DNA from: a virus
Taxonomy: Duplodnaviria > Caudoviricetes
IMG/VR virus record: IMGVR_UViG_3300029319_000053
Span: 1-57,682 of that record
Length of the DNA: 57,682 nt
Direction: 5' to 3' (one strand)
Part shown: in pieces, positions 1 through 57,682 of the stretch
Layout of the letters: each line of letters starts with the position of its first letter
Numbering within the stretch: position 1 is the stretch's first letter
Made by a program: the position numbers and the translations under genes
Notes under the pieces: generated by a model
Seen by the model: only the letters and a program-made list of their open reading frames with translations
Databases searched by the model: none
What the model was told of the DNA's origin: nothing

Positions 1-143
1 ACTAGCCAACCATTGGCGTATGCCGAAGGATAGACCTTAAACTTCCGTTTAGCTTCAGCTTTTACCCTTGCATATAACGCTGGGTTAGTAGGCGTAGCTC
101 CGCTCTTTTTCTTTTTAGTAGTTTTTCTTTTTCTTACTACCAT
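1..143 (-). CDS. Small basic phage protein, truncated at the window start (MVVRKRKTTKKKKSGATPTNPALYARVKAEAKRKFKVYPSAYANGWL...)
   Basis: Translated by hand, not in the ORF track; AGGAGGT RBS before ATG at 143; ALYARVKAEAKRKFKVYPSAYA is a motif I recognise from small marine-phage proteins near terminases. Confidence 0.75.
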   Translation of the reverse strand, partial: MVVRKRKTTKKKKSGATPTNPALYARVKAEAKRKFKVYPSAYANGWL

Positions 144-246
144 TATTACCTCCTGTTTTTGGTATAAATTTATATTTATTCATTTTCTTTGCAAATTTTT
201 TCATATTGCTAGGGTGGGGGGCATTAATACCGTGGGCGCCTTTCAT
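115..246 (-). CDS. 43-aa Lys-rich peptide (MKGAHGINAPHPSNMKKFAKKMNKYKFIPKTGGNNGSKKKKNY)
   Basis: Translated by hand; ATGA overlap with the stop of 243..530; fills the operon gap. Confidence 0.6.
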   Translation of the reverse strand: MKGAHGINAPHPSNMKKFAKKMNKYKFIPKTGGNNGSKKKKNY

Positions 247-530
247 TTGATATCCTCTTCCTCTTCCTCTTCCTCTTCTTCGCCTTGAAGCTCGTTAGTT
301 TGATCATCAACTTCTTCTACAACATTATCAACAACATCACCTGTTGACTCTGTTACAGTATCAATAACTCCGCTAACATCTTCTAAAGCTGAAGTAGTTA
401 TAGCGCCTGCTGTTTTAACAGTTGAATCTATAACACTTGTTGTTAAATCTTTACCACCATCTATAACAGCACCTACCGTAGCACATGATGTTATGAAAAC
501 TGATACCAATACGATCATAATATGTTTCAT
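243..530 (-). CDS. Small lipoprotein with acidic poly-Glu tail (entericidin-like N-terminus)
   Basis: Signal peptide with lipobox ITSC, followed by ATVGAVIDGGKDL; AAGGAG RBS. Confidence 0.7.
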   Translation of the reverse strand: MKHIMIVLVSVFITSCATVGAVIDGGKDLTTSVIDSTVKTAGAITTSALEDVSGVIDTVTESTGDVVDNVVEEVDDQTNELQGEEEEEEEEEDIK

Positions 531-553
531 AGTTTACTCCTTTTAAAAATATA

Positions 554-634
554 TTATTTTTTCTTTTTGCCCATCTTTTTCTTTTTAGATTTTTTACCGG
601 ACATCTTTTTTGGGGGTTGATTTATACAATGCAT
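554..634 (-). CDS. 26-aa Lys-rich peptide (MHCINQPPKKMSGKKSKKKKMGKKKK)
   Basis: Translated by hand; starts 2 nt after the upstream stop, with GGAG upstream. Confidence 0.5.
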   Translation of the reverse strand: MHCINQPPKKMSGKKSKKKKMGKKKK

Positions 635-636
635 TT

Positions 637-897
637 TTACGCTCCGCCGTAGTTTTTCTTAGTTTTTTTCTTTATGTCTTCAGAGGTCATACCATAAATA
701 CTTGGTTTCTTTTTCTTCTTCATAGGTTTCATTGTCTGCATTTTCTTTGCGGGTTTTCCAAAACCTGCACCCGCGCCTACAACTGTACCCGCAACTGCAT
801 TAGTATAAGAAGTAGTATTTACCTTTGCTACATTGTTGTCAGGGTTGCCAACCATGTCATTTTTCTTTTGTTTTCTTTTTTTACTATGAGTGCCCAT
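637..897 (-). CDS. Lys-rich hypothetical protein (86 aa)
   Basis: ORF track; AAGGAG RBS; TAATG coupling to the upstream ORF. Confidence 0.7.
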   Translation of the reverse strand: MGTHSKKRKQKKNDMVGNPDNNVAKVNTTSYTNAVAGTVVGAGAGFGKPAKKMQTMKPMKKKKKPSIYGMTSEDIKKKTKKNYGGA

Positions 898-1031
898 TAT
901 TTTTTTCTCCTTTTCACGCCTCTACCTTTTAAGATATCAGCAAACGTTACTTTTCCATCTCCAGTTAAATCTGGAAACTTACCTTTCATTTTTTTAACTT
1001 TACGTTTTTTCTTTCTGGCCCTGGCAGCCAT
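897..1031 (-). CDS. 44-aa basic peptide with EF-hand/dockerin-like loop (MAARARKKKRKVKKMKGKFPDLTGDGKVTFADILKGRGVKRRKK)
   Basis: Translated by hand; FPDLTGDGKVTxADILKGRGV is a recurrent motif in marine phage small proteins. Confidence 0.75.
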   Translation of the reverse strand: MAARARKKKRKVKKMKGKFPDLTGDGKVTFADILKGRGVKRRKK

Positions 1032-1041
1032 ATCATATTTA

Positions 1042-1560
1042 CTAGTCATTACCTTCTCCTTTTGGTTCTAAGTATTGTGTATCTACCCCAGCTAACTTTA
1101 ACAGCTCGGAATCTGGTAGCCTTTCTAATTTTTCTAATTTGTCTACGTTTATGTTAACTTGAGTTGCTTGCTCGGGGGCAAATAGACCGTGGAGCTTGCA
1201 TAAAGAATCTACGACATTTTTTTCTTCAGTCGCGGTTGCCGATTTACGGTGCGCTTCGAAGTACATCTGAGTCGCGGTTGTACGATCAAATTTTACTTCT
1301 TCTCGCATCTCTTCTCTTAGATACTCAACAGCTTGTTGCACCTTTGGTTTTTTAAAAACTTCGTACACTGAATCCTGGTTCTTGTACCCCGCTGCACGAC
1401 CCGCGGCCGCCTTACTCATGCCACGTAAAAAATATAAAATTAATCTTTCTTCTTGGACCGAAAGCTCGGACAACTTTACTCCGGCGTAGGGAAAATGAGA
1501 CTGAAGTTCAATTCTGTCTTCGTCGGTTACTTCAACTGCTTGAGAAGTTAGTAAGCTCAT
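1042..1560 (-). CDS. terS: Terminase small subunit (likely start ATG 1560, not 1644)
   Basis: HTH-like segment YFLRGMSKAAAGRAAGY...KPKVQQAVEYLR and C-terminal LCKLHGLF...VNINV typical of TerS; upstream of terL on the circular map. Confidence 0.75.
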   Translation of the reverse strand: MSLLTSQAVEVTDEDRIELQSHFPYAGVKLSELSVQEERLILYFLRGMSKAAAGRAAGYKNQDSVYEVFKKPKVQQAVEYLREEMREEVKFDRTTATQMYFEAHRKSATATEEKNVVDSLCKLHGLFAPEQATQVNINVDKLEKLERLPDSELLKLAGVDTQYLEPKGEGND

Positions 1561-1566
1561 GTGCTC

Positions 1567-1596
1567 AAAATAACACATTGGGGTGTATCTTGTAAA
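1567..1596 (-). promoter_or_regulatory. Putative sigma70 promoter for terS (TTTACA-N18-TATTTT, extended TG)
   Basis: Read on the minus strand; A/T tracts upstream; -10 ends 6 nt before ATG 1560. Confidence 0.4.
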
Positions 1597-1750
1597 TTTT
1601 TTGTTGAAAAATTTTTTTTGAAAAATATTAAATATATCGCTCATACATCTTCTCCTCTATCATCACAGACCCGACCCCGGACCCGATTCGCTTTACGTTT
1701 ACACTTTGTCGTTTCAGTCATTGGAACCTTGTATCAGTTTTTTCGCCGTC

Positions 1751-1764
1751 AGTCGCTACGCTTT
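1751..1764 (+). promoter_or_regulatory. Repeated early-region motif AGTCGCTACGCTTT, copy 1
   Basis: Identical copy at 3508-3521 and variant at 2806-2818; each is intergenic and upstream of a + strand gene group. Confidence 0.6.
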
Positions 1765-1900
1765 ATGACGTTGTTGGTTGGTTGGTGTATTTGTTAGTGT
1801 CAGACTCATAGTACATTACTACAGTAATACTTAATCAAACTAATTCAGGAGCGGGCACTAGCAACTACTTCTATTAACTTATATTCAAAAGGAGTAAATC

Positions 1901-2086
1901 ATGAGTATATCTAAAACTATTGGTAAGTACAGTTACCATGTTCACAAAGCTATCAAGACTATCAAAGTCCCTAATGTAAAGAAAGCTGTTAGCTCTACCA
2001 AGGAGCAACTCGTAGCTGGATACACAGAGGCAATGGTTCAAGATACGCCTAAACAAATGACCTTCAACTTCGGAGGTGACAAATGA
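1901..2086 (+). CDS. Hypothetical early protein (61 aa)
   Basis: AAGGAG RBS; first gene of the + arm. Confidence 0.7.
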   Translation: MSISKTIGKYSYHVHKAIKTIKVPNVKKAVSSTKEQLVAGYTEAMVQDTPKQMTFNFGGDK

Positions 2087-2229
2087 TATTGAATATATTC
2101 TTATCAGTATTAACTGTTTGGGTTGCATTGTTAATCCTTGTACAAACTATCATCGTAGGTAGTTTCATATACTTTGTTGTAACAGGAAAAAGTTACAATT
2201 GGGAACCAGAGGTTAGCACACATGAGTAA
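2083..2229 (+). CDS. 48-aa membrane peptide (MILNIFLSVLTVWVALLILVQTIIVGSFIYFVVTGKSYNWEPEVSTHE)
   Basis: Translated by hand; GGAGG RBS; ATGA overlap; long hydrophobic stretch. Confidence 0.65.
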   Translation: MILNIFLSVLTVWVALLILVQTIIVGSFIYFVVTGKSYNWEPEVSTHE

Positions 2230-2410
2230 TTACATAGCTAACGCGTTAACACTGACGATATTCACAGTATCGTTGGTGTTAACAACTCTCCTAACCATGG
2301 ACATTATCAACTACACCGGACAACAATCCTTGTTCGAGTTATTTCTATGGTTCTTCTTCGGCCTCGTAACATTCATTTACGGCAAGGTCATCATCCTACT
2401 AAATACATAA
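2222..2410 (+). CDS. Small two-TM membrane protein
   Basis: GAGG RBS; two hydrophobic segments. Confidence 0.7.
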   Translation: MSNYIANALTLTIFTVSLVLTTLLTMDIINYTGQQSLFELFLWFFFGLVTFIYGKVIILLNT

Positions 2411-2415
2411 TCACC

Positions 2416-2450
2416 TAGAGGGGGCTAACCACCCCCTACTATCATCTATT
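2416..2450 (+). terminator. Possible terminator hairpin (GGGGG/CCCCC stem)
   Basis: TAGAGGGGGCTAACCACCCCCTACTA just after the 2410 stop; weak U tail. Confidence 0.4.
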
Positions 2451-2507
2451 TACTACTATCATCAGTGCCTGCGAGCGTGTGCGAGCAGGTGCATTGTGCG
2501 TGCATGA

Positions 2508-2792
2508 TTGGTTCCGCGTGTTCCACGGACATGTGCCGATGTGGAACCACTTCGTGGAACCAAGAAAAACATTGCAACAATGCAGGCTTGCTCGATGAAG
2601 AGGTGCTCGCGGTTCCATGGTTCCGCGAAAAACAAAACTGGATTTTGTAGCGGACCGTGGACCGTGGTTATTTAATCATTGTTAGTAAACCTAAAAGTAA
2701 TGGAACCAGTGGAACCATAACCTATAACCAGCATTCTTATGCTGTTATTTGTGTTCCATGAGTCGTGGAACCAAGTGGAACCAGTGGAACCA
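2508..2792. repeat. Cluster of TGGAACC/GGTTCC short repeats in both orientations
   Basis: GGAACC at 2543, 2556, 2702, 2711, 2767, 2777, 2786; GGTTCC at 2510, 2611, 2619; GTTCC variants at 2520 and 2753; AT-rich stretch at about 2668-2700. Confidence 0.85.
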
Positions 2793-2805
2793 AAAATCAT
2801 ACGCC

Positions 2806-2818
2806 AGTCGCTCCGCTT
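2806..2818 (+). promoter_or_regulatory. Repeated early-region motif, copy 2 (AGTCGCTCCGCTT)
   Basis: One mismatch to copies 1 and 3; the downstream TGGTGTAT..GT.AGT is shared with copy 1. Confidence 0.55.
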
Positions 2819-2896
2819 GGTGGCGTTTCTGGTGTATGTGTGAGTTTGATACGGGCGTATCGAACCACTAACCTTTATTATAATAAGGAGTAAATT

Positions 2897-3127
2897 ATGT
2901 ATTCATTATACATTTTAATACCCGGCAAAGACGGGAAAAACAGAAGCCGAGAAATCGGCACAGCAACTACTAACAAAGACGGCAGTCTAACATGTTGGTA
3001 TGACGTTGCTATACCAACTGATGGACAAGGTAAGTTTGTACCAGTGTTCATGAGAGAGATTGTGATGAAAGAGACTTCAGCACAATCAACAGCCAGCAAT
3101 GGCGTTCAACAAGAGTTACAGGCGTAA
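2897..3127 (+). CDS. Small protein resembling DUF736-like ssDNA-binding proteins
   Basis: TAAGGAG RBS; REIGTATTNKDGSL...DVAIP pattern; family assignment tentative. Confidence 0.6.
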   Translation: MYSLYILIPGKDGKNRSREIGTATTNKDGSLTCWYDVAIPTDGQGKFVPVFMREIVMKETSAQSTASNGVQQELQA

Positions 3128-3345
3128 CTCTTTGTAGCTACCATGTGAGCTACAAACAAAGAAGGCACATGGGGGTTGTTACCGAAAGCACACGCTCGGA
3201 TGAAAAGCCGAGCACAGCTCGGTGAAGTCGTAGAGCACAAAATAGAGTCGATTGGCGTCCTTCCGCTGAAGTTAGTAAAACCTTCACAGATAACTAACAA
3301 CAGTAAATTGCTACTAAGGGAACACTTGCAAGTGTTCCCTTTTTT
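3128..3345 (+). ncRNA. Candidate structured RNA with H-type pseudoknot and multibranch domain
   Basis: Stem 3131-3139/3148-3156, loop CCATGTG complementary to CACATGG at 3166-3172; stems 3175-3181/3295-3301, 3194-3199/3208-3213, 3267-3271/3282-3286; ends at a terminator. Confidence 0.6.
3316..3345 (+). terminator. Intrinsic terminator
   Basis: Perfect 26-bp palindrome AAGGGAACACTTGCAAGTGTTCCCTT followed by a T run. Confidence 0.85.
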
Positions 3346-3507
3346 ACATCATCTTGGCATTACTCGTGCCGTACATCCTTTGCATATCGCGCCCACAAAT
3401 TTGCTTGCGCAATCAGTCGCGGAACGGTTCCCGTTCTCGCTCCTTATTTGTAGCCCTCATGCAAAAATGTCCGGACAACAGCCAGCAACAGCGTATGTGC
3501 GTGCGCG

Positions 3508-3521
3508 AGTCGCTACGCTTT
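3508..3521 (+). promoter_or_regulatory. Repeated early-region motif, copy 3 (AGTCGCTACGCTTT)
   Basis: Identical to 1751-1764; about 45 nt upstream of ATG 3566. Confidence 0.6.
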
Positions 3522-3565
3522 GTCGCGTTGCGAGTAGTTTTGTGTAAATACATAAGGAGGTAAAT

Positions 3566-3724
3566 ATGTGTATTGAAGAAGTGAGTATCCCTACTGAAGT
3601 GCTCAAACAAGCCGAAGCAAGCGAAAAACAATCGCAAGTTGAATATGTAAGTTCTGGTGAGTTTCTTAAGAAGTTCATCAGAAGAATTGAACTAAAGCCG
3701 CAAGGAGGTAACTATGGCAAATAA
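3566..3724 (+). CDS. 52-aa hypothetical protein (MCIEEVSIPTEVLKQAEASEKQ...)
   Basis: Translated by hand; perfect TAAGGAGGT RBS; overlaps the start of the next gene. Confidence 0.7.
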   Translation: MCIEEVSIPTEVLKQAEASEKQSQVEYVSSGEFLKKFIRRIELKPQGGNYGK

Positions 3725-4475
3725 TGTAGATCATTTTGACCCAGCTGATCAAGAGATTGGACCAGAATTGGTAAACGAACTTGAAACAGATGAGTCAATG
3801 TACACCCCGGACACCAATGGTGATCCAGAGGGTTCAGAAGCACGAGACAAGCAGGACGCAGTCCACTTGCCGGACTTCTATTACAGAAAATACGCTCTTG
3901 ACCACGACAGTCAACCTGTCTTCCAACAGTCAAGAGTTGACGGAATCATGGATGTATTCAAATCTAAAAAGAATACGCCTATGGTTTTCAACGCAAAGGA
4001 CGATGAACAAAGAGAAAAGGAAGAGAATTACTACCTTCAACAAGTTCAAACAATTGCAGACGGTCTCTTGCCTTTGCTCGAGACTGACCCGCAATCTACT
4101 GGTATCAACTTTTTACAGTTGACTACTAGGACTTGGGCTGAGTTTGCATCTATTGCATACGAGTACAAAGAAGAAACTGAACTAGCTAATCCGAACGATG
4201 ATTTACCTACATGGTTGATCGAGCGTGAGGACAAGATGTTTGGTCTTGGTCGTAAAGCAAGAATGCTTTCAGCCGTTGTTGGACTGATTGGACAAGACTT
4301 CGGTCTTCAAGATCTAGGCCTCAAAGACGCTCGTGTACAAAACGAGATCGAGAGACGCCAACAAAGATTGGCTGAGTGGAACTTCAAACAACATGCAGAC
4401 TCGTCTGTACGTGTGTCCACTGAGCTAAACAATGCAACCAAAGAACACACTAGAAATGTATTCGAGGCTGCGTAA
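3714..4475 (+). CDS. Acidic hypothetical early protein (253 aa)
   Basis: AAGGAGGT RBS; long ORF; no motif recognised. Confidence 0.85.
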   Translation: MANNVDHFDPADQEIGPELVNELETDESMYTPDTNGDPEGSEARDKQDAVHLPDFYYRKYALDHDSQPVFQQSRVDGIMDVFKSKKNTPMVFNAKDDEQREKEENYYLQQVQTIADGLLPLLETDPQSTGINFLQLTTRTWAEFASIAYEYKEETELANPNDDLPTWLIEREDKMFGLGRKARMLSAVVGLIGQDFGLQDLGLKDARVQNEIERRQQRLAEWNFKQHADSSVRVSTELNNATKEHTRNVFEAA

Positions 4476-4484
4476 CATAAACCC

Positions 4485-4506
4485 GGGGACTTCGGTCCCC
4501 ACTTTG
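4485..4506 (+). terminator. UUCG-tetraloop hairpin, probable terminator
   Basis: GGGGAC-TTCG-GTCCCC directly after the 4475 stop, then ACTTT. Confidence 0.7.
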
Positions 4507-4580
4507 TAAGGCAGTTGTGGTGGCGCAACGTGTGTCCAGGTTCTGTGGGGTAAGTTACGTTTTTGTAAGGCAGTTGTGGT
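4503..4580. repeat. 19-bp direct repeat TTTGTAAGGCAGTTGTGGT x2 with 40-nt spacer
   Basis: Exact copies at 4503-4521 and 4562-4580. Confidence 0.9.
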
Positions 4581-4704
4581 TAGAATGGCTGCGCATGTTG
4601 CCGTGACGTGTCGTCCGTTAAGGTACGGCTGTTTAGGTTCGTAACGGCGTCGCACTGTGAGGTTTGTTACGGCAAGTATAATATATTAATCCGTGGAGGT
4701 AATT

Positions 4705-5124
4705 ATGGGATTAGATCAATATGGTGGTTGGCTCGAGCCAAAAAAAGAGTCTAAAGATAATGTTGTTGACCTTTTTGAAGAAAAAGACAACAGCAATCAA
4801 TGTTTCGACTGGCGTAAACATGCTAGGCTACAAGAATTTATGCGTAACTTATATTATTCAAAGCAGGATAAGCTACCTGATCTTGGTGTAATGGGTTGCG
4901 AGTTTAATTGCACAAAAGTATTTCTTAATAAAGAAGATGTGCTTAATTTACAAGAAGCAATACAAAACGACAACTTGCCTTTTTGTTCTGACGGTTTCTT
5001 TTGGGGACAACAGTTCCAAGAAGAATCTATGAAAGAGTACAAAGAACAAGACTTACAGTTTTGTGAAGAAGCACTTAAATGGCTCGAAGAAGGCAAACAA
5101 GTGTACTACGAGTGTTGGTATTAA
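4705..5124 (+). CDS. Conserved phage hypothetical protein (MGLDQY...WRKH...YYECWY family)
   Basis: GGAGGT RBS before ATG 4705; TATAAT at 4677-4682; widespread GLD/WRK/YxxW pattern. Confidence 0.85.
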   Translation: MGLDQYGGWLEPKKESKDNVVDLFEEKDNSNQCFDWRKHARLQEFMRNLYYSKQDKLPDLGVMGCEFNCTKVFLNKEDVLNLQEAIQNDNLPFCSDGFFWGQQFQEESMKEYKEQDLQFCEEALKWLEEGKQVYYECWY

Positions 5125-5139
5125 AATATAGGAGGTTAT

Positions 5140-6156
5140 ATGCATTCAATCAATCCAATCAAACTAAAAGACGAACTCAAGGACTGCATCAATGCGGGCT
5201 ACCCAGCAATGATCTGGGGTGGTCCGGGTATTGGTAAGTCTGAGATACCCGAACAGGTTGCACAAGAGCTAGGAGTCCCACTCATTGATTTTCGTGCTAA
5301 CCTGTTCGATCCTGTTGATGTACGTGGCGTGCCCTACATCAAACAGCTAAAAGAAACTGGTAAAAGGTTTACATCTTGGGCTGTACCTGATGTCTTTCCA
5401 ATCGAGCAACGAGATGGCCCACGCGGCATCTTGTTTATCGACGAGTTGCCAACTGCACCGCCAGCAACACAAAACGCATTCTTGCAGTTGTTGCTGACTA
5501 AACAAATCGGTGAGTACAAATTGCCACCAGGATGGCAGATTGTATGTGCGGGCAACAGATTGACTGACGCAGCAGCTGTTTATCAGATGCCAAGTCCAGT
5601 CAGAAACAGGCTTGCACACTACGAACTTGAACCGTCGCTCGATGACTGGGTACAGTGGGCCTATCAAAACAATCTAGATACAGATGTTATCTCGTTCATT
5701 CAATACAGACCTAACTTACTTTCTGCATTCAACGCAGATGAGTATGCATTTCCAACACCACGTGCTTGGTCAATGGTCAGCAAAAAAATGTCGCGAGCCA
5801 ACTCAGATCCTGAACGTCTATTCTTTGGTGTGTCATCTCTAGTTGGCGATGGTCCAGCTGGTGAGTTTGTTGCATTCAAAGAGATTGCATCTAAGCTACC
5901 AGATATTGATCAGTTGATTAAAGACCCATCTACGTACAAAAAAGATGACAATCCAGCTCTATTGTACGCTTTATCTACTGCTGTGGCAGCTAGAGCAGAA
6001 GATAATCTTATGGAGAACATTATGAAGCTAAACAAAAAGATACCTGTTGAGTTTCAAGTTGTCCTAGTTAAAGGTTGTCTTGCCAAAAACAGAGAACTCA
6101 AATCACACAACGATGTGCGTAAGTGGATCGTTGACAATGCTAATGTTGTTTTATAG
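5140..6156 (+). CDS. MoxR-like AAA+ ATPase
   Basis: Walker A GGPGIGKS, Walker B ILFIDE, AGNR sensor, PTPRAW. Confidence 0.92.
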   Translation: MHSINPIKLKDELKDCINAGYPAMIWGGPGIGKSEIPEQVAQELGVPLIDFRANLFDPVDVRGVPYIKQLKETGKRFTSWAVPDVFPIEQRDGPRGILFIDELPTAPPATQNAFLQLLLTKQIGEYKLPPGWQIVCAGNRLTDAAAVYQMPSPVRNRLAHYELEPSLDDWVQWAYQNNLDTDVISFIQYRPNLLSAFNADEYAFPTPRAWSMVSKKMSRANSDPERLFFGVSSLVGDGPAGEFVAFKEIASKLPDIDQLIKDPSTYKKDDNPALLYALSTAVAARAEDNLMENIMKLNKKIPVEFQVVLVKGCLAKNRELKSHNDVRKWIVDNANVVL

Positions 6157-6164
6157 GAGGTTAT

Positions 6165-6815
6165 ATGAAAACAGTTAGATTATCAGAAAGACTCAAAGAA
6201 GATATTCTTGAAGCTGCTGAAAAGAAAATCAAAAATACCACACCAGACAAGGACTATCCTATTGATGGATACAAAGTCCTTGATGAACATGGTGTTATTG
6301 ACAAAGTTAATCGTACTCAACAAACATTTAAAAACATTTGGGGTTATCAAATGAAGGTAGATGAGATTGATCAGGTTGAAATTCAATCTGAAATATCAAC
6401 TATTGATGAAGATGGAGATGAAGATAAACACACAAAAACCTACAGGTTATCTTGTAGTCCTATTGATGTGCCTGCTTTTATGTCTGACTATGGTACTTTC
6501 AAACTCAAAGTGCCACCAACAGATCCTACTTTTGTAGAATGTATTACAGTAGAAAAGTACAACTCTGATTTGAGACGTAAACTTTACGACAGAAAAGCTA
6601 AACTTGAAGAGGTTATGTCACGATTTTCTACCTTAAATCAATTACTTAAGGCTGCTCCGTACATGAAAGACTTGGTCCCACAAGAAAAACTTACAAAAAT
6701 GTATGAAAAAGATGACCGTACAGCTAGACGTCAAGAACTTGCAGAAGTTGCAGAAAACGAACTGCAAGACTTACGTGAAACATTGCTTGAAGATGCATTA
6801 CTTGGAGATGACTAA
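6165..6815 (+). CDS. Nmad5-like protein, paralogue A
   Basis: N-terminal VRLSERLKEDILEAA; C-terminal STLNQLLKAAPYMKDLVP; ends LLGDD like 8810..9658. Confidence 0.6.
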   Translation: MKTVRLSERLKEDILEAAEKKIKNTTPDKDYPIDGYKVLDEHGVIDKVNRTQQTFKNIWGYQMKVDEIDQVEIQSEISTIDEDGDEDKHTKTYRLSCSPIDVPAFMSDYGTFKLKVPPTDPTFVECITVEKYNSDLRRKLYDRKAKLEEVMSRFSTLNQLLKAAPYMKDLVPQEKLTKMYEKDDRTARRQELAEVAENELQDLRETLLEDALLGDD

Positions 6816-6904
6816 TGGTTGGAGAAATACCTATTCTAACAATATGTATTACAGCTTCATTGCTTTTTTACATAATTCTTATTAACACACAAGGGAGAAA
6901 ATGA
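6815..6904 (+). CDS. 29-aa membrane peptide (MVGEIPILTICITASLLFYIILINTQGRK)
   Basis: Translated by hand; TAATG overlap upstream and ATGA overlap downstream. Confidence 0.55.
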   Translation: MVGEIPILTICITASLLFYIILINTQGRK

Positions 6905-8010
6905 TGAATCAATTGTTTGTAAAAGCTAGATCCCGTCTTGTGCTAGACAACCCATTCTTTGGTACTTTGTGTCTTAGACAAAAACCTACTGAGTGGGAAG
7001 AACCGACTGGCGCGGTGGACGGCAAGCATTTATTTTACAATCCAAAATGGTTTGAAAGTCTTACAGAACTAGAACGTGTGGGTTTTCTAGCGCACGAAGT
7101 TATGCACCTTGTTCTTATGCATCACACACGTAGACAAGAACGTAATCCACACAAATGGAACGTGGCTGCTGATTATGCAATCAACAATCATTTACTTGCA
7201 GAAGGTTTTATTCTGCCAAAAGGCGGACTTGTAGATGATCAGTACATCGGCATGTCTACCGAGCAAATCTACAATCTTCTACCGGAACCTCCTTCGGGCT
7301 GGGACTCAGAATTTTGTGATACCGGTGGATGTGGCGGTGTGCTGGACGCTGCAGGTGCAGACGGTACGCAAGCTACACAAAGCGCTATTGAAGCAGAGCT
7401 ACAAGTTGCAATCAACCAAGCTGCAGAAGCAGCCAAAGCTCAAGGTAAATTGTCCGCAAACATGGAGTCTATTGTTTCTGATATTACAGAACCAAAAGTA
7501 GATTGGAAGAATGTACTAGCAAGGTTTCTACGTGCTAACAACAAGTCCGATTTCACATGGGCTAGACCAAACAGAAGATTTATTGCATCTGGTATGTATT
7601 TGCCATCTCTTCACAATCCATGTCTAGAAGAGATTGCAATCGCTGTAGATACTTCAGGTTCTATATCAGATGATGAATTGACACAGTTCACCACAGAAAC
7701 TTCGTACATACTGCATGAGCTCAATCCTGAACGTGTGCAGTTTGTACAATGTGACGCAGAAGTAAATGATGTCACTGAATATACTCGTGAATCATTGCCT
7801 CTCAAAGTTACATACAAAGGTCGAGGCGGTACTAGTTTTGCGCCAGTCATTGACTACATCAACGAGCATCATCCTAATGTTGCTGCTCTTGTGTACTTGA
7901 CTGATCTTGAAGCTTGCCAAGACGACTTTGGTGACAAACCACATTACCCAGTGCTTTGGGTAACTACACAAGCAGAGGAGGCTCCTTATGGAGAAGTTAT
8001 CAAAATGTAA
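6901..8010 (+). CDS. Metallopeptidase-like plus VWA domain protein (DUF2201 type), partner of the MoxR ATPase
   Basis: HEVMH zinc motif, WNVAADYAIN, MIDAS VDTSGS, GRGGTSF, YLTD. Confidence 0.92.
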   Translation: MMNQLFVKARSRLVLDNPFFGTLCLRQKPTEWEEPTGAVDGKHLFYNPKWFESLTELERVGFLAHEVMHLVLMHHTRRQERNPHKWNVAADYAINNHLLAEGFILPKGGLVDDQYIGMSTEQIYNLLPEPPSGWDSEFCDTGGCGGVLDAAGADGTQATQSAIEAELQVAINQAAEAAKAQGKLSANMESIVSDITEPKVDWKNVLARFLRANNKSDFTWARPNRRFIASGMYLPSLHNPCLEEIAIAVDTSGSISDDELTQFTTETSYILHELNPERVQFVQCDAEVNDVTEYTRESLPLKVTYKGRGGTSFAPVIDYINEHHPNVAALVYLTDLEACQDDFGDKPHYPVLWVTTQAEEAPYGEVIKM

Positions 8011-8167
8011 ACAATACGTTCAAGAGTTTGGCGTGTCTGTGTTGACCGGCACAGCTATATTGTTTTTGTTGTTCGGTCTTGCAACTAGTATTCATTACTC
8101 GTTGATTTTATTTGGTGTCGGGGTTGGCCTTGGCTGTATATTTTATTTACTATGGAGGATTATCTAA
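7988..8167 (+). CDS. 59-aa two-TM membrane protein
   Basis: Translated by hand (MEKLSKCKQYVQEFGVSVLTGTAILFLLFGL...); GAGGAGG RBS. Confidence 0.65.
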   Translation: MEKLSKCKQYVQEFGVSVLTGTAILFLLFGLATSIHYSLILFGVGVGLGCIFYLLWRII

Positions 8168-8319
8168 TGGGAAGTGTTGTATCGTCAGTTACCACAGCAT
8201 TGTGGATATTGATTGAACTTATTCAATTTGCATACATGGCCTATCTAATGTGGCTAAGGAGGAATGATGTTACTAGTAGGCATACTGTCCGCGCTAGGAC
8301 TGCTTTTGCTGGCGCTTAA
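8167..8319 (+). CDS. 50-aa membrane peptide
   Basis: Translated by hand (MGSVVSSVTTALWILIELIQFAYMAYLMWLRR...); GGAGG RBS; TAATG coupling. Confidence 0.55.
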   Translation: MGSVVSSVTTALWILIELIQFAYMAYLMWLRRNDVTSRHTVRARTAFAGA

Positions 8320-8599
8320 AGCTGGCGGGCGTAAAACAATTGGTCACGATATTTTTGTTGACGTATTGATTACTGTTACATTGATGGTTTGTTTCTATGG
8401 CACTTTCAGTGGCATGGCTGCTGCTATGGTTGGTGGTCTTTGTGCTTCTATTGTTTTGTTTATTATGAAGAAAACAATGGTGCATGAAAAACTAAAGGTT
8501 ACTAAAGTAAACAAAACTGTTATGACTAAACCTTTTACTGTCAAAGTTCCAACTGTCAAAACTGGTTGGCAAAGAGTAGAACCAACTTGGAGAAGGTAA
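8264..8599 (+). CDS. Multi-TM membrane protein
   Basis: AAGGAGG RBS; three hydrophobic segments; GTFSGMAAAMVGG. Confidence 0.8.
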   Translation: MMLLVGILSALGLLLLALKAGGRKTIGHDIFVDVLITVTLMVCFYGTFSGMAAAMVGGLCASIVLFIMKKTMVHEKLKVTKVNKTVMTKPFTVKVPTVKTGWQRVEPTWRR

Positions 8600-8817
8600 T
8601 GAGTATAAATAAAGAAGAACAAGCGCATTACAAACTATATAGTGACTTAGATGAAATAAGTGCAAATGCCTTAGAATGTCTAAGTCCTGTGCATGTTATA
8701 GCATCTGGCATAGATTACTATTTAACCCAAGCATACAAATCCGCTCCTTCGCCAGAGCAAGCGGAAGTGCTTATTGATGCATCTGTAAAAAGAGCAAAGG
8801 AGGAAAACAATGGCTAG
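8599..8817 (+). CDS. Hypothetical protein (likely start 8599)
   Basis: TAATG coupling; ORF track frame. Confidence 0.65.
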   Translation: MSINKEEQAHYKLYSDLDEISANALECLSPVHVIASGIDYYLTQAYKSAPSPEQAEVLIDASVKRAKEENNG

Positions 8818-9658
8818 TGTACAAATGTCACAAAGACTACGAGATGATATAGCTGACGCATATGAGAAACAATTACATCTTGCATATAGAAAAGAACACA
8901 ATGTGCAACCTGCTGTAGATTATGTTATGTCTACTATACAAGATGATGAGTTTAATGTTCTTATGGCAACAGCTGAACAGTACGAAAATCTTTCACAAAA
9001 ACTAGATCAAAAATATGGAGACCCAAGCAGACGTGGCTATTACAATAGTACTTTAGGTTTTTCTGTAGAAAGAAATTTAATTAAACAAGTAGATAGCATA
9101 GCTGTTATATGTAATCCAAATAGACCAAAAGAAGATAACATGACTATTCTTTTTGATTGGTCGACTGCTTATCAAGAAACTATTGGTGCAGGCAACAAAC
9201 CGGAAAAATACCCACCTAGTGATAACTGGGTTGAAGGAGATGTGCCTGTGCGTATAGAAAAATTACAGTCTTTTATGGCACCTGTAGTGACACGTCTTGA
9301 ACTTAACAGAGGGTGGGGTCAACAAAAATTTTATGCTCCATATGCTGATTGCGCATACGTTATTACTGAACCTACAATTTGTGAACAACTTATGCCTATT
9401 GGTCAAATAGAAGACCAAGCAGCAAAAGATTTACAAACTTTCAAAGAATATATTGCAAAGATAACTACTCTTAAAAAGTTTCTTGATGAGTGGCCTGGTG
9501 GTAAAGATTTGGTGCCAGAAGAAGACATACAACGTATGACTAAAAAGGTTGTAAGAAAAGCACCTGAAAAAAATACACCAGAAAAAATCATACCAGATGT
9601 TTTGAAAGAGCAGATGAATGAGGTAATATTAACTAATAAACTATTGGGGGACGACTAA
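8810..9658 (+). CDS. Nmad5-like protein, paralogue B
   Basis: N-terminal VQMSQRLRDDIADA; C-terminal ITTLKKFLDEWPGGKDLVP resembles the Nmad5 TLKKLxExWPE signature. Confidence 0.65.
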   Translation: MASVQMSQRLRDDIADAYEKQLHLAYRKEHNVQPAVDYVMSTIQDDEFNVLMATAEQYENLSQKLDQKYGDPSRRGYYNSTLGFSVERNLIKQVDSIAVICNPNRPKEDNMTILFDWSTAYQETIGAGNKPEKYPPSDNWVEGDVPVRIEKLQSFMAPVVTRLELNRGWGQQKFYAPYADCAYVITEPTICEQLMPIGQIEDQAAKDLQTFKEYIAKITTLKKFLDEWPGGKDLVPEEDIQRMTKKVVRKAPEKNTPEKIIPDVLKEQMNEVILTNKLLGDD

Positions 9659-9843
9659 TGGAATTAGTAAATGAAACACAATGGCAATACAATTCAGAAT
9701 TTTCATATGAAGCTAATATGGCTAACTGGATTGATGCTGTTCATTTTGAACGTAAAAGATACCAAGAAACTCAATTAACGCATGAACAAGCGGTAATGAA
9801 GTTCAAAGAATTATACCCGAGGAACGAATATGGGCAGACTTAA
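9658..9843 (+). CDS. Hypothetical protein (61 aa)
   Basis: TAATG coupling; WQYNSEFSYEANMANW. Confidence 0.7.
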   Translation: MELVNETQWQYNSEFSYEANMANWIDAVHFERKRYQETQLTHEQAVMKFKELYPRNEYGQT

Positions 9844-10033
9844 AGCAGCAATGATGGACATAGGTGAAGAAGCCATGACTCATGGCGTTGAGCCTACTGC
9901 CAGCAAGTATGCTATGTCTACAGATGATGTCCAAATGTGTATTATGTTTGCATGTGCTTACGACGGCACTTGGACAGACTTTGTACGAGAACACCCAGAC
10001 TTTGATCCGCGCAACGGTATAAACATTCATTAA
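9830..10033 (+). CDS. Hypothetical protein (67 aa)
   Basis: GAGGA RBS; overlaps the previous gene. Confidence 0.7.
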   Translation: MGRLKAAMMDIGEEAMTHGVEPTASKYAMSTDDVQMCIMFACAYDGTWTDFVREHPDFDPRNGINIH

Positions 10034-10036
10034 ATT

Positions 10037-10161
10037 TAACTCCCTTGAGGAAGAGCCTTCCGAGGTTGGCAGAGCACGTGCGGAACGCGATAGAAATGCG
10101 ACCGGCCATCGCGCGATGAGAAGGAGATAGGGAGTTATTCAAACATGCCAAGGAGTGGCAT
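10037..10161 (+). ncRNA. Candidate structured RNA (multibranch domain plus AGGAG-loop hairpin)
   Basis: Stems 10037-10045/10129-10137, 10056-10060/10120-10124, 10064-10069/10102-10107; hairpin ATGCCA-AGGAG-TGGCAT at 10145-10161. Confidence 0.5.
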
Positions 10162-10165
10162 TAGT

Positions 10166-10199
10166 ATAGCCCAAGATTCGGTGTTCCGGCTTGGGCTAT
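10166..10199. terminator. Hairpin between convergent units, probable terminator
   Basis: ATAGCCCAAG/CTTGGGCTAT 10-bp stem. Confidence 0.65.
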
Positions 10200-10210
10200 G
10201 CGTCTTTAAC

Positions 10211-10621
10211 TTAAGATACGTATATCCAAAGTTCAAGTGTACCAGTTGCAACGTCTGAACCTGGAGCTACTTGACATGTGATATCAATCGTATCATCTGC
10301 TGTATACTCTTTAGGTACAACGTTTGCATCAGTTTCATCACCAACACCGGTTTGTCCACATGTTGAACCATCGATGTAGTAATCTGCATCAGAACCATCA
10401 CCGACATCCCAAACAAGAGATGTTGCTCCATCTAAATCACTAGACTTAAGGAACACTCCATGGACTGTCTCACCAGCAAAGACATCTACCATTTGATAAA
10501 CATCATTTGCATTAGGTGCTGCGCTTATTGTGATTTTTCCCTTTCTTACACCCATATTTCCACTTGGGAAAGGTTTGAAAGCTTGGTTACCACTGACCAT
10601 ATCGCTTGTAAATGTTGCCAT
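10211..10621 (-). CDS. Beta-rich virion-type protein, capsid cement/decoration-like (start 10621, 136 aa)
   Basis: AAGGTG RBS; SSDLDGATSLVWDVGD...YTADDTIDIT...TGTLELWIY resembles jelly-roll decoration proteins; lone - strand gene in the + arm. Confidence 0.65.
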   Translation of the reverse strand: MATFTSDMVSGNQAFKPFPSGNMGVRKGKITISAAPNANDVYQMVDVFAGETVHGVFLKSSDLDGATSLVWDVGDGSDADYYIDGSTCGQTGVGDETDANVVPKEYTADDTIDITCQVAPGSDVATGTLELWIYVS

Positions 10622-10669
10622 TTTTTCACCTTTAGTTGTTATGTCACCCAAAATTAGGTAACATCTATA

Positions 10670-10698
10670 GTCATAAAGACAAGAATGCATTTTGTCAA
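10670..10698 (-). promoter_or_regulatory. Putative sigma70 promoter (TTGACA-N17-TATGAC) for 10211..10621
   Basis: Perfect -35, imperfect -10. Confidence 0.45.
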
Positions 10699-10720
10699 GT
10701 TTAATTAACGGAGTAATTAA

Positions 10721-10933
10721 ATGCCCCCAAAACATGTTTGGGTTAAAAGAAACCCCATACACCCATATACATACAATAATCCCGATGATTTACCATACAT
10801 ACAATGGAAGTATGTAAAGCTTTCTGTTGCATACAATATGTATACCAGTAAACAAATTGGTTGGGAGCGTGCAAAAAAACACGAGTACAAAAACTGGTGT
10901 ATAAAAATGCAAAAGTTCAAGGAGGAACTGTAA
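10721..10933 (+). CDS. Hypothetical protein (70 aa)
   Basis: GGAG RBS; TAATG coupling to the polymerase. Confidence 0.65.
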   Translation: MPPKHVWVKRNPIHPYTYNNPDDLPYIQWKYVKLSVAYNMYTSKQIGWERAKKHEYKNWCIKMQKFKEEL

Positions 10934-12732
10934 TGCAAAAAATTTATTTGGATTTCGAAACTTACTACGATGTACAACTGTCGCTTACAAAGATGTCAAC
11001 AGTTCAATACATTAATCACCCTGATTTCAAAGTTTGGGGCGTAGGAATAAAGGTTGAAGATAATGAAACTGAGTGGTACTCAGAAGATGAGACCCCCTCC
11101 GTTTTGGAACAAATCGATTGGGCTAATACTGCCGTCGTTTGCCATAATACATTATTTGACGCTTACATTCTTACACAATACTTCGGATACAGACCTGCGT
11201 TTTATTACGACACTGCGGCCATGAGCCGGGGTTTGTATCCGAATTTGTCTGCTCGACTAAAAGATTGTGTCGTGCGTGAATTTCCATCAGATCTTTCTAA
11301 ACGTAAAGGAGAAGAACTGGTAAACGCCAAATCTGTACGTGATTTAGATCCTGAACTTGACGCACAAATCGGCAGCTACTGTATTCAGGACGTTGACCTG
11401 ACGTACGATCTCTTTCAAAGTTATATTCGTAATTATCCGGACAAAGAAATCCGCATCATTGATTTGACTGTACGAATGTTTGTAGAACCAAAACTTATAT
11501 TAGACCGTGGACTACTGACAACTTACAAAGATGATATAGCAACTCGCACAGAACAAGCGATCCTGGCTTCGGGTACTACACGAGAGGTTCTTGCTTCACA
11601 AGTCAAGTTCAAAGAACATCTTGAATCATTAGATATTGTAGTGCCTACAAAGAAAAGTCCAACCACAGGCCAACAAATACCTGCGTTCGGTAAAAACGAC
11701 AGTGCTTACATACAAATGTGTAATATGTATCCAGAACATTCGAACATTTGGGAAGCCCGTGAGCTGGTAAAGTCACGTATAGAAGAAACCAGAGCGCAAC
11801 GATTTATTGACTCTACCAACCCTGATGGTACGTTCAGCGTACCGCTGCGTTACTATGCCGCACATACAGGTCGTTTTGGTGGCTCGGACAAAATCAACCT
11901 GCAGAACCTGCCAAGAGGCTCAACACTTAGACGTGCAATCATGGCCCCTGAAGGACAACGATTGTACATAGCTGACTTATCTAATATCGAAGCACGTATG
12001 CTAGCCTGGCTGGCTAAAGAGCACGAACTCGTGCAGGCTTTTGCCACAGGCCGTGATGTATATTGTGAATTTGCTTCACAAATATATGGTCGCACAATTA
12101 CTAAAGATGACAAGCTAGAAAGATATGTAGGTAAAACAGCTATACTCGGTCTGGGGTACGGAATGGGGGCCGATAAGTTTAAGCTAACGCTCAAAACTGG
12201 CTCCCCCTCCGTTGAAATATCTGATTCTGTAGCGCAAAATATTGTTATGCAATATCGAGGTATGTATCCAAACATACCAAGATTGTGGTCAGGTATGAAA
12301 GACGCACTTTTTCAGATGGTAAACCCACGCGGTGTAGGCCTGAAGTACGGACCCCTTACCATCAACCGAAGAGCTCTTTTATTACCAAACAATATGTCTC
12401 TTAGTTATCCAGACTTACGATACCAAGGTGGAGAGTTTGTGTACGATACCAGCAAGGGCACATACATACGTACGCATGGGCCTCGAGTTACGGAGAATGT
12501 TGTTCAAGCACTTGCTCGTATTGTTATCACTGACCAAATGTTGGACATACAATCGTTGCCACAAGTAGACATTGTTTTACAGGTGCATGATGAGATTATA
12601 GCTATTGGTTCAAAGCTAGAAGCAGATGATACAATGAATAAAATTATTGACATTATGCGTACCCCACCTGAATGGTGTAACGATTTACCGCTCGATGCTG
12701 AAGGGGGAGTAAGTAAAATATATGACAAATAA
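10933..12732 (+). CDS. polA: Family A DNA polymerase with 3'-5' exonuclease (start 10933, 599 aa)
   Basis: ExoI LDFETY, ExoII HNTLFD, ExoIII YCIQDV; TGRF, NLQNLP; motif A DLSNIEAR, motif B RYVGKTAILGLGYG, motif C VHDE; AGGAGG RBS. Confidence 0.96.
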   Translation: MQKIYLDFETYYDVQLSLTKMSTVQYINHPDFKVWGVGIKVEDNETEWYSEDETPSVLEQIDWANTAVVCHNTLFDAYILTQYFGYRPAFYYDTAAMSRGLYPNLSARLKDCVVREFPSDLSKRKGEELVNAKSVRDLDPELDAQIGSYCIQDVDLTYDLFQSYIRNYPDKEIRIIDLTVRMFVEPKLILDRGLLTTYKDDIATRTEQAILASGTTREVLASQVKFKEHLESLDIVVPTKKSPTTGQQIPAFGKNDSAYIQMCNMYPEHSNIWEARELVKSRIEETRAQRFIDSTNPDGTFSVPLRYYAAHTGRFGGSDKINLQNLPRGSTLRRAIMAPEGQRLYIADLSNIEARMLAWLAKEHELVQAFATGRDVYCEFASQIYGRTITKDDKLERYVGKTAILGLGYGMGADKFKLTLKTGSPSVEISDSVAQNIVMQYRGMYPNIPRLWSGMKDALFQMVNPRGVGLKYGPLTINRRALLLPNNMSLSYPDLRYQGGEFVYDTSKGTYIRTHGPRVTENVVQALARIVITDQMLDIQSLPQVDIVLQVHDEIIAIGSKLEADDTMNKIIDIMRTPPEWCNDLPLDAEGGVSKIYDK

Positions 12733-12907
12733 AAATTTAATACTTACTAGAAAAAAAGCCGAACGTGTAGTTGTTCATGTCCAGGGAAAGAAAATATGTA
12801 CGATAACTGTTACAGATATTTCTCAAAAATCTTGTAAATTAGGTTTTGAAGCAGATAAGTCTGTACGTATAGATAGAGAGGAAGTATACTTAGATAAGGA
12901 GATTTAA
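12722..12907 (+). CDS. csrA: CsrA/RsmA family RNA-binding translational regulator
   Basis: LILTRKKAERVVV...ITV...KLGFEADKSVRIDREEVY aligns with E. coli CsrA MLILTRRVGE...RIGVNAPKEVSVHREEIY; the Arg44 equivalent is retained. Confidence 0.88.
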   Translation: MTNKNLILTRKKAERVVVHVQGKKICTITVTDISQKSCKLGFEADKSVRIDREEVYLDKEI

Positions 12908-12909
12908 TT

Positions 12910-15399
12910 ATGGAAGTTGTGTTCTTAAAAGCTAAAAAACCTTTGGCTAAAGAAATATCAGAAGAAGGCATTAAACCATATCCACTTACTAAAAACTTTA
13001 CTTCAGAACATTTTGATATTTCTACAGACCAAAAAGGTTTAAATAAATTATATAAATTACTTACGGATCAAGCTGCAAACGGAGCTTGTTTGCACAAAGG
13101 TTCTCTTAAACGTCCACTTAAAGATGAATCAAGAGCCTTTATGTCAGAACGTGCAAAAACAACGGAAATGTTGGTATTAGATGTAGACGGATTACATACA
13201 TCTAATCCAGGTGATCTTCAAGCACTTGCCGAAAAAATCGTACTACAATTACCTGAAGCCTTTCATAACGTATCGTATATAGCTCAAGCTTCAGCTTCAT
13301 TAGGATTTAAGAAGAATACTGTTTCTTTACATTTGTTTTTTCTTTTAGACATGCCCGTACATCCAAAAACTCTGAAGGACTTTATACGCATGGTAAATTA
13401 CAACAGTGATTTTCTTGCAGAACAAATAACATTATCAGCAAATGGTCAAAGTCTTTCGTACATACTTGACCCTTCAGTTGCAGATAATAGTAAATTAATT
13501 TATATTGCACCACCAAAGTTTGTTGGTGTAGAAGACCCCTACCCAAATAATAGATTCATCAAGGTTGACCGTGGTTCGCCAACCCTCGAGATCTCCTCTA
13601 CTTTAATTGGCGTCAATCCAGAAAAAGTGCACGCTTTAGGATTACAAATTAAAGATAATCTAAGGAAGAAAAACAACCTTCCAAAGAGAGTAGGCAAAGT
13701 AACTACGGTCAACGTTGCTGGTGAAGCGCACGAAGTACTACAAAACCCAGACAAAATGACCATCCAGATCTCTCGTGTGTACGAACCTTTTGTTAACTGT
13801 AATGTAAATGGAGGCGACAGCGGAGGTTATTACTTTGTACTTACTAACCCACATTACATGTATAACTTTAAAGGAGAACCTATTTGGGAAATAGAAAAAG
13901 CAGACCCAGACTTTTATAGAAGTATATTTGAAATATTTGCAGATAAAATAGATACAGAATCTAAAAAGAAACCAATAGTCTTACGAGACTTTTTTACAGA
14001 TACATATTACAACGGAGTGTATGATGAAACAAAACAACAATTTGACGACAGCTACCCACTTACGCCCACAGGCAAAAGTAGTATTAACGATTTTCTTAAG
14101 TCTCATGGTCGCCCTACCATGGATTTTGTTCCAGACGCTCGTGTCGTATTTGATCCTAGTAGTGACAAAGGTGTTGACTTGGAAACCGTTCCATATTCAG
14201 TAAATTTATTTAGGCGTACGCCCTATATGCTGCGTGCAGAAGAAAACGTAAAAGAATTATCGTACGGTGAAGCCATTCAGATAGCAAAAATTGCACCTAA
14301 TTTTTACAAACTAGTTATGCACGCGCTTGGTAATGGCAAACCAGAATTTGAACATTTTATAAATTGGCTTGCGTACATTTACCAGCATAAAAAGAAAACA
14401 ATGACTGCGTGGATATTTACTGGCATACCGGGTACTGGTAAAGGTTTATTTATTCATAAAATACTAAAACCTTTATTTGGTGAACAACAAACACCCATGA
14501 GAGCTTTAGAAAATATAGAAGAACAATTTAACTTATATATGAGAACAGCATTGTTTCTTGTAGTTGATGAGTTTCGTATGGCTGATTCAGGATCTGTAGG
14601 ACGTATGGCCGACAAATTAAAACACCAAATTACAGAACCTAATCTTACTATAAGAGCAATGCGTACAAATCAAATCGAACTGCCATCTTTTACAAACTTT
14701 ATCTTTCTTACTAACAGAGCAGATGCAGTCAAGATTGAAGACAGTGACAGAAGATACAACGTAGCGCCACGACAAGAACAAAAAATAGAAAACGTACATC
14801 CAGATCTCCTGGAGAATTTGTCCGTGTTAGAACCAGAGTTGTATATAGTTGCTGGTGTACTACAGAAATTTGTGGTAAATGAACGTATGGCTCACACAGC
14901 ATTAGAAAACGATGCAAAAAAAGAAATGAAAGAAGTGTCTATGTCTATTCTTGAAGAATTTGCAAATGCAATACGTACACGTAACCTTGAGTACTTTACG
15001 GACGTGTTAGATATACCGCTTGCAAATACATTTGACGCAGGTGGTATTAGTACAGCACAAAGATATTTAAAAGACTGGTTAGCTAGCGCAGGTCAAGAAC
15101 AAGTCATACCATTAGCTCATTTTAAAGTAGTGTATGACGTTCTTACTGACAGTCGTAATACTTTGTCTCAACGTGAGTTTTCGAAACGTATGTCCAGGCT
15201 AAACATTAAAACTGCACGTAAACGTATAAGTAAAGATCGTACAGCCGGCATACCCCGTGGGGTTGTGTTGACATGGAAAATAGATAATAATGTATTGCAA
15301 CAGTTAATAAAAGAACACTTTGACGAACGGGATTTAAATTTATTAGATAATGGACAATCTAACGCAACCCAATCGTCCAGACCTAATAGCAACAGTTGA
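12910..15399 (+). CDS. Primase-helicase (AEP/prim-pol-like N-terminus, SF3/DUF5906-like NTPase C-terminus)
   Basis: VLDVDG and SLHLFF in the N-terminus; Walker A GIPGTGKG, Walker B LVVDE, FLTN, DRRYNV. Confidence 0.85.
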   Translation: MEVVFLKAKKPLAKEISEEGIKPYPLTKNFTSEHFDISTDQKGLNKLYKLLTDQAANGACLHKGSLKRPLKDESRAFMSERAKTTEMLVLDVDGLHTSNPGDLQALAEKIVLQLPEAFHNVSYIAQASASLGFKKNTVSLHLFFLLDMPVHPKTLKDFIRMVNYNSDFLAEQITLSANGQSLSYILDPSVADNSKLIYIAPPKFVGVEDPYPNNRFIKVDRGSPTLEISSTLIGVNPEKVHALGLQIKDNLRKKNNLPKRVGKVTTVNVAGEAHEVLQNPDKMTIQISRVYEPFVNCNVNGGDSGGYYFVLTNPHYMYNFKGEPIWEIEKADPDFYRSIFEIFADKIDTESKKKPIVLRDFFTDTYYNGVYDETKQQFDDSYPLTPTGKSSINDFLKSHGRPTMDFVPDARVVFDPSSDKGVDLETVPYSVNLFRRTPYMLRAEENVKELSYGEAIQIAKIAPNFYKLVMHALGNGKPEFEHFINWLAYIYQHKKKTMTAWIFTGIPGTGKGLFIHKILKPLFGEQQTPMRALENIEEQFNLYMRTALFLVVDEFRMADSGSVGRMADKLKHQITEPNLTIRAMRTNQIELPSFTNFIFLTNRADAVKIEDSDRRYNVAPRQEQKIENVHPDLLENLSVLEPELYIVAGVLQKFVVNERMAHTALENDAKKEMKEVSMSILEEFANAIRTRNLEYFTDVLDIPLANTFDAGGISTAQRYLKDWLASAGQEQVIPLAHFKVVYDVLTDSRNTLSQREFSKRMSRLNIKTARKRISKDRTAGIPRGVVLTWKIDNNVLQQLIKEHFDERDLNLLDNGQSNATQSSRPNSNS

Positions 15400-16105
15400 G
15401 GTCACGGAGGATTTAGAACTGGGGCTAGTACCCGCATGGTCATACTCCGCTTTAAAAACATTTGAATCTTGCGCTTATCGCACTTATATATCTAAAGTAA
15501 AACGCGTACAAGAAGACTATGGTCCAGCTGCTGAGCGTGGCACACGAATACACGATGAAGCAGAACGTTACGTACGTAGCGAAATCTCTGAGCTACCAGA
15601 GTCACTCAAAAAATTTTCACAAAAATTTTCAGAACTAAAACAACTTTTTGCAGATGGAAAAGTCCAAACTGAAGGAGAATGGGGGTTTACCACTTCTTGG
15701 GAACCGACAGGTTGGATTTCTCCTGATACTTGGGCTCGTGTAAAATTAGATGCACTTGTATGTGAAACTGACACGTCAGCTAGAGTTATAGATTACAAAA
15801 CAGGTAAACAGTTTGGTAATGAAATTGCGCACAGTCAACAAGCACTTATCTATGCTATAGGTACATTCTTTATGTTTCCTGATTTAGAAATAGTAAACAC
15901 AGAACTATGGTATTTAGATCATGGTACTACTATGGAACAAACCTATACGCGAGATGAAGCTATGATCTTTATGCCCAAACTGCATGAGCGAGCAGTAGCT
16001 ATGACTACAGCTACTAAGTTTCCACCAAATCCTTCTACTTACAATTGTAGGTGGTGTTCATTTGGTAAAGGACCAGAACCCCATTGTGAATGGGGAATAT
16101 ATTAG
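15350..16105 (+). CDS. PD-(D/E)XK exonuclease, Cas4/AddB-like with four-Cys cluster
   Basis: WSYSALKTFESC, RGTRIH, KLD, IDYKTG, QxxxYA, CRWC...C. Confidence 0.9.
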   Translation: MDNLTQPNRPDLIATVEVTEDLELGLVPAWSYSALKTFESCAYRTYISKVKRVQEDYGPAAERGTRIHDEAERYVRSEISELPESLKKFSQKFSELKQLFADGKVQTEGEWGFTTSWEPTGWISPDTWARVKLDALVCETDTSARVIDYKTGKQFGNEIAHSQQALIYAIGTFFMFPDLEIVNTELWYLDHGTTMEQTYTRDEAMIFMPKLHERAVAMTTATKFPPNPSTYNCRWCSFGKGPEPHCEWGIY

Positions 16106-16162
16106 TTATAATAAATAAGTTGTACTCACCCAACTAACACAGAGTACTACGGAGAATGAAAG

Positions 16163-17512
16163 ATGAACGATGTTACAACCATCCCTGCGCCTTATGCGCA
16201 CCAAAAAACAACTACAGATTTTATAACCAACACTAAAACGTGTTTGATTACTTCAGATCCTGGCACTGGTAAAACACGCGCAGTGTTGGACGCTCATGCT
16301 ATACTTGGAGGCAAGACATTAGTCTTAGCACCACTTTCAATATTGGAAGCGGCATGGGGAGAGGACATATACAAGTTCCAACCCGAAATAAAATATGGAG
16401 TAGCTTATGCAAAAAACCGTAAACAAGTATTTGAAGATGATGAAAATGAAATGGTCATCACTAATTTCGAAGCTGTTAACTTTCTATCTAAAAATACACA
16501 CTACTGTGAGCAATTCGATACAATCGTTATTGACGAGTTTACCGCTTTTAAAAATCGGGAAGCCAAACGCAGTAAAAATCTCAAAAAAATTATCTCATAT
16601 TTTACTAATAGGATTGCCATGTCTGGTACTCCTAATAGTAATACTATTCTAGATATCTGGCACCCAGCGCTTCTCATCGATGATGGGAAGCGACTAGGTA
16701 CTAGGTTCTATGCTTTTAGACACCAAGTTTGCACGCCAAAGTTCAATGGCTTTGCTAATGAATGGATAGACAAACCAGGCATAGAAGAAGCGGTAGCAGA
16801 TAAACTTTCTGATATATCTATACGTTTTGCATTGTCCGATTGCATAGATCTACCAGATAATATTGTACGTACAGTTAATACAAAACTAACACCAAATATA
16901 CAAAAACAATATAAAACACTAGCTGATGAGTCAGTCTTATATACTAAATCTGGCACAGTAAACGCTGTAAATGCAGCCGCCCGTGTCAAGAAGTTACTCC
17001 AGCTTGTTACGGGCGCAGTGTACGATGAAGATGGTGTGGTCCAATTTGTACACCAAGAAAGATACGACATAGTTATGACACTCGTAAATCAACGTGCGCA
17101 CAGCTTAGTAGCATTCAATTGGAAACACGAGCGTGATGCATTGGTAGAGTTAGCCAACAAAGAAGGTATTACATATGATGTTATTGATGGCACTGTACCT
17201 GCTGAACGTAGAAAAGATATAGTCGCTAGATATCAGGCTGGACAAATTAAAGTTTTATTCTGTCACCCACAATCTGCATCGCACGGCCTTACTCTTACAC
17301 GTGCAAGCACTGTAATCTGGTGTTCACCAACATACAACGCTGAGCACTACCAACAATTCAATCAGCGTATATACAGAGCAGGCCAAACACAAAAGACTGA
17401 AACAATACTTATTCAAGCCAGAGGCACTTGGGAACCTGAGGTATACAAAAAACTCAATACCAAGTTAGGTCGTATGGAAAACTTATTACATATTCTTAAG
17501 GAGATATCATGA
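16163..17512 (+). CDS. SNF2-like SF2 helicase
   Basis: DPGTGKT, VIDE, SGTP, HGLTL, QFNQRIYRAGQ. Confidence 0.93.
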   Translation: MNDVTTIPAPYAHQKTTTDFITNTKTCLITSDPGTGKTRAVLDAHAILGGKTLVLAPLSILEAAWGEDIYKFQPEIKYGVAYAKNRKQVFEDDENEMVITNFEAVNFLSKNTHYCEQFDTIVIDEFTAFKNREAKRSKNLKKIISYFTNRIAMSGTPNSNTILDIWHPALLIDDGKRLGTRFYAFRHQVCTPKFNGFANEWIDKPGIEEAVADKLSDISIRFALSDCIDLPDNIVRTVNTKLTPNIQKQYKTLADESVLYTKSGTVNAVNAAARVKKLLQLVTGAVYDEDGVVQFVHQERYDIVMTLVNQRAHSLVAFNWKHERDALVELANKEGITYDVIDGTVPAERRKDIVARYQAGQIKVLFCHPQSASHGLTLTRASTVIWCSPTYNAEHYQQFNQRIYRAGQTQKTETILIQARGTWEPEVYKKLNTKLGRMENLLHILKEIS

Positions 17513-17877
17513 AAAAATTAAATGATTTATTATCAGAAGTAACTAAAGTAAGAACAGAAATAAAATCTGTACAAGCTGAAGAAAAACTTCTTAAAACACA
17601 ACAACGCGAGTTAGAAAGTCAAATATCTATTAGAATGCAAGAGCAGGGGCTCGATAAAATTTCTAATGATGTTTGTACAATCTCACTTAAAAATGAGATT
17701 GTGCCCACTGTAGAAGATTGGGACGCGTTACATCAACACATTATTGATACAAATCAATTTGAGTTGTTGCAAAAACGTATGTCTGCAACCGCCTACAGAG
17801 AACTAATAACTTCTGGTATGGATGTACCAGGTGTTAAAAGTACGGAGCTGACTAGAGTTAACTTTAGATCAGCATAA
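17509..17877 (+). CDS. Conserved phage replication-module protein (coiled coil plus VEDWD...VPGV)
   Basis: AAGGAG RBS; pattern common beside SNF2/SSB genes. Confidence 0.8.
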   Translation: MKKLNDLLSEVTKVRTEIKSVQAEEKLLKTQQRELESQISIRMQEQGLDKISNDVCTISLKNEIVPTVEDWDALHQHIIDTNQFELLQKRMSATAYRELITSGMDVPGVKSTELTRVNFRSA

Positions 17878-17908
17878 TTATAATTAGATGAAAAAAGGAG
17901 AACGTTCG

Positions 17909-18589
17909 ATGTCTAATGATATAAGTATAGTAACAAGTGAGATGCCTGCTCACGTTAAACAAGGCAACAATCTGGGTAATGAAAACATTAACTCAGAACA
18001 TTTGTCTACTCCACGTTTGAAACAGCTACAGCAGTTATCAAACGAAGTAGATGAAAACCACAGTGAATATATAGAAGGAGCCAAAGTTGGTGACTTTATA
18101 AACACTGTAACCAAAGAAAGCTACGGTAAAGAACTTTACGTAGTCAACGTACACTTCAGAGAAGAGTATGTTGTATGGGTAAAAAGAGAGAAAGGTGGTG
18201 GCTTAGTAGGTACATTCCCTACACAAGCAGAAGCTATTAAGTATCTTGAAGACGGTGGTAACAAGGTCGAAGATCATGAAATCACACAGACTCAAACTCA
18301 TACTTTGTTAAAAATAGATGAAGCAACAGGAGAAGTATCAGAAATACCTTTCTTGTTTGACTGTTCTTCTTCTAAGCTTAGAGTATCTAGAGAATGGAAT
18401 ACTCAAATAATGAAGCTTGGTGGAGACAGATTTGCTTCTTTATGGAAACTTTCATCTGTTCAAACAGCTAACAAAGCAGGACAGAAGTTCATGAACATAT
18501 CTGTTTCTAACGTTGGTTGGTTGAAAGAATCTGCTTACAATGTTGCAAAAGAGTTTTATGAAAAAACTTTTGCTACTCAAACTAAGTAG
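17909..18589 (+). CDS. Putative ssDNA-binding/annealing protein (start 17909)
   Basis: AAGGAG RBS; G.ENI...L..PRLKQLQ.LS.EV pattern; position in the replication module. Confidence 0.6.
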   Translation: MSNDISIVTSEMPAHVKQGNNLGNENINSEHLSTPRLKQLQQLSNEVDENHSEYIEGAKVGDFINTVTKESYGKELYVVNVHFREEYVVWVKREKGGGLVGTFPTQAEAIKYLEDGGNKVEDHEITQTQTHTLLKIDEATGEVSEIPFLFDCSSSKLRVSREWNTQIMKLGGDRFASLWKLSSVQTANKAGQKFMNISVSNVGWLKESAYNVAKEFYEKTFATQTK

Positions 18590-18602
18590 TTATATCTCGT
18601 AC

Positions 18603-18630
18603 GGGTGCGACATATTCTGTCGCACCCTTG
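18603..18630 (+). terminator. Hairpin GGGTGCGACA/TGTCGCACCC
   Basis: 10-bp perfect stem just after the 18589 stop. Confidence 0.7.
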
Positions 18631-18651
18631 TACGTATGCTATACTCCTTGT

Positions 18652-19050
18652 GTGAAAGAAAAGGAGTTCATAAACAAAGTGCATAGACACTTATCTAAAG
18701 AAGTTTATCGTTGGAAGATAAACGATCCTTACCACGGCGGTGTGCCTGATACTTATTACTCAGGTCCAAATAGTAATTGTTGGATAGAATACAAATACAA
18801 ACACGCGCTGCCTGCAAAGTGCACGTCAAAGATAAAAATTAATTTATCAGAACAACAACGCATTTGGTTAACACGTCAAAAAGAACATGGAGTATTTACG
18901 TACACAGTTTTTGCATCTCAAGATCTAGTGTACGTAATGGAAGATTTTACAATTAAAGAAATTACTTTAAAAGAATTTAACAAAAAAGCAGTATCTTTTA
19001 AAAATTTTATAGAAGCACTCACAAAACATTGTTTAGGAGATAAAAAATGA
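18652..19050 (+). CDS. Holliday-junction resolvase/VRR-NUC-like nuclease (likely GTG start 18652)
   Basis: KEKEF, GGVPD, WIEYK, LSEQQRIWL motifs; TGCTATACT extended -10 just upstream. Confidence 0.8.
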   Translation: MKEKEFINKVHRHLSKEVYRWKINDPYHGGVPDTYYSGPNSNCWIEYKYKHALPAKCTSKIKINLSEQQRIWLTRQKEHGVFTYTVFASQDLVYVMEDFTIKEITLKEFNKKAVSFKNFIEALTKHCLGDKK

Positions 19051-19274
19051 AAGACATGGTTAACTCACCACCACACTACAACTCTGGGGATATAGAATGC
19101 ATAGACGCAATCAAAGAAAGTATGACACTTGAAGCATTTAAAGGTTATTTAAAAGGCAACATTCAAAAGTATATTTGGCGATATGAAGCTAAAAAAGGTG
19201 TTGAAGACTTAAAAAAAGCCCAATGGTACTTAAATAGACTCATAAAAACCTTAGAAAAAACCAAAGTTACGTAG
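19047..19274 (+). CDS. DUF3310 protein (T7 gp1.7-like nucleotide kinase family)
   Basis: DMVNSPPHY...IECIDAI...GNIQKYIWRY..K.GVEDLKKAQWYL. Confidence 0.9.
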   Translation: MKDMVNSPPHYNSGDIECIDAIKESMTLEAFKGYLKGNIQKYIWRYEAKKGVEDLKKAQWYLNRLIKTLEKTKVT

Positions 19275-19368
19275 CACGCACGGAGATGCTCTGTATTGAA
19301 TTTTAAGTATTTTTGATATCAGCACAAGGACTATGTTCTTAAAATGCGTTAGACGCGATTCTGTGAGG

Positions 19369-19596
19369 TCATTTTCTTTTAAAAGACCTATTTTTTGATC
19401 TATGTTGCAAAACTACATTACTTCTTGAATTATTAGCAGGATTTCCATCTACATGATGTACATCTATAACACTTCCTTTTCTAACTCTACCCTCTCTTAA
19501 CATTTGCCTGCGTATTTTATTACGAGCTGCTCGTCTTTTCTTTTGTTCTGGAGACGAATGGTAGTTTGCATATTCGCTTTTATAGTTTCTAGTCAT
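19369..19596 (-). CDS. Small HNH endonuclease-like protein
   Basis: RNYKSEY...RAARN...DVHHVDGNPANN...N...NR. Confidence 0.85.
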   Translation of the reverse strand: MTRNYKSEYANYHSSPEQKKRRAARNKIRRQMLREGRVRKGSVIDVHHVDGNPANNSRSNVVLQHRSKNRSFKRK

Positions 19597-21348
19597 TTAT
19601 ACAGTATACACTTTTAATGGTTTCTCTTTACCTTTTACTTGAATCTTTCCGTGTGGGGAACATTTGTCCACTTTTTCTGCTGTACGTTCTCCAATAAGAA
19701 TATCCACTCCATATTTTTTAGTTGCACTTTCTAATCGTGCAGCTATATTCACAGCATCTCCTATAGCTGAATAATCAAATCTTGTATTACTGCCCATGTT
19801 TCCTACTACAGCTTCACCCGTATTTATACCTATACCTATGGCAATTGGTTCAGGCAATTCTTTCTGCAGCATACGCATTGCCGTGCGCATATCACGAGCA
19901 CAGGCGACAGCACGTTGTTCATGTTTATCAATCATTAGGGGGGAATTGAATATGGCCATACATGCGTCGCCTATGAATTTGTCCACCATCCCACCGTGGG
20001 CCTGGATGCACGTAACTTGTTCAGTTAATACTCTATTCATTATTTCTGTTACTTGTTCAGGTTCTAACTTTTCAGATAAGTTTGTAAATCCCCTAACATC
20101 AGTAAACAAAAACGTGCAAGTTCTACGTTCTCCTCCTAATTTAAGTAAGCTAGGATCTTTTTGTAATCGTGCAACTTGTCTGGGATCCAGATAGTGCTCG
20201 AACTGTTTTTTTATCTGTTGTCTTAATTTATATTGTTCCCCAAACCTTAACCAAAATTCTTGTACGGATGTAAGTGTTATAGCTACTGCGCTATAACTAA
20301 AGTCTATAAGTATATTATTTCGTACAAACCATACTGCAGCTATAGCAATACTTGTATACAGAACAATCATACCAACCATAGTGCCTGCAACGGGTAAACT
20401 ACGTATTATAATTATGCTTAATATTAAACATCCTATCAGTATAAGTAATTCATATAATAGGCTTGCACCCGGTATTTGAGGCACATTTACTGTTAAACTT
20501 TCAGCCATTGCAGCTTGTACTTCATGCGGATACAACAACCCAGCTGGCGTAGCTATTTGAGGCATGACACCTTTTGCAGTCACACCCACAAACACAAACC
20601 TATCTTTTACATCCATCTCTTGAAGCGTAGTTCGTGGAGTATCACTCCATGTTACCCATCGTCTTCCTATTTTATCTACTGGTATTTGTGCATAATTAGG
20701 TAAAGTAAGCTCTACAATCTCACTCTTCTGGCCCTTAATAATGTACGTATCTGACCCAGATATCACCTTCATAACTTCCATACCAAATGCCGGCGTCCAA
20801 CCATCTGGTGTTTGTAACAATAAAGGTAATCTTCTTACTAATTTATCTACATCTGTTCGTGCAACAGCCAAGCCCTGGCTGCTAACATTTGCAAGTTCGT
20901 ACGTATTTTGTATCACACCCTGTGCAGGAATCGCTTGTACGGGAATCCCATCGCCTAATATAACTGTGCCTGTTGTTGGGGGGTAGTTCCCATTATCATT
21001 TTCAAACATTGCAAGAACGCTTGGTGTGCCTGCCAACGCATCAGCAAAAGCTTTATCTCCACCAAATCTATCTGGTTGAGGAAAGGCGACGACCCAACCC
21101 ACGCCCCAAGCACCTGCCTCTATGAGGTCTGAATGAATTTCAGCAAGTTCTTGACGAGGGAACGGCCAGCCGCCCATCATGGAAACATCTTCTTCTGTTA
21201 TATCTAGTAATACAAAAGTGCCAGAAGGTTCAGGTATCTGCACAAGAGCATCAAATGTTTTTAACTTAAGGACTTCGAGAGCTTGCCAATTAAATAATAA
21301 TGGCATACATAGTATTGGTATGCTAAGTAACGAAATCCATTTCTTCAT
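19597..21348 (-). CDS. CHASE2-domain class III adenylate cyclase
   Basis: N-terminal TM; CHASE2 motifs GGWPFPR, DRFGGD, DVDKLVRRLPL, TPAG...EVQA; three TM helices; catalytic FTDVRGFT, DKFIGD, YSAIGDAVNIAARLE. Confidence 0.95.
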   Translation of the reverse strand: MKKWISLLSIPILCMPLLFNWQALEVLKLKTFDALVQIPEPSGTFVLLDITEEDVSMMGGWPFPRQELAEIHSDLIEAGAWGVGWVVAFPQPDRFGGDKAFADALAGTPSVLAMFENDNGNYPPTTGTVILGDGIPVQAIPAQGVIQNTYELANVSSQGLAVARTDVDKLVRRLPLLLQTPDGWTPAFGMEVMKVISGSDTYIIKGQKSEIVELTLPNYAQIPVDKIGRRWVTWSDTPRTTLQEMDVKDRFVFVGVTAKGVMPQIATPAGLLYPHEVQAAMAESLTVNVPQIPGASLLYELLILIGCLILSIIIIRSLPVAGTMVGMIVLYTSIAIAAVWFVRNNILIDFSYSAVAITLTSVQEFWLRFGEQYKLRQQIKKQFEHYLDPRQVARLQKDPSLLKLGGERRTCTFLFTDVRGFTNLSEKLEPEQVTEIMNRVLTEQVTCIQAHGGMVDKFIGDACMAIFNSPLMIDKHEQRAVACARDMRTAMRMLQKELPEPIAIGIGINTGEAVVGNMGSNTRFDYSAIGDAVNIAARLESATKKYGVDILIGERTAEKVDKCSPHGKIQVKGKEKPLKVYTV

Positions 21349-22433
21349 CCTGACCCCTGTGTGATTGTAATAGTAGAATTACCTCCACCATTAACTACAA
21401 TCTGTTGGTATTTACCATCCTGTATTAAGATAATAGTGTAACCTTGAGCACTGTTTACCGTCAACTGTGCATTTTGATTGACCTTTCTTTGGAATGCAAT
21501 TTGTTCGCCTTGCAATAAAGTAATTATTTGAGTTTCTAAATCTTGTCCTATTTCTGTGCCTTGTATTGAAGTACCTACAGTCAATTTTTTAGTATCTAAC
21601 TCATCTATTTCTTCTATAATTTCTAATAAATCTTCAAAAAAGTTTATATCTAAAAAGTTTATATCTAGCTCTGTAAACTCTAATGTATCCTCAGCTAAAT
21701 AATCTTGCTCTAGCTCATTAAACTCTAAATAGTCTATATCTAATATAGCTCCGCTATCTGCTACGGACGTTGTGGATGACTCTGTGGATAAGTCTTGTTC
21801 GTCCGGAGGCGTAACAATAAGCATGTTATCTATTACATCTAAAGTAAGATCAAGTATTACAGGTTTGCTTGGGGTTGTTTCCCATACTTCTACAGTTGTA
21901 GCTTGGTAGGGTTTGTTAAGAGTAACGCTACCTGTAGCAGTAGTAACAAGTATCTCACCACTAGAAATACCGTTAGCGTCAGGTAATAAAATAATGAGAG
22001 AACGCCCCAGTTCATCAACCGTGCATGTAAAATCTGTACCTCTGATAGCAATATCAGCGGTAGGTGTGGATAGTCTAATATTCTTTTTATCAATTTTGCC
22101 TAACCTACTGCTTATAAATCTAGCCGTGCCACTTGCAAATTGCAGAGCCATTTTACCTTTTGAAGGATCCGGGTCAAATATATATTCAGTAATAACTAAT
22201 TTAGAGTTTTCAGTTAAACGTACAATAGAGTTGTCCAGGAAAGTAATTCCTACACGGCCCGCATTAGTGCGGACATCGTCCATTTGTTGAATGCCAAAGT
22301 CTAACTCAGCCCCGTAAGACTTGTCTCGTATTACTTCAGCAGAGCCATTTAGCTCAGATATATCTCCAATATTAGCAGCTTGTGCTTGTACCGCCGTCGT
22401 TTTGAATAACGCACACAGTACCATTATTGCCAT
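21345..22433 (-). CDS. Periplasmic FecR-domain protein with acidic C-terminal region (likely start about 22433)
   Basis: Signal-like MAIMVLCALFKTTAVQAQA; D.VRT..G...ITFLDNS.VRL.ENS, TPTADIAIRGTDF. Confidence 0.9.
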   Translation of the reverse strand: MAIMVLCALFKTTAVQAQAANIGDISELNGSAEVIRDKSYGAELDFGIQQMDDVRTNAGRVGITFLDNSIVRLTENSKLVITEYIFDPDPSKGKMALQFASGTARFISSRLGKIDKKNIRLSTPTADIAIRGTDFTCTVDELGRSLIILLPDANGISSGEILVTTATGSVTLNKPYQATTVEVWETTPSKPVILDLTLDVIDNMLIVTPPDEQDLSTESSTTSVADSGAILDIDYLEFNELEQDYLAEDTLEFTELDINFLDINFFEDLLEIIEEIDELDTKKLTVGTSIQGTEIGQDLETQIITLLQGEQIAFQRKVNQNAQLTVNSAQGYTIILIQDGKYQQIVVNGGGNSTITITQGSG

Positions 22434-23070
22434 TAGATATAATTTTAAGCCAGTCCCTAGCCAATGTAGATGATTGCGTAATGTTAAAAGTCCTGCTGTT
22501 GCCTGTTTGGTCAAGATAGAAATATCCATTTTGATATCCACTTCCGTCAAATGTTATTGAGTTAGAGTCCCCATCCACGTCTACATAAGATGTGCCTAGG
22601 TCATAATCAATGTCAAAATCAAACTCGTTGCTATCTCCATTAATTATCCAGTCTAAGTCAAGTGTCGAAGCTAAAGCATTAGTACCAACATTTAAATCAA
22701 AGTCGTTACTAGAACCAGTTACGTCTACATTGTAGTTACCTGAATCTGCGCCATATGTATTGGTTGGGTCTACTTGTATATCGAATACGTTGCTATCTCC
22801 ATCAAACTCAAAAAAGCCTGTAATGCTATCTCCTAAGATATCACCTAAGAATTTGTTTGAGCTACCTATCTGATTTATATCTAAAGTAAGATTTAAACCA
22901 TCAAGATCGAGCGCGGTCATAGTACCACTAACAGCATTTAATCCACCGATGATGTTAGATGAACCTAATTGTTCTATATCTATGTTTGCGTTATTCCCGG
23001 ACTGGTCAACATATACTTCATTGTCAGCATACAAAAAACCAACTAATAGTAAGGGTAAAAGTTTTTTCAT
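22372..23070 (-). CDS. Secreted curlin-like (CsgA/CsgB-like) beta-repeat protein
   Basis: Signal peptide; repeated xDQxGxxN / IxGDSNxFxF units; adjacent to csgG. Confidence 0.75.
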   Translation of the reverse strand: MKKLLPLLLVGFLYADNEVYVDQSGNNANIDIEQLGSSNIIGGLNAVSGTMTALDLDGLNLTLDINQIGSSNKFLGDILGDSITGFFEFDGDSNVFDIQVDPTNTYGADSGNYNVDVTGSSNDFDLNVGTNALASTLDLDWIINGDSNEFDFDIDYDLGTSYVDVDGDSNSITFDGSGYQNGYFYLDQTGNSRTFNITQSSTLARDWLKIISNGNNGTVCVIQNDGGTSTSC

Positions 23071-23882
23071 TTATAACTCCAATATCCAGCTTGTTCACCC
23101 TCCTTGATAATTTCTAATACGGCTGTTTCTATGGCAGAACGCAAAGCAAGTCCTCCAGACTCATTTCGCACCACACCACTTTCTATCTCTACTAATTCAG
23201 TACCAGCTTCAATAAAACGAAACACGTCGTCTGTTAATGATACACTAAGAATGGTCTTAGATACTAGTTTTTCAAGTAACACCTGACCTGAGTTTACAGA
23301 CACAAGACGCAATTGTATGGTTATTGAGTCTGTTCTATAAGCCTTAGATATACCAATCCCTAAATATCTAGCACCTGCCCCACCAGATGTTACATTAGAT
23401 TCATATGAAACTACTGACCCTTCTAATAATAAACCTGCAAACAACAAAGTACCTATCTTTGTATTGTCTTTATTCTCAGTTCTACCACTACGGATTATCT
23501 GGCGTTCTTTAGTTAAGTTATCTAACCCACCTCTTTCTACTACGGTAAAAAAACCCCCATTTTGTTTACATGCGTCTTTAAGAGCTTTGATAAGATAGGC
23601 GCTAGGTTGTTGAGTTATAGCGGTAGAGAAGCTAGCATACATAGAATTACTAAGTCTTTGACCTGTTTGGTCTGTAAATGCGCTTCCGTACACAGCTACA
23701 GTTGGTTTTCTTTCAGGCGTACGGCATTCTTGCAAGTCTGTTATAACTAGCTCTTCTATTTGTGCTGATTCGATTTTCCGTATCGGGGCTATGTTATTTT
23801 CTATAGGGTCTTCTATTAATAACGAAGCGCAACTAGAAAGTAAAAGAACCGATAGGTACCGTAATTTCTGTAGTATTGCCAT
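23067..23882 (-). CDS. csgG: CsgG/HfaB family curli secretion channel lipoprotein
   Basis: Lipobox LSSC; F.DQTGQR, STAITQ, FTVVERGGLDNLTKERQIIRS, GGAGARYLGIG, LRLVSVNSG. Confidence 0.93.
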   Translation of the reverse strand: MAILQKLRYLSVLLLSSCASLLIEDPIENNIAPIRKIESAQIEELVITDLQECRTPERKPTVAVYGSAFTDQTGQRLSNSMYASFSTAITQQPSAYLIKALKDACKQNGGFFTVVERGGLDNLTKERQIIRSGRTENKDNTKIGTLLFAGLLLEGSVVSYESNVTSGGAGARYLGIGISKAYRTDSITIQLRLVSVNSGQVLLEKLVSKTILSVSLTDDVFRFIEAGTELVEIESGVVRNESGGLALRSAIETAVLEIIKEGEQAGYWSYK

Positions 23883-24351
23883 CTGGGTCTGTTATCTTTA
23901 AGGTTATCATTGTACCATCTTCACTTACACTATACTCAATAGTATTACCCATCAATTCAATGATACCTTGTGTTTGAGGAGTGTCTCCAAACAAAGCATC
24001 TACTAGTTGTCTCGATAACTGTGCATATATTCTAGACTCTAAGTTACGTATAAATCTTGCAAGCGTAGTGTTTTCTGCATCTCTTTTAAGCTGTTCTTTA
24101 TAAGCTTTTAGTTCTGCTTTAATATTTTCTTTACGATTAAACTCTTGGTTCTCAATAGTAAGATAATGTGAACTAGTGCCTACTCCACTAAAACTAGGGT
24201 TTTTAAAGCCATGCACTATTTGATCTGCTTTTAAATTTAAACCTATTATTCCTAAAAATAAAATAAGGCCTATTACTAATACAACTTTATACAGAACTAT
24301 TTTTTCTGCATATTCTTTTTCTAATTGTTTTTTAGTCTTTTCTTTGGTCAT
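23833..24351 (-). CDS. csgF: CsgF family curli assembly protein
   Basis: Hydrophobic leader, then ADQIVHGFKNPSFSG (CsgF F.NP.FGG); F...LESRIYAQLS; ITD.DG.TTEITVP. Confidence 0.88.
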   Translation of the reverse strand: MTKEKTKKQLEKEYAEKIVLYKVVLVIGLILFLGIIGLNLKADQIVHGFKNPSFSGVGTSSHYLTIENQEFNRKENIKAELKAYKEQLKRDAENTTLARFIRNLESRIYAQLSRQLVDALFGDTPQTQGIIELMGNTIEYSVSEDGTMITLKITDPDGNTTEITVPIGSFTF

Positions 24352-24682
24352 CTCTATCCGCCTTGGCAATTTTATTGCTATCTATAAGTTGAGGCACGCC
24401 AAGAATAGTTTTAATCAAAGTGTCTTGTCTTATAATTTCATTGTCTAAACTACGCACCCTGTCTATTAATGCTACTAAAATACCATGCTGTGAGTCAAGT
24501 TTAGTGCCAAGCCTTTGTTCTACGGCGCTTATTTGTTCTGCTACTTTATCATCGACAGTGTCTAATTTTGTTTCCATACCGTCAACAATACGCATTATTA
24601 ATTTATAAATAAACCACCCTAAACCTAGAGCAGCTGCAATAGGAAAACCTACTTCTTGGATTACAGTGACTGCTGATTCCAT
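24332..24682 (-). CDS. Single-TM plus coiled-coil protein (holin-like or cassette anchor)
   Basis: IQEVGFPIAAALGLGWFIY TM, then coiled coil; overlaps the csgF start. Confidence 0.7.
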   Translation of the reverse strand: MESAVTVIQEVGFPIAAALGLGWFIYKLIMRIVDGMETKLDTVDDKVAEQISAVEQRLGTKLDSQHGILVALIDRVRSLDNEIIRQDTLIKTILGVPQLIDSNKIAKADRDDQRKD

Positions 24683-25152
24683 CAGTCTTGTTTATTGGAG
24701 GCCCCAAAATAAAATGATATTACTGCAGAAGCTAAGCCACCAAGATAGCCTAAGACCAAATTAATTAGAGCCTCACTGTTTTGTTCTGGTGGTTGAAGAG
24801 TTACGAGAAAAATATAACCAAGAAAACCACCAACCATGGCTATACCTATAATTCTAGCTGTCCAATCTTTACTAAATGTGTTTCGTGCGTGTTGTTTTTC
24901 TTGAGCTTCTAAATCGTATAGATCTATGTCTAACTGTTTCATTTTAGTTTCAAACTCTTTTTCTGCTTTTTTGATTTCAATTAGCTGTTCAGGAGTAGCA
25001 TTTTGTATAGCTTTCTCTAAAGAAGCAGGATCATTTTCTACACCTAATACTTTTGATATGACATCTCCTGCCATACCACCTAACGGTCCGCCTAGCGCAG
25101 TCCCTAATGTTGGAGCGACGCTCCCTATTATATTACCCAGTAACTTCTTCAT
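24682..25152 (-). CDS. Holin-like membrane protein
   Basis: VAPTLGTALGGPLGG N-terminus; C-terminal TMs ending VISFYFGAS. Confidence 0.7.
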   Translation of the reverse strand: MKKLLGNIIGSVAPTLGTALGGPLGGMAGDVISKVLGVENDPASLEKAIQNATPEQLIEIKKAEKEFETKMKQLDIDLYDLEAQEKQHARNTFSKDWTARIIGIAMVGGFLGYIFLVTLQPPEQNSEALINLVLGYLGGLASAVISFYFGASNKQD

Positions 25153-25555
25153 ATTTTCCAAGCTTTAACAGCTCCTCCTTGTTTATTAAATGTTGTGCTT
25201 CTATATCATCTTTGCTTTGCCCTGTGTAGGCAACAGCAAGGTAGTTATCAATAAGCGCTTGGTTTAGATCTACGTCATCTGCAACGATAACCCCTAGAAC
25301 TCTACCGAACTTCCCTTTCTTGTCTAGTTTTGTTTGTATTTTTAAATCATCAGCGTGCAGGATAGCATCTGATAAAAACTTACCAGCTAGTTTACCTCTA
25401 GCTTTTTCGTCTAAATCTCTTGTTCGTGATTCTGGCGTGTCGATTCCGTATAACCTGACACGAGACTTATATGATATATCAAAACCTAAATCTATTATAG
25501 CGTCGACAGTGTCTCCATCTACCACCCGGGTTATTTCGCACCTATACTCGTACAT
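25133..25555 (-). CDS. Thermonuclease (SNase-like) family protein
   Basis: RVVDGDTVD, RVRLYGIDTPE, GKFGRVLG. Confidence 0.93.
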   Translation of the reverse strand: MYEYRCEITRVVDGDTVDAIIDLGFDISYKSRVRLYGIDTPESRTRDLDEKARGKLAGKFLSDAILHADDLKIQTKLDKKGKFGRVLGVIVADDVDLNQALIDNYLAVAYTGQSKDDIEAQHLINKEELLKLGKYEEVTG

Positions 25556-25746
25556 TATTTACCCACTGCTTTTTGAGCTTTTTTGTGAGCAGCTCTAAAA
25601 GTAGAACCTTTCATCATGAGGTTTTTCATATACTTCATGTGCTTTGCACTATGGTGTTTGGAATGTCGCTTCATAGTAGCCTCCTGCCTTTTAGTCAAAG
25701 CTTTTTTCTTTGTAGGTTTTTTCCTTGTTTTTCTTTTATACGCCAT
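25555..25746 (-). CDS. Lys/His-rich small basic protein
   Basis: ORF track; TAATG coupling; HSKHHSAKHM...AHKKAQK. Confidence 0.75.
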   Translation of the reverse strand: MAYKRKTRKKPTKKKALTKRQEATMKRHSKHHSAKHMKYMKNLMMKGSTFRAAHKKAQKAVGK

Positions 25747-25757
25747 AGTTTATTCTA

Positions 25758-26102
25758 TCAATCTCCTGTTATGGTATCAACTTCTGCTGGGCCATAAATT
25801 TTCCAAGTAAATATAGCATCTAAACGTGTTTCGTTTTCTATATCTTTATACCATTGTATAACTTGGGCATTTGTTAAATCTTTTATTAAAATAAAATCAG
25901 AAGGTATTCCGTTATCTTTTATAGAAAAAGGACTAAATACTTTAGAAAAATTTTCAGTAAGTGTTTTAGAACTGTCTGCTTTATCTGTAGCTGTAACTGC
26001 AACAGTTATCTCCGTAACTATAGCTGTGTCGTCATGTTCACTAAGTGGAGTTGTATGCACACCAACATAAGCATAACTGTAATTAAAATTATGTATTGCC
26101 AC
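25758..26102 (-). CDS. Hypothetical tail-associated protein
   Basis: GGAGG RBS; follows the tail tip gene. Confidence 0.7.
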   Translation of the reverse strand: MAIHNFNYSYAYVGVHTTPLSEHDDTAIVTEITVAVTATDKADSSKTLTENFSKVFSPFSIKDNGIPSDFILIKDLTNAQVIQWYKDIENETRLDAIFTWKIYGPAEVDTITGD

Positions 26103-28033
26103 TATGCCTCCGAGAACCTATAAAACGCAAATTGTACAGATGAAAGGAATCTGTTACTTCCATCTCCTTGCGCTAGTATATATAAAGCCATAGTAGAACT
26201 AGTGCTACTTGTTTTTCTTACAGATACGTCTAACTGCACCATATGATTTGTGCTATCAAATCTATCAATAGCTGACCAAAACTGTGATTGTCCTGAATGG
26301 TATTGAGCAGATCCACTATCTGCAATAGGTACATTCATATTAGAGTTATTTGAGTACGCAAAATCACTTCTTAAATCAAAACTAGAACCAGACCCATAAC
26401 TACCATCTCCTATAACTATACTAAGTGTTTTAACTTGTCCATTGCTACCAAAAACACGAACGTAACCACTGTATATACCAGTCGCTGTGCCAATATCAGC
26501 TACGTGTACTAGACGCATAGTATTATTAGCCCAAGGTCCCACACTAGATACAGTGCCTCTAGCTATGGGTAAAACTAAATTTGTTACATTAATTTTATCA
26601 GCAGTAATAGTATTAGAATCAATTCTATCCGCAGATAAAAAACCTGCATTTATTTTAGTTGCGTTTAAATCATTTATCTTTGCGTTAGTGATTTGTGCAT
26701 CACCTACGAGCGCAGTTGTAATATTTGCCGTCGCAATTTTAGCCGTTGTAATTTGAGCGTCTCCAATCTTAGCCGTTGTAATCGCTGCGTTTGAAATTTT
26801 AGCACTTTGAATTGTTCCGTCTAAAATACGTGCATTTGTTATAGCTCCGTCTTGGATACGCGCGCTGTCTATAAATACTGAACCCCCACTAACTATAAAA
26901 GGTGCTACGTTAGTACTACCACTAAATATAGCAAACTTATCTGCTTGAAATTGCACAAAAGATTGTGCTCCTGAGCCATCACTAGCATTAGAGCCAATCA
27001 CCATTCCAGCTACTGATTTACTATTGTTAGACTCTGTAGCTACTTGCAATACAAACATTGCATTAAGATCACCTGTATGACTAGCTGTAGTAGTATTCAA
27101 CGTGTTAATTGAACTAGTGTTGCCATTAACAGTAGAGGTCAAACTAGTTACAGAAGATGCAGTAGCATTTTGTGCATTAGTTACTGTAACAATGTCAGAC
27201 TGAGCAGTAGCCATAGCCGCAGTTAAAGTGCTACCTGTAAAACTAGTACTACCAAAAAGATTAACTAGTGTTGCATCACGTCCTGCCACCCAAGCATTAT
27301 TAGAAGCATTTCGTGTATATATTTGACCGTCATCAGTATCAAACCAAATATCAAAAGCCCCTATAGATGAACCGTCTGCTCTGGTACTTGGTGCACTAGA
27401 AGATTTTATTACGTTAGCAGCTGCTGCTGTTGTAGTTATTAAATTAAATCCAGGTAAGTTAGATAAACTTTCTGATAGCTGTTGCATAACAGCTCCTATA
27501 TTTTCTATAGTATCTGCTTTTGTGCCGTTAGTTTGATTAAAAGGCCCTCTTACATTACTGGTGCTTACAAACCTAACCCAATAAAAATATGTCTGATCAT
27601 AGCCAACGGGGTCTGTAATAATAAAAGAAGCAGTAGTTGTTATAAGAGTTGCAGTTCCTACCTCATCATCTCTTGAACGCCACACCTCTGTAAAAGCATG
27701 GTTACTATACTGAGCGGGGTTCCAAGTAACTATTATTTCTGTAAAAGCACCAGAAGCCTCTAGGCCTGTAGGAGCAGGAGGAATAGTTAAATCGCCTTTT
27801 TGATCATCGTTGGGTATAAAATCAATAAGACCATTTGGGTCAAACGGTCTCTCACTTAGACGTTTTGCTAAACCGCTTTCTACAAGTTCTCTAAGAGTAA
27901 CAGCTCTATCTAAAGGGTCGCCACGTCTACCTAATCTAATCTCTTGAGCTTCTCTCATGGACTCAAGAGTATCTCTTAATTCTCTATCTATTTTTGGTGG
28001 GATGTTTTTTAAGGCAGGAACTTTAGTAGACAT
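26102..28033 (-). CDS. Tail tip/fibre protein (FN3-like domain, coiled coil, DUF1983-like region, ITTAKI repeats)
   Basis: PPAPTGL...YFYWVRFVS; FQADKFAI; repeated ITxAKI. Confidence 0.8.
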   Translation of the reverse strand: MSTKVPALKNIPPKIDRELRDTLESMREAQEIRLGRRGDPLDRAVTLRELVESGLAKRLSERPFDPNGLIDFIPNDDQKGDLTIPPAPTGLEASGAFTEIIVTWNPAQYSNHAFTEVWRSRDDEVGTATLITTTASFIITDPVGYDQTYFYWVRFVSTSNVRGPFNQTNGTKADTIENIGAVMQQLSESLSNLPGFNLITTTAAAANVIKSSSAPSTRADGSSIGAFDIWFDTDDGQIYTRNASNNAWVAGRDATLVNLFGSTSFTGSTLTAAMATAQSDIVTVTNAQNATASSVTSLTSTVNGNTSSINTLNTTTASHTGDLNAMFVLQVATESNNSKSVAGMVIGSNASDGSGAQSFVQFQADKFAIFSGSTNVAPFIVSGGSVFIDSARIQDGAITNARILDGTIQSAKISNAAITTAKIGDAQITTAKIATANITTALVGDAQITNAKINDLNATKINAGFLSADRIDSNTITADKINVTNLVLPIARGTVSSVGPWANNTMRLVHVADIGTATGIYSGYVRVFGSNGQVKTLSIVIGDGSYGSGSSFDLRSDFAYSNNSNMNVPIADSGSAQYHSGQSQFWSAIDRFDSTNHMVQLDVSVRKTSSTSSTMALYILAQGDGSNRFLSSVQFAFYRFSEA

Positions 28034-30024
28034 TAGATTGCCCTTAATTCAGCCATTGAATCTCCTACGCAAATTTCATTGACGATGGTAGCTCCTTCTA
28101 CTTCTACTGCGTATGTTTTATGAACGCTGGCCGGTAAACGTACAACAGGTTCTGATATAGCCGTTGAACTAAAACTAGGCGTAGTGCCTGTTACAGTAAA
28201 AGCATTACCAGAAGAAGCTATAACAGCATTATATATAACACTGCCATCTCCGTATACTTTTACTCTAACTGGGTAGGTTTCTGCATCTACTTTTGCAAAA
28301 CCCATACTCGTAGGTTTAGGCATAACATATTCTTTAGATTTCCAATTAAAAGTTAAATTAGTATTGCTACCTTGAAATTTTTTAATCGTGTTGCTTATAA
28401 TTAAATATAACTGACTGTCGTCCGGATCTGTATGGCCGCCACGTATCAAACCGCTAGCATCTAAATCTACAAAACTTGTACCATCAGATACTCTTGGGTC
28501 AAATATAAAACCGCCATATCCACTACCTGTAGAATAAAAACCTACATATCTTTGTTCCCACAAAAAACCTGTAATAGTAGCGGGGTAATAAATAGATTGC
28601 CATTGACTAGGAGTTATTATACCTTCTGTAAGGTTTCGTACAGTTGTTCCTTCAGCTGCGATCAAACCGTCCGGACTAGCATATATAACATAAGGACCCA
28701 TATCTACCATAGACCGTTTGTTTAAATTAGCTTGTGAACTTTCTATACGTATTGCAGTCATAGTGTCAGGGCCTGAACCTGTAATTAAGTAAGGCACACC
28801 TTTTGTAGTAACTAACACACCATTCGATACTACTTTTATGGCTACTATTTCTTCTTCAATAGCTATTCTATAAGAAGCGGGCCAAGCGTGTGGTAAAAAA
28901 GCTTCACTAAAACATACACGTTTACCAGTAAAACCTGCAAACACACCTCCCGGTAGAGCACATAACCCTTTCATAGGCCCATCAGGATACAAAGTTGTAT
29001 CGTCGTCTGGTGGTGCAATCCATGTAGTAGAAGGTATTACTTCTGCTAGTTCGTTATTATTTGACGTATCCGCATATGTAGTTGTAGCGAGCGTTACCTC
29101 TGCAACAAACTGAAATGCGGTTGTATTTGAACCGGTGTTAGATCTATATATACGTTTCTTAAGTAAGTTAGTATTTGATTTTGCACTACTAGTTTCTAGG
29201 TTACTTAAGTTTACGGTCTGATTATCGTCTGTTGTCACCACAGTAGAGGCAGGAGAGGGTGGCCCTTCTTCACCATAAGCAGTTACAAAGGTATAAACAT
29301 AAGATGTTTCAAAATCTATATTGGCGTCTGACGGTCCGCCAAAAGCAGCACCATTTGTTACAGAGCTTGATGTGCCGCTGCCTGTAGCAGAACCACTGGT
29401 TTCTACAGTAAGAGTTGTGGCAGACGGAGTGGATACTATTTTAAAATCGCCATTTATTTCATCGGCAGTAAGACCATTAGTATCACTAAAACCTGCAAGC
29501 GTAACAAACTGATTTGCGGCAGTATTATGAGCACTAGCAGTGGTTACAGTTATAGTACCAGAACTTTGTGTTGTAGTTATGGTTGCGTTTATTTGGGTTG
29601 CAGCAGCTACGGCTACAGTTGGAGCGGCTGTTGGGGCTGGTACACCTAATCTATAAAAAGCATCTGGATACGGTGCACTACCTAAAATGATGTCACTTCT
29701 ACCCATCCTAGGAAAAGATTGACCAGACCAGTAGATCGTGTCATTAGTGTCCCCGGCAATCGGTCCACGTACGACGTCTACATCTTCATCAAACTGCAAC
29801 CAACGTTCTGGACTGTCAGTATATTTAAATATGGTTTGCTTAGTTGTATTAGCTAGAGTTGAAACACCGCTAGAAGGGTTGGTAGTAGAATTATCTGTTA
29901 TAGGAACTAAACGTCCGCTCTCTAAGTTTACATCCGTTGCAGTTTGGGCAAGAGTATCTGCTAATAGTCTAGGAGATATTCTTGGTGCTTTGCCTCCGAA
30001 TGTATTAAGTTTAAAGTAAGCCAT
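28033..30024 (-). CDS. Tail nozzle/stabilisation-type structural protein
   Basis: F.G.APRISPRLL start; YVYTFVTAYGEEGPPS, RIYRS, FSE.FLPHAWP, WKSKEY. Confidence 0.75.
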   Translation of the reverse strand: MAYFKLNTFGGKAPRISPRLLADTLAQTATDVNLESGRLVPITDNSTTNPSSGVSTLANTTKQTIFKYTDSPERWLQFDEDVDVVRGPIAGDTNDTIYWSGQSFPRMGRSDIILGSAPYPDAFYRLGVPAPTAAPTVAVAAATQINATITTTQSSGTITVTTASAHNTAANQFVTLAGFSDTNGLTADEINGDFKIVSTPSATTLTVETSGSATGSGTSSSVTNGAAFGGPSDANIDFETSYVYTFVTAYGEEGPPSPASTVVTTDDNQTVNLSNLETSSAKSNTNLLKKRIYRSNTGSNTTAFQFVAEVTLATTTYADTSNNNELAEVIPSTTWIAPPDDDTTLYPDGPMKGLCALPGGVFAGFTGKRVCFSEAFLPHAWPASYRIAIEEEIVAIKVVSNGVLVTTKGVPYLITGSGPDTMTAIRIESSQANLNKRSMVDMGPYVIYASPDGLIAAEGTTVRNLTEGIITPSQWQSIYYPATITGFLWEQRYVGFYSTGSGYGGFIFDPRVSDGTSFVDLDASGLIRGGHTDPDDSQLYLIISNTIKKFQGSNTNLTFNWKSKEYVMPKPTSMGFAKVDAETYPVRVKVYGDGSVIYNAVIASSGNAFTVTGTTPSFSSTAISEPVVRLPASVHKTYAVEVEGATIVNEICVGDSMAELRAI

Positions 30025-30028
30025 AAAA

Positions 30029-30484
30029 TCATTTTCCAGTGTTTAGAACAGATTCCTGTAGTTCTTGACTCCTTCTTCCTACTTGAGTAAACCATTTACT
30101 ATCTTGCATCTCAACAGCCATTAGACTCCATTGATGTTTTCTACAAGCGTCTAACATTTTTTTAAACTTAGAAAGCCTCGTGCCACCTAAATTAAAACAC
30201 ATGTTAACAAGCACGTGTTGTATGTTTTCAGGTAAATTATAAAAACCTTCATCTGTACCAAACACATGTATTGCTTCTGCAAGATGTTTATTAAAATCAT
30301 CTTCATAATACATGTCTACTACTTCTTGTGACACTTTTGTACCAACTTCCCAATCATACTCAGGATCTTCTGGTTTACAAAGATGGCCTATACCTAGCGT
30401 TTTAAAACCTAAACTATCTTCATAGATTTCTAAAACTTCACCCTCATGGCGTTTTATTTCAGCTTTACATTTTTCAATGTTCAT
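30029..30484 (-). CDS. T4-type lysozyme (GH24) endolysin
   Basis: HEG..L.IY.DSLG..TLGIGHL, NMCFNLG, EMQDSKW..QVG.R. Confidence 0.93.
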   Translation of the reverse strand: MNIEKCKAEIKRHEGEVLEIYEDSLGFKTLGIGHLCKPEDPEYDWEVGTKVSQEVVDMYYEDDFNKHLAEAIHVFGTDEGFYNLPENIQHVLVNMCFNLGGTRLSKFKKMLDACRKHQWSLMAVEMQDSKWFTQVGRRSQELQESVLNTGK

Positions 30485-30486
30485 AC

Positions 30487-30735
30487 CTACTCCTTTTTTT
30501 CTGTTTCTATTTTAACCTTAGGTTTTATTTTATCTTCTTTTAAAATAGTTTTTAACTCCCCGTTAAGCGCAGCTATGCTTGCTTGCGTTAACTTAACATC
30601 CATTGCTAAGTTATTAAGGTTTTGTTGACCTTTGAATAAAACATTAAAGGCTTCTATTGCTCTAGGCGTTAGATCCTGTATGTCATATTCGTTATCATCA
30701 AAAGTAACAGTTTTTATTTCGTTATTATTTTCCAT
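30487..30735 (-). CDS. Hypothetical protein (tail-fibre-associated type)
   Basis: TAAGGAG RBS; VTFDDNEYDIQDL pattern. Confidence 0.75.
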   Translation of the reverse strand: MENNNEIKTVTFDDNEYDIQDLTPRAIEAFNVLFKGQQNLNNLAMDVKLTQASIAALNGELKTILKEDKIKPKVKIETEKKE

Positions 30736-30776
30736 ATAAATACTCCTTATTAAGTTATGGTTTGTTTAGTATATCC

Positions 30777-30953
30777 TTAAGAAAAAAGCCTGTCCACGCC
30801 GCTCATACCTATAATAAGTATGTAAAGGCCCATAATATATCTAGTATACTTTGAGTCCATAGCGTCAAACTTAGCGTCTCCTTTATCTAGACGTTTCTCT
30901 ATGTTGTCAACTTGTGCTTCTACTTTTGCTAATGATTCTTTAGTTGTCGCCAT
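30777..30953 (-). CDS. 58-aa coiled-coil plus C-terminal TM protein (XhlA/holin-like)
   Basis: Translated by hand: MATTKESLAKVEAQVDNIEKRLDKGDAKFDAMDSKYTRYIMGLYILIIGMSGVDRLFS. Confidence 0.7.
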   Translation of the reverse strand: MATTKESLAKVEAQVDNIEKRLDKGDAKFDAMDSKYTRYIMGLYILIIGMSGVDRLFS

Positions 30954-30955
30954 AA

Positions 30956-31234
30956 TTAATTATTAGATGATATATATGCTTTACCTGTAGTAATAGCATT
31001 AGTGCAATCAGTTTTTTTACTACTTGATGAGCCTTTTACATTAGGCGTTACATCATCACTATCAACAGGTGCGTACTCTAAAATAGTTTCTAAGTGGTCA
31101 ACATTCTTTTGCACCATTGCATTTATTTCAGTTTGTGTCATGCCTGTAACATCCCAACTTCCATCTTTAACACCATTAATTAAATTAACGCTATCCATAG
31201 CGTGGTTTAAACATTCTGTTACTGTTTGTGTCAT
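30956..31234 (-). CDS. Hypothetical fibre-associated protein
   Basis: AAGGAG RBS; AMDSVNLIN...NVDHLE pattern; follows a fibre gene. Confidence 0.75.
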   Translation of the reverse strand: MTQTVTECLNHAMDSVNLINGVKDGSWDVTGMTQTEINAMVQKNVDHLETILEYAPVDSDDVTPNVKGSSSSKKTDCTNAITTGKAYISSNN

Positions 31235-31246
31235 ATTATTCTCCTT

Positions 31247-34039
31247 TTAACTTTCTAGAGCAGCTACTTTTGCTTCTAATTCTTGTATTGCTTTTACTAA
31301 TATAGGTATTAATTTTTCATATTTCATGCCATATTGTTTGCCATCTTGTGATAAAGATATAGTTAAATTACTATTATTATCTTTATTATAACCTGCTGCT
31401 TTTTCTAAAACTTCAACTTCTTGTGCTTTAAAACCAATATCTAATTGAGCTTCTTTATGAGTTCCATCATGTGTAATGGAGTTTAAATCTGTATTTGGGT
31501 TTTTATCCCAATCAACATATTTACTTCTTTCGTCCCATTTAAAAGTATAAGGTTTTAATTGTTTTACAAAATTTAGTCCTATATCTAAATCTTTAAAATC
31601 TGTTTTATCTCTTTCATCAGAAGTAACTGTCAAAGAAACTTTACAACCAAGCTCTATAATGTTGTTATTTCCTAAACATACTCTGTTACTATGACTAGTC
31701 AAATTACCAAGTGGTGAATCTGAACGACCTGCTCTATTTCCAAGTAATAAATTATTAGAACCAGAAGTTAAACTTTGTCCTGCTAATCTACCCACACAAG
31801 TATTATTGTCGCCTGTTGTTAAATCTTCACAAGATTCAGAACCTATAGCAACATTATCATCACCAGTTGTAAGGTTTGTACCAGCAGCATTACCTAATCC
31901 ACAGTTCCCTGCACCTGTAGTTAAAGCGTCAAATACTTGGTAGCCTACACCTGAATTACTTGCTCCACTTGTAGCATTTGTTAAAGCCTGTCTGCCTATG
32001 GCTACATTATTATCTGCTGCACAATCTTGTAAGGCTTGATAACCTACAGCAACATTATCATTTCCACCTGTACCTAGTTGCATGGCTTCTCTGCCTAAAG
32101 CTGTATTACCAGTACCAGTAACATTTTGTGCAGATGTTTCACCAAGAGCAGTATTACTATGACCAGTTGTAGTATTAAGTAAAGATTTACGACCAATTGC
32201 TGTGTTGTTTGAAGCAGTCGTATTAGCACTAAGAGCATCATTACCGACAGCTGTATTTTCAGCACCAGTCGTATTTGCATCTAAGGCTTGATGACCAACA
32301 GCAGTATTGTTTGTAGCTGTCGTGTTAGCAAGTAACGCGTTAACTCCAACAGCCGTATTGTTTGAAGCTGTGGTGTTAGAACCAAGAGCTGATGTGCCAA
32401 CTGCCACATTATAAGAACCAGTTGTGTTTGCATCTAATGCATTGCCACCTAAAGCTACATTTTCAGTACCAGTTGTTATTAGTTTACCAGCGTTTGCTCC
32501 AACTCCTGTATTGAAATCTGCAGTGCTTGCAGATAAAGCATTTGTTCCTAATGCTGTGTTATAACTGTTAGTAACATTTGCATCTAAGGCAGAATGACCA
32601 ACAGATGTGTTAAGTGTACCTGTTGTATTTAATGCTAGAGCATTTTTTCCTACTGCTACATTATGATTAGCTGTGGTATTAGCACTTAAAGCGTTTTGTC
32701 CAATAGCTGTGTTATCTGAACCTGTGGTATTAGCATCAAGAGCAGCATACCCCACTGCGACATTCTCTGAACCTGTAGTGTTGACTGCTAGTGCTGTATG
32801 TCCAAATGCAGTGTTATTATCTGCTGTAGTATTAGCAGATAATGCTTCTACCCCCATAGCTGTATTTCTAGTACCAGTAGTGTTTGCATCTAAAGACAAA
32901 GCACCAACTGCCGTTAATTGGTCTCCTGTGGTGTTTAATTTTAAAGCTGAAGCACCAACTGCTGTGTTATTACTCGCTGTTGTATTTTTATTTAATGCTT
33001 TAAATCCTATACCTGTATTTGCATCAGCAGTTGTATTTTCTTCTAATGCTGCTAACCCTATGCCTGTATTAGAATGTCCGTCTGTATTTGCAGTAAGTGA
33101 TGATTCACCAACAGCAGTATTATTTGAAGCTGTAGTATTAGCTGTTAAAGCACTTTTACCAACTGCAACATTTGAAGCACCTGTGGTATTCGCCAATAGA
33201 GCTGCATTACCAACTGCTGTGTTAGAATCTGCAGTAGTATTATTTTCTAAAGAATTAGCACCAACAGATACATTACCTGTTCCTGTTGTGTTTGTTCTTA
33301 ATGCATCTTTGCCTATAGCAACATTATTACTGCCTGTTGTATGGTCTTCTAATGCTTTATAACCTACTGCTGTATTACTATCGCCTGAAGTTAAAGCTGA
33401 AAACACATCAACACCCAAAGCAGTATTAAAATTAGCTGCATCTATTGTGCCTGTAGCATTATCACCAACCATTATAGAATCAGTACCAAATGTTTTGAAT
33501 GTTGGTCCACTTGCAGGAGCATCTTCCCATGCGACACCACTTCCTGTTGATGTCATTACTTGACCATCAGTTCCTTGGGCTCCACTTATTAAATAGTTTG
33601 TTGCATTTACTGAACTGTTAAATGTTGCAGCGCCACCTTCAGATATATCAAGATGTAAAGCTGTAATAGTTGAACCACCATCAGAGCCTTTAAACCTCCA
33701 ATCTTCATCGCCTGTATTGAGCAAGAAATCAACACCATGTGATTCATGTTTAATTTCAAATACAGCATTTCCGCCTTCATGGAATTTCCAATCATCACCA
33801 TCTGCATCAAGAATGATATCTCCAGCTGCATCTATTGTAAGATTACCTGTAGAACTTATTTGAGAAAAGGTTGGTGTAGATCCTACAGTTTCTATTAGGT
33901 CGGACAATAAAGCTTTCTTCAAAGCATTATCTGTAGCATCGAAGATAAGCATATGGTCAGATCCAACAGCTGTAACTTCAGTCTGTGTTGAGATAACTGA
34001 GGGGTCTAAGTATTCGCCATGTATCTTTGTTTTTGCCAT
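31247..34039 (-). CDS. Tail fibre/adhesin with YadA-like 14-aa beta-roll repeats and C-terminal S74 chaperone
   Basis: Dozens of NTAVGxxALxxNTT repeats; SDERDK...GFKAQEV...YEKLIPILVKAIQEL. Confidence 0.9.
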   Translation of the reverse strand: MAKTKIHGEYLDPSVISTQTEVTAVGSDHMLIFDATDNALKKALLSDLIETVGSTPTFSQISSTGNLTIDAAGDIILDADGDDWKFHEGGNAVFEIKHESHGVDFLLNTGDEDWRFKGSDGGSTITALHLDISEGGAATFNSSVNATNYLISGAQGTDGQVMTSTGSGVAWEDAPASGPTFKTFGTDSIMVGDNATGTIDAANFNTALGVDVFSALTSGDSNTAVGYKALEDHTTGSNNVAIGKDALRTNTTGTGNVSVGANSLENNTTADSNTAVGNAALLANTTGASNVAVGKSALTANTTASNNTAVGESSLTANTDGHSNTGIGLAALEENTTADANTGIGFKALNKNTTASNNTAVGASALKLNTTGDQLTAVGALSLDANTTGTRNTAMGVEALSANTTADNNTAFGHTALAVNTTGSENVAVGYAALDANTTGSDNTAIGQNALSANTTANHNVAVGKNALALNTTGTLNTSVGHSALDANVTNSYNTALGTNALSASTADFNTGVGANAGKLITTGTENVALGGNALDANTTGSYNVAVGTSALGSNTTASNNTAVGVNALLANTTATNNTAVGHQALDANTTGAENTAVGNDALSANTTASNNTAIGRKSLLNTTTGHSNTALGETSAQNVTGTGNTALGREAMQLGTGGNDNVAVGYQALQDCAADNNVAIGRQALTNATSGASNSGVGYQVFDALTTGAGNCGLGNAAGTNLTTGDDNVAIGSESCEDLTTGDNNTCVGRLAGQSLTSGSNNLLLGNRAGRSDSPLGNLTSHSNRVCLGNNNIIELGCKVSLTVTSDERDKTDFKDLDIGLNFVKQLKPYTFKWDERSKYVDWDKNPNTDLNSITHDGTHKEAQLDIGFKAQEVEVLEKAAGYNKDNNSNLTISLSQDGKQYGMKYEKLIPILVKAIQELEAKVAALES

Positions 34040-34040
34040 A

Positions 34041-35915
34041 TTATCCTTCTAATGTTTCTATTCTAGTTTTTAAATCTTCTATTATTACATCTTGTTCTTT
34101 GATTGCATTTACTAATAATGCTACAACTGAACCATAATCCATTGCATAAGCACTGTTCCAATTTTCAGTTCCATCATCTTCAGCAGCATGATATTGAACT
34201 GCTTCAGGTATTATATCTTCTACTTCTTGAGCAATAAATCCAAACTTATATTTATTTTTTGAGACATGCCCTTGAATTTTATTTGACCTATTAACAGTTT
34301 GAAATCTTCTTCCTGTTAGTTGTTTTACCTTTGATAAAGCATTACTTATTGTTGTAATATTTTTCTTTCTTCTTCTATCAGAACCGGTAGCATACCCCCC
34401 ATCAGACCTTACAACAACTGAAAAATCTGAACCTGATGTCCCTGGATAACTAGCTGAACTTATATTAGTTCCATGAATTCTTAACTCTGATTGAGTACTT
34501 GCAGTAGAACTATAAGGAGTTGCATTTAGTACTGAAATACATGGATAATCTGACCATGTTCTATCAATTGCTATACCTTGATAAGTAAACAGTACTCCAT
34601 TTCTTGAAGTACCGCCGCCCGCTGAACCTGTGTCAGCCTTACCTGTTATTTTCATTGCATGGGTAGTGCCACTCATGCCAAAGCTCGGAGCTTTGACATA
34701 AAATTCTAGTGAACCAGTTTCCTGATTATTTGTTCCAACCATAGAAGAACAACCAATTCTTCCATAGTGGTTACCTGATGCTCCAGCAGTATCTCCACCA
34801 GTAAAATCAATTGCTCCGAATTGATAATTTGATCCCGCATAACCTATCGCATCAATAGACATTTTAGTAAGATAATCAGTATCATTACCTGTTCCAGTTC
34901 TTACCTTTCCAACACGGAAAGGTACTGTTAGGTTTGGTATGTATGTATGATTTTGAGGTATGCCAATTCCAACACTACCTCCGCTTGGTTGTAAATAGTA
35001 ATTATAAGCAGTGGCACTACCATCAGTTCTTTGCACTTGTGACCATACGTTACCATCACTGGATATTCCAGTTATAAGACCATATTTACCAGCAACTGCA
35101 CCATCTTGTTTTAAAATAGCAAAGTTTGCGTTACTACTTCCTAATCCTGGCGGATCATAGTTTGTTGTTGTACCTACAACAAAATTTTGTGCTGGGCTAG
35201 TGATTCCGCCCATTCCAATTTTTCCTGTAGCGTCAATACGAAATGACTCACTAGCACCACTAAAAATAGCAAAATTTCTAGCAACATTGGCGTTATTTAC
35301 ATAACCTGATTGTAGGTAATTTAAAGCACCTGTATTATATACACCAAGTTTTATTGCATTACCACCTGCAGTATGACAAATGATAATACCATTTGTCATA
35401 TTTCCACTTGTATCTGGCGCTCCCTCTGAGTTTACTGTTAAACCACCAAATGTTGTTGTTTGCCCAATAACAACCTTACCTGAACTGTCAATACGCATTC
35501 TTTCTGTATCACTTGTTCCAAAAGCTAAAGTACCTGTACTTGGAGTTATAAGAGCAACACCTGAAGCAGTCTTAAATGCAAAATCTGCATCTGAAGCATT
35601 TGTAAAAAGAGCAAGAGTTCCATCTGCTCCTGAAACTGTAAGTGGTGCTGTAGGACTAGTCGTTCCAATACCAACATTAGTACCATTAAAGACAAAGTTT
35701 GTTTCTCCCTCTAATCTATTTGCAGTACCACTACCAGTAATAACTCTGTTATCAGCATTGTTGTTAATAGTTGTTCCTGTAACTGTAGCAAACGATAAAC
35801 TTCCTGAGCCATCAGTTTTTAAAAATTGACCCGCTGATCCGTCTGATACATTTAGTTGGTCTATACCTACAGCGTTGTCTGCTATTACGTTACTTGTGAC
35901 TTTCGTATTTGCCAT
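34041..35915 (-). CDS. Tail fibre with C-terminal S74 intramolecular chaperone
   Basis: GIGTTSP and ERMRIDSSG motifs; SDRRRKKNI...GFIAQEVE...LVNAIKEQ. Confidence 0.9.
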   Translation of the reverse strand: MANTKVTSNVIADNAVGIDQLNVSDGSAGQFLKTDGSGSLSFATVTGTTINNNADNRVITGSGTANRLEGETNFVFNGTNVGIGTTSPTAPLTVSGADGTLALFTNASDADFAFKTASGVALITPSTGTLAFGTSDTERMRIDSSGKVVIGQTTTFGGLTVNSEGAPDTSGNMTNGIIICHTAGGNAIKLGVYNTGALNYLQSGYVNNANVARNFAIFSGASESFRIDATGKIGMGGITSPAQNFVVGTTTNYDPPGLGSSNANFAILKQDGAVAGKYGLITGISSDGNVWSQVQRTDGSATAYNYYLQPSGGSVGIGIPQNHTYIPNLTVPFRVGKVRTGTGNDTDYLTKMSIDAIGYAGSNYQFGAIDFTGGDTAGASGNHYGRIGCSSMVGTNNQETGSLEFYVKAPSFGMSGTTHAMKITGKADTGSAGGGTSRNGVLFTYQGIAIDRTWSDYPCISVLNATPYSSTASTQSELRIHGTNISSASYPGTSGSDFSVVVRSDGGYATGSDRRRKKNITTISNALSKVKQLTGRRFQTVNRSNKIQGHVSKNKYKFGFIAQEVEDIIPEAVQYHAAEDDGTENWNSAYAMDYGSVVALLVNAIKEQDVIIEDLKTRIETLEG

Positions 35916-35919
35916 AATA

Positions 35920-38289
35920 TTATCCTACCATGTATCCCCACCAATATGCTTGACTACCATATACTGCAGCTCCAGCATTCATAGAACTACCTGCTACTCT
36001 TACGGTTATTTCATCATTTGCATTGCATTCAATTAAACATTGATGACTGACATTACTATGTGAATCAGCTTGTGCACCAGCTTGAATTGTGCCTGAGTAA
36101 TTGCTTCCGTCTTTATAGAAAGCAAAATTAAAGATACCACTAGTCCAAGGATAAACTAAAAAGTTTGCTCCAAATAAATAAACGCCCGCATGAGGAGCAG
36201 TAAATACTCCGCTAGCATGGTTGCTTTTTCTATCAAAAGATTCTGAATTAAAAGCTACTGTAGCAAAACTACTAGTTATCGTTTGACTGCTAGTTAATTT
36301 AGCCATAAACGCTGGTTGTTCAGGCATCTCGACCATACCTGTTGCGGTGACTTTAAACCTTGTGCTCATACCTGAACTAGATGTTCCGGTTTTAACAATA
36401 AAACCAGATGAATCATTATTACTTGTATCGCCTCTATAAAAACCTATTTGTGCTCTTGGGTATGATGCACTAGCTAAATCTGTATAATATTCTGTAAGAG
36501 CTTCTGCTGCCCAACCTTGGTTTTCGCTCCAAATTCTTTGGACTATCTGTGAACTTCCTGCTACTGCTGTGGGCACTTTAACATCATGAAAATAAGATGG
36601 TGATGCTCCGATTCCAACCTTTCTATTAAAAGTTGCATCTCCTGCTTCTGACATATCAATTCTTAGTGCTTCAACACTTGAACCACCGTCATCTCCTGAG
36701 AATACTATGTCTTTATCTTGTGTTGGATTGTTAAAATAAAAGTCGCCACTTGATACATAAGTTTTACCAAATGTTGTACCTGCTGATAAAAAGTGTATCT
36801 CAGCATTACCAGCATCAAGTGATACTGTACTAGAATTTTTGACTGCTCCTCCAATATATAAATCTTTAAATCTAGCATCTGAGGCACCAATATCCATGTG
36901 ATTGTCTCTTGCTGCATTTGCTGCTGTTATATTAAAGAATTTAGTACCGCCTGAGTGTATTCTTATACCACCATTTGAACCTCCTAAAAATCCTGCGGTT
37001 GTTGTCACAGATGAAGCTGTAACTGCTCCTGAAAAAGTACCAGTTGTTGCAGTAACACCTGCATTAAAAGTAGCGGCACCTGCATCTGACATGTCAAATT
37101 GAACAGCATTAATAGCTGAGCCACCGTCATTTCCTTGTATAAAAAAATCTGCGTCAGAAGCGGTGCTTTTGATTGCAAAACCGCCTGTTAAGTCAATAGC
37201 TCCAACACCAGTTCCACCATCTTTGAAAGTTATATCACCGCCGTCTGCATCAAGAATAATGTCGCCTGCGGAATCAAGTGTTAGGTCGCCACTAGCTTTT
37301 ACTAAATCACCACCTATGTTTATGTGACTAGAAGTTTTTACATCTCCAACAATATCTACTGGCACTGAGGGTGAGGCAGTTCCTAATCCAACCCTAGAAT
37401 TTGCATGATCTACAACAAAAGTAGGGGAGTCAAAAGCAACATCGTTAGATCCTACGGTCAAGGTGCCAGGCATAGTAATGTTGCCCGAAAGTTTTGCACT
37501 AGTTACAGTGCTATCGCTTGGTGTTCCAATGTTTACTGGGTTTATTACATAAACCGTTACGCCCCTACCAGCTATAACGCCTGTAGTTATAGTCAAAGTG
37601 TTAGTAGAGATAGTGTAAGCGTCTTGGTCTTGAAAGACCCCGTCTACAAAAACTATTAGATTTGTTTCAGCTGCTGGAGTATCAGATAAAGTAAAGTCTG
37701 TTTGTGGACTACCACTTACATCTGCTGCAGTAAAAGAATCTACAGTTAAGTTAGAAGACTGTAAATTAATAAGATTATCTACTATAACCTCTAGTTTTGT
37801 GCCATTTACAGGAGCTGCATCAAAGGTTAATGTGCTACTACTAAAACTAAAAGTATCGTGGTGTTGCATGACACCATCAAGGAACACCATGGCATTAGCC
37901 TCTACACCAGGGTCTATACCTATGTCATAACTTGTTGCACCACCAGAAGTGGTTGCATTAAAAACTGTTTGGTTTGCAGACTTAGCCGCAATATTTTCTT
38001 GGATTGTTTCAAGAACTCCCGCAGTAAGCCTGAGTTCAGCTGCGTCACCCGAGCTAAAAGCCCTAGCCGTAGTGCTTTCTTGAGCACGAACAATGGTCAA
38101 AGTGTTACTTGATCTTGCAGTAACCTTTACTATCTCATTATTTGTACCGTCGTCAAACGTACAGAAGAAGAACTCTCCTGCAGCTAAGCTTGGAAATACA
38201 CTACCGTCTGTTACTGTAGCGCTTGTCGCACTATTTGTTAGACTAGACCCAAGCGTTGTTTTGGCATTGTTCTTAAAAACAATTCCCAT
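35920..38289 (-). CDS. Tail fibre with probable C-terminal C1q/TNF-like domain
   Basis: N-terminal anchor (FKNNAKTTL...EIVKVTAR...RAQESTTA); VFxDGVxQ repeats; C-terminal QPAF.A...F.APHAGVYLF...WWGYMVG. Confidence 0.85.
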   Translation of the reverse strand: MGIVFKNNAKTTLGSSLTNSATSATVTDGSVFPSLAAGEFFFCTFDDGTNNEIVKVTARSSNTLTIVRAQESTTARAFSSGDAAELRLTAGVLETIQENIAAKSANQTVFNATTSGGATSYDIGIDPGVEANAMVFLDGVMQHHDTFSFSSSTLTFDAAPVNGTKLEVIVDNLINLQSSNLTVDSFTAADVSGSPQTDFTLSDTPAAETNLIVFVDGVFQDQDAYTISTNTLTITTGVIAGRGVTVYVINPVNIGTPSDSTVTSAKLSGNITMPGTLTVGSNDVAFDSPTFVVDHANSRVGLGTASPSVPVDIVGDVKTSSHINIGGDLVKASGDLTLDSAGDIILDADGGDITFKDGGTGVGAIDLTGGFAIKSTASDADFFIQGNDGGSAINAVQFDMSDAGAATFNAGVTATTGTFSGAVTASSVTTTAGFLGGSNGGIRIHSGGTKFFNITAANAARDNHMDIGASDARFKDLYIGGAVKNSSTVSLDAGNAEIHFLSAGTTFGKTYVSSGDFYFNNPTQDKDIVFSGDDGGSSVEALRIDMSEAGDATFNRKVGIGASPSYFHDVKVPTAVAGSSQIVQRIWSENQGWAAEALTEYYTDLASASYPRAQIGFYRGDTSNNDSSGFIVKTGTSSSGMSTRFKVTATGMVEMPEQPAFMAKLTSSQTITSSFATVAFNSESFDRKSNHASGVFTAPHAGVYLFGANFLVYPWTSGIFNFAFYKDGSNYSGTIQAGAQADSHSNVSHQCLIECNANDEITVRVAGSSMNAGAAVYGSQAYWWGYMVG

Positions 38290-38310
38290 AAGTAACGTCT
38301 CCTATCTATG

Positions 38311-38736
38311 TTAGCTAACTGTTACTGTCCAGGTAATTGTCATTGAGTCATTAGCTCCTTTGTTAACAACAGAAAATACGGTTCTACAAAGCATAGTACC
38401 ACTAGAAGAAGCGTTAAGTAACGCCGCTTCTGTAACAGCACCTGTACCAGTACCAGCAGCAAAAGTTGCTACATAAGTTACAACAGCACCAGACACACTA
38501 GTACTTGTTAGAGATACCCTACCAAGTTCTGTACCTAATGCAGTTTGTGAAGCTGCTGCCGCAGTTGTACCGCTACCAATTGCCATGTGTGACATGGCAG
38601 TTGCAGAAGCGTCTTTCATACGGGAAGCAACATACCCTTTTCCAGCTGTAACAACCAAGTTATCGACTTCTTGTACAGTGTCACCGTTTAAGGCTATCTG
38701 TAATTTACCCTTTAGTTTTAAGTCGTCATTAATCAT
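38311..38736 (-). CDS. Virion structural protein (tail-fibre base type)
   Basis: NLVVTAGK, MAIGSG, GAVTEAAL, VVNK...LTITW-like end. Confidence 0.8.
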   Translation of the reverse strand: MINDDLKLKGKLQIALNGDTVQEVDNLVVTAGKGYVASRMKDASATAMSHMAIGSGTTAAAASQTALGTELGRVSLTSTSVSGAVVTYVATFAAGTGTGAVTEAALLNASSSGTMLCRTVFSVVNKGANDSMTITWTVTVS

Positions 38737-38748
38737 ATTAGCTCCATT

Positions 38749-40116
38749 TTAATTTAAAACACTAGTATTTAAGCCAGCTGTATTCAGCACGCTTCCGCCA
38801 CCGGCAACAAACAGAATTTCAACTGACTCAGTTATTGTAGCACTATCTGTAAAAGATGTGTCAAAAGATAAACCCAAACTTTCTGAAATGCTGGGCGTAT
38901 CAGCAAAGGGATCTACAGGCCCTATTGCTAAACTTGGTGAGTCTGAAAGACTAAAAGCATCTACAAAAGCCGAATTTTCGCCTACAAAATTAAAAGAAAG
39001 GCTTTCTGATATAGTAATCGTGTCTGTTATAGCAGGCTTAGTTATAGAAAACACGGGAACATCTGTTACACTAAACACGTTACTTTTATTTAAACCTGAT
39101 TCAGTAGCTAGATTATCTTCCGCACTAGCTAAGTCATCTAAAGCATAAGCATCTGTAAAAGTTCTTTGGTAAGTAACTGCCCTAGCTAGGCTTTCTGCTA
39201 TGTTAGGGGCGTCAGAAAGCGGTCTTTCAAAACTTTTTGCTGGCACATCTAACATTAACATATCCCCAGCAGCTCCTACATTGATCTGCCCACCCATGGC
39301 CGAGTGATTCGTGCAATAATAGTAAAGAGTAGATGGAGTAGAGCCCGTAACTACTATTCGTGTATAAGCACCAGAGGATCCAGCAGTTCCGTTCGTAGTT
39401 ACATTAGTTGTGTAAGCAGAACCTCCGCCGTGTGTACCATTAGAAGTAGTAGACAACCGTAGCGGGTGGCCGCCATTACTAGAATCAGATTGGTCAAACG
39501 TGTAAGTAGCTCCAATTCTTAGGGTTAGAGTATCTTGGCGTACTCCATTTATGTAATATTTATTAGCCCCATAGTAAGATTGCACCGTTACCGTAAATGT
39601 TTGATCTGTAGCGCTTGCGTCGTCAACAGCTTTACCCACATCCTTTGCATCAGACTCAGATATAGTCGTGGTATCAGCTTTACCCAGCCCTACAGACAGA
39701 ACTTCAGAATCACTAAAACTGTAACTATCTGCAAGATCTCTAAAATATTGTACTGTTTTACTAAGTTCTTCAGTTACTGAGGTAGAATCTGCAAGTGCTT
39801 TGTCTAACGCTTTAGCTAATTCTTCACTAACTATTGGCGTGTCGCTTGCAGCTTTGCCAAAGTCGAATACGTCCGAATCAGTAAAACCAAAGGATTCTGC
39901 GTTAGGTGAATTGTATTGTGCGGTAAAGTATCTGTTTAAAGTATCCGCATCTATAAAGACATCTGCAGCAGTAAGTTGTTGAAATGCAACGATTTGTTGC
40001 ATGTCTATGAATTGTACTGTGGTTTTTAGATGCTCAAATAAGCTTACAGCTTCTGTAGAATCTGTCTGTATTACCAGCTTTATTTGCTGGTAGTCTACTG
40101 TAAACTTGAATGCCAT
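38749..40116 (-). CDS. Repetitive virion protein with inserted cupredoxin-like domain
   Basis: About 19-aa K.L.D...ISE repeats; insert YTFDQSDSSN.GHPL...LYYYCTNHSAMGG. Confidence 0.75.
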   Translation of the reverse strand: MAFKFTVDYQQIKLVIQTDSTEAVSLFEHLKTTVQFIDMQQIVAFQQLTAADVFIDADTLNRYFTAQYNSPNAESFGFTDSDVFDFGKAASDTPIVSEELAKALDKALADSTSVTEELSKTVQYFRDLADSYSFSDSEVLSVGLGKADTTTISESDAKDVGKAVDDASATDQTFTVTVQSYYGANKYYINGVRQDTLTLRIGATYTFDQSDSSNGGHPLRLSTTSNGTHGGGSAYTTNVTTNGTAGSSGAYTRIVVTGSTPSTLYYYCTNHSAMGGQINVGAAGDMLMLDVPAKSFERPLSDAPNIAESLARAVTYQRTFTDAYALDDLASAEDNLATESGLNKSNVFSVTDVPVFSITKPAITDTITISESLSFNFVGENSAFVDAFSLSDSPSLAIGPVDPFADTPSISESLGLSFDTSFTDSATITESVEILFVAGGGSVLNTAGLNTSVLN

Positions 40117-40490
40117 TAATCAAAGTCGTCACGTACTTTAAACTTTATCAAATCTTGCACTGTTTGTATGTTTCCATCTGACTTTGTAAACTCAAGCTCC
40201 CCTTCAAAAGTACCTGCGGTTGACCATGTCCCTGATGGGAATATTAGAGTACAAGTGCCTGCACTAGGAGCAGAAATAGTAGCTGTAATAGTAGATAACA
40301 CTGTAGTTTTGCCTACTTCTCTTATTCTTAACTTTACAGAACCACCTGTTAAATTTACAGGAGCCCAAGTTGTGCTGTCTTCTACATCTAAAGTAGCACC
40401 AGAAGCAGCAGTATTGCTGTCTTTCAAGTTAAAAGTAAGTTCAGGGAGTGTATCTCCTACTACTAATTTTATTGTGTCTGAATACGCCAT
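40116..40490 (-). CDS. BppU-N-like tail/baseplate protein
   Basis: IKLVVGDTLP...G.FEGELE...IQTV...FKVR. Confidence 0.7.
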   Translation of the reverse strand: MAYSDTIKLVVGDTLPELTFNLKDSNTAASGATLDVEDSTTWAPVNLTGGSVKLRIREVGKTTVLSTITATISAPSAGTCTLIFPSGTWSTAGTFEGELEFTKSDGNIQTVQDLIKFKVRDDFD

Positions 40491-40502
40491 AATTAATTAT
40501 AC

Positions 40503-43500
40503 CTATAAATTGTTGTAAAGAGGAGTTAAGTCTTTTAGCCTTAAATCTCCTGTAAATAAATCATACCCTTTTTCTACAGTCGGTCCAAGTGGGCCTACCC
40601 ACATAGGGTCTCCATACCTTCTGTCTTCCATAAACAAAGGAAGCGCTAGAGTAAAAGGCCCAAGCACCCCGGACCTATCGATAATCTCTGTACTATACTC
40701 ACCCCAATCCATAGTCTGTGACCTTCTGTAGTTTTTATCCTCTGGGCTCACCCCTGGCAACAGCCAAGCTAATCCAACTTTAAATCTTTCACGTAGATCA
40801 AACCCCAACATAGTCAATGGTAATAAGGTTGCAGCACCTAAGAACAAAGGTATGGCTGCGCCTGTTAACCCAGCCTCTGTATACCTGGCTTGCATCTCAT
40901 TCATAGAGCCACCTACGATAGTTTTACCATAAGCGTAGAAGAAAGACTTAAGTTGCCACACTAAAGCAAACCTAGGATCAGAAGCCCAAGTAGGTCTTTC
41001 TGCAGCATTTGGCCTTACTATAGACTCATCTACAAACCTAGCTAAAGCTAATTTTATTTTTTCATTCCCAGCTTCATTAATATTACCACCAGCCCAGTTG
41101 TTTACCTCTTCTGCTGTCAACCCTAACTCTTTTAAATATCTTATTGATCTTTGATTACCGGCTGCAGCTTTTTTACCATTATCTAGTAAGAATGCTTTAC
41201 CCATACCCGCTGCAAATATCCTAGTAAATCTAGTGAACTGTTCTAATCCTATACCTCTAAAAAACTTATTAGTAAATTTTTTAGTATTTTCACTTGTATA
41301 ATCTAGTTCCCCAGCGCCTACAAATGTCTCCATCATTGCATCAATACCAACAACTCCTATGTCTTTAGCTAACTGAGCAGCCTCTTCTTTATTATTGATC
41401 ATATTAAAAATAGTACTGGCTGCAGTTCGTAATGCTCCAAAGTCTTTAGAACGCAGTATTGGTCCTGCTAAATCTGGAAAAGAAGCAAAAGTAGCAAAAG
41501 TTAAAAGGGTAGTTACATTAAAGGCTAATCCTATTTGATTAGCCCCTCTAAACAAGCCACTTGAAATAGGTTCAACTTTTCCTAACATTGCCATAACTGT
41601 TTTTGTAGCTTGTTCTCTTTGCTTAGGGTCTTGTATTTCACTTAAAAGTTTTTCTATTTGTTGAGGTCCGCCTCTTTTATTTAATTCTACTTTTTTAACG
41701 GTATTGTCAATATATTTTTGTAAAGCTCTATGTGGGTCTTCTAATACTTCTATATTCCTTAGCGCTTCAGTAGGTATTCTAGAGTAAAGTTTTACTCTAG
41801 CTTTAGTTAAACCTAAAGAATATCTAGCGTGAGAAGGTATATTTCTTTGTTTTCTAAGTTCTTTAAGAGTTTCTTCTACTGTTCCCATTTTTTCTGCTTG
41901 TTTTAAAGCAGCTAATTCTATTTCATTTGTAGCGTCTGAAAGTGTAATCTCTACACTTAAATCAGCCTCGGCTTTTGTTAAACCGGGGTTATACTCTATT
42001 AATAAATTAGCTAAAGCTTCTGCTTTGCTTTTATCACCTGCTATCTCTTGTATAGCTAAAGAACGGGGAAAGAAGTTAGAAAGCCTGTCCACTCCTATTT
42101 CTTGTAAATTTAATTTATCATAGTGTTCTACTAACCATTCTCTAATTCGTTGTGCTTGTGGGCCTAACTCTTCTGTGGGTTTACTAGATTCTGCATCCAA
42201 AAGGATATTCATTTTATCTTGCGTCATGTCACCAGTTTTAAACACGCCTAAAATATCTTGTATCTCATTCATTTTTGCTCTAGCTTGTGTGACAGTTGCA
42301 GTGAGAAGCCCTACTTCTTCGGTAGTTTGAGATTGGCCTCTAAACATTTGTGCTAACTTTTTCCCAGCTGGGCCATACCCTCTAAGTAAATTGTCTTTAG
42401 CAAATAAAACAACTTTTAAAAACTCTCCTACTCCTACTAAATTTCCTGTTTCTTTTAGTCTATTTACTGTTTGTTGTATTTTTTGTGGAGCTTTAGGATC
42501 ACCTAACGGTATCTCTTTACCTATCTTCTCTACCGTTTGTTGTATTTCTGCACTTGCTAAATACTTTGTCATAAAATGACCGGGGTCATTATTTATTCTT
42601 TTTAACTCCACTACATAGTCAGCAAAAGCAGGACTTACTCCATATCTTCTAGTAGCAAAATTACTAAATTCTTTTACAAAAGCTTGTATCTTACCTGCTA
42701 AACGTTTGAAGAAAGAGTCTGTTTGGTTTTGTGCTTTTTTTGTTTCATCGAGCAAATAAGAAGCTACTTGATCTGACATCCATTCGTTAAAGCCTTGGTC
42801 ATCATTTGTATACTGAGCAGTGTCATTACCTTCTCTGTCTTGGTTAAATGCATTAAGTAAGCCCTGTCTTAGTTTAGGTATACTTAAACTTTTTTCTAAT
42901 TCTTGATTTACAAAAGAGTGGCCTATCTCATGAGCTACAACAAATGCCCTAGCTCCTTGTTCTGCTTTGTTAAGTCCTTCTCTAGTTTGTACAAGAAGAA
43001 CATCAAAATTTGCACCCTTTATATTTCTACCCCTTGTAGAACCTTCTGGGCCCATATCTTGCGTAAGGGCAGCCTGAACTCTAGTTAATAGATCTGCATC
43101 TCCTTCTAAAGACTCTAAAGTAATATCCTCTGTAGTACTAAATACTTTGTAGGCTTTTTTCAAACCTAATTTAGTATTAGCGATACGTTGAAAATCTGTA
43201 AGAAAAGTAGCATCTAAGTGTTGCTCAACCACACTAGTAAAAGAAACACCGGGTTTAGGACCTGCTGCTCTTGTAGACCCTTTTGCATAAGGATTTTTAA
43301 ATAGTCTTTGATTAAACTCATCTTCTATTCTTTGGTCTGGCAAAGTAGTTTGGTCTTCAACTTGAACAAATTGCGGTGTTTGTCTACCTGTTTCTAGGTC
43401 AACGCCTTGACCAGTTTCTACTGTTTCTAATCTAGATTCTTCTTGTATATCTTGCCTTGGATCAAATCCAGCCTCAAGGTCTCCACTTTTCACTTGGCTT

Positions 43501-45962
43501 TCTCTACCCCTTTGTAGATCATTTAAAGTAAATCTTTCTCTACCTTTATTCTTTGTATAAACAATAGCTCCTGGGTCATTAAAAGTTTCACTATTTACAA
43601 GTTTGCCGTCATAAAATAAAGCGTAGTTGCCTTCTAAAGAACCTAAGATAAAAGCAAACCCATCTATAGCACTACCAAACTCATCCTGCGATAAACTTTC
43701 ACCAAACCTTCTAGCAAGAACTCTACCTTGATTAACAAGAGTTGGCATATCTATTCCTACAGGCTTATCCATCTCAGGTGTTTCTATTGTAAACCTGCTA
43801 TTTCTTGCGTTTCTTTTTGCTCTATTTACTACTTTTGTTATATCTGCAGGACTAGGTTGAGTTACCCCTGGAGTGTAGCCCATGTTGTATTTAATTAAAT
43901 TAAATCCACCTCTTTCAGTATTTTCATTAATCTTATAAAAAGCACCAGTTGGATCATTTACATTCTCTCTTATAAAAGCTTTTAATAAACTCTCTGAGTA
44001 TCTTTTTTTACTTATGTCTTGGTCAAACTCTCTTTCAAACTCTGTTGGCACTAAAGTTCTAGCTTCTTCTACTAAAGCTTGGTCGTAAGTTATATCGGTA
44101 GAAGGTATAGCCCAAACTTGTGTACCTTTTTGTCTAGGTGTTATAGGGTCAAGAAAAGAACCCCTACCTTCTTCTACAGCAGTTGGTTCAGGGGTAAGTG
44201 CAAAAATATTTCCTAATTCTTCTTCATCTAATCCCTCATCCTGCATAGCGTCCATACGTTCTTCTACAACAGATTCTAAATCTCTTGTCTCTACAGTAAG
44301 ACCGGGTGTTTTATTTATGTATGCTTCTGCTGCTGCTATGGCTTGCGCCTCTCCTTCTACAGAAGTTGACTGTTCCCAACGTGTAGAACCATCTTCATCT
44401 TTTACACGAACTGCTAAAGTGTCTTCTGACCTTCTTGGTCTAGTATAGCCTAAGTTACTAGCTAACCACTCGTCTAAAAGATTTTTATCTCGAACATTTG
44501 CAGACATAACATTCGCAAATGCTTCTGCTACTTCAGGGTTATTAGTATAAATAGTGCCTACATCTGCTATTTCTACCGCTTGTACGTTTGGATATTTAGC
44601 TAACATTTCAGGTTCAAGTGTTTCCATAGTTTCTGCATTTGCATTAACTACGTAAACTAAATCTCTTCTTATAGTAGGACTATCCATATCAGCAAACTGT
44701 TTTCTTATATCAGCTTCGCTTTCCGCTAATACAGTTCCAGCTTTATCAAGATCTTGCATCTCTGTTGTAAATGCAATCTCATGGGCTTGCTTTGCTTGGT
44801 CGTACATCTTACCAGCTACGGCAGATGGAGTACCAATAGCCGTACCTACACCAAGACCACCAAAAAACCCAGCAAATAAAGCGTTAGCCCTATCTAAATT
44901 AGCCATAGTTTTTGTGTACTCTTCGTCTATTCTAAATTTTTGTTGCACGGACAACTCCTCTTGTCCTGCTTCGGCTAGGCCTTCAGCTACTGAAGTAGTA
45001 GCTGCTACCTGTGCAATCCTAGCTCTCTTACTTCTTATTGGAGCATCTTTTGCAGTATTTATGCCTTTAGGTTGTTTTCTTTTAAGCACGTTTGCTACAG
45101 ATTTTGCTACAGCAACCTCACTACCTAAACCAATTGCTGCAAAACCTAAACCTTGCAAAGCAGATTGAAAGCCAGCTTCTTGGTCTATCATGCCTTGTTC
45201 TCCAAAGTCACCAAAAGCAATACCTTGTCCCATAACTTGTTCTTGAGACCCAGCGCCTGTTAAAGCCCCTACTGTGGCTCCTCTACGTAAACGTTTATTA
45301 CGAACACTTGCATAAAGATTTTTAATTAGGGTTTCTTCGTCTGGAGTAAGGGGGTCAAGTTTAGTAGGTCTTTTTTTAACTTTGTTTGCTTCAAGAGCTA
45401 TAAATTTATTTACAACTTTCTGAACTTCTCTTTTGGTATAAGCTTCTTTTGCTACGCTTTGCGGAAGAATAGTTTTTTGTAAAGCCTTCGTTCCTACTTT
45501 TCTACTAACGCCAGCTGTTATAGCTGCACCAGCTCCAGCTCCCGTCATCGCTAAACCTATACTAGCTACAGCAGAAGGAACGAATTGTCCTGTTGCTTGT
45601 ATTGCCTGATTAATAAAACCACCAAAAGTAGGTTGATCTAAAAACTCTTCGAAAGTTTCTGCTCCTGCTAGATAAGGAGCTCCTGCTTGTTGTATGAGTT
45701 GGGCTTGGTTTAGAGCGCTTTCGGCTTTTTCTTCATTGCCCATGATGGCAGCTAAAGACCCTTTAAAATTAACTATTTGAGCTTGGGTGTTAACTACACC
45801 AGTATCTACTGCAGCTTTAAATAATTGTACGGGATCATCTATTGGTACTATTTCGGGAGAGGTATCTTGTATCGCCCCTCTACTAGCTACTGCGTTATCA
45901 GGAACGAATCGATTACTTGCACCAGCTCCTGCAATCTCATTAGTCTCTTTCTTCGATACCAT
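40503..45962 (-). CDS. Very large internal virion/ejection protein (1819 aa) with HExxH motif
   Basis: Size and position after the adaptors; Ala/Gly-rich membrane-like segments; AHEIGH...FNEW. Confidence 0.75.
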   Translation of the reverse strand: MVSKKETNEIAGAGASNRFVPDNAVASRGAIQDTSPEIVPIDDPVQLFKAAVDTGVVNTQAQIVNFKGSLAAIMGNEEKAESALNQAQLIQQAGAPYLAGAETFEEFLDQPTFGGFINQAIQATGQFVPSAVASIGLAMTGAGAGAAITAGVSRKVGTKALQKTILPQSVAKEAYTKREVQKVVNKFIALEANKVKKRPTKLDPLTPDEETLIKNLYASVRNKRLRRGATVGALTGAGSQEQVMGQGIAFGDFGEQGMIDQEAGFQSALQGLGFAAIGLGSEVAVAKSVANVLKRKQPKGINTAKDAPIRSKRARIAQVAATTSVAEGLAEAGQEELSVQQKFRIDEEYTKTMANLDRANALFAGFFGGLGVGTAIGTPSAVAGKMYDQAKQAHEIAFTTEMQDLDKAGTVLAESEADIRKQFADMDSPTIRRDLVYVVNANAETMETLEPEMLAKYPNVQAVEIADVGTIYTNNPEVAEAFANVMSANVRDKNLLDEWLASNLGYTRPRRSEDTLAVRVKDEDGSTRWEQSTSVEGEAQAIAAAEAYINKTPGLTVETRDLESVVEERMDAMQDEGLDEEELGNIFALTPEPTAVEEGRGSFLDPITPRQKGTQVWAIPSTDITYDQALVEEARTLVPTEFEREFDQDISKKRYSESLLKAFIRENVNDPTGAFYKINENTERGGFNLIKYNMGYTPGVTQPSPADITKVVNRAKRNARNSRFTIETPEMDKPVGIDMPTLVNQGRVLARRFGESLSQDEFGSAIDGFAFILGSLEGNYALFYDGKLVNSETFNDPGAIVYTKNKGRERFTLNDLQRGRESQVKSGDLEAGFDPRQDIQEESRLETVETGQGVDLETGRQTPQFVQVEDQTTLPDQRIEDEFNQRLFKNPYAKGSTRAAGPKPGVSFTSVVEQHLDATFLTDFQRIANTKLGLKKAYKVFSTTEDITLESLEGDADLLTRVQAALTQDMGPEGSTRGRNIKGANFDVLLVQTREGLNKAEQGARAFVVAHEIGHSFVNQELEKSLSIPKLRQGLLNAFNQDREGNDTAQYTNDDQGFNEWMSDQVASYLLDETKKAQNQTDSFFKRLAGKIQAFVKEFSNFATRRYGVSPAFADYVVELKRINNDPGHFMTKYLASAEIQQTVEKIGKEIPLGDPKAPQKIQQTVNRLKETGNLVGVGEFLKVVLFAKDNLLRGYGPAGKKLAQMFRGQSQTTEEVGLLTATVTQARAKMNEIQDILGVFKTGDMTQDKMNILLDAESSKPTEELGPQAQRIREWLVEHYDKLNLQEIGVDRLSNFFPRSLAIQEIAGDKSKAEALANLLIEYNPGLTKAEADLSVEITLSDATNEIELAALKQAEKMGTVEETLKELRKQRNIPSHARYSLGLTKARVKLYSRIPTEALRNIEVLEDPHRALQKYIDNTVKKVELNKRGGPQQIEKLLSEIQDPKQREQATKTVMAMLGKVEPISSGLFRGANQIGLAFNVTTLLTFATFASFPDLAGPILRSKDFGALRTAASTIFNMINNKEEAAQLAKDIGVVGIDAMMETFVGAGELDYTSENTKKFTNKFFRGIGLEQFTRFTRIFAAGMGKAFLLDNGKKAAAGNQRSIRYLKELGLTAEEVNNWAGGNINEAGNEKIKLALARFVDESIVRPNAAERPTWASDPRFALVWQLKSFFYAYGKTIVGGSMNEMQARYTEAGLTGAAIPLFLGAATLLPLTMLGFDLRERFKVGLAWLLPGVSPEDKNYRRSQTMDWGEYSTEIIDRSGVLGPFTLALPLFMEDRRYGDPMWVGPLGPTVEKGYDLFTGDLRLKDLTPLYNNL

Positions 45963-47934
45963 ATTCTTGAATGTAATAAAGAATTAGATTTCTAGCATAA
46001 GCATTTTCATTTGGCCCACCGAACCTGTAAGTAAAGTTAGAAGGTTTTAAACTACCTTTTGCTTCTCTTTCGCTACCGGGTGGAGTAAAGTAAATTTCTG
46101 CTATTGGACTATTTGGATCTCCTGGGTCAACTCTTCTAAATCTAACATTATCAATAAGATTACCTATGTTTTGTGGATCACCAGGTGCAAAAATATCACC
46201 AAACCAGTCTTTAAAATCTACAGAACCTTCTTGGTCTACGGCTTGTGAAAATAACACGCCTGCTATTCCTTTTAAAGAATCACGAACTGTTTGAGTAGCT
46301 TCTCCTGTTATGACATATTTACCATTCTTAAACTCAAAGCCGGGGGCTCCAGGTAATCCTTTTACCTGATTTACTAGATTAGAGACAAGAGCTCTATCTT
46401 TAGGGGTAAAACGTTTAAAATCACCATCTTCATCAAACACTGTATCTATAAAACTTTTTTCAGCATCTAAAAACGTTTCATTTAAACTTGCAACATTTTC
46501 TCTTTGGGTTTGATAATACTTTTCAAGATCAATCGCAGTAGCTTGTTGAGTTCTAGTAATAGTAGCTTGAGTGCCAAGAACTGATATGTAATCTTTTAAT
46601 GCAGAAGAAAAGTTCTGTTGGTTATCATAAGCAGCAAACATTATTGCGGTATCAAGAGCTGTAACTCCTTTGGCTTCAGGAGTACCAAATGGTATCTTTT
46701 TTAAATCTTCTTTTGTTTCAACGCCAAAATCAGTTATGACTTGTCTTATTCTGTTTACCAAGTCTCCATCTTGACTAAGTGCTCTTAAACTTTCCTCGTT
46801 TGCTTCAAAAAAAGTTTGTACTTCTTCTGCGGTAGCATCTGGTTTTAATTCACCTTGTATCTCAATATCAGGAACAGAAGTAAGTTGTGGTTCTTTAAAT
46901 TGAAGTTCTTTAACTTTATCTTGTATGAACTTATTTGCAGCATTTAAATCAAGCCTATTCCTAGGGCCTTTTAAAAAGTCTTGTCTACTAGAACCTAAAG
47001 CTTCTAACGTCTCATTCAAATTTTTTGCATTTTTACCTTCAGAAGCTCGTTCTATGTCTTCTGTTACTTTCCTTAAATCACGTTCATTAGTAGGAATATT
47101 TGGTACACCTACATCTTGAAGAAACTTAGTGGCTTCTTCTTGTTTAAAAAATGTTCTACTTCTTGGGCCTTTTGTTTCTGTAAAATCTGGTATAGTTTTT
47201 GGACTAACAGCTGTTTGACTGTCTTTTCTTAGGTCTAATCTTTTTTGTAGATCTTCTCCTATGCTAACTAGTTGAGCATTTGCATCTTGTAAATTTATAT
47301 CAGGATCATCATCTATAGCAGTGGCAACAGCCCCTGCTTCTGTTACAGGGTCATCTATATCTTCTTGGTCTCCTAAAGGTTCTCCGGTTACAAGATTTTT
47401 TGGTCCTGATCTTGCGATACTTTGCGCCATAACAGCAGGCCCTAAATTGGGATAAGCTCTATATTTTGCTATTGCAGCATTTCCTTGAATCAAAGTTTTA
47501 AATTCTTTTTCTGATAAATTAGCAACTAAATCATTAGGATCATCTGAAGCAAACCAAGTTTTAGGAGCTAATGCTCTTGTGTCTGGTCTTCTAGTAACTA
47601 TGGTTTTTGTGCCGTCTTCATTGTCTCTAAAACCCTCTATAACCCCTAATTTATCCATACCCTCTTTAGTATCTGTAAATTGTCTAAATTTATTAGAAGA
47701 ATTTAAAAGGGCTACAATGTCATCTTGATAAAGATACATACCGTTGTCATCTTTACTTACCAACTTTTCAAAATCAACAATATGATTATCTGGATTAACT
47801 AATCCTTTAGCTAAAAGATTATCGTAAAAAGTAGAATCTTGAAGTTGTTGGTTGGTTCTCCTTTCAGTTTTTAAAAGTTCGGCTTGACGCGCTTGTGCGT
47901 CAGTTGGGCCAAGTAGCCTTTGTAAAATAGACAT
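45940..47934 (-). CDS. Putative internal virion/ejection protein (664 aa)
   Basis: Position between small ejection-like genes and the giant gene. Confidence 0.65.
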   Translation of the reverse strand: MSILQRLLGPTDAQARQAELLKTERRTNQQLQDSTFYDNLLAKGLVNPDNHIVDFEKLVSKDDNGMYLYQDDIVALLNSSNKFRQFTDTKEGMDKLGVIEGFRDNEDGTKTIVTRRPDTRALAPKTWFASDDPNDLVANLSEKEFKTLIQGNAAIAKYRAYPNLGPAVMAQSIARSGPKNLVTGEPLGDQEDIDDPVTEAGAVATAIDDDPDINLQDANAQLVSIGEDLQKRLDLRKDSQTAVSPKTIPDFTETKGPRSRTFFKQEEATKFLQDVGVPNIPTNERDLRKVTEDIERASEGKNAKNLNETLEALGSSRQDFLKGPRNRLDLNAANKFIQDKVKELQFKEPQLTSVPDIEIQGELKPDATAEEVQTFFEANEESLRALSQDGDLVNRIRQVITDFGVETKEDLKKIPFGTPEAKGVTALDTAIMFAAYDNQQNFSSALKDYISVLGTQATITRTQQATAIDLEKYYQTQRENVASLNETFLDAEKSFIDTVFDEDGDFKRFTPKDRALVSNLVNQVKGLPGAPGFEFKNGKYVITGEATQTVRDSLKGIAGVLFSQAVDQEGSVDFKDWFGDIFAPGDPQNIGNLIDNVRFRRVDPGDPNSPIAEIYFTPPGSEREAKGSLKPSNFTYRFGGPNENAYARNLILYYIQEYGIEERD

Positions 47935-48476
47935 TATATTAACGCTCCTAAAATAGCGCCCCCTAACCCAACCATATTACTGTAATGTTGGGATTTTGCA
48001 TTTTTATAAGCTGCTGCTCTTTGCGCCGCCATAGCTGAAGCGTCTCCCAACCCACTTAATGAACTTTGATTTACGCCTTGTCCGATACCTATAAGTTCAT
48101 TTAGCAAAGCATTGTTGACTTGTCTTTGTTGTATCCTAGCATTGTTTAAAGAACCAGTTAGGCCCAGCTGCCCTCCTAGTTGTAAGCTCCTCTGTTGTTG
48201 TTGTCTTTGCGCATTTGATAGACCAGCTCCGCCATATCTTTCTATGTTTCGCTGCTGCACTTGTTGAGCTATTCGGTTTTGTCTAATTTGATCTTCTCTA
48301 GCTTGATCCATTAGAGAAGTATCATCTGTAGCTTTCAATAACTTTTCTTCAAAATCTCTAAAATTATCAACGAAATCCATATAGTCTTGTCTAGTTATTC
48401 GAGCAAAAGTCTCTTCTGGGTTTGATACCGCAGGTAAGTTACTTATAGAATCTCTGTGTCCAGGTCTATGTGCCAT
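47934..48476 (-). CDS. Putative ejection protein (Gln/Gly-rich, C-terminal hydrophobic)
   Basis: GGAGG RBS; composition and synteny. Confidence 0.65.
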   Translation of the reverse strand: MAHRPGHRDSISNLPAVSNPEETFARITRQDYMDFVDNFRDFEEKLLKATDDTSLMDQAREDQIRQNRIAQQVQQRNIERYGGAGLSNAQRQQQQRSLQLGGQLGLTGSLNNARIQQRQVNNALLNELIGIGQGVNQSSLSGLGDASAMAAQRAAAYKNAKSQHYSNMVGLGGAILGALI

Positions 48477-49081
48477 TATCTTCCTCCAAACCCACTACCA
48501 AAACCTCTATAAAAACTTCCTACTGGAGCATTTGGATCTGGTCTATTGTCATCTTCTTCCATACCAAATTGTCCACTAGTCTGCCTGAGTTTTTTACCAA
48601 TGTCTCCGGCTAGGTTAGAAGCAAATCTAAAGTTAGCATTTCTCCTTGCTTGTTTAGCTCTTGCAAACTCTAGTTGCCTACTTGATTCTATTCTCGCAGC
48701 TCTTGATAAACCAGACTGAGCATCAGCCTGCATACCTCTAGCATTTTTAAGTACATTTATTTGATCGCCTCTTTGAGCTGTCAAGCCCTGTACTCTACCT
48801 TGGAGTTGTTGTGCTCCAGCTGCTGAAGCTAAATCTGCGGCTGCATCTACAGATTGGGCGGCTCTTATAGTAGGCCTACCACTCAAAGCTTGCATAGTAT
48901 CAGCTTGAGCCCTACCAGTGGCTACGCCTGAGTAGTCTTCTGTCATAGACCTATCCCTAAGTTCTGTTAACTTAGGTAAATATTTTTGTCGAAAATAGTT
49001 TTTTTCAGCTAAAGATACAGAAGCAAGAGCTTTTTCTTGCTCAGTTGCTTTATATTGTCCTGCCTTTGGTTTACTGCTCAT
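48476..49081 (-). CDS. Putative ejection protein (Ala/Gln-rich)
   Basis: Composition and synteny. Confidence 0.65.
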   Translation of the reverse strand: MSSKPKAGQYKATEQEKALASVSLAEKNYFRQKYLPKLTELRDRSMTEDYSGVATGRAQADTMQALSGRPTIRAAQSVDAAADLASAAGAQQLQGRVQGLTAQRGDQINVLKNARGMQADAQSGLSRAARIESSRQLEFARAKQARRNANFRFASNLAGDIGKKLRQTSGQFGMEEDDNRPDPNAPVGSFYRGFGSGFGGR

Positions 49082-49512
49082 TCAACTTCTTTCCTATATA
49101 TTCGTGTATCTAATTGCCAACCTATTGTTTTAGTGTACGGCTCCATTTCTGGCACTCGCGATCTCGCTTCGAGATACTTACAACCTGCTTCTTTGGCTAA
49201 GTTATTAAACCACTCATCGTGAGCTAACCAATTGTGCCCACCTTTTTGATAAGTATACGCTATCCATAGCAGTAATGTCTTGTCTTTTGTAAACTGATCT
49301 ACTTCTACAGTCAGTATCAAAAAACCTACAGAAGAAGTGTAAAGAAAGGCCCTTTCGTTTACACACTCACTGTAAACATCTTCAGGGATATAAGTAAGAT
49401 GCGGATTTTCTTTTAGAACATCAAGTATGCCTGTTTTTATAACGTTCCAACACTTTCTTATGTCAGTATAAACAGGTTCCTCAATAGTCGATTTCCTTTC
49501 CGTACCTTCCAT
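49078..49512 (-). CDS. Hypothetical protein, possible GNAT-like fold
   Basis: GFLIL...LLLWIAY...AKEAGC...GW pattern common at this position in podoviruses. Confidence 0.6.
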   Translation of the reverse strand: MEGTERKSTIEEPVYTDIRKCWNVIKTGILDVLKENPHLTYIPEDVYSECVNERAFLYTSSVGFLILTVEVDQFTKDKTLLLWIAYTYQKGGHNWLAHDEWFNNLAKEAGCKYLEARSRVPEMEPYTKTIGWQLDTRIYRKEVE

Positions 49513-50155
49513 ACCGTCTCCTTGGCATTCCTACTCCCTTGTACTTAACAGTTCTTTTTACCCCAAGGTCTCCGCCTCGGGCCCTTAATTCTGCTTGTTT
49601 TGTTTCTATACCAAATTGAAATGAATACTCTTGTGACGCACCAATGTCTGTCCATTCTCTGTTTGGCATACGTAATAATCGATAAAGAGTGCCATATATT
49701 ATTGCGTCTCTATACTGATTAGACACAGTGGTGTCTATATTATTACTGGTTCTAGTCGGTTTTAAAGCTAAACTAACAATTACCTCTTTTGCGCCACTAG
49801 GCACAGGAACTATCCAAAAAGTAGTAGGGGTTTTCTGTAAATATACGTGGGGTTGCCCTGTTCTATCTCTCCAATCTGGATAATTTAATTCTAAACTACG
49901 TGGACTTATAGGATCCATATCATTTCCATCATGTGTCATATATAAAACTTGATGCACTTCAGTAGCGACTGGTATATCAAAATCATATTCATAAACACCT
50001 GCTATAGTATTAAAAGGGTCCATGTCTAAAATATAGGCTTTTGACCTTTCACAAAACTCTATAGTAGCTGCTCTTAAGTGTTGTTCTACTAAAGAGTCAG
50101 GACACATAGGAACATAGGGTAATATTTCTTTAACAAGAGAGGTATAAGACGCCAT
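49481..50155 (-). CDS. Head-tail adaptor-like protein
   Basis: ILPYVPMCP...AATIEFC...LKPT...LLRMPNREWTD. Confidence 0.7.
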   Translation of the reverse strand: MASYTSLVKEILPYVPMCPDSLVEQHLRAATIEFCERSKAYILDMDPFNTIAGVYEYDFDIPVATEVHQVLYMTHDGNDMDPISPRSLELNYPDWRDRTGQPHVYLQKTPTTFWIVPVPSGAKEVIVSLALKPTRTSNNIDTTVSNQYRDAIIYGTLYRLLRMPNREWTDIGASQEYSFQFGIETKQAELRARGGDLGVKRTVKYKGVGMPRRRYGRYGKEIDY

Positions 50156-50157
50156 GA

Positions 50158-50871
50158 TTAGTTGCCTCCTACTGAAACAGCAGTCATATTACTTATTGGG
50201 TCAACATTAGGGTCTAAAAGTGTTTGAGCTTGCCCCCCTTGCCCTATGCTAGTAGTAAATAGTTGATAATGTATGCTTGCTCGCTGGCTATTCGATGCGT
50301 ATTCAGCATCTTTCATATACGCTTTGTATAAAACAAAGTCTACAATAGCGTTTCCATAAATATCATCAACATAAATGGTAGAAGAAGTGCTGCTTAAATC
50401 TGTAGGGGTTCTAGAAAAAACAATTTCTACGTACGCATTTCCAGATATACCTGGATACACGTAATACTTTCTTGGGTCATCTTCATCAAAAATGTAATTT
50501 TTAACAACAGTGCCATGGGCAGAAGCCCCTGTTACAGCAGGGTCATGCCAGTCTGGATCTTGTGCGTTCAAAATATCAGAACTTACTAATCTGATTGTTC
50601 TTTTGCCGGTTGCACTTGAACCAGCTGCTGACATATTACGAACTACTTTTATTAACCGCAAACCGACATCCGGTATGGTTTGTTCTGTTCCAGCAACTAA
50701 TTGAACATTAGCATGATCTGCAGATGCTTCGGGTCTTAGATTTACAATCTCTCTTTGAGCATCGTTTATATACCTAAGAAGCTCTGCTTCGGACCACCTA
50801 ACACTAGTAGTATCTTGTAAAGTATCCTGTACTCTTGTAATTATATTAGCGCCTGTAAGTGTCCCTGCCAC
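50158..50871 (-). CDS. Head-tail adaptor (DUF6682-like)
   Basis: LQD...RW...ELL.YINDAQREI...RP; YYVYP; YKAYMKDAE. Confidence 0.75.
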   Translation of the reverse strand: MAGTLTGANIITRVQDTLQDTTSVRWSEAELLRYINDAQREIVNLRPEASADHANVQLVAGTEQTIPDVGLRLIKVVRNMSAAGSSATGKRTIRLVSSDILNAQDPDWHDPAVTGASAHGTVVKNYIFDEDDPRKYYVYPGISGNAYVEIVFSRTPTDLSSTSSTIYVDDIYGNAIVDFVLYKAYMKDAEYASNSQRASIHYQLFTTSIGQGGQAQTLLDPNVDPISNMTAVSVGGN

Positions 50872-50884
50872 AGCTCATCCTATC

Positions 50885-51247
50885 TTATTGCACAGTTAAC
50901 AGTTCTTGAATTAAAGTTTCTTTTTTCTTTCTTCTATCAAGTTCTATACCTTTAGTACGCCCATATTGTTCTAGTTCTATTTTTGTCATGCCTTTTAACA
51001 AGTCTTCCAAACCTGATGAAGTAGTTGGTTCTACAACTTCAACTTCTGGCATATCTTCTACTACAACCTCCTCCACTGGAGCAGGCTCCATTGCTGGTAC
51101 GTCTGACTCTTGCACTTCTGTGCAACCTTCTTGTAAACATAGTAAACCTAAATCTTTACCGACTTGTCTTGGCTCTCCAGCTTTTAAATGTATAGTAGCT
51201 CCCCAAGTAGAGGCTACTGTTATATCGTCATTTGAAACTATCCACAT
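50885..51247 (-). CDS. Hypothetical protein with C-terminal Rho-N/HeH-like motif
   Basis: MTKIELEQYGRTKGIELDRRKKKETLI; AAGGAG RBS. Confidence 0.7.
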   Translation of the reverse strand: MWIVSNDDITVASTWGATIHLKAGEPRQVGKDLGLLCLQEGCTEVQESDVPAMEPAPVEEVVVEDMPEVEVVEPTTSSGLEDLLKGMTKIELEQYGRTKGIELDRRKKKETLIQELLTVQ

Positions 51248-51261
51248 AATTTTACTCCTTC

Positions 51262-51292
51262 AAATATGGGTGGCTTCAATTAGCCACCCATA
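51262..51292 (-). terminator. Terminator after the major capsid gene
   Basis: TATGGGTGGCT/AGCCACCCATA inverted repeat followed by TTT on the minus strand. Confidence 0.75.
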
Positions 51293-51305
51293 AAATATAC
51301 CACAA

Positions 51306-52451
51306 TTAGAATGCAACATCTAACGCAATAACACCAAAGTCTTCAACTTGACCTGTGTGGTCAGAGTTGTACTTAGGCTTCTTGAGTCCGAATATTTTCC
51401 CAATTGAAATACCGTTTTGGTTCCCATAGTCAAATGTATCTTCAACTATTTCAGGAATACCAATATCAGCCATTGCTAATGATTGAGCACCACAGAATAG
51501 ACATCTTGAGTAGTCTACGTCTGCGTTAGCTCCACCTTTATAACCAGCAGCACCAGCATTTGATGATGTACCGGATGTAGCACCAGATGTGTTAAACACA
51601 TGTCTGAACTCATGTACCATGATTCCATCAACCATTAAGCTTGATGAACCAGAGAATAAGCTAGACTGAGGCCCTCTGATACCAGCTTGTCTTACGTTAG
51701 CAAGGAAGTCTGAATCAAGTTTTAGGTCAGCCATAACTTGTGGTGTTACAAAGAGATGGAATGTCTCATCATTACCCGCGCCTCTTAGACCTCTGATGTA
51801 CTGATCTTTTGCATAAGCTTTTAGATCAACAATAGCACCATAAGTTAGCTTATCAGCTGCAGCAATTGCAGTGACATCACCAGCTACGATACCATTAGTA
51901 GCATCAAATCTTCTATGTCTATTTGAGGTAGGAGCAGTTACATCACCTGAGAATGCAAGATCACCAAGGTTCTGTCCAGAATTTTGAACAGGTCTTAATG
52001 CACCGTTATTCTTAAGTGTGTAAGCAATACCACTTAGAGTTAAGAATGCTAATTGGTCCATTCTGTCAGCCATTGCGTAAGCAAGTGCATCTCTAGAATG
52101 TTCCCTAAAGTTCACAACTGATTTTTGATCATTCATTCTACCTGAAAGTCTGTTCGCAAATCTTAGTTGATCAAGTTGTACAACTATGTCGAAAGCTCTT
52201 AATGACTCTTCATTACCTTCGAGAGTGTTGTCACCCACAATACCGTCACCAGTCATGTCAGCTAAAAGTGTTAATACAGCTCTAGCTCCTTTTTCTGATT
52301 GAGTAAGTTCAGATATAGTCTGAACCATTGCGTTTGAACCCGCACCCGCGAATTGATTGATGAAGGACATATTTCTAGCGACACGCCAAAAATCACGCGA
52401 CCAGATAGTTAATTGTTCACTGGTCAACGCGGCAAAGTTAGTATTTGCCAT
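51306..52451 (-). CDS. Major capsid protein, N4-gp56/DUF4043-like (start 52451)
   Basis: AAGGAG RBS; GDGIVGDNTLEGNEE.L, DQLRFA, FCGAQSLA, DFGVI; follows portal and scaffold. Confidence 0.9.
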   Translation of the reverse strand: MANTNFAALTSEQLTIWSRDFWRVARNMSFINQFAGAGSNAMVQTISELTQSEKGARAVLTLLADMTGDGIVGDNTLEGNEESLRAFDIVVQLDQLRFANRLSGRMNDQKSVVNFREHSRDALAYAMADRMDQLAFLTLSGIAYTLKNNGALRPVQNSGQNLGDLAFSGDVTAPTSNRHRRFDATNGIVAGDVTAIAAADKLTYGAIVDLKAYAKDQYIRGLRGAGNDETFHLFVTPQVMADLKLDSDFLANVRQAGIRGPQSSLFSGSSSLMVDGIMVHEFRHVFNTSGATSGTSSNAGAAGYKGGANADVDYSRCLFCGAQSLAMADIGIPEIVEDTFDYGNQNGISIGKIFGLKKPKYNSDHTGQVEDFGVIALDVAF

Positions 52452-52469
52452 AATTATTCTCCTTATCAA

Positions 52470-52650
52470 GAGTTGTTAAAACCAGTCGTCTTTTGGAGCG
52501 ACTACCTATCCGTATACCCACTATCGTAGGGGGGACGCTCTCGTTGTTTGCGGATTACGATTCCGGTTAGTTTTACGCTCTAACAAGCGAAAAACGATTT
52601 TTTACAGGAACGACCCTGGTAAGATATCGCTCTTACGTGCGAACTTATTT
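52470..52650 (-). promoter_or_regulatory. Structured 5' leader of the capsid gene (serial hairpins with CG-containing loops)
   Basis: At least five short stems; TGTGGTATAAAT extended -10 just upstream. Confidence 0.6.
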
Positions 52651-52665
52651 AATTTATACCACAGT

Positions 52666-53724
52666 TTATCCGAAATCGCCACGCATTCTTTTTAAAGTTT
52701 CTTGTGGCAATGCATCAAATTCTTCTGAGGACAATAAATCTAAATCTATTTTCTTTTCAACTTTATTTTTACCTTTTAAAGTTGGAGGTTGAGATTCAGC
52801 AGCTTCTAATTTTTTAGTTGTATTAGCTACCTTTTTCTTTTCTACTATTTTTTCACCAACTACATCTTTTTTTGGTGCTTCTTCTTTTGTAGGTAAAGTA
52901 GGTTTGATTACATACTTAGCTGCTTTATCCAAAGCATCTGCTCCTGAGAAACCCTGTATCATAAAAGCATCTCTTAAATCCATAACTTCTTGAGTTAGGT
53001 CAGCGTCATAGCTAGCACTAGTTTCATCAAGCTCTGGGTGAGCAGTTTGTAACTCTACGGCTTTGTTTTGCAAAGCTACAGCTTCCGTACTTTGTTGAAC
53101 AGTTTTACCCATACGTTCTTGAACTTCAAATAGCATGTTTTGTCTTTCTGCATCTCTGATTTCAGTTCGTAGGGCTGCAGCTTTTTCAGCCTCGCCGTTC
53201 AAAATATGTTCTTGATACTCTATTTCTTTTGCTACAAAATCATACTCAGGCGCTTTATCTATATTTTCTATAGGGTTTGTAGCTTCTTCCAACTGTTTTG
53301 CTAAAGCTTTTTGTTTTGCTAGGACTTCATCAAACCTAGATTTTGGAATCATAGGTTCTTTTGTTTCATTAGATCCTTCTTGTACTGTTTCAGCAACCGG
53401 TTGTGTATCTGAGTCATCGTCTGCCAATACTGTTTCTTCTCCTGACTCTTCTGCAACTTCTGGTTCAGCTTCAGGTTCTTCTGTTTCTGTTGTCTCTTCA
53501 GTTTCTTCTGATGGTTCTTCTTCAGCTTTAAGCTCTTCAACTTCTTCAACTTCCGCCTCCTTTGGAAATTCTATTTCTTCTTCGTCTGTTTTAGTTTCCT
53601 CTTCAAAGTTTAAATCTACTTTAAACCCTTCTGCGTCTTCTGCTGTTTTTTTATCAGCCCCTGGTATCCCATCTAACATTACTTTGTCGTCTGTTGGGTT
53701 TTCAGTTTCTTTATTTTTTGCCAT
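52666..53724 (-). CDS. Capsid scaffolding protein
   Basis: Very acidic N-terminus, MIPKSRFDEV, coiled coil, C-terminal EEFDALP...RMRGD; between portal and capsid. Confidence 0.8.
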   Translation of the reverse strand: MAKNKETENPTDDKVMLDGIPGADKKTAEDAEGFKVDLNFEEETKTDEEEIEFPKEAEVEEVEELKAEEEPSEETEETTETEEPEAEPEVAEESGEETVLADDDSDTQPVAETVQEGSNETKEPMIPKSRFDEVLAKQKALAKQLEEATNPIENIDKAPEYDFVAKEIEYQEHILNGEAEKAAALRTEIRDAERQNMLFEVQERMGKTVQQSTEAVALQNKAVELQTAHPELDETSASYDADLTQEVMDLRDAFMIQGFSGADALDKAAKYVIKPTLPTKEEAPKKDVVGEKIVEKKKVANTTKKLEAAESQPPTLKGKNKVEKKIDLDLLSSEEFDALPQETLKRMRGDFG

Positions 53725-53726
53725 TT

Positions 53727-55835
53727 TTAATTACCTCCTGTGGTCTTCATGGCTGCTGCGGCCATTTTGGCTGCTGCTGCGGTGTCGGTTTGGTTCTTTC
53801 TCATATCATTTGTAAGCTCAGAAAGCCTTTCACGTAAAGAAAGTTCCTCACGTTTAGTTTGAATTTTACTTTGTAATTCAGCAACCTTCAACTGTGGATC
53901 TTGTTCTGCTGCTTGTGTTTTGGCAACATTAAGAGCAGATTCTGTTTGTAACCTTGTTACTTCTGCTTCTAATTTAGCTATTTCAAGCTGCGTACTTCTG
54001 ATCTGTGACTCTAATTGGAACTGTTGTAGTTGTACTTGTTGTTCTGTAGGCGGAGCAGTTCCTTCCATTTGTCTGATTCTTTCTGCTATGTCAGCCTTAC
54101 GTGACAAGTGTGAGTACTCTACAATCATATCGTTTGGTATTGGCACCCCAACGCCTCTAAGTTCTATAGCTTCAGCAAACTGCATTTCATCAAAGTTATC
54201 TCTAGCAGGAGCTGTACCAACAATAACGTCATACTCTCCAATTGTTAAATCGTTAATAACTAAACCTTCTGGACTCATTTCGTTTACTCTTAGCTTTTGT
54301 CTAGGTTTGTAAGGGTCAGATTCGTCAGTTATTTGTATAACTCTTTCCTCAGTGTAATAAGTTTGAATCATCTGTAATATTTTTTCAGCTAAATACTGTC
54401 TAGTTTTAGCTAAATTATCTAATGGTACTTGTAATAACAAAGAACCTCTACCTTGTTTAGCTTGAATCGCTACACCAGAAACTTCTGGGCTGTCCATACC
54501 GAGCATAGCGTCTGTTATACCACTTATTTCTTTTATATTTCTTGCAGCTTTTTGACCTAACCTATCTAAACCAGTAGGTATTTGGTTAGGTGGTATTTTA
54601 CCGGGTGGAGTAGAGCCTCTGTTGTACTCTAAAACTAATCCTGTCTCAGCCCCATGTTCTTCTAAATCGTCTGCGGTCATACCAGACAAAGAACCAGATT
54701 CTACAATCCACCCGCTATTTGCAGTCGTATTAACAATGTGCAGTTCTTGAGAAGTTATCTTGTTAAGTTGTTCTTGTGGAGACAACAAGTTTCGTACCAT
54801 ACCAAAAGGTTTGCCACGTCTAAAGTACGGAAAGTAAGGAACAATTGTAAAATGGTCATACGGAGAATAATCATCAAACAACACTACGGTATCCGCGGTC
54901 ACCGTCCAACGGACGCGTCGCATTTTTTTAGAGATGATATCTAACCCATAATCATCTGCAAACTTTTCTCTCTTTTTCTTGCCCCAAGCATTTGGTATCT
55001 TTCTTTTATCTCCAGTGACTGGGTCTACGTAGTACATACAGTCGTCTAGTTTGTAATATTGTCTTTCTATTACACGGATAGAACGAAGCATTCGTGCATT
55101 CTCTGGATCTCCAGGATACTGTTGTCCGTAGTTATACTCATCTGTATCTCCATACCTAGACTCTTCAAACTCCATTGAGTCAGCACCTAAAGTAGTACCC
55201 GTCTCAGCCAACATTCGTAATTTATCCGCTTTGTCTTGACCATAGGTTTCTTCTATCTCATCTATGCTCATCCACTTGCTTTCAAATATTTCGTTCCATG
55301 TTCTCGGGTCGTAATGTTTTGCGTCTGGGTCTATAAGAATATCTAGAGGGTCTTTCGCTTCTACTCGGATCTCTCCTTGTACATGATCATCAAAGTCAAC
55401 ACGAACATCAAAGTAACCACGGTCTTGTATTAAGCCATCTGAAAATACTTGGGCTTCTACCCAATCTAATTTATTGTTGTCTGCTATCTGCGCATAAACT
55501 TTTGTTAAAACATCAGCTATCTCTTGGTTACCGCCGCCTCTTGGTTTGTATTGTATGTCAGCTTTTTTCGTACTTTGTTCTGCTAGAACAGCATTGATTG
55601 TAGGTAAAATTGTATTGATTGTTAGAGCAGGTCTACCTTGGTCATCGAGTTGCTGCATGTCAAACTCGTCCCACTGTTCTCCTCTGTAGTATGCATCGCA
55701 TTTTTTTGCCATGTGGATGTAATCTTCATGGCCATGGTCTCTAGCACGTACATATGCGTTAAACTGAGTTTTTGCTAAAGTAAGTTCTTCAGCTTTAGTT
55801 AAGTTCTTTTTTGGTTTTTTAGTCTTGTACACCAT
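53727..55835 (-). CDS. Portal protein (P22-like with C-terminal barrel)
   Basis: YYRGEQW, GRPALTINTI, PFGMVRNL.SPQ..LNK, SGVAI, G.YDV; Gln-rich coiled C-terminus. Confidence 0.92.
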   Translation of the reverse strand: MVYKTKKPKKNLTKAEELTLAKTQFNAYVRARDHGHEDYIHMAKKCDAYYRGEQWDEFDMQQLDDQGRPALTINTILPTINAVLAEQSTKKADIQYKPRGGGNQEIADVLTKVYAQIADNNKLDWVEAQVFSDGLIQDRGYFDVRVDFDDHVQGEIRVEAKDPLDILIDPDAKHYDPRTWNEIFESKWMSIDEIEETYGQDKADKLRMLAETGTTLGADSMEFEESRYGDTDEYNYGQQYPGDPENARMLRSIRVIERQYYKLDDCMYYVDPVTGDKRKIPNAWGKKKREKFADDYGLDIISKKMRRVRWTVTADTVVLFDDYSPYDHFTIVPYFPYFRRGKPFGMVRNLLSPQEQLNKITSQELHIVNTTANSGWIVESGSLSGMTADDLEEHGAETGLVLEYNRGSTPPGKIPPNQIPTGLDRLGQKAARNIKEISGITDAMLGMDSPEVSGVAIQAKQGRGSLLLQVPLDNLAKTRQYLAEKILQMIQTYYTEERVIQITDESDPYKPRQKLRVNEMSPEGLVINDLTIGEYDVIVGTAPARDNFDEMQFAEAIELRGVGVPIPNDMIVEYSHLSRKADIAERIRQMEGTAPPTEQQVQLQQFQLESQIRSTQLEIAKLEAEVTRLQTESALNVAKTQAAEQDPQLKVAELQSKIQTKREELSLRERLSELTNDMRKNQTDTAAAAKMAAAAMKTTGGN

Positions 55836-57479
55836 CTACGCACTCATTGCCGATTTCTTTTTCGGCCCCTTTGCTATTAATTCTAACCTATCTCTCCAAG
55901 AAGGTACATGCTCTGGTGCTTCATAAAATGTAGCATATTCCATAATCATTAACCCAACCCAGGCCAGTGCGTCAACTTGGTCATCATGCACGCCGTTAGG
56001 AAAACGCAAAAGTTCAGCAACCATGGTACCTGTCCAAACAGAATCTGCGGGAAAATAAACTCTTCCTTGTTGCATTCTACCTTGAATAGCTCTAGCTCTC
56101 GCTTCTTTATCACGTCTTCCTACTTTTAAATCTTTAAAATATGCAGAATGGAGTCTACGTTCTGCTACACGTTTTTCTAAGAACGGCCCGATAGCCATCT
56201 CAATATGGCCTCTCTCAATACCAACAATACCAGGTCTCCATTGTTCATATAAATCTAATATTTTTTCTACAAGTTCATAACCATCGTACTTGCCCCGAAC
56301 GAGGTCAACTACGAACATATTATCATACTCATCGATCCCAACTACAAGACCAACAGAATAGTCGTTCCTGTCTCGTTGTCCGATAGCTAAATCCCACGCA
56401 CAATAATAACGAAGTCTATCATAATCTATTTCATCTGGCTCGTAATATCTAACCATATCACGCGTAAAATAATCACCTTCATCGGATACAGGATTCTGTT
56501 GATACAAAGCAGTCCAATCTCTTGGACCAATCGCCCGTTGGATCATCTCTAATGATTCTAAATTATAACGTTCAGGATGCAGGGGCTCACCGGCCGCACG
56601 AAACTCTTCATCTTCTTCTGCAATAGCAGGATACTTTACTACTTCCCACTCATCTGCTCCTTCTTCTTCTGCAGTCAACAACTTACCAGCCAAATCATCA
56701 TCGTGCCACCTAGTCAAAATGACTAGTATACCCCCACCAGGGGAAAGCCTTGTGTAAGCAGTAGAGGTATACCAGTCCCACGTGGCCTCTCTGTTATTTT
56801 CTGACTCAGCATCTTCTCGGTTTTTTACCGGGTCATCAATTAACAAAACGTGCGCACCTTTACCTGTGATACCACCACCCACACCAGCAGCTACATAGCC
56901 ACCACTTTCGGTTGTTTGCCAAGACTCTACAGACTGTGAATCTTTATCTAACTTTGTATTTTCAAAAACATTTTTATAATTAGGTTCTCTCAACAGTTGT
57001 CTAACTTTCCTAGAAAAACTCATAGCTAACGAGCCAGAGTACGAACAACTAATGAACTCATGGTCGGGGTTTCGTCCGAGATGCCAAGCAGGAAAGGCAA
57101 TGCTAGCTAGAGTAGATTTGCCGTGCCTAGGGGGCATAAACAGCATCAATCTGGGAGATTTCTTCTCTGCTACATCTTGACTAAATTTCTCTAGTCTTCT
57201 GCAGACATCTTTGTGTACCCACCCTGCTTGGTAATCGGGATTGAACTTCTCTACAAACGGCAACATACGTTTTCTTGACAAAATACGTAAAGCAAGCTCT
57301 TTTTCTGCTTTTAACTGCGCAGTTTCTTCTCTTTTATTTACTTTTACTTGTTTTTGGGGTTGAGGAAGCTGATCTGCCTCATCGGCAGCGCAATACACGC
57401 ATAAGCCTTTGGGCAATACGAGATTTTCTGCTAAAAGTTTTTTACACTTGTAGCATTCTAGCTTCTGAATATCTGTCAC
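55836..57479 (-). CDS. terL: Terminase large subunit
   Basis: MPPRHGKS, LLIDDPVK, TRWHDDDLAG, YQQNP, WDLA, HDDQVDA. Confidence 0.96.
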   Translation of the reverse strand: MTDIQKLECYKCKKLLAENLVLPKGLCVYCAADEADQLPQPQKQVKVNKREETAQLKAEKELALRILSRKRMLPFVEKFNPDYQAGWVHKDVCRRLEKFSQDVAEKKSPRLMLFMPPRHGKSTLASIAFPAWHLGRNPDHEFISCSYSGSLAMSFSRKVRQLLREPNYKNVFENTKLDKDSQSVESWQTTESGGYVAAGVGGGITGKGAHVLLIDDPVKNREDAESENNREATWDWYTSTAYTRLSPGGGILVILTRWHDDDLAGKLLTAEEEGADEWEVVKYPAIAEEDEEFRAAGEPLHPERYNLESLEMIQRAIGPRDWTALYQQNPVSDEGDYFTRDMVRYYEPDEIDYDRLRYYCAWDLAIGQRDRNDYSVGLVVGIDEYDNMFVVDLVRGKYDGYELVEKILDLYEQWRPGIVGIERGHIEMAIGPFLEKRVAERRLHSAYFKDLKVGRRDKEARARAIQGRMQQGRVYFPADSVWTGTMVAELLRFPNGVHDDQVDALAWVGLMIMEYATFYEAPEHVPSWRDRLELIAKGPKKKSAMSA

Positions 57480-57481
57480 AC

Positions 57482-57580
57482 TTAGTAACTGTAAGTTTTT
57501 TTCTTTTTAGTAGTTTTCTTTTTCTTCATAGCCGGCTTTTTCATCGGCTTTTTCATTTTTTTACCTTTTTTATGGTACAT
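57482..57580 (-). CDS. 32-aa Lys-rich peptide (MYHKKGKKMKKPMKKPAMKKKKTTKKKKTYSY)
   Basis: Translated by hand; AAGGAG RBS; stop 2 nt before the terL start. Confidence 0.65.
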   Translation of the reverse strand: MYHKKGKKMKKPMKKPAMKKKKTTKKKKTYSY

Positions 57581-57594
57581 ATTTTACTCCTTTT

Positions 57595-57682
57595 TTAACA
57601 TTTCCAACGTCTTCTGGCTTGTCTAAGCCTAGAATTTGGGTTTCTTGCAGCTTTTGGAAACTTTTTCATCTGTCCTGCACTT
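57595..57682 (-). CDS. 3' end of a small basic protein (...SAGQMKKFPKAARNPNSRLRQARRRWKC), DUF6321-like
   Basis: Translated by hand; PNSRLRQAR.RWKC C-terminus recognised from marine phages; truncated by the window end. Confidence 0.7.
   Translation of the reverse strand, partial: SAGQMKKFPKAARNPNSRLRQARRRWKC

What the first reader, a model, noticed from the sequence alone, without database searches (positions are those of the whole stretch)
19597..24682. Phage-borne curli-channel / FecR / CHASE2 adenylate cyclase cassette: candidate trans-envelope cAMP signalling system
Seen: six co-directional overlapping genes (TM protein, csgF, csgG, curlin-like, FecR-domain protein, CHASE2 cyclase) at the end of the late arm. 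The cyclase keeps both metal Asp residues (FTD, IGD), the ATP-specifying Lys (DKF), the class IIIb Ser/Thr position and the catalytic N..AR. Known: csgF/csgG occur in T4-like SAR11 and OM43 myophages, with function unclear. CHASE2 cyclases pair with FecR-domain envelope proteins in bacteria, e.g. Sinorhizobium NsrA/CyaK. Inference: this is not a fimbrial operon (no csgE/csgD, a single curlin-like gene). It may instead be an outer membrane to periplasm to inner membrane relay that makes cAMP in the infected cell, perhaps sensing superinfection or surfaces, or rewiring CRP regulation and lysis timing. Its presence in a podovirus-like genome is unusual.
Basis: partly seen in the sequence, partly recalled or inferred. 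Interest (0 to 1): 0.9.

Follow-up and report, generated by a model that had tools for sequence, protein, structure and literature searches.

The report
Known phage curli-pore plus cAMP-sensor cassette
This ocean phage carries an already published gene set that gives the infected cell a curli-type outer-membrane pore, a fibre protein and a membrane sensor that makes cAMP; the genes are real and intact, but what they do has never been tested.

Summary
Six abutting or overlapping minus-strand genes at 19597-24682 encode a small membrane protein, CsgF, CsgG, a curlin-like protein, an exported FecR-fold protein and a CHASE2 class IIIb adenylate cyclase with all catalytic residues.

The cassette is not new. 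Wittmers et al. 2022 (PMC9599517) described it in HTVC023P-type podoviruses and SAR11 myophages. It is also in HTVC008M and Melnitz. This scan had noted it 20 times before on other DNA.

In 23 of 23 related viral contigs with enough flank, gene order is identical.

What I add:
- FecR plus CHASE2-cyclase is a bacterial pairing, seen in 39 of 80 loci. In 5 of 80 it sits beside a type I secretion system, and in 4 of these the FecR ORF lies in the same locus.
- No bacterial locus examined joins it to CsgG (0 of 80, 0 of 7).
- The curlin-like model best matches a solved CsgA (Z 18.3).
- The N-terminus of the FecR protein resembles the periplasmic plug of LapA/MpIBP adhesins. This fits a trans-envelope tether read by the cyclase, but does not prove it.
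- The published "histidine kinase" label for the small protein is unsupported.

Function remains untested.

The parts
24332..24682 (-). Small membrane protein (116 aa): one N-terminal hydrophobic segment, then a helical, charged tail. It is always the first gene of the cassette. The literature labels it 'histidine kinase', which is not supported here.
   Evidence: No Pfam family at E<=0.01. Only a sub-threshold NCBIfam hit. PHROGs 18771 and 9829, of unknown function. Atlas neighbours are virus-only clusters without a Pfam family. Present upstream of CsgF in 23 of 23 viral loci with enough flank, and at 30-34% identity in HTVC008M and Melnitz.
23833..24369 (-). CsgF homologue (T8SS pore-cap / fibre-nucleation factor) with a signal-like hydrophobic segment. 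The mature N-terminus reads ...GFKNPSFSG.
   Evidence: Pfam CsgF 4.4e-15, 56.5 bits against a cut-off of 25.8. PHROG 35372 9e-43. Sequence read. No PDB hit by phmmer.
23067..23882 (-). CsgG homologue: outer-membrane lipoprotein pore, with lipobox L-S-S-C at residues 15-18.
   Evidence: Pfam CsgG 1.2e-49. NCBIfam CsgG 1.2e-43, below the equivalog cut-off. E. coli CsgG structures 3x2r/6l7a 3.7e-39 over residues 48-269, with the F-S-T-A core of the constriction loop kept.
22372..23070 (-). Curlin-like secreted beta-solenoid (232 aa): signal peptide, about eight G-x-x-N/Q repeats, two conserved C-terminal Cys.
   Evidence: Curlin_rpt 0.0067, below cut-off. CsgB model 0.00098, below cut-off. Invariant G/N/Q ladder in 26 sequences. 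AF2 model pLDDT 83, pTM 0.81, all-beta. Best structural match is Pontibacter CsgA 8c50, Z 18.3, 197 aligned, 23% identity, rmsd 8.8. Foldseek found nothing at E<=0.001.
21345..22433 (-). Exported FecR-fold protein (362 aa from the ATG at 22433). It has a signal peptide, an N-terminal beta domain (about residues 19-208), a conserved acidic stretch that is largely disordered in the model (about 205-290) and a small C-terminal beta domain (about 295-360).
   Evidence: Pfam FecR 2.4e-12. Alignment of 25 sequences. AF2 model: pLDDT about 80-90 in both domains and below 50 in 205-261. PupR cell-surface signalling domain 6ovk Z 15.6, rmsd 2.5, 137 aligned, residues 49-208. MpIBP RIN plug 5ix9 Z 5.1, rmsd 2.6, 67 of 76 residues, 28% identity, residues 19-89.
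19597..21348 (-). CHASE2 receptor-type class IIIb adenylate cyclase. Reading the sequence gives an N-terminal hydrophobic segment, a periplasmic CHASE2 domain (about 22-295), a hydrophobic block (about 296-375) and a cytoplasmic cyclase domain (about 400-583).
   Evidence: Pfam CHASE2 6e-31 and Guanylate_cyc 5.7e-22. PDB Cya2, CyaB and CyaC 1e-25 to 5e-38. D417, K457, D461, N534 and R538 are invariant in 33 viral sequences.
24682..25161 (-). Neighbour, not shown to be part of the cassette: a putative holin-like membrane protein whose gene always abuts the cassette.
   Evidence: GTA_holin_3TM 0.0061, below cut-off. PHROG 1544, unknown function. A homologue was seen in 41 of the 80 viral loci. 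In 10 it lies directly upstream of the 116-aa gene, and in 31 directly downstream of the cyclase.

Best explanation
Identity (about 0.95). This is one more copy of the published viral T8SS-FecR-adenylate cyclase cassette. It is carried at the end of the late operon of a roughly 58-kb podovirus of the KPP25/HTVC023P kind.

Mechanism (about 0.4; steps marked). The cassette joins two bacterial modules that I did not find joined in any of the bacterial loci I examined.
- Module 1 is a curli-type secretion set. The lipoprotein CsgG and its cap CsgF form an outer-membrane pore, which exports a CsgA-like beta-solenoid subunit to the surface of the infected cell. This is inferred from homology.
- Module 2 is an envelope sensor: a Sec-exported FecR-fold protein plus an inner-membrane CHASE2 adenylate cyclase. 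The pairing is shown by recurrent gene adjacency in bacteria; physical contact is inferred.

I propose that the FecR-fold protein reports the state of the pore, fibre or cell surface to the periplasmic CHASE2 domain, so that the infected cell makes cAMP in response to an envelope or surface cue. The cyclase is predicted to be active on ATP because all six canonical residues are present. No activity has been measured.

What reads the cAMP is unknown. No cNMP-binding protein was found among the phage's ORFs.
For: - Domains and residues.
- The same order of all six genes in 23 of 23 viral loci with at least 4.7 kb upstream of the cyclase. A FecR gene lies upstream of the cyclase in 52 of 52 loci with at least 1.3 kb upstream.
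- At least 597 of 600 scanned viral stretches encode a cyclase relative.
- The cassette is also in the HTVC008M and Melnitz myophages.
- Among the 80 bacterial loci kept as closest to the cyclase, 39 have a FecR ORF within the flanks. In 25 it is a roughly 1200-aa FecR (FecR+TPR in the one scanned) directly upstream and co-directional.
- 5 of 80 have OEP+HlyD+ABC type I secretion genes next door. In 4 of these a FecR ORF lies in the same locus. The three scanned by Pfam are FecR fused to cadherin/Big_9 or RTX repeats.
- So a CHASE2 cyclase, a FecR protein and a dedicated outer-membrane export route recur together, with the export route swapped.
- FecR N-domain fold: PupR signalling domain, Z 15.6.
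- Curlin-like fold: CsgA, Z 18.3.
- Experimental precedent for outer-membrane protein to CHASE2 cyclase to cAMP to Clr in S. meliloti (passages).
- The published supplement lists metatranscriptome RPKM values for CsgF, CsgG, Curlin_rpt, CHASE2, Guanylate_cyc and FecR.
- Small contigs of two RNA libraries lie on the cyclase and on CsgG/CsgF of this window. This is weak evidence, because DNA can be present in such libraries.
Against: - No experiment exists for any step.
- No complex prediction could be run, so FecR-CHASE2 contact rests on gene adjacency alone.
- 41 of the 80 bacterial cyclase loci showed no FecR ORF with my viral-derived profile.
- The published survey says the cyclase is not always present in podovirus cassettes, so the pore and fibre part can stand without it. 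My 80 viral loci were chosen by the cyclase and cannot test this.
- No cNMP-binding domain was found in 67 ORFs of the window scanned against Pfam. I could not examine the host's cAMP receptors.
- Melnitz has Ser in place of the catalytic Asn.
- The acidic stretch of the FecR protein is strongly conserved, which argues that it is an interaction motif rather than a passive linker.
Confidence: 0.4

Rival explanations
1. The published reading: a complete, rewired curli (T8SS) system whose product is the fibre itself. Its proposed roles are aggregation of infected and sibling cells, or a barrier against superinfection. FecR, the cyclase and the small 'kinase' act upstream as regulators of curli production, not as a sensor output.
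For: PMC9599517 main text and PMC7029224. The curlin-like protein has a CsgA-like repeat ladder and fold. CsgG and CsgF are canonical. In 7 of 7 alphaproteobacterial CsgG loci CsgF is adjacent, and curlin-like ORFs were seen in 3 of 7, so module 1 is an ordinary bacterial T8SS.
Against: There is no transcription factor in the cassette or any cNMP-binding protein in the phage, so a cAMP-to-curli regulatory path has no visible reader. The genes are co-transcribed by position, which leaves little for a regulator to regulate. The FecR protein lacks the anti-sigma part. The 'kinase' has no kinase domain. The Melnitz authors report no clumping of infected cultures (PMC9004378).
Confidence: 0.3
2. 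A lysis-timing device: the CsgG (+/- CsgF) pore is a gated outer-membrane or pinholin-like channel that helps trigger or complete lysis.
For: Proposed for Melnitz (PMC9004378). In the podovirus-type contigs the cassette always abuts a putative holin-like gene (10 upstream plus 31 downstream, in the 41 of 80 loci with that gene). In this window it follows that gene and a nuclease at the end of the late arm.
Against: The holin assignment is below cut-off. The lysozyme gene lies 5 kb away at 30029-30484. A lysis role explains neither the curlin-like subunit nor the FecR-cyclase pair. The end of a late operon is also a common place for accessory cargo (general knowledge).
Confidence: 0.1
3. An ungated import pore that lets nutrients or cofactors (for example iron complexes) into the periplasm of the infected cell, with FecR as an iron-related regulator.
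For: Suggested in PMC7029224 and PMC9599517. No CsgE gate was found in the cassette.
Against: There is no TonB-dependent transducer, ECF sigma factor or anti-sigma domain in the window, so the iron-signalling reading of 'FecR' rests on the Pfam name alone. It does not explain the fibre subunit or the cyclase.
Confidence: 0.05
4. Assembly chimera or stray host DNA.
For: None found. The record is metagenomic and linear.
Against: Even GC. 23 of 23 independent viral contigs share the synteny, flanked by phage tail, nuclease and holin-like genes. Other runs cover the junctions at even depth. 0 of 80 and 0 of 7 bacterial loci hold the joined cassette.
Confidence: 0.01

Closest known systems
Pelagiphage T8SS (curli) region with FecR and adenylate cyclase (Wittmers et al. 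2022, PMC9599517; passages of the main text and one supplementary file seen)
   Same: The same gene order: small membrane protein, CsgF, CsgG, curlin-like, FecR, cyclase. The same kind of carrier: a roughly 58-kb PolA podovirus whose nearest cultured relatives outside the group are Pseudomonas podoviruses. The cassette takes 8.8% of this genome, against 7.8 +/- 1.6% reported. CHASE2 appears as a domain label in their supplement.
   Different: This copy has no second curlin-like gene between FecR and the cyclase. I could not place the window in their clades, because no HTVC023P or HTVC027P record appeared among the listed hits (25 and 15 rows). Their 'histidine kinase' and 'iron regulator' labels are not borne out by my tests.
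Curli operon of the myophages HTVC008M (KC465899) and Melnitz (MZ577097)
   Same: The same six proteins in the same order, at 30-47% identity.
   Different: The carrier is a T4-like myovirus. There is an extra curlin-like gene between FecR and the cyclase. The cassette lies between the replication and baseplate genes.
E. coli curli T8SS (CsgG-CsgF-CsgA/B; PDB 6l7a, 3x2r)
   Same: CsgG is about 40% alike over the whole mature protein. The CsgF family is matched. The substrate is a repeat beta-solenoid.
   Different: No CsgE, CsgD or CsgC. There is one fibre gene. It is joined to a FecR protein and a cyclase.
Bacterial FecR + CHASE2 adenylate cyclase gene pairs, including the S. meliloti CHASE2 cyclases CyaD1/D2/K with the outer-membrane protein NsrA
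   Same: About 30% identical cyclases of the same architecture, with a FecR ORF in 39 of 80 loci. A trans-envelope route to cAMP is shown genetically in S. meliloti.
   Different: The bacterial partners carry TPR, cadherin/Ig, RTX or Gly-rich tails, not the phage's acidic stretch and C-domain. 0 of 80 loci have CsgG/CsgF. Whether NsrA has a FecR domain could not be checked.
LapA/MpIBP-type type I-secreted adhesins with an N-terminal retention (plug) module (PDB 5ix9; PMC5550230; bioRxiv 10.1101/198937)
   Same: Residues 19-89 of the phage protein superpose on the plug (Z 5.1, 28% identity). A bacterial FecR-RTX protein beside a CHASE2 cyclase and a type I system matches 5ix9 by sequence (4.3e-4, residues 112-189). 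It also aligns to phage residues 19-149 (hhalign 9e-12). The layout is the same: folded N-domain, flexible middle, further domain(s).
   Different: The phage protein has a Sec signal peptide and no RTX signal. The pore would be CsgG, not TolC-like. No LapG/LapD was found. The profile of the phage family finds nothing in the PDB by sequence.
FecR/PupR cell-surface signalling anti-sigma regulators (PDB 6ovk, 4m0n)
   Same: The fold of the periplasmic signalling domain (Z 15.6 and 14.4).
   Different: No cytoplasmic anti-sigma domain or membrane anchor. No TonB-dependent transducer or ECF sigma factor in the phage.

Membership tests
Class III (IIIb) adenylate cyclase | Two metal-binding Asp residues | tested here: met
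   D417 and D461, invariant in 33 viral sequences and aligned to solved cyclases.
Class III (IIIb) adenylate cyclase | Substrate-specifying Lys (ATP), and Ser/Thr in place of Asp (subclass IIIb) | tested here: met
   K457 aligns with the Glu of the guanylate cyclase Cya2 (2w01) and with the Lys of its engineered AC form (6fht). S527 aligns with the Thr of CyaB (3r5g). The residue roles are recalled from the literature.
Class III (IIIb) adenylate cyclase | Transition-state Asn and Arg | tested here: met
   N534 and R538 are invariant among the 33 podovirus-type sequences. Melnitz has Ser at the Asn position.
Class III (IIIb) adenylate cyclase | Makes cAMP | not testable with these tools
   Needs an enzyme assay or cya complementation.
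CHASE2 receptor | CHASE2 domain between membrane segments, N-terminal to the output domain | tested here: met
   Pfam CHASE2 covers residues 15-312 at 108 bits against a cut-off of 26.3. The hydrophobic segments were read from the sequence; no topology predictor was run.
T8SS pore CsgG | CsgG family match, lipoprotein signal and conserved constriction loop | tested here: met
   Pfam 168.9 bits. Lipobox LSSC. 3.7e-39 to E. coli CsgG with the FSTA loop core kept; the neighbouring Asn is Ser. The NCBIfam equivalog cut-off was not reached (149.6 against 505).
CsgF | CsgF family match with the N-terminal pore-binding motif | tested here: met
   Pfam 56.5 bits against a cut-off of 25.8. GFKNPSFSG follows the signal-like segment. 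The E. coli motif it resembles is recalled, not fetched.
Curlin (CsgA/CsgB) | Curlin repeat family match | tested here: inconclusive
   Curlin_rpt scores 16.8 bits against a cut-off of 20.7. The CsgB model scores 18.9 against 165.
Curlin (CsgA/CsgB) | Stacked strand-turn-strand repeats with a Q/N/G ladder (beta-solenoid) | tested here: met
   Invariant G-x-x-N in eight repeats. Model pLDDT 83. The best of 48161 chains is CsgA 8c50, Z 18.3, with the next at 16.0.
Curlin (CsgA/CsgB) | Forms amyloid fibres | not testable with these tools
   Needs ThT/Congo red and EM.
FecR-type anti-sigma regulator (iron-citrate signalling) | Periplasmic FecR/PupR signalling domain | tested here: met
   Pfam FecR. 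6ovk Z 15.6.
FecR-type anti-sigma regulator (iron-citrate signalling) | N-terminal cytoplasmic anti-sigma domain and membrane anchor, with a cognate ECF sigma factor and TonB-dependent transducer | tested here: not met
   The protein starts with a cleavable-looking signal peptide directly followed by the beta domain. No sigma factor or TonB-dependent receptor was found among 67 ORFs scanned.
Published pelagiphage T8SS-FecR-AC module | Co-directional small membrane protein, CsgF, CsgG, curlin-like, FecR and cyclase in a phage genome | tested here: met
Histidine kinase (label given to the first gene in the literature) | HisKA/HATPase_c domains | tested here: not met
   At 116 aa, it has no Pfam family at E<=0.01, none in NCBIfam above noise, and no named Atlas cluster at 0.9 or more. 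'Histidine kinase' does not occur in the one held supplement.
LapA/MpIBP retention module | N-terminal plug domain of the 5ix9 fold | tested here: inconclusive
   Z 5.1, rmsd 2.6, 67 of 76 residues, 28% identity. Foldseek E 0.11, prob 1.00. There is a transitive sequence link through a bacterial FecR-RTX protein. The phage-family profile finds no PDB hit.
LapA/MpIBP retention module | Type I secretion signal and cognate TolC/HlyD/ABC genes | tested here: not met
   None in the window. The protein has a Sec-type signal peptide instead.

The most novel reading that the evidence does not exclude
The FecR-fold protein is a LapA-style stalled substrate. Its folded N-domain stays in the periplasm as a plug under the phage CsgG-CsgF pore. 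The acidic middle passes through or binds the pore, and the small C-domain reaches the surface beside the curlin fibre. The CHASE2 cyclase reads the plug, so the infected cell turns a pull or an encounter at its surface (another cell, a particle, a superinfecting phage) into cAMP.

The same logic, with a type I pore in place of CsgG, would explain the bacterial loci that join a CHASE2 cyclase, a FecR-adhesin and a type I system. That would make 'FecR + CHASE2' a general surface-tether sensor.
Probability: 0.2. Interest if true: 0.8.

Novelty: already known. Interest (0 to 1): 0.35.

Why it matters
The cassette is among the most widespread accessory gene sets of ocean phages. The published survey found it at all 65 stations examined, and I found thousands of protein clusters. 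It takes about 9% of this genome, and it gives the host an envelope structure and a second-messenger source that the known hosts are said to lack.

Knowing whether it builds fibres, times lysis or senses the surface would change how infected SAR11-type cells are understood. This copy adds nothing to its known range.

The useful residue of this work is a sharper, testable model: two bacterial modules fused only in phages, and a FecR protein that looks like an adhesin retention plug. It also corrects two published labels, 'histidine kinase' and 'iron regulator'.

Tried and rejected
- Complex prediction for FecR N-domain with the CHASE2 domain was not available.
I ran it later as told.
- Idea that the C-terminus of the FecR protein is a curlin repeat: hhalign of the two families aligned only 10 columns, probability 0.6%. 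Rejected.
- C-terminal domain of the FecR protein: no named Atlas hit and only Z 3-3.7 matches. Its fold was not tested alone.
- Foldseek of the curlin model against the PDB gave nothing at E<=0.001. The CsgA match came from the exhaustive aligner.
- CsgF against the PDB by phmmer gave only noise.
- The promoter scan was at chance (44 found against 43.6 expected), and no convincing terminator lies inside the cassette. This gives no information on separate transcription.
- No tRNA genes in the window, so no host clue.
- I could not identify Pelagibacter genomes among unnamed handles, so I did not test whether hosts have cAMP receptors. A paper search (Pelagibacter + adenylate cyclase + cAMP) listed 4 of 5 papers, none on host cAMP signalling by title.
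- The NsrA paper (PMC5952392) is not held.
- RNA runs held only small shares. X1 gave 3 short contigs in the cyclase gene. X2 gave 5 short pieces: one in the cyclase, two in the CsgG/CsgF region, one in the holin-like gene and one in the tail-fibre gene. Uncovered parts say nothing.
- No cultured HTVC023P or HTVC027P record appeared among the listed portal or PolA hits (25 of 434 and 15 of 2712 records listed).
- Paper searches that found nothing: CsgG + CHASE2, 'retention module' + FecR, and CHASE2 + adhesin + 'type I secretion'.

Full report
**What is there.** The window is a whole IMG/VR virus record of 57,682 bp, estimated 97% complete. It has a plus-strand replication arm: AAA ATPase, DUF2201 metallopeptidase/VWA, PolA, a CsrA homologue, primase-like protein, PD-(D/E)XK nuclease and SNF2 helicase. 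It also has a long minus-strand late arm from the large terminase (55836-57479) through portal, capsid, two SU10-type adaptor paralogues, a 1819-aa virion protein, tail fibres, an internal virion protein and a lysozyme.

The finding lies at the far end of that late arm, after a tail-fibre gene, a DUF7936 protein, a staphylococcal-nuclease homologue and a putative holin-like protein. It is followed only by a 75-aa HNH-like ORF before the two arms converge.

Portal and PolA are closest, at 35-41% identity, to Pseudomonas podoviruses KPP25 and phiR18 and to an uncultured spring-water phage. The published HTVC023P-type pelagiphage group has 'two Podoviridae of Pseudomonas hosts' as outgroup, a mean size of 58.8 kb and 42 +/- 6% G+C. 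The window fits that description, but I could not place it directly.

- CsgF, CsgG, FecR, CHASE2 and Guanylate_cyc match Pfam above the curated cut-offs.
- The curlin repeat matches below cut-off.
- The first, 116-aa protein matches nothing.
- PHROGs holds full-length families for five of the six; the curlin-like protein matches none. So the proteins were already in phage genomes when that library was built.

The cyclase aligns to solved class III cyclases at 1e-25 to 5e-38. D417 and D461 are the metal ligands. K457 stands where the guanylate cyclase Cya2 has Glu. S527 stands where CyaB has Thr. N534 and R538 are present. Of these, D417, K457, D461, N534 and R538 are invariant in 33 related viral sequences.

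Composition is even across the cassette and its flanks. Contigs of two other public runs cover the whole of 15000-32000 without a dip.

**It is already published.** The cyclase, and with it the whole gene string, is present in Pelagibacter phage HTVC008M and in the four Melnitz records.
- Zaragoza-Solas et al. 2020 described the CsgF/CsgG cluster in pelagimyophages (PMC7029224, passages).
- Buchholz et al. 2022 proposed a lysis-timing pore for Melnitz, without mentioning FecR or the cyclase in the main text (PMC9004378, passages).
- Wittmers et al. 2022 described exactly this cassette in nine HTVC023P-type podovirus genomes and in the myophages. They list it as 'histidine kinase', CsgF, CsgG, CsgA/B, FecR, an optional second CsgA/B, and adenylate cyclase. 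They report that it is absent as a unit from bacteria, found at all 65 ocean stations they examined, and expressed in metatranscriptomes (PMC9599517, passages).

The word CHASE2 is not in their main text, but it occurs 83 times as a domain label in the one supplementary file held.

This scan had already noted the same cassette 20 times in at least 19 other genomes, and every follow-up shown reached the same paper. I had found the paper before that look-up.

**How conserved it is.** Among the 80 loci kept:
- 23 have at least 4.7 kb upstream of the cyclase, and all 23 carry the five upstream genes in the same order and strand.
- 52 have at least 1.3 kb upstream, and all 52 have a FecR gene there.
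- In 10 of those 52 a gap of 377-1438 bp separates FecR from the cyclase. That is room for the second curlin-like gene seen in the myophages.

These loci were selected by the cyclase, so they cannot show how often the cassette lacks it.

The FecR protein alone has 7390 relatives at E<=1e-5 among the 8000 candidates scored. The best are on contigs of phage size.

A homologue of the putative holin-like gene abuts the cassette in 41 of the 80 loci, 10 before the first gene and 31 after the cyclase.

**Where the parts come from.** The 80 bacterial loci closest to the cyclase are about 30% identical and mostly Alphaproteobacteria.
- Profiles built from the viral proteins find a FecR ORF in 39 of the 80. 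In 25 it is a roughly 1200-aa protein directly upstream and co-directional.
- The profiles find CsgG, CsgF or curlin in none of the 80.
- Pfam on 59 ORFs from ten of these loci shows that the FecR partners differ in their tails: TPR, cadherin/Big_9, RTX with DUF4114, or none recognised. One has a long Gly/His-rich repeat.
- In 5 of 80 loci an outer-membrane efflux protein, a HlyD-type adaptor and an ABC exporter lie next to the cyclase. In 4 of these 5 the FecR ORF lies in the same locus. The three scanned by Pfam carry FecR fused to cadherin/Big_9 or RTX repeats.

Conversely, in a sample of 401 alphaproteobacterial genomes, 7 have a strong CsgG (38-49% identity). CsgF is adjacent in 7 of 7, and neither FecR nor the cyclase lies within about 9 kb in any of the 7.

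So the cassette is a junction of a curli secretion module and a FecR/CHASE2-cyclase sensor module. In what I sampled, the junction exists only in phages, as the 2022 paper also states.

**The proteins in more detail.**
- *CsgG* has a lipobox and is about 40% alike to E. coli CsgG over the mature protein. It keeps the F-S-T-A core of the constriction loop.
- *The curlin-like protein* has a signal peptide, eight repeats with invariant G-x-x-N and flanking Q, and two conserved C-terminal cysteines. Its model (pLDDT 83) is an all-beta solenoid. Of 48,161 representative chains, the best match is the solved CsgA of Pontibacter korlensis: Z 18.3, 197 residues, 23% identity, rmsd 8.8. The next match is an unrelated beta-helix at Z 16.0. 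Foldseek alone found nothing significant.
- *The FecR protein* starts with a signal peptide, not an anti-sigma domain. Its model has a confident N-terminal beta domain, a low-confidence acidic region whose sequence is nevertheless strongly conserved, and a small confident C-terminal beta domain. Residues 49-208 superpose on the cell-surface signalling domain of PupR (Z 15.6, rmsd 2.5, 137 residues) and on a Bacteroidales anti-sigma factor (Z 14.4).
- *The 116-aa first protein* has one hydrophobic segment and a charged helical tail. It has no kinase domain by Pfam, NCBIfam or the Atlas.

**A lead that I did not find in print.** Residues 19-89 of the FecR model superpose on PDB 5ix9: Z 5.1, rmsd 2.6, 67 of 76 residues, 28% identity; Foldseek probability 1.00 at E 0.11.

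5ix9 is the periplasmic N-terminal domain of the Marinomonas ice adhesin. It is proposed to be too large to pass the TolC-like pore and so to hold the adhesin on the cell (PMC5550230, passages). It was used as the template for the LapA retention module (bioRxiv 10.1101/198937, passages).

The match is modest, and the phage-family profile finds nothing in the PDB by sequence. It is backed transitively, however. The FecR-RTX protein that sits beside a CHASE2 cyclase and a type I system in locus L102 hits 5ix9 by sequence (E 4.3e-4, its residues 112-189). The same stretch aligns to phage residues 19-149 (hhalign E 9e-12).

The FecR-type N-domain of these cyclase-linked proteins therefore looks related to an adhesin plug. 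Searches for 'retention module' with FecR, and for CHASE2 with adhesin and 'type I secretion', found no paper in the held library.

**Most likely working.** I read the cassette as an export module whose state is coupled to a cAMP-producing sensor.
- The pore, the fibre-like substrate, the exported FecR-fold protein and an apparently competent adenylate cyclase are shown by sequence and models.
- The FecR-cyclase partnership is shown only by recurrent adjacency.
- That the FecR protein links the pore or surface to the CHASE2 domain is inference. It is helped by the S. meliloti precedent (an outer-membrane protein needed for CHASE2 cyclases to respond to an external protein signal). It is also helped by the bacterial loci in which the same sensor pair travels with a different export route.

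I put this at about 0.4. The published reading, in which fibres are the product and FecR and the cyclase are its regulators, is at about 0.3. The two are not exclusive.

The lysis-timing idea gains a little from the constant neighbourhood of a holin-like gene, but that assignment is weak.

Nothing shows what reads the cAMP. None of 67 ORFs of the window has a cNMP-binding domain. In one bacterial locus, by contrast, a cNMP-binding channel and a cNMP-binding phosphatase sit between the cyclase and its FecR gene (L137).

**Verdict.** The cassette, including its presence in podoviruses, is already known, so novelty is nil for the object itself. The interpretive gain is a sharper mechanistic hypothesis and two corrected labels.

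Noticed in passing
window 12722-12907 (+): A 61-aa CsrA homologue (Pfam CsrA 8.6e-13; NCBIfam CsrA 4e-9, below the equivalog cut-off) sits between PolA and the primase-like gene. It is a phage-borne copy of a global RNA-binding regulator.
   Followed up: no
window 5140-6156 and 6901-8010 (+): An AAA ATPase (PHROG 1297) and a DUF2201 metallopeptidase-plus-VWA protein lie two genes apart in the early arm. This resembles MoxR/VWA-type pairs.
   Followed up: no
window 49481-50155 and 50158-50871 (-); 35920-38289 (-): There are two tandem SU10-type adaptor paralogues, and a tail-fibre protein with a C-terminal C1q domain.
   Followed up: no
L137:12584-16866: In a Parvibaculum MAG, a cNMP-binding MscS-type channel and a cNMP-binding SpoIIE phosphatase lie between a CHASE2 cyclase and its FecR gene. 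These are possible local readers of the cAMP. In L090 a GAF-SpoIIE phosphatase lies next to the cyclase.
   Followed up: no
L089:5539-6045 (-): In Rhizobium leguminosarum, a PycTM (Pycsar effector) domain protein lies directly upstream of the FecR-TPR gene that precedes a CHASE2 cyclase.
   Followed up: no
L100:8371-9693 (-): A FecR-domain protein divergent from a CHASE2 cyclase carries about 250 residues of Gly/His-rich GGKHGPAGGMHGSTGG-type repeats.
   Followed up: no
L009, L010, L012, L014, L017, L018 and others: In 10 of 52 viral loci, 377-1438 bp separate the FecR gene from the cyclase. That is room for the second curlin-like gene annotated in Melnitz and HTVC008M. This window has none.
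   Followed up: partly
window 19369-19596 (-): A 75-aa HNH-like ORF (HNH_3 below cut-off; PHROG 4590) follows the cyclase here and in the closest relatives, at 51-93% identity.
   Followed up: no
L001-L002, alignment A1: The Melnitz cyclase has Ser where the other seven aligned sequences have the catalytic Asn. It also carries a C-terminal extension of about 75 residues.
   Followed up: no
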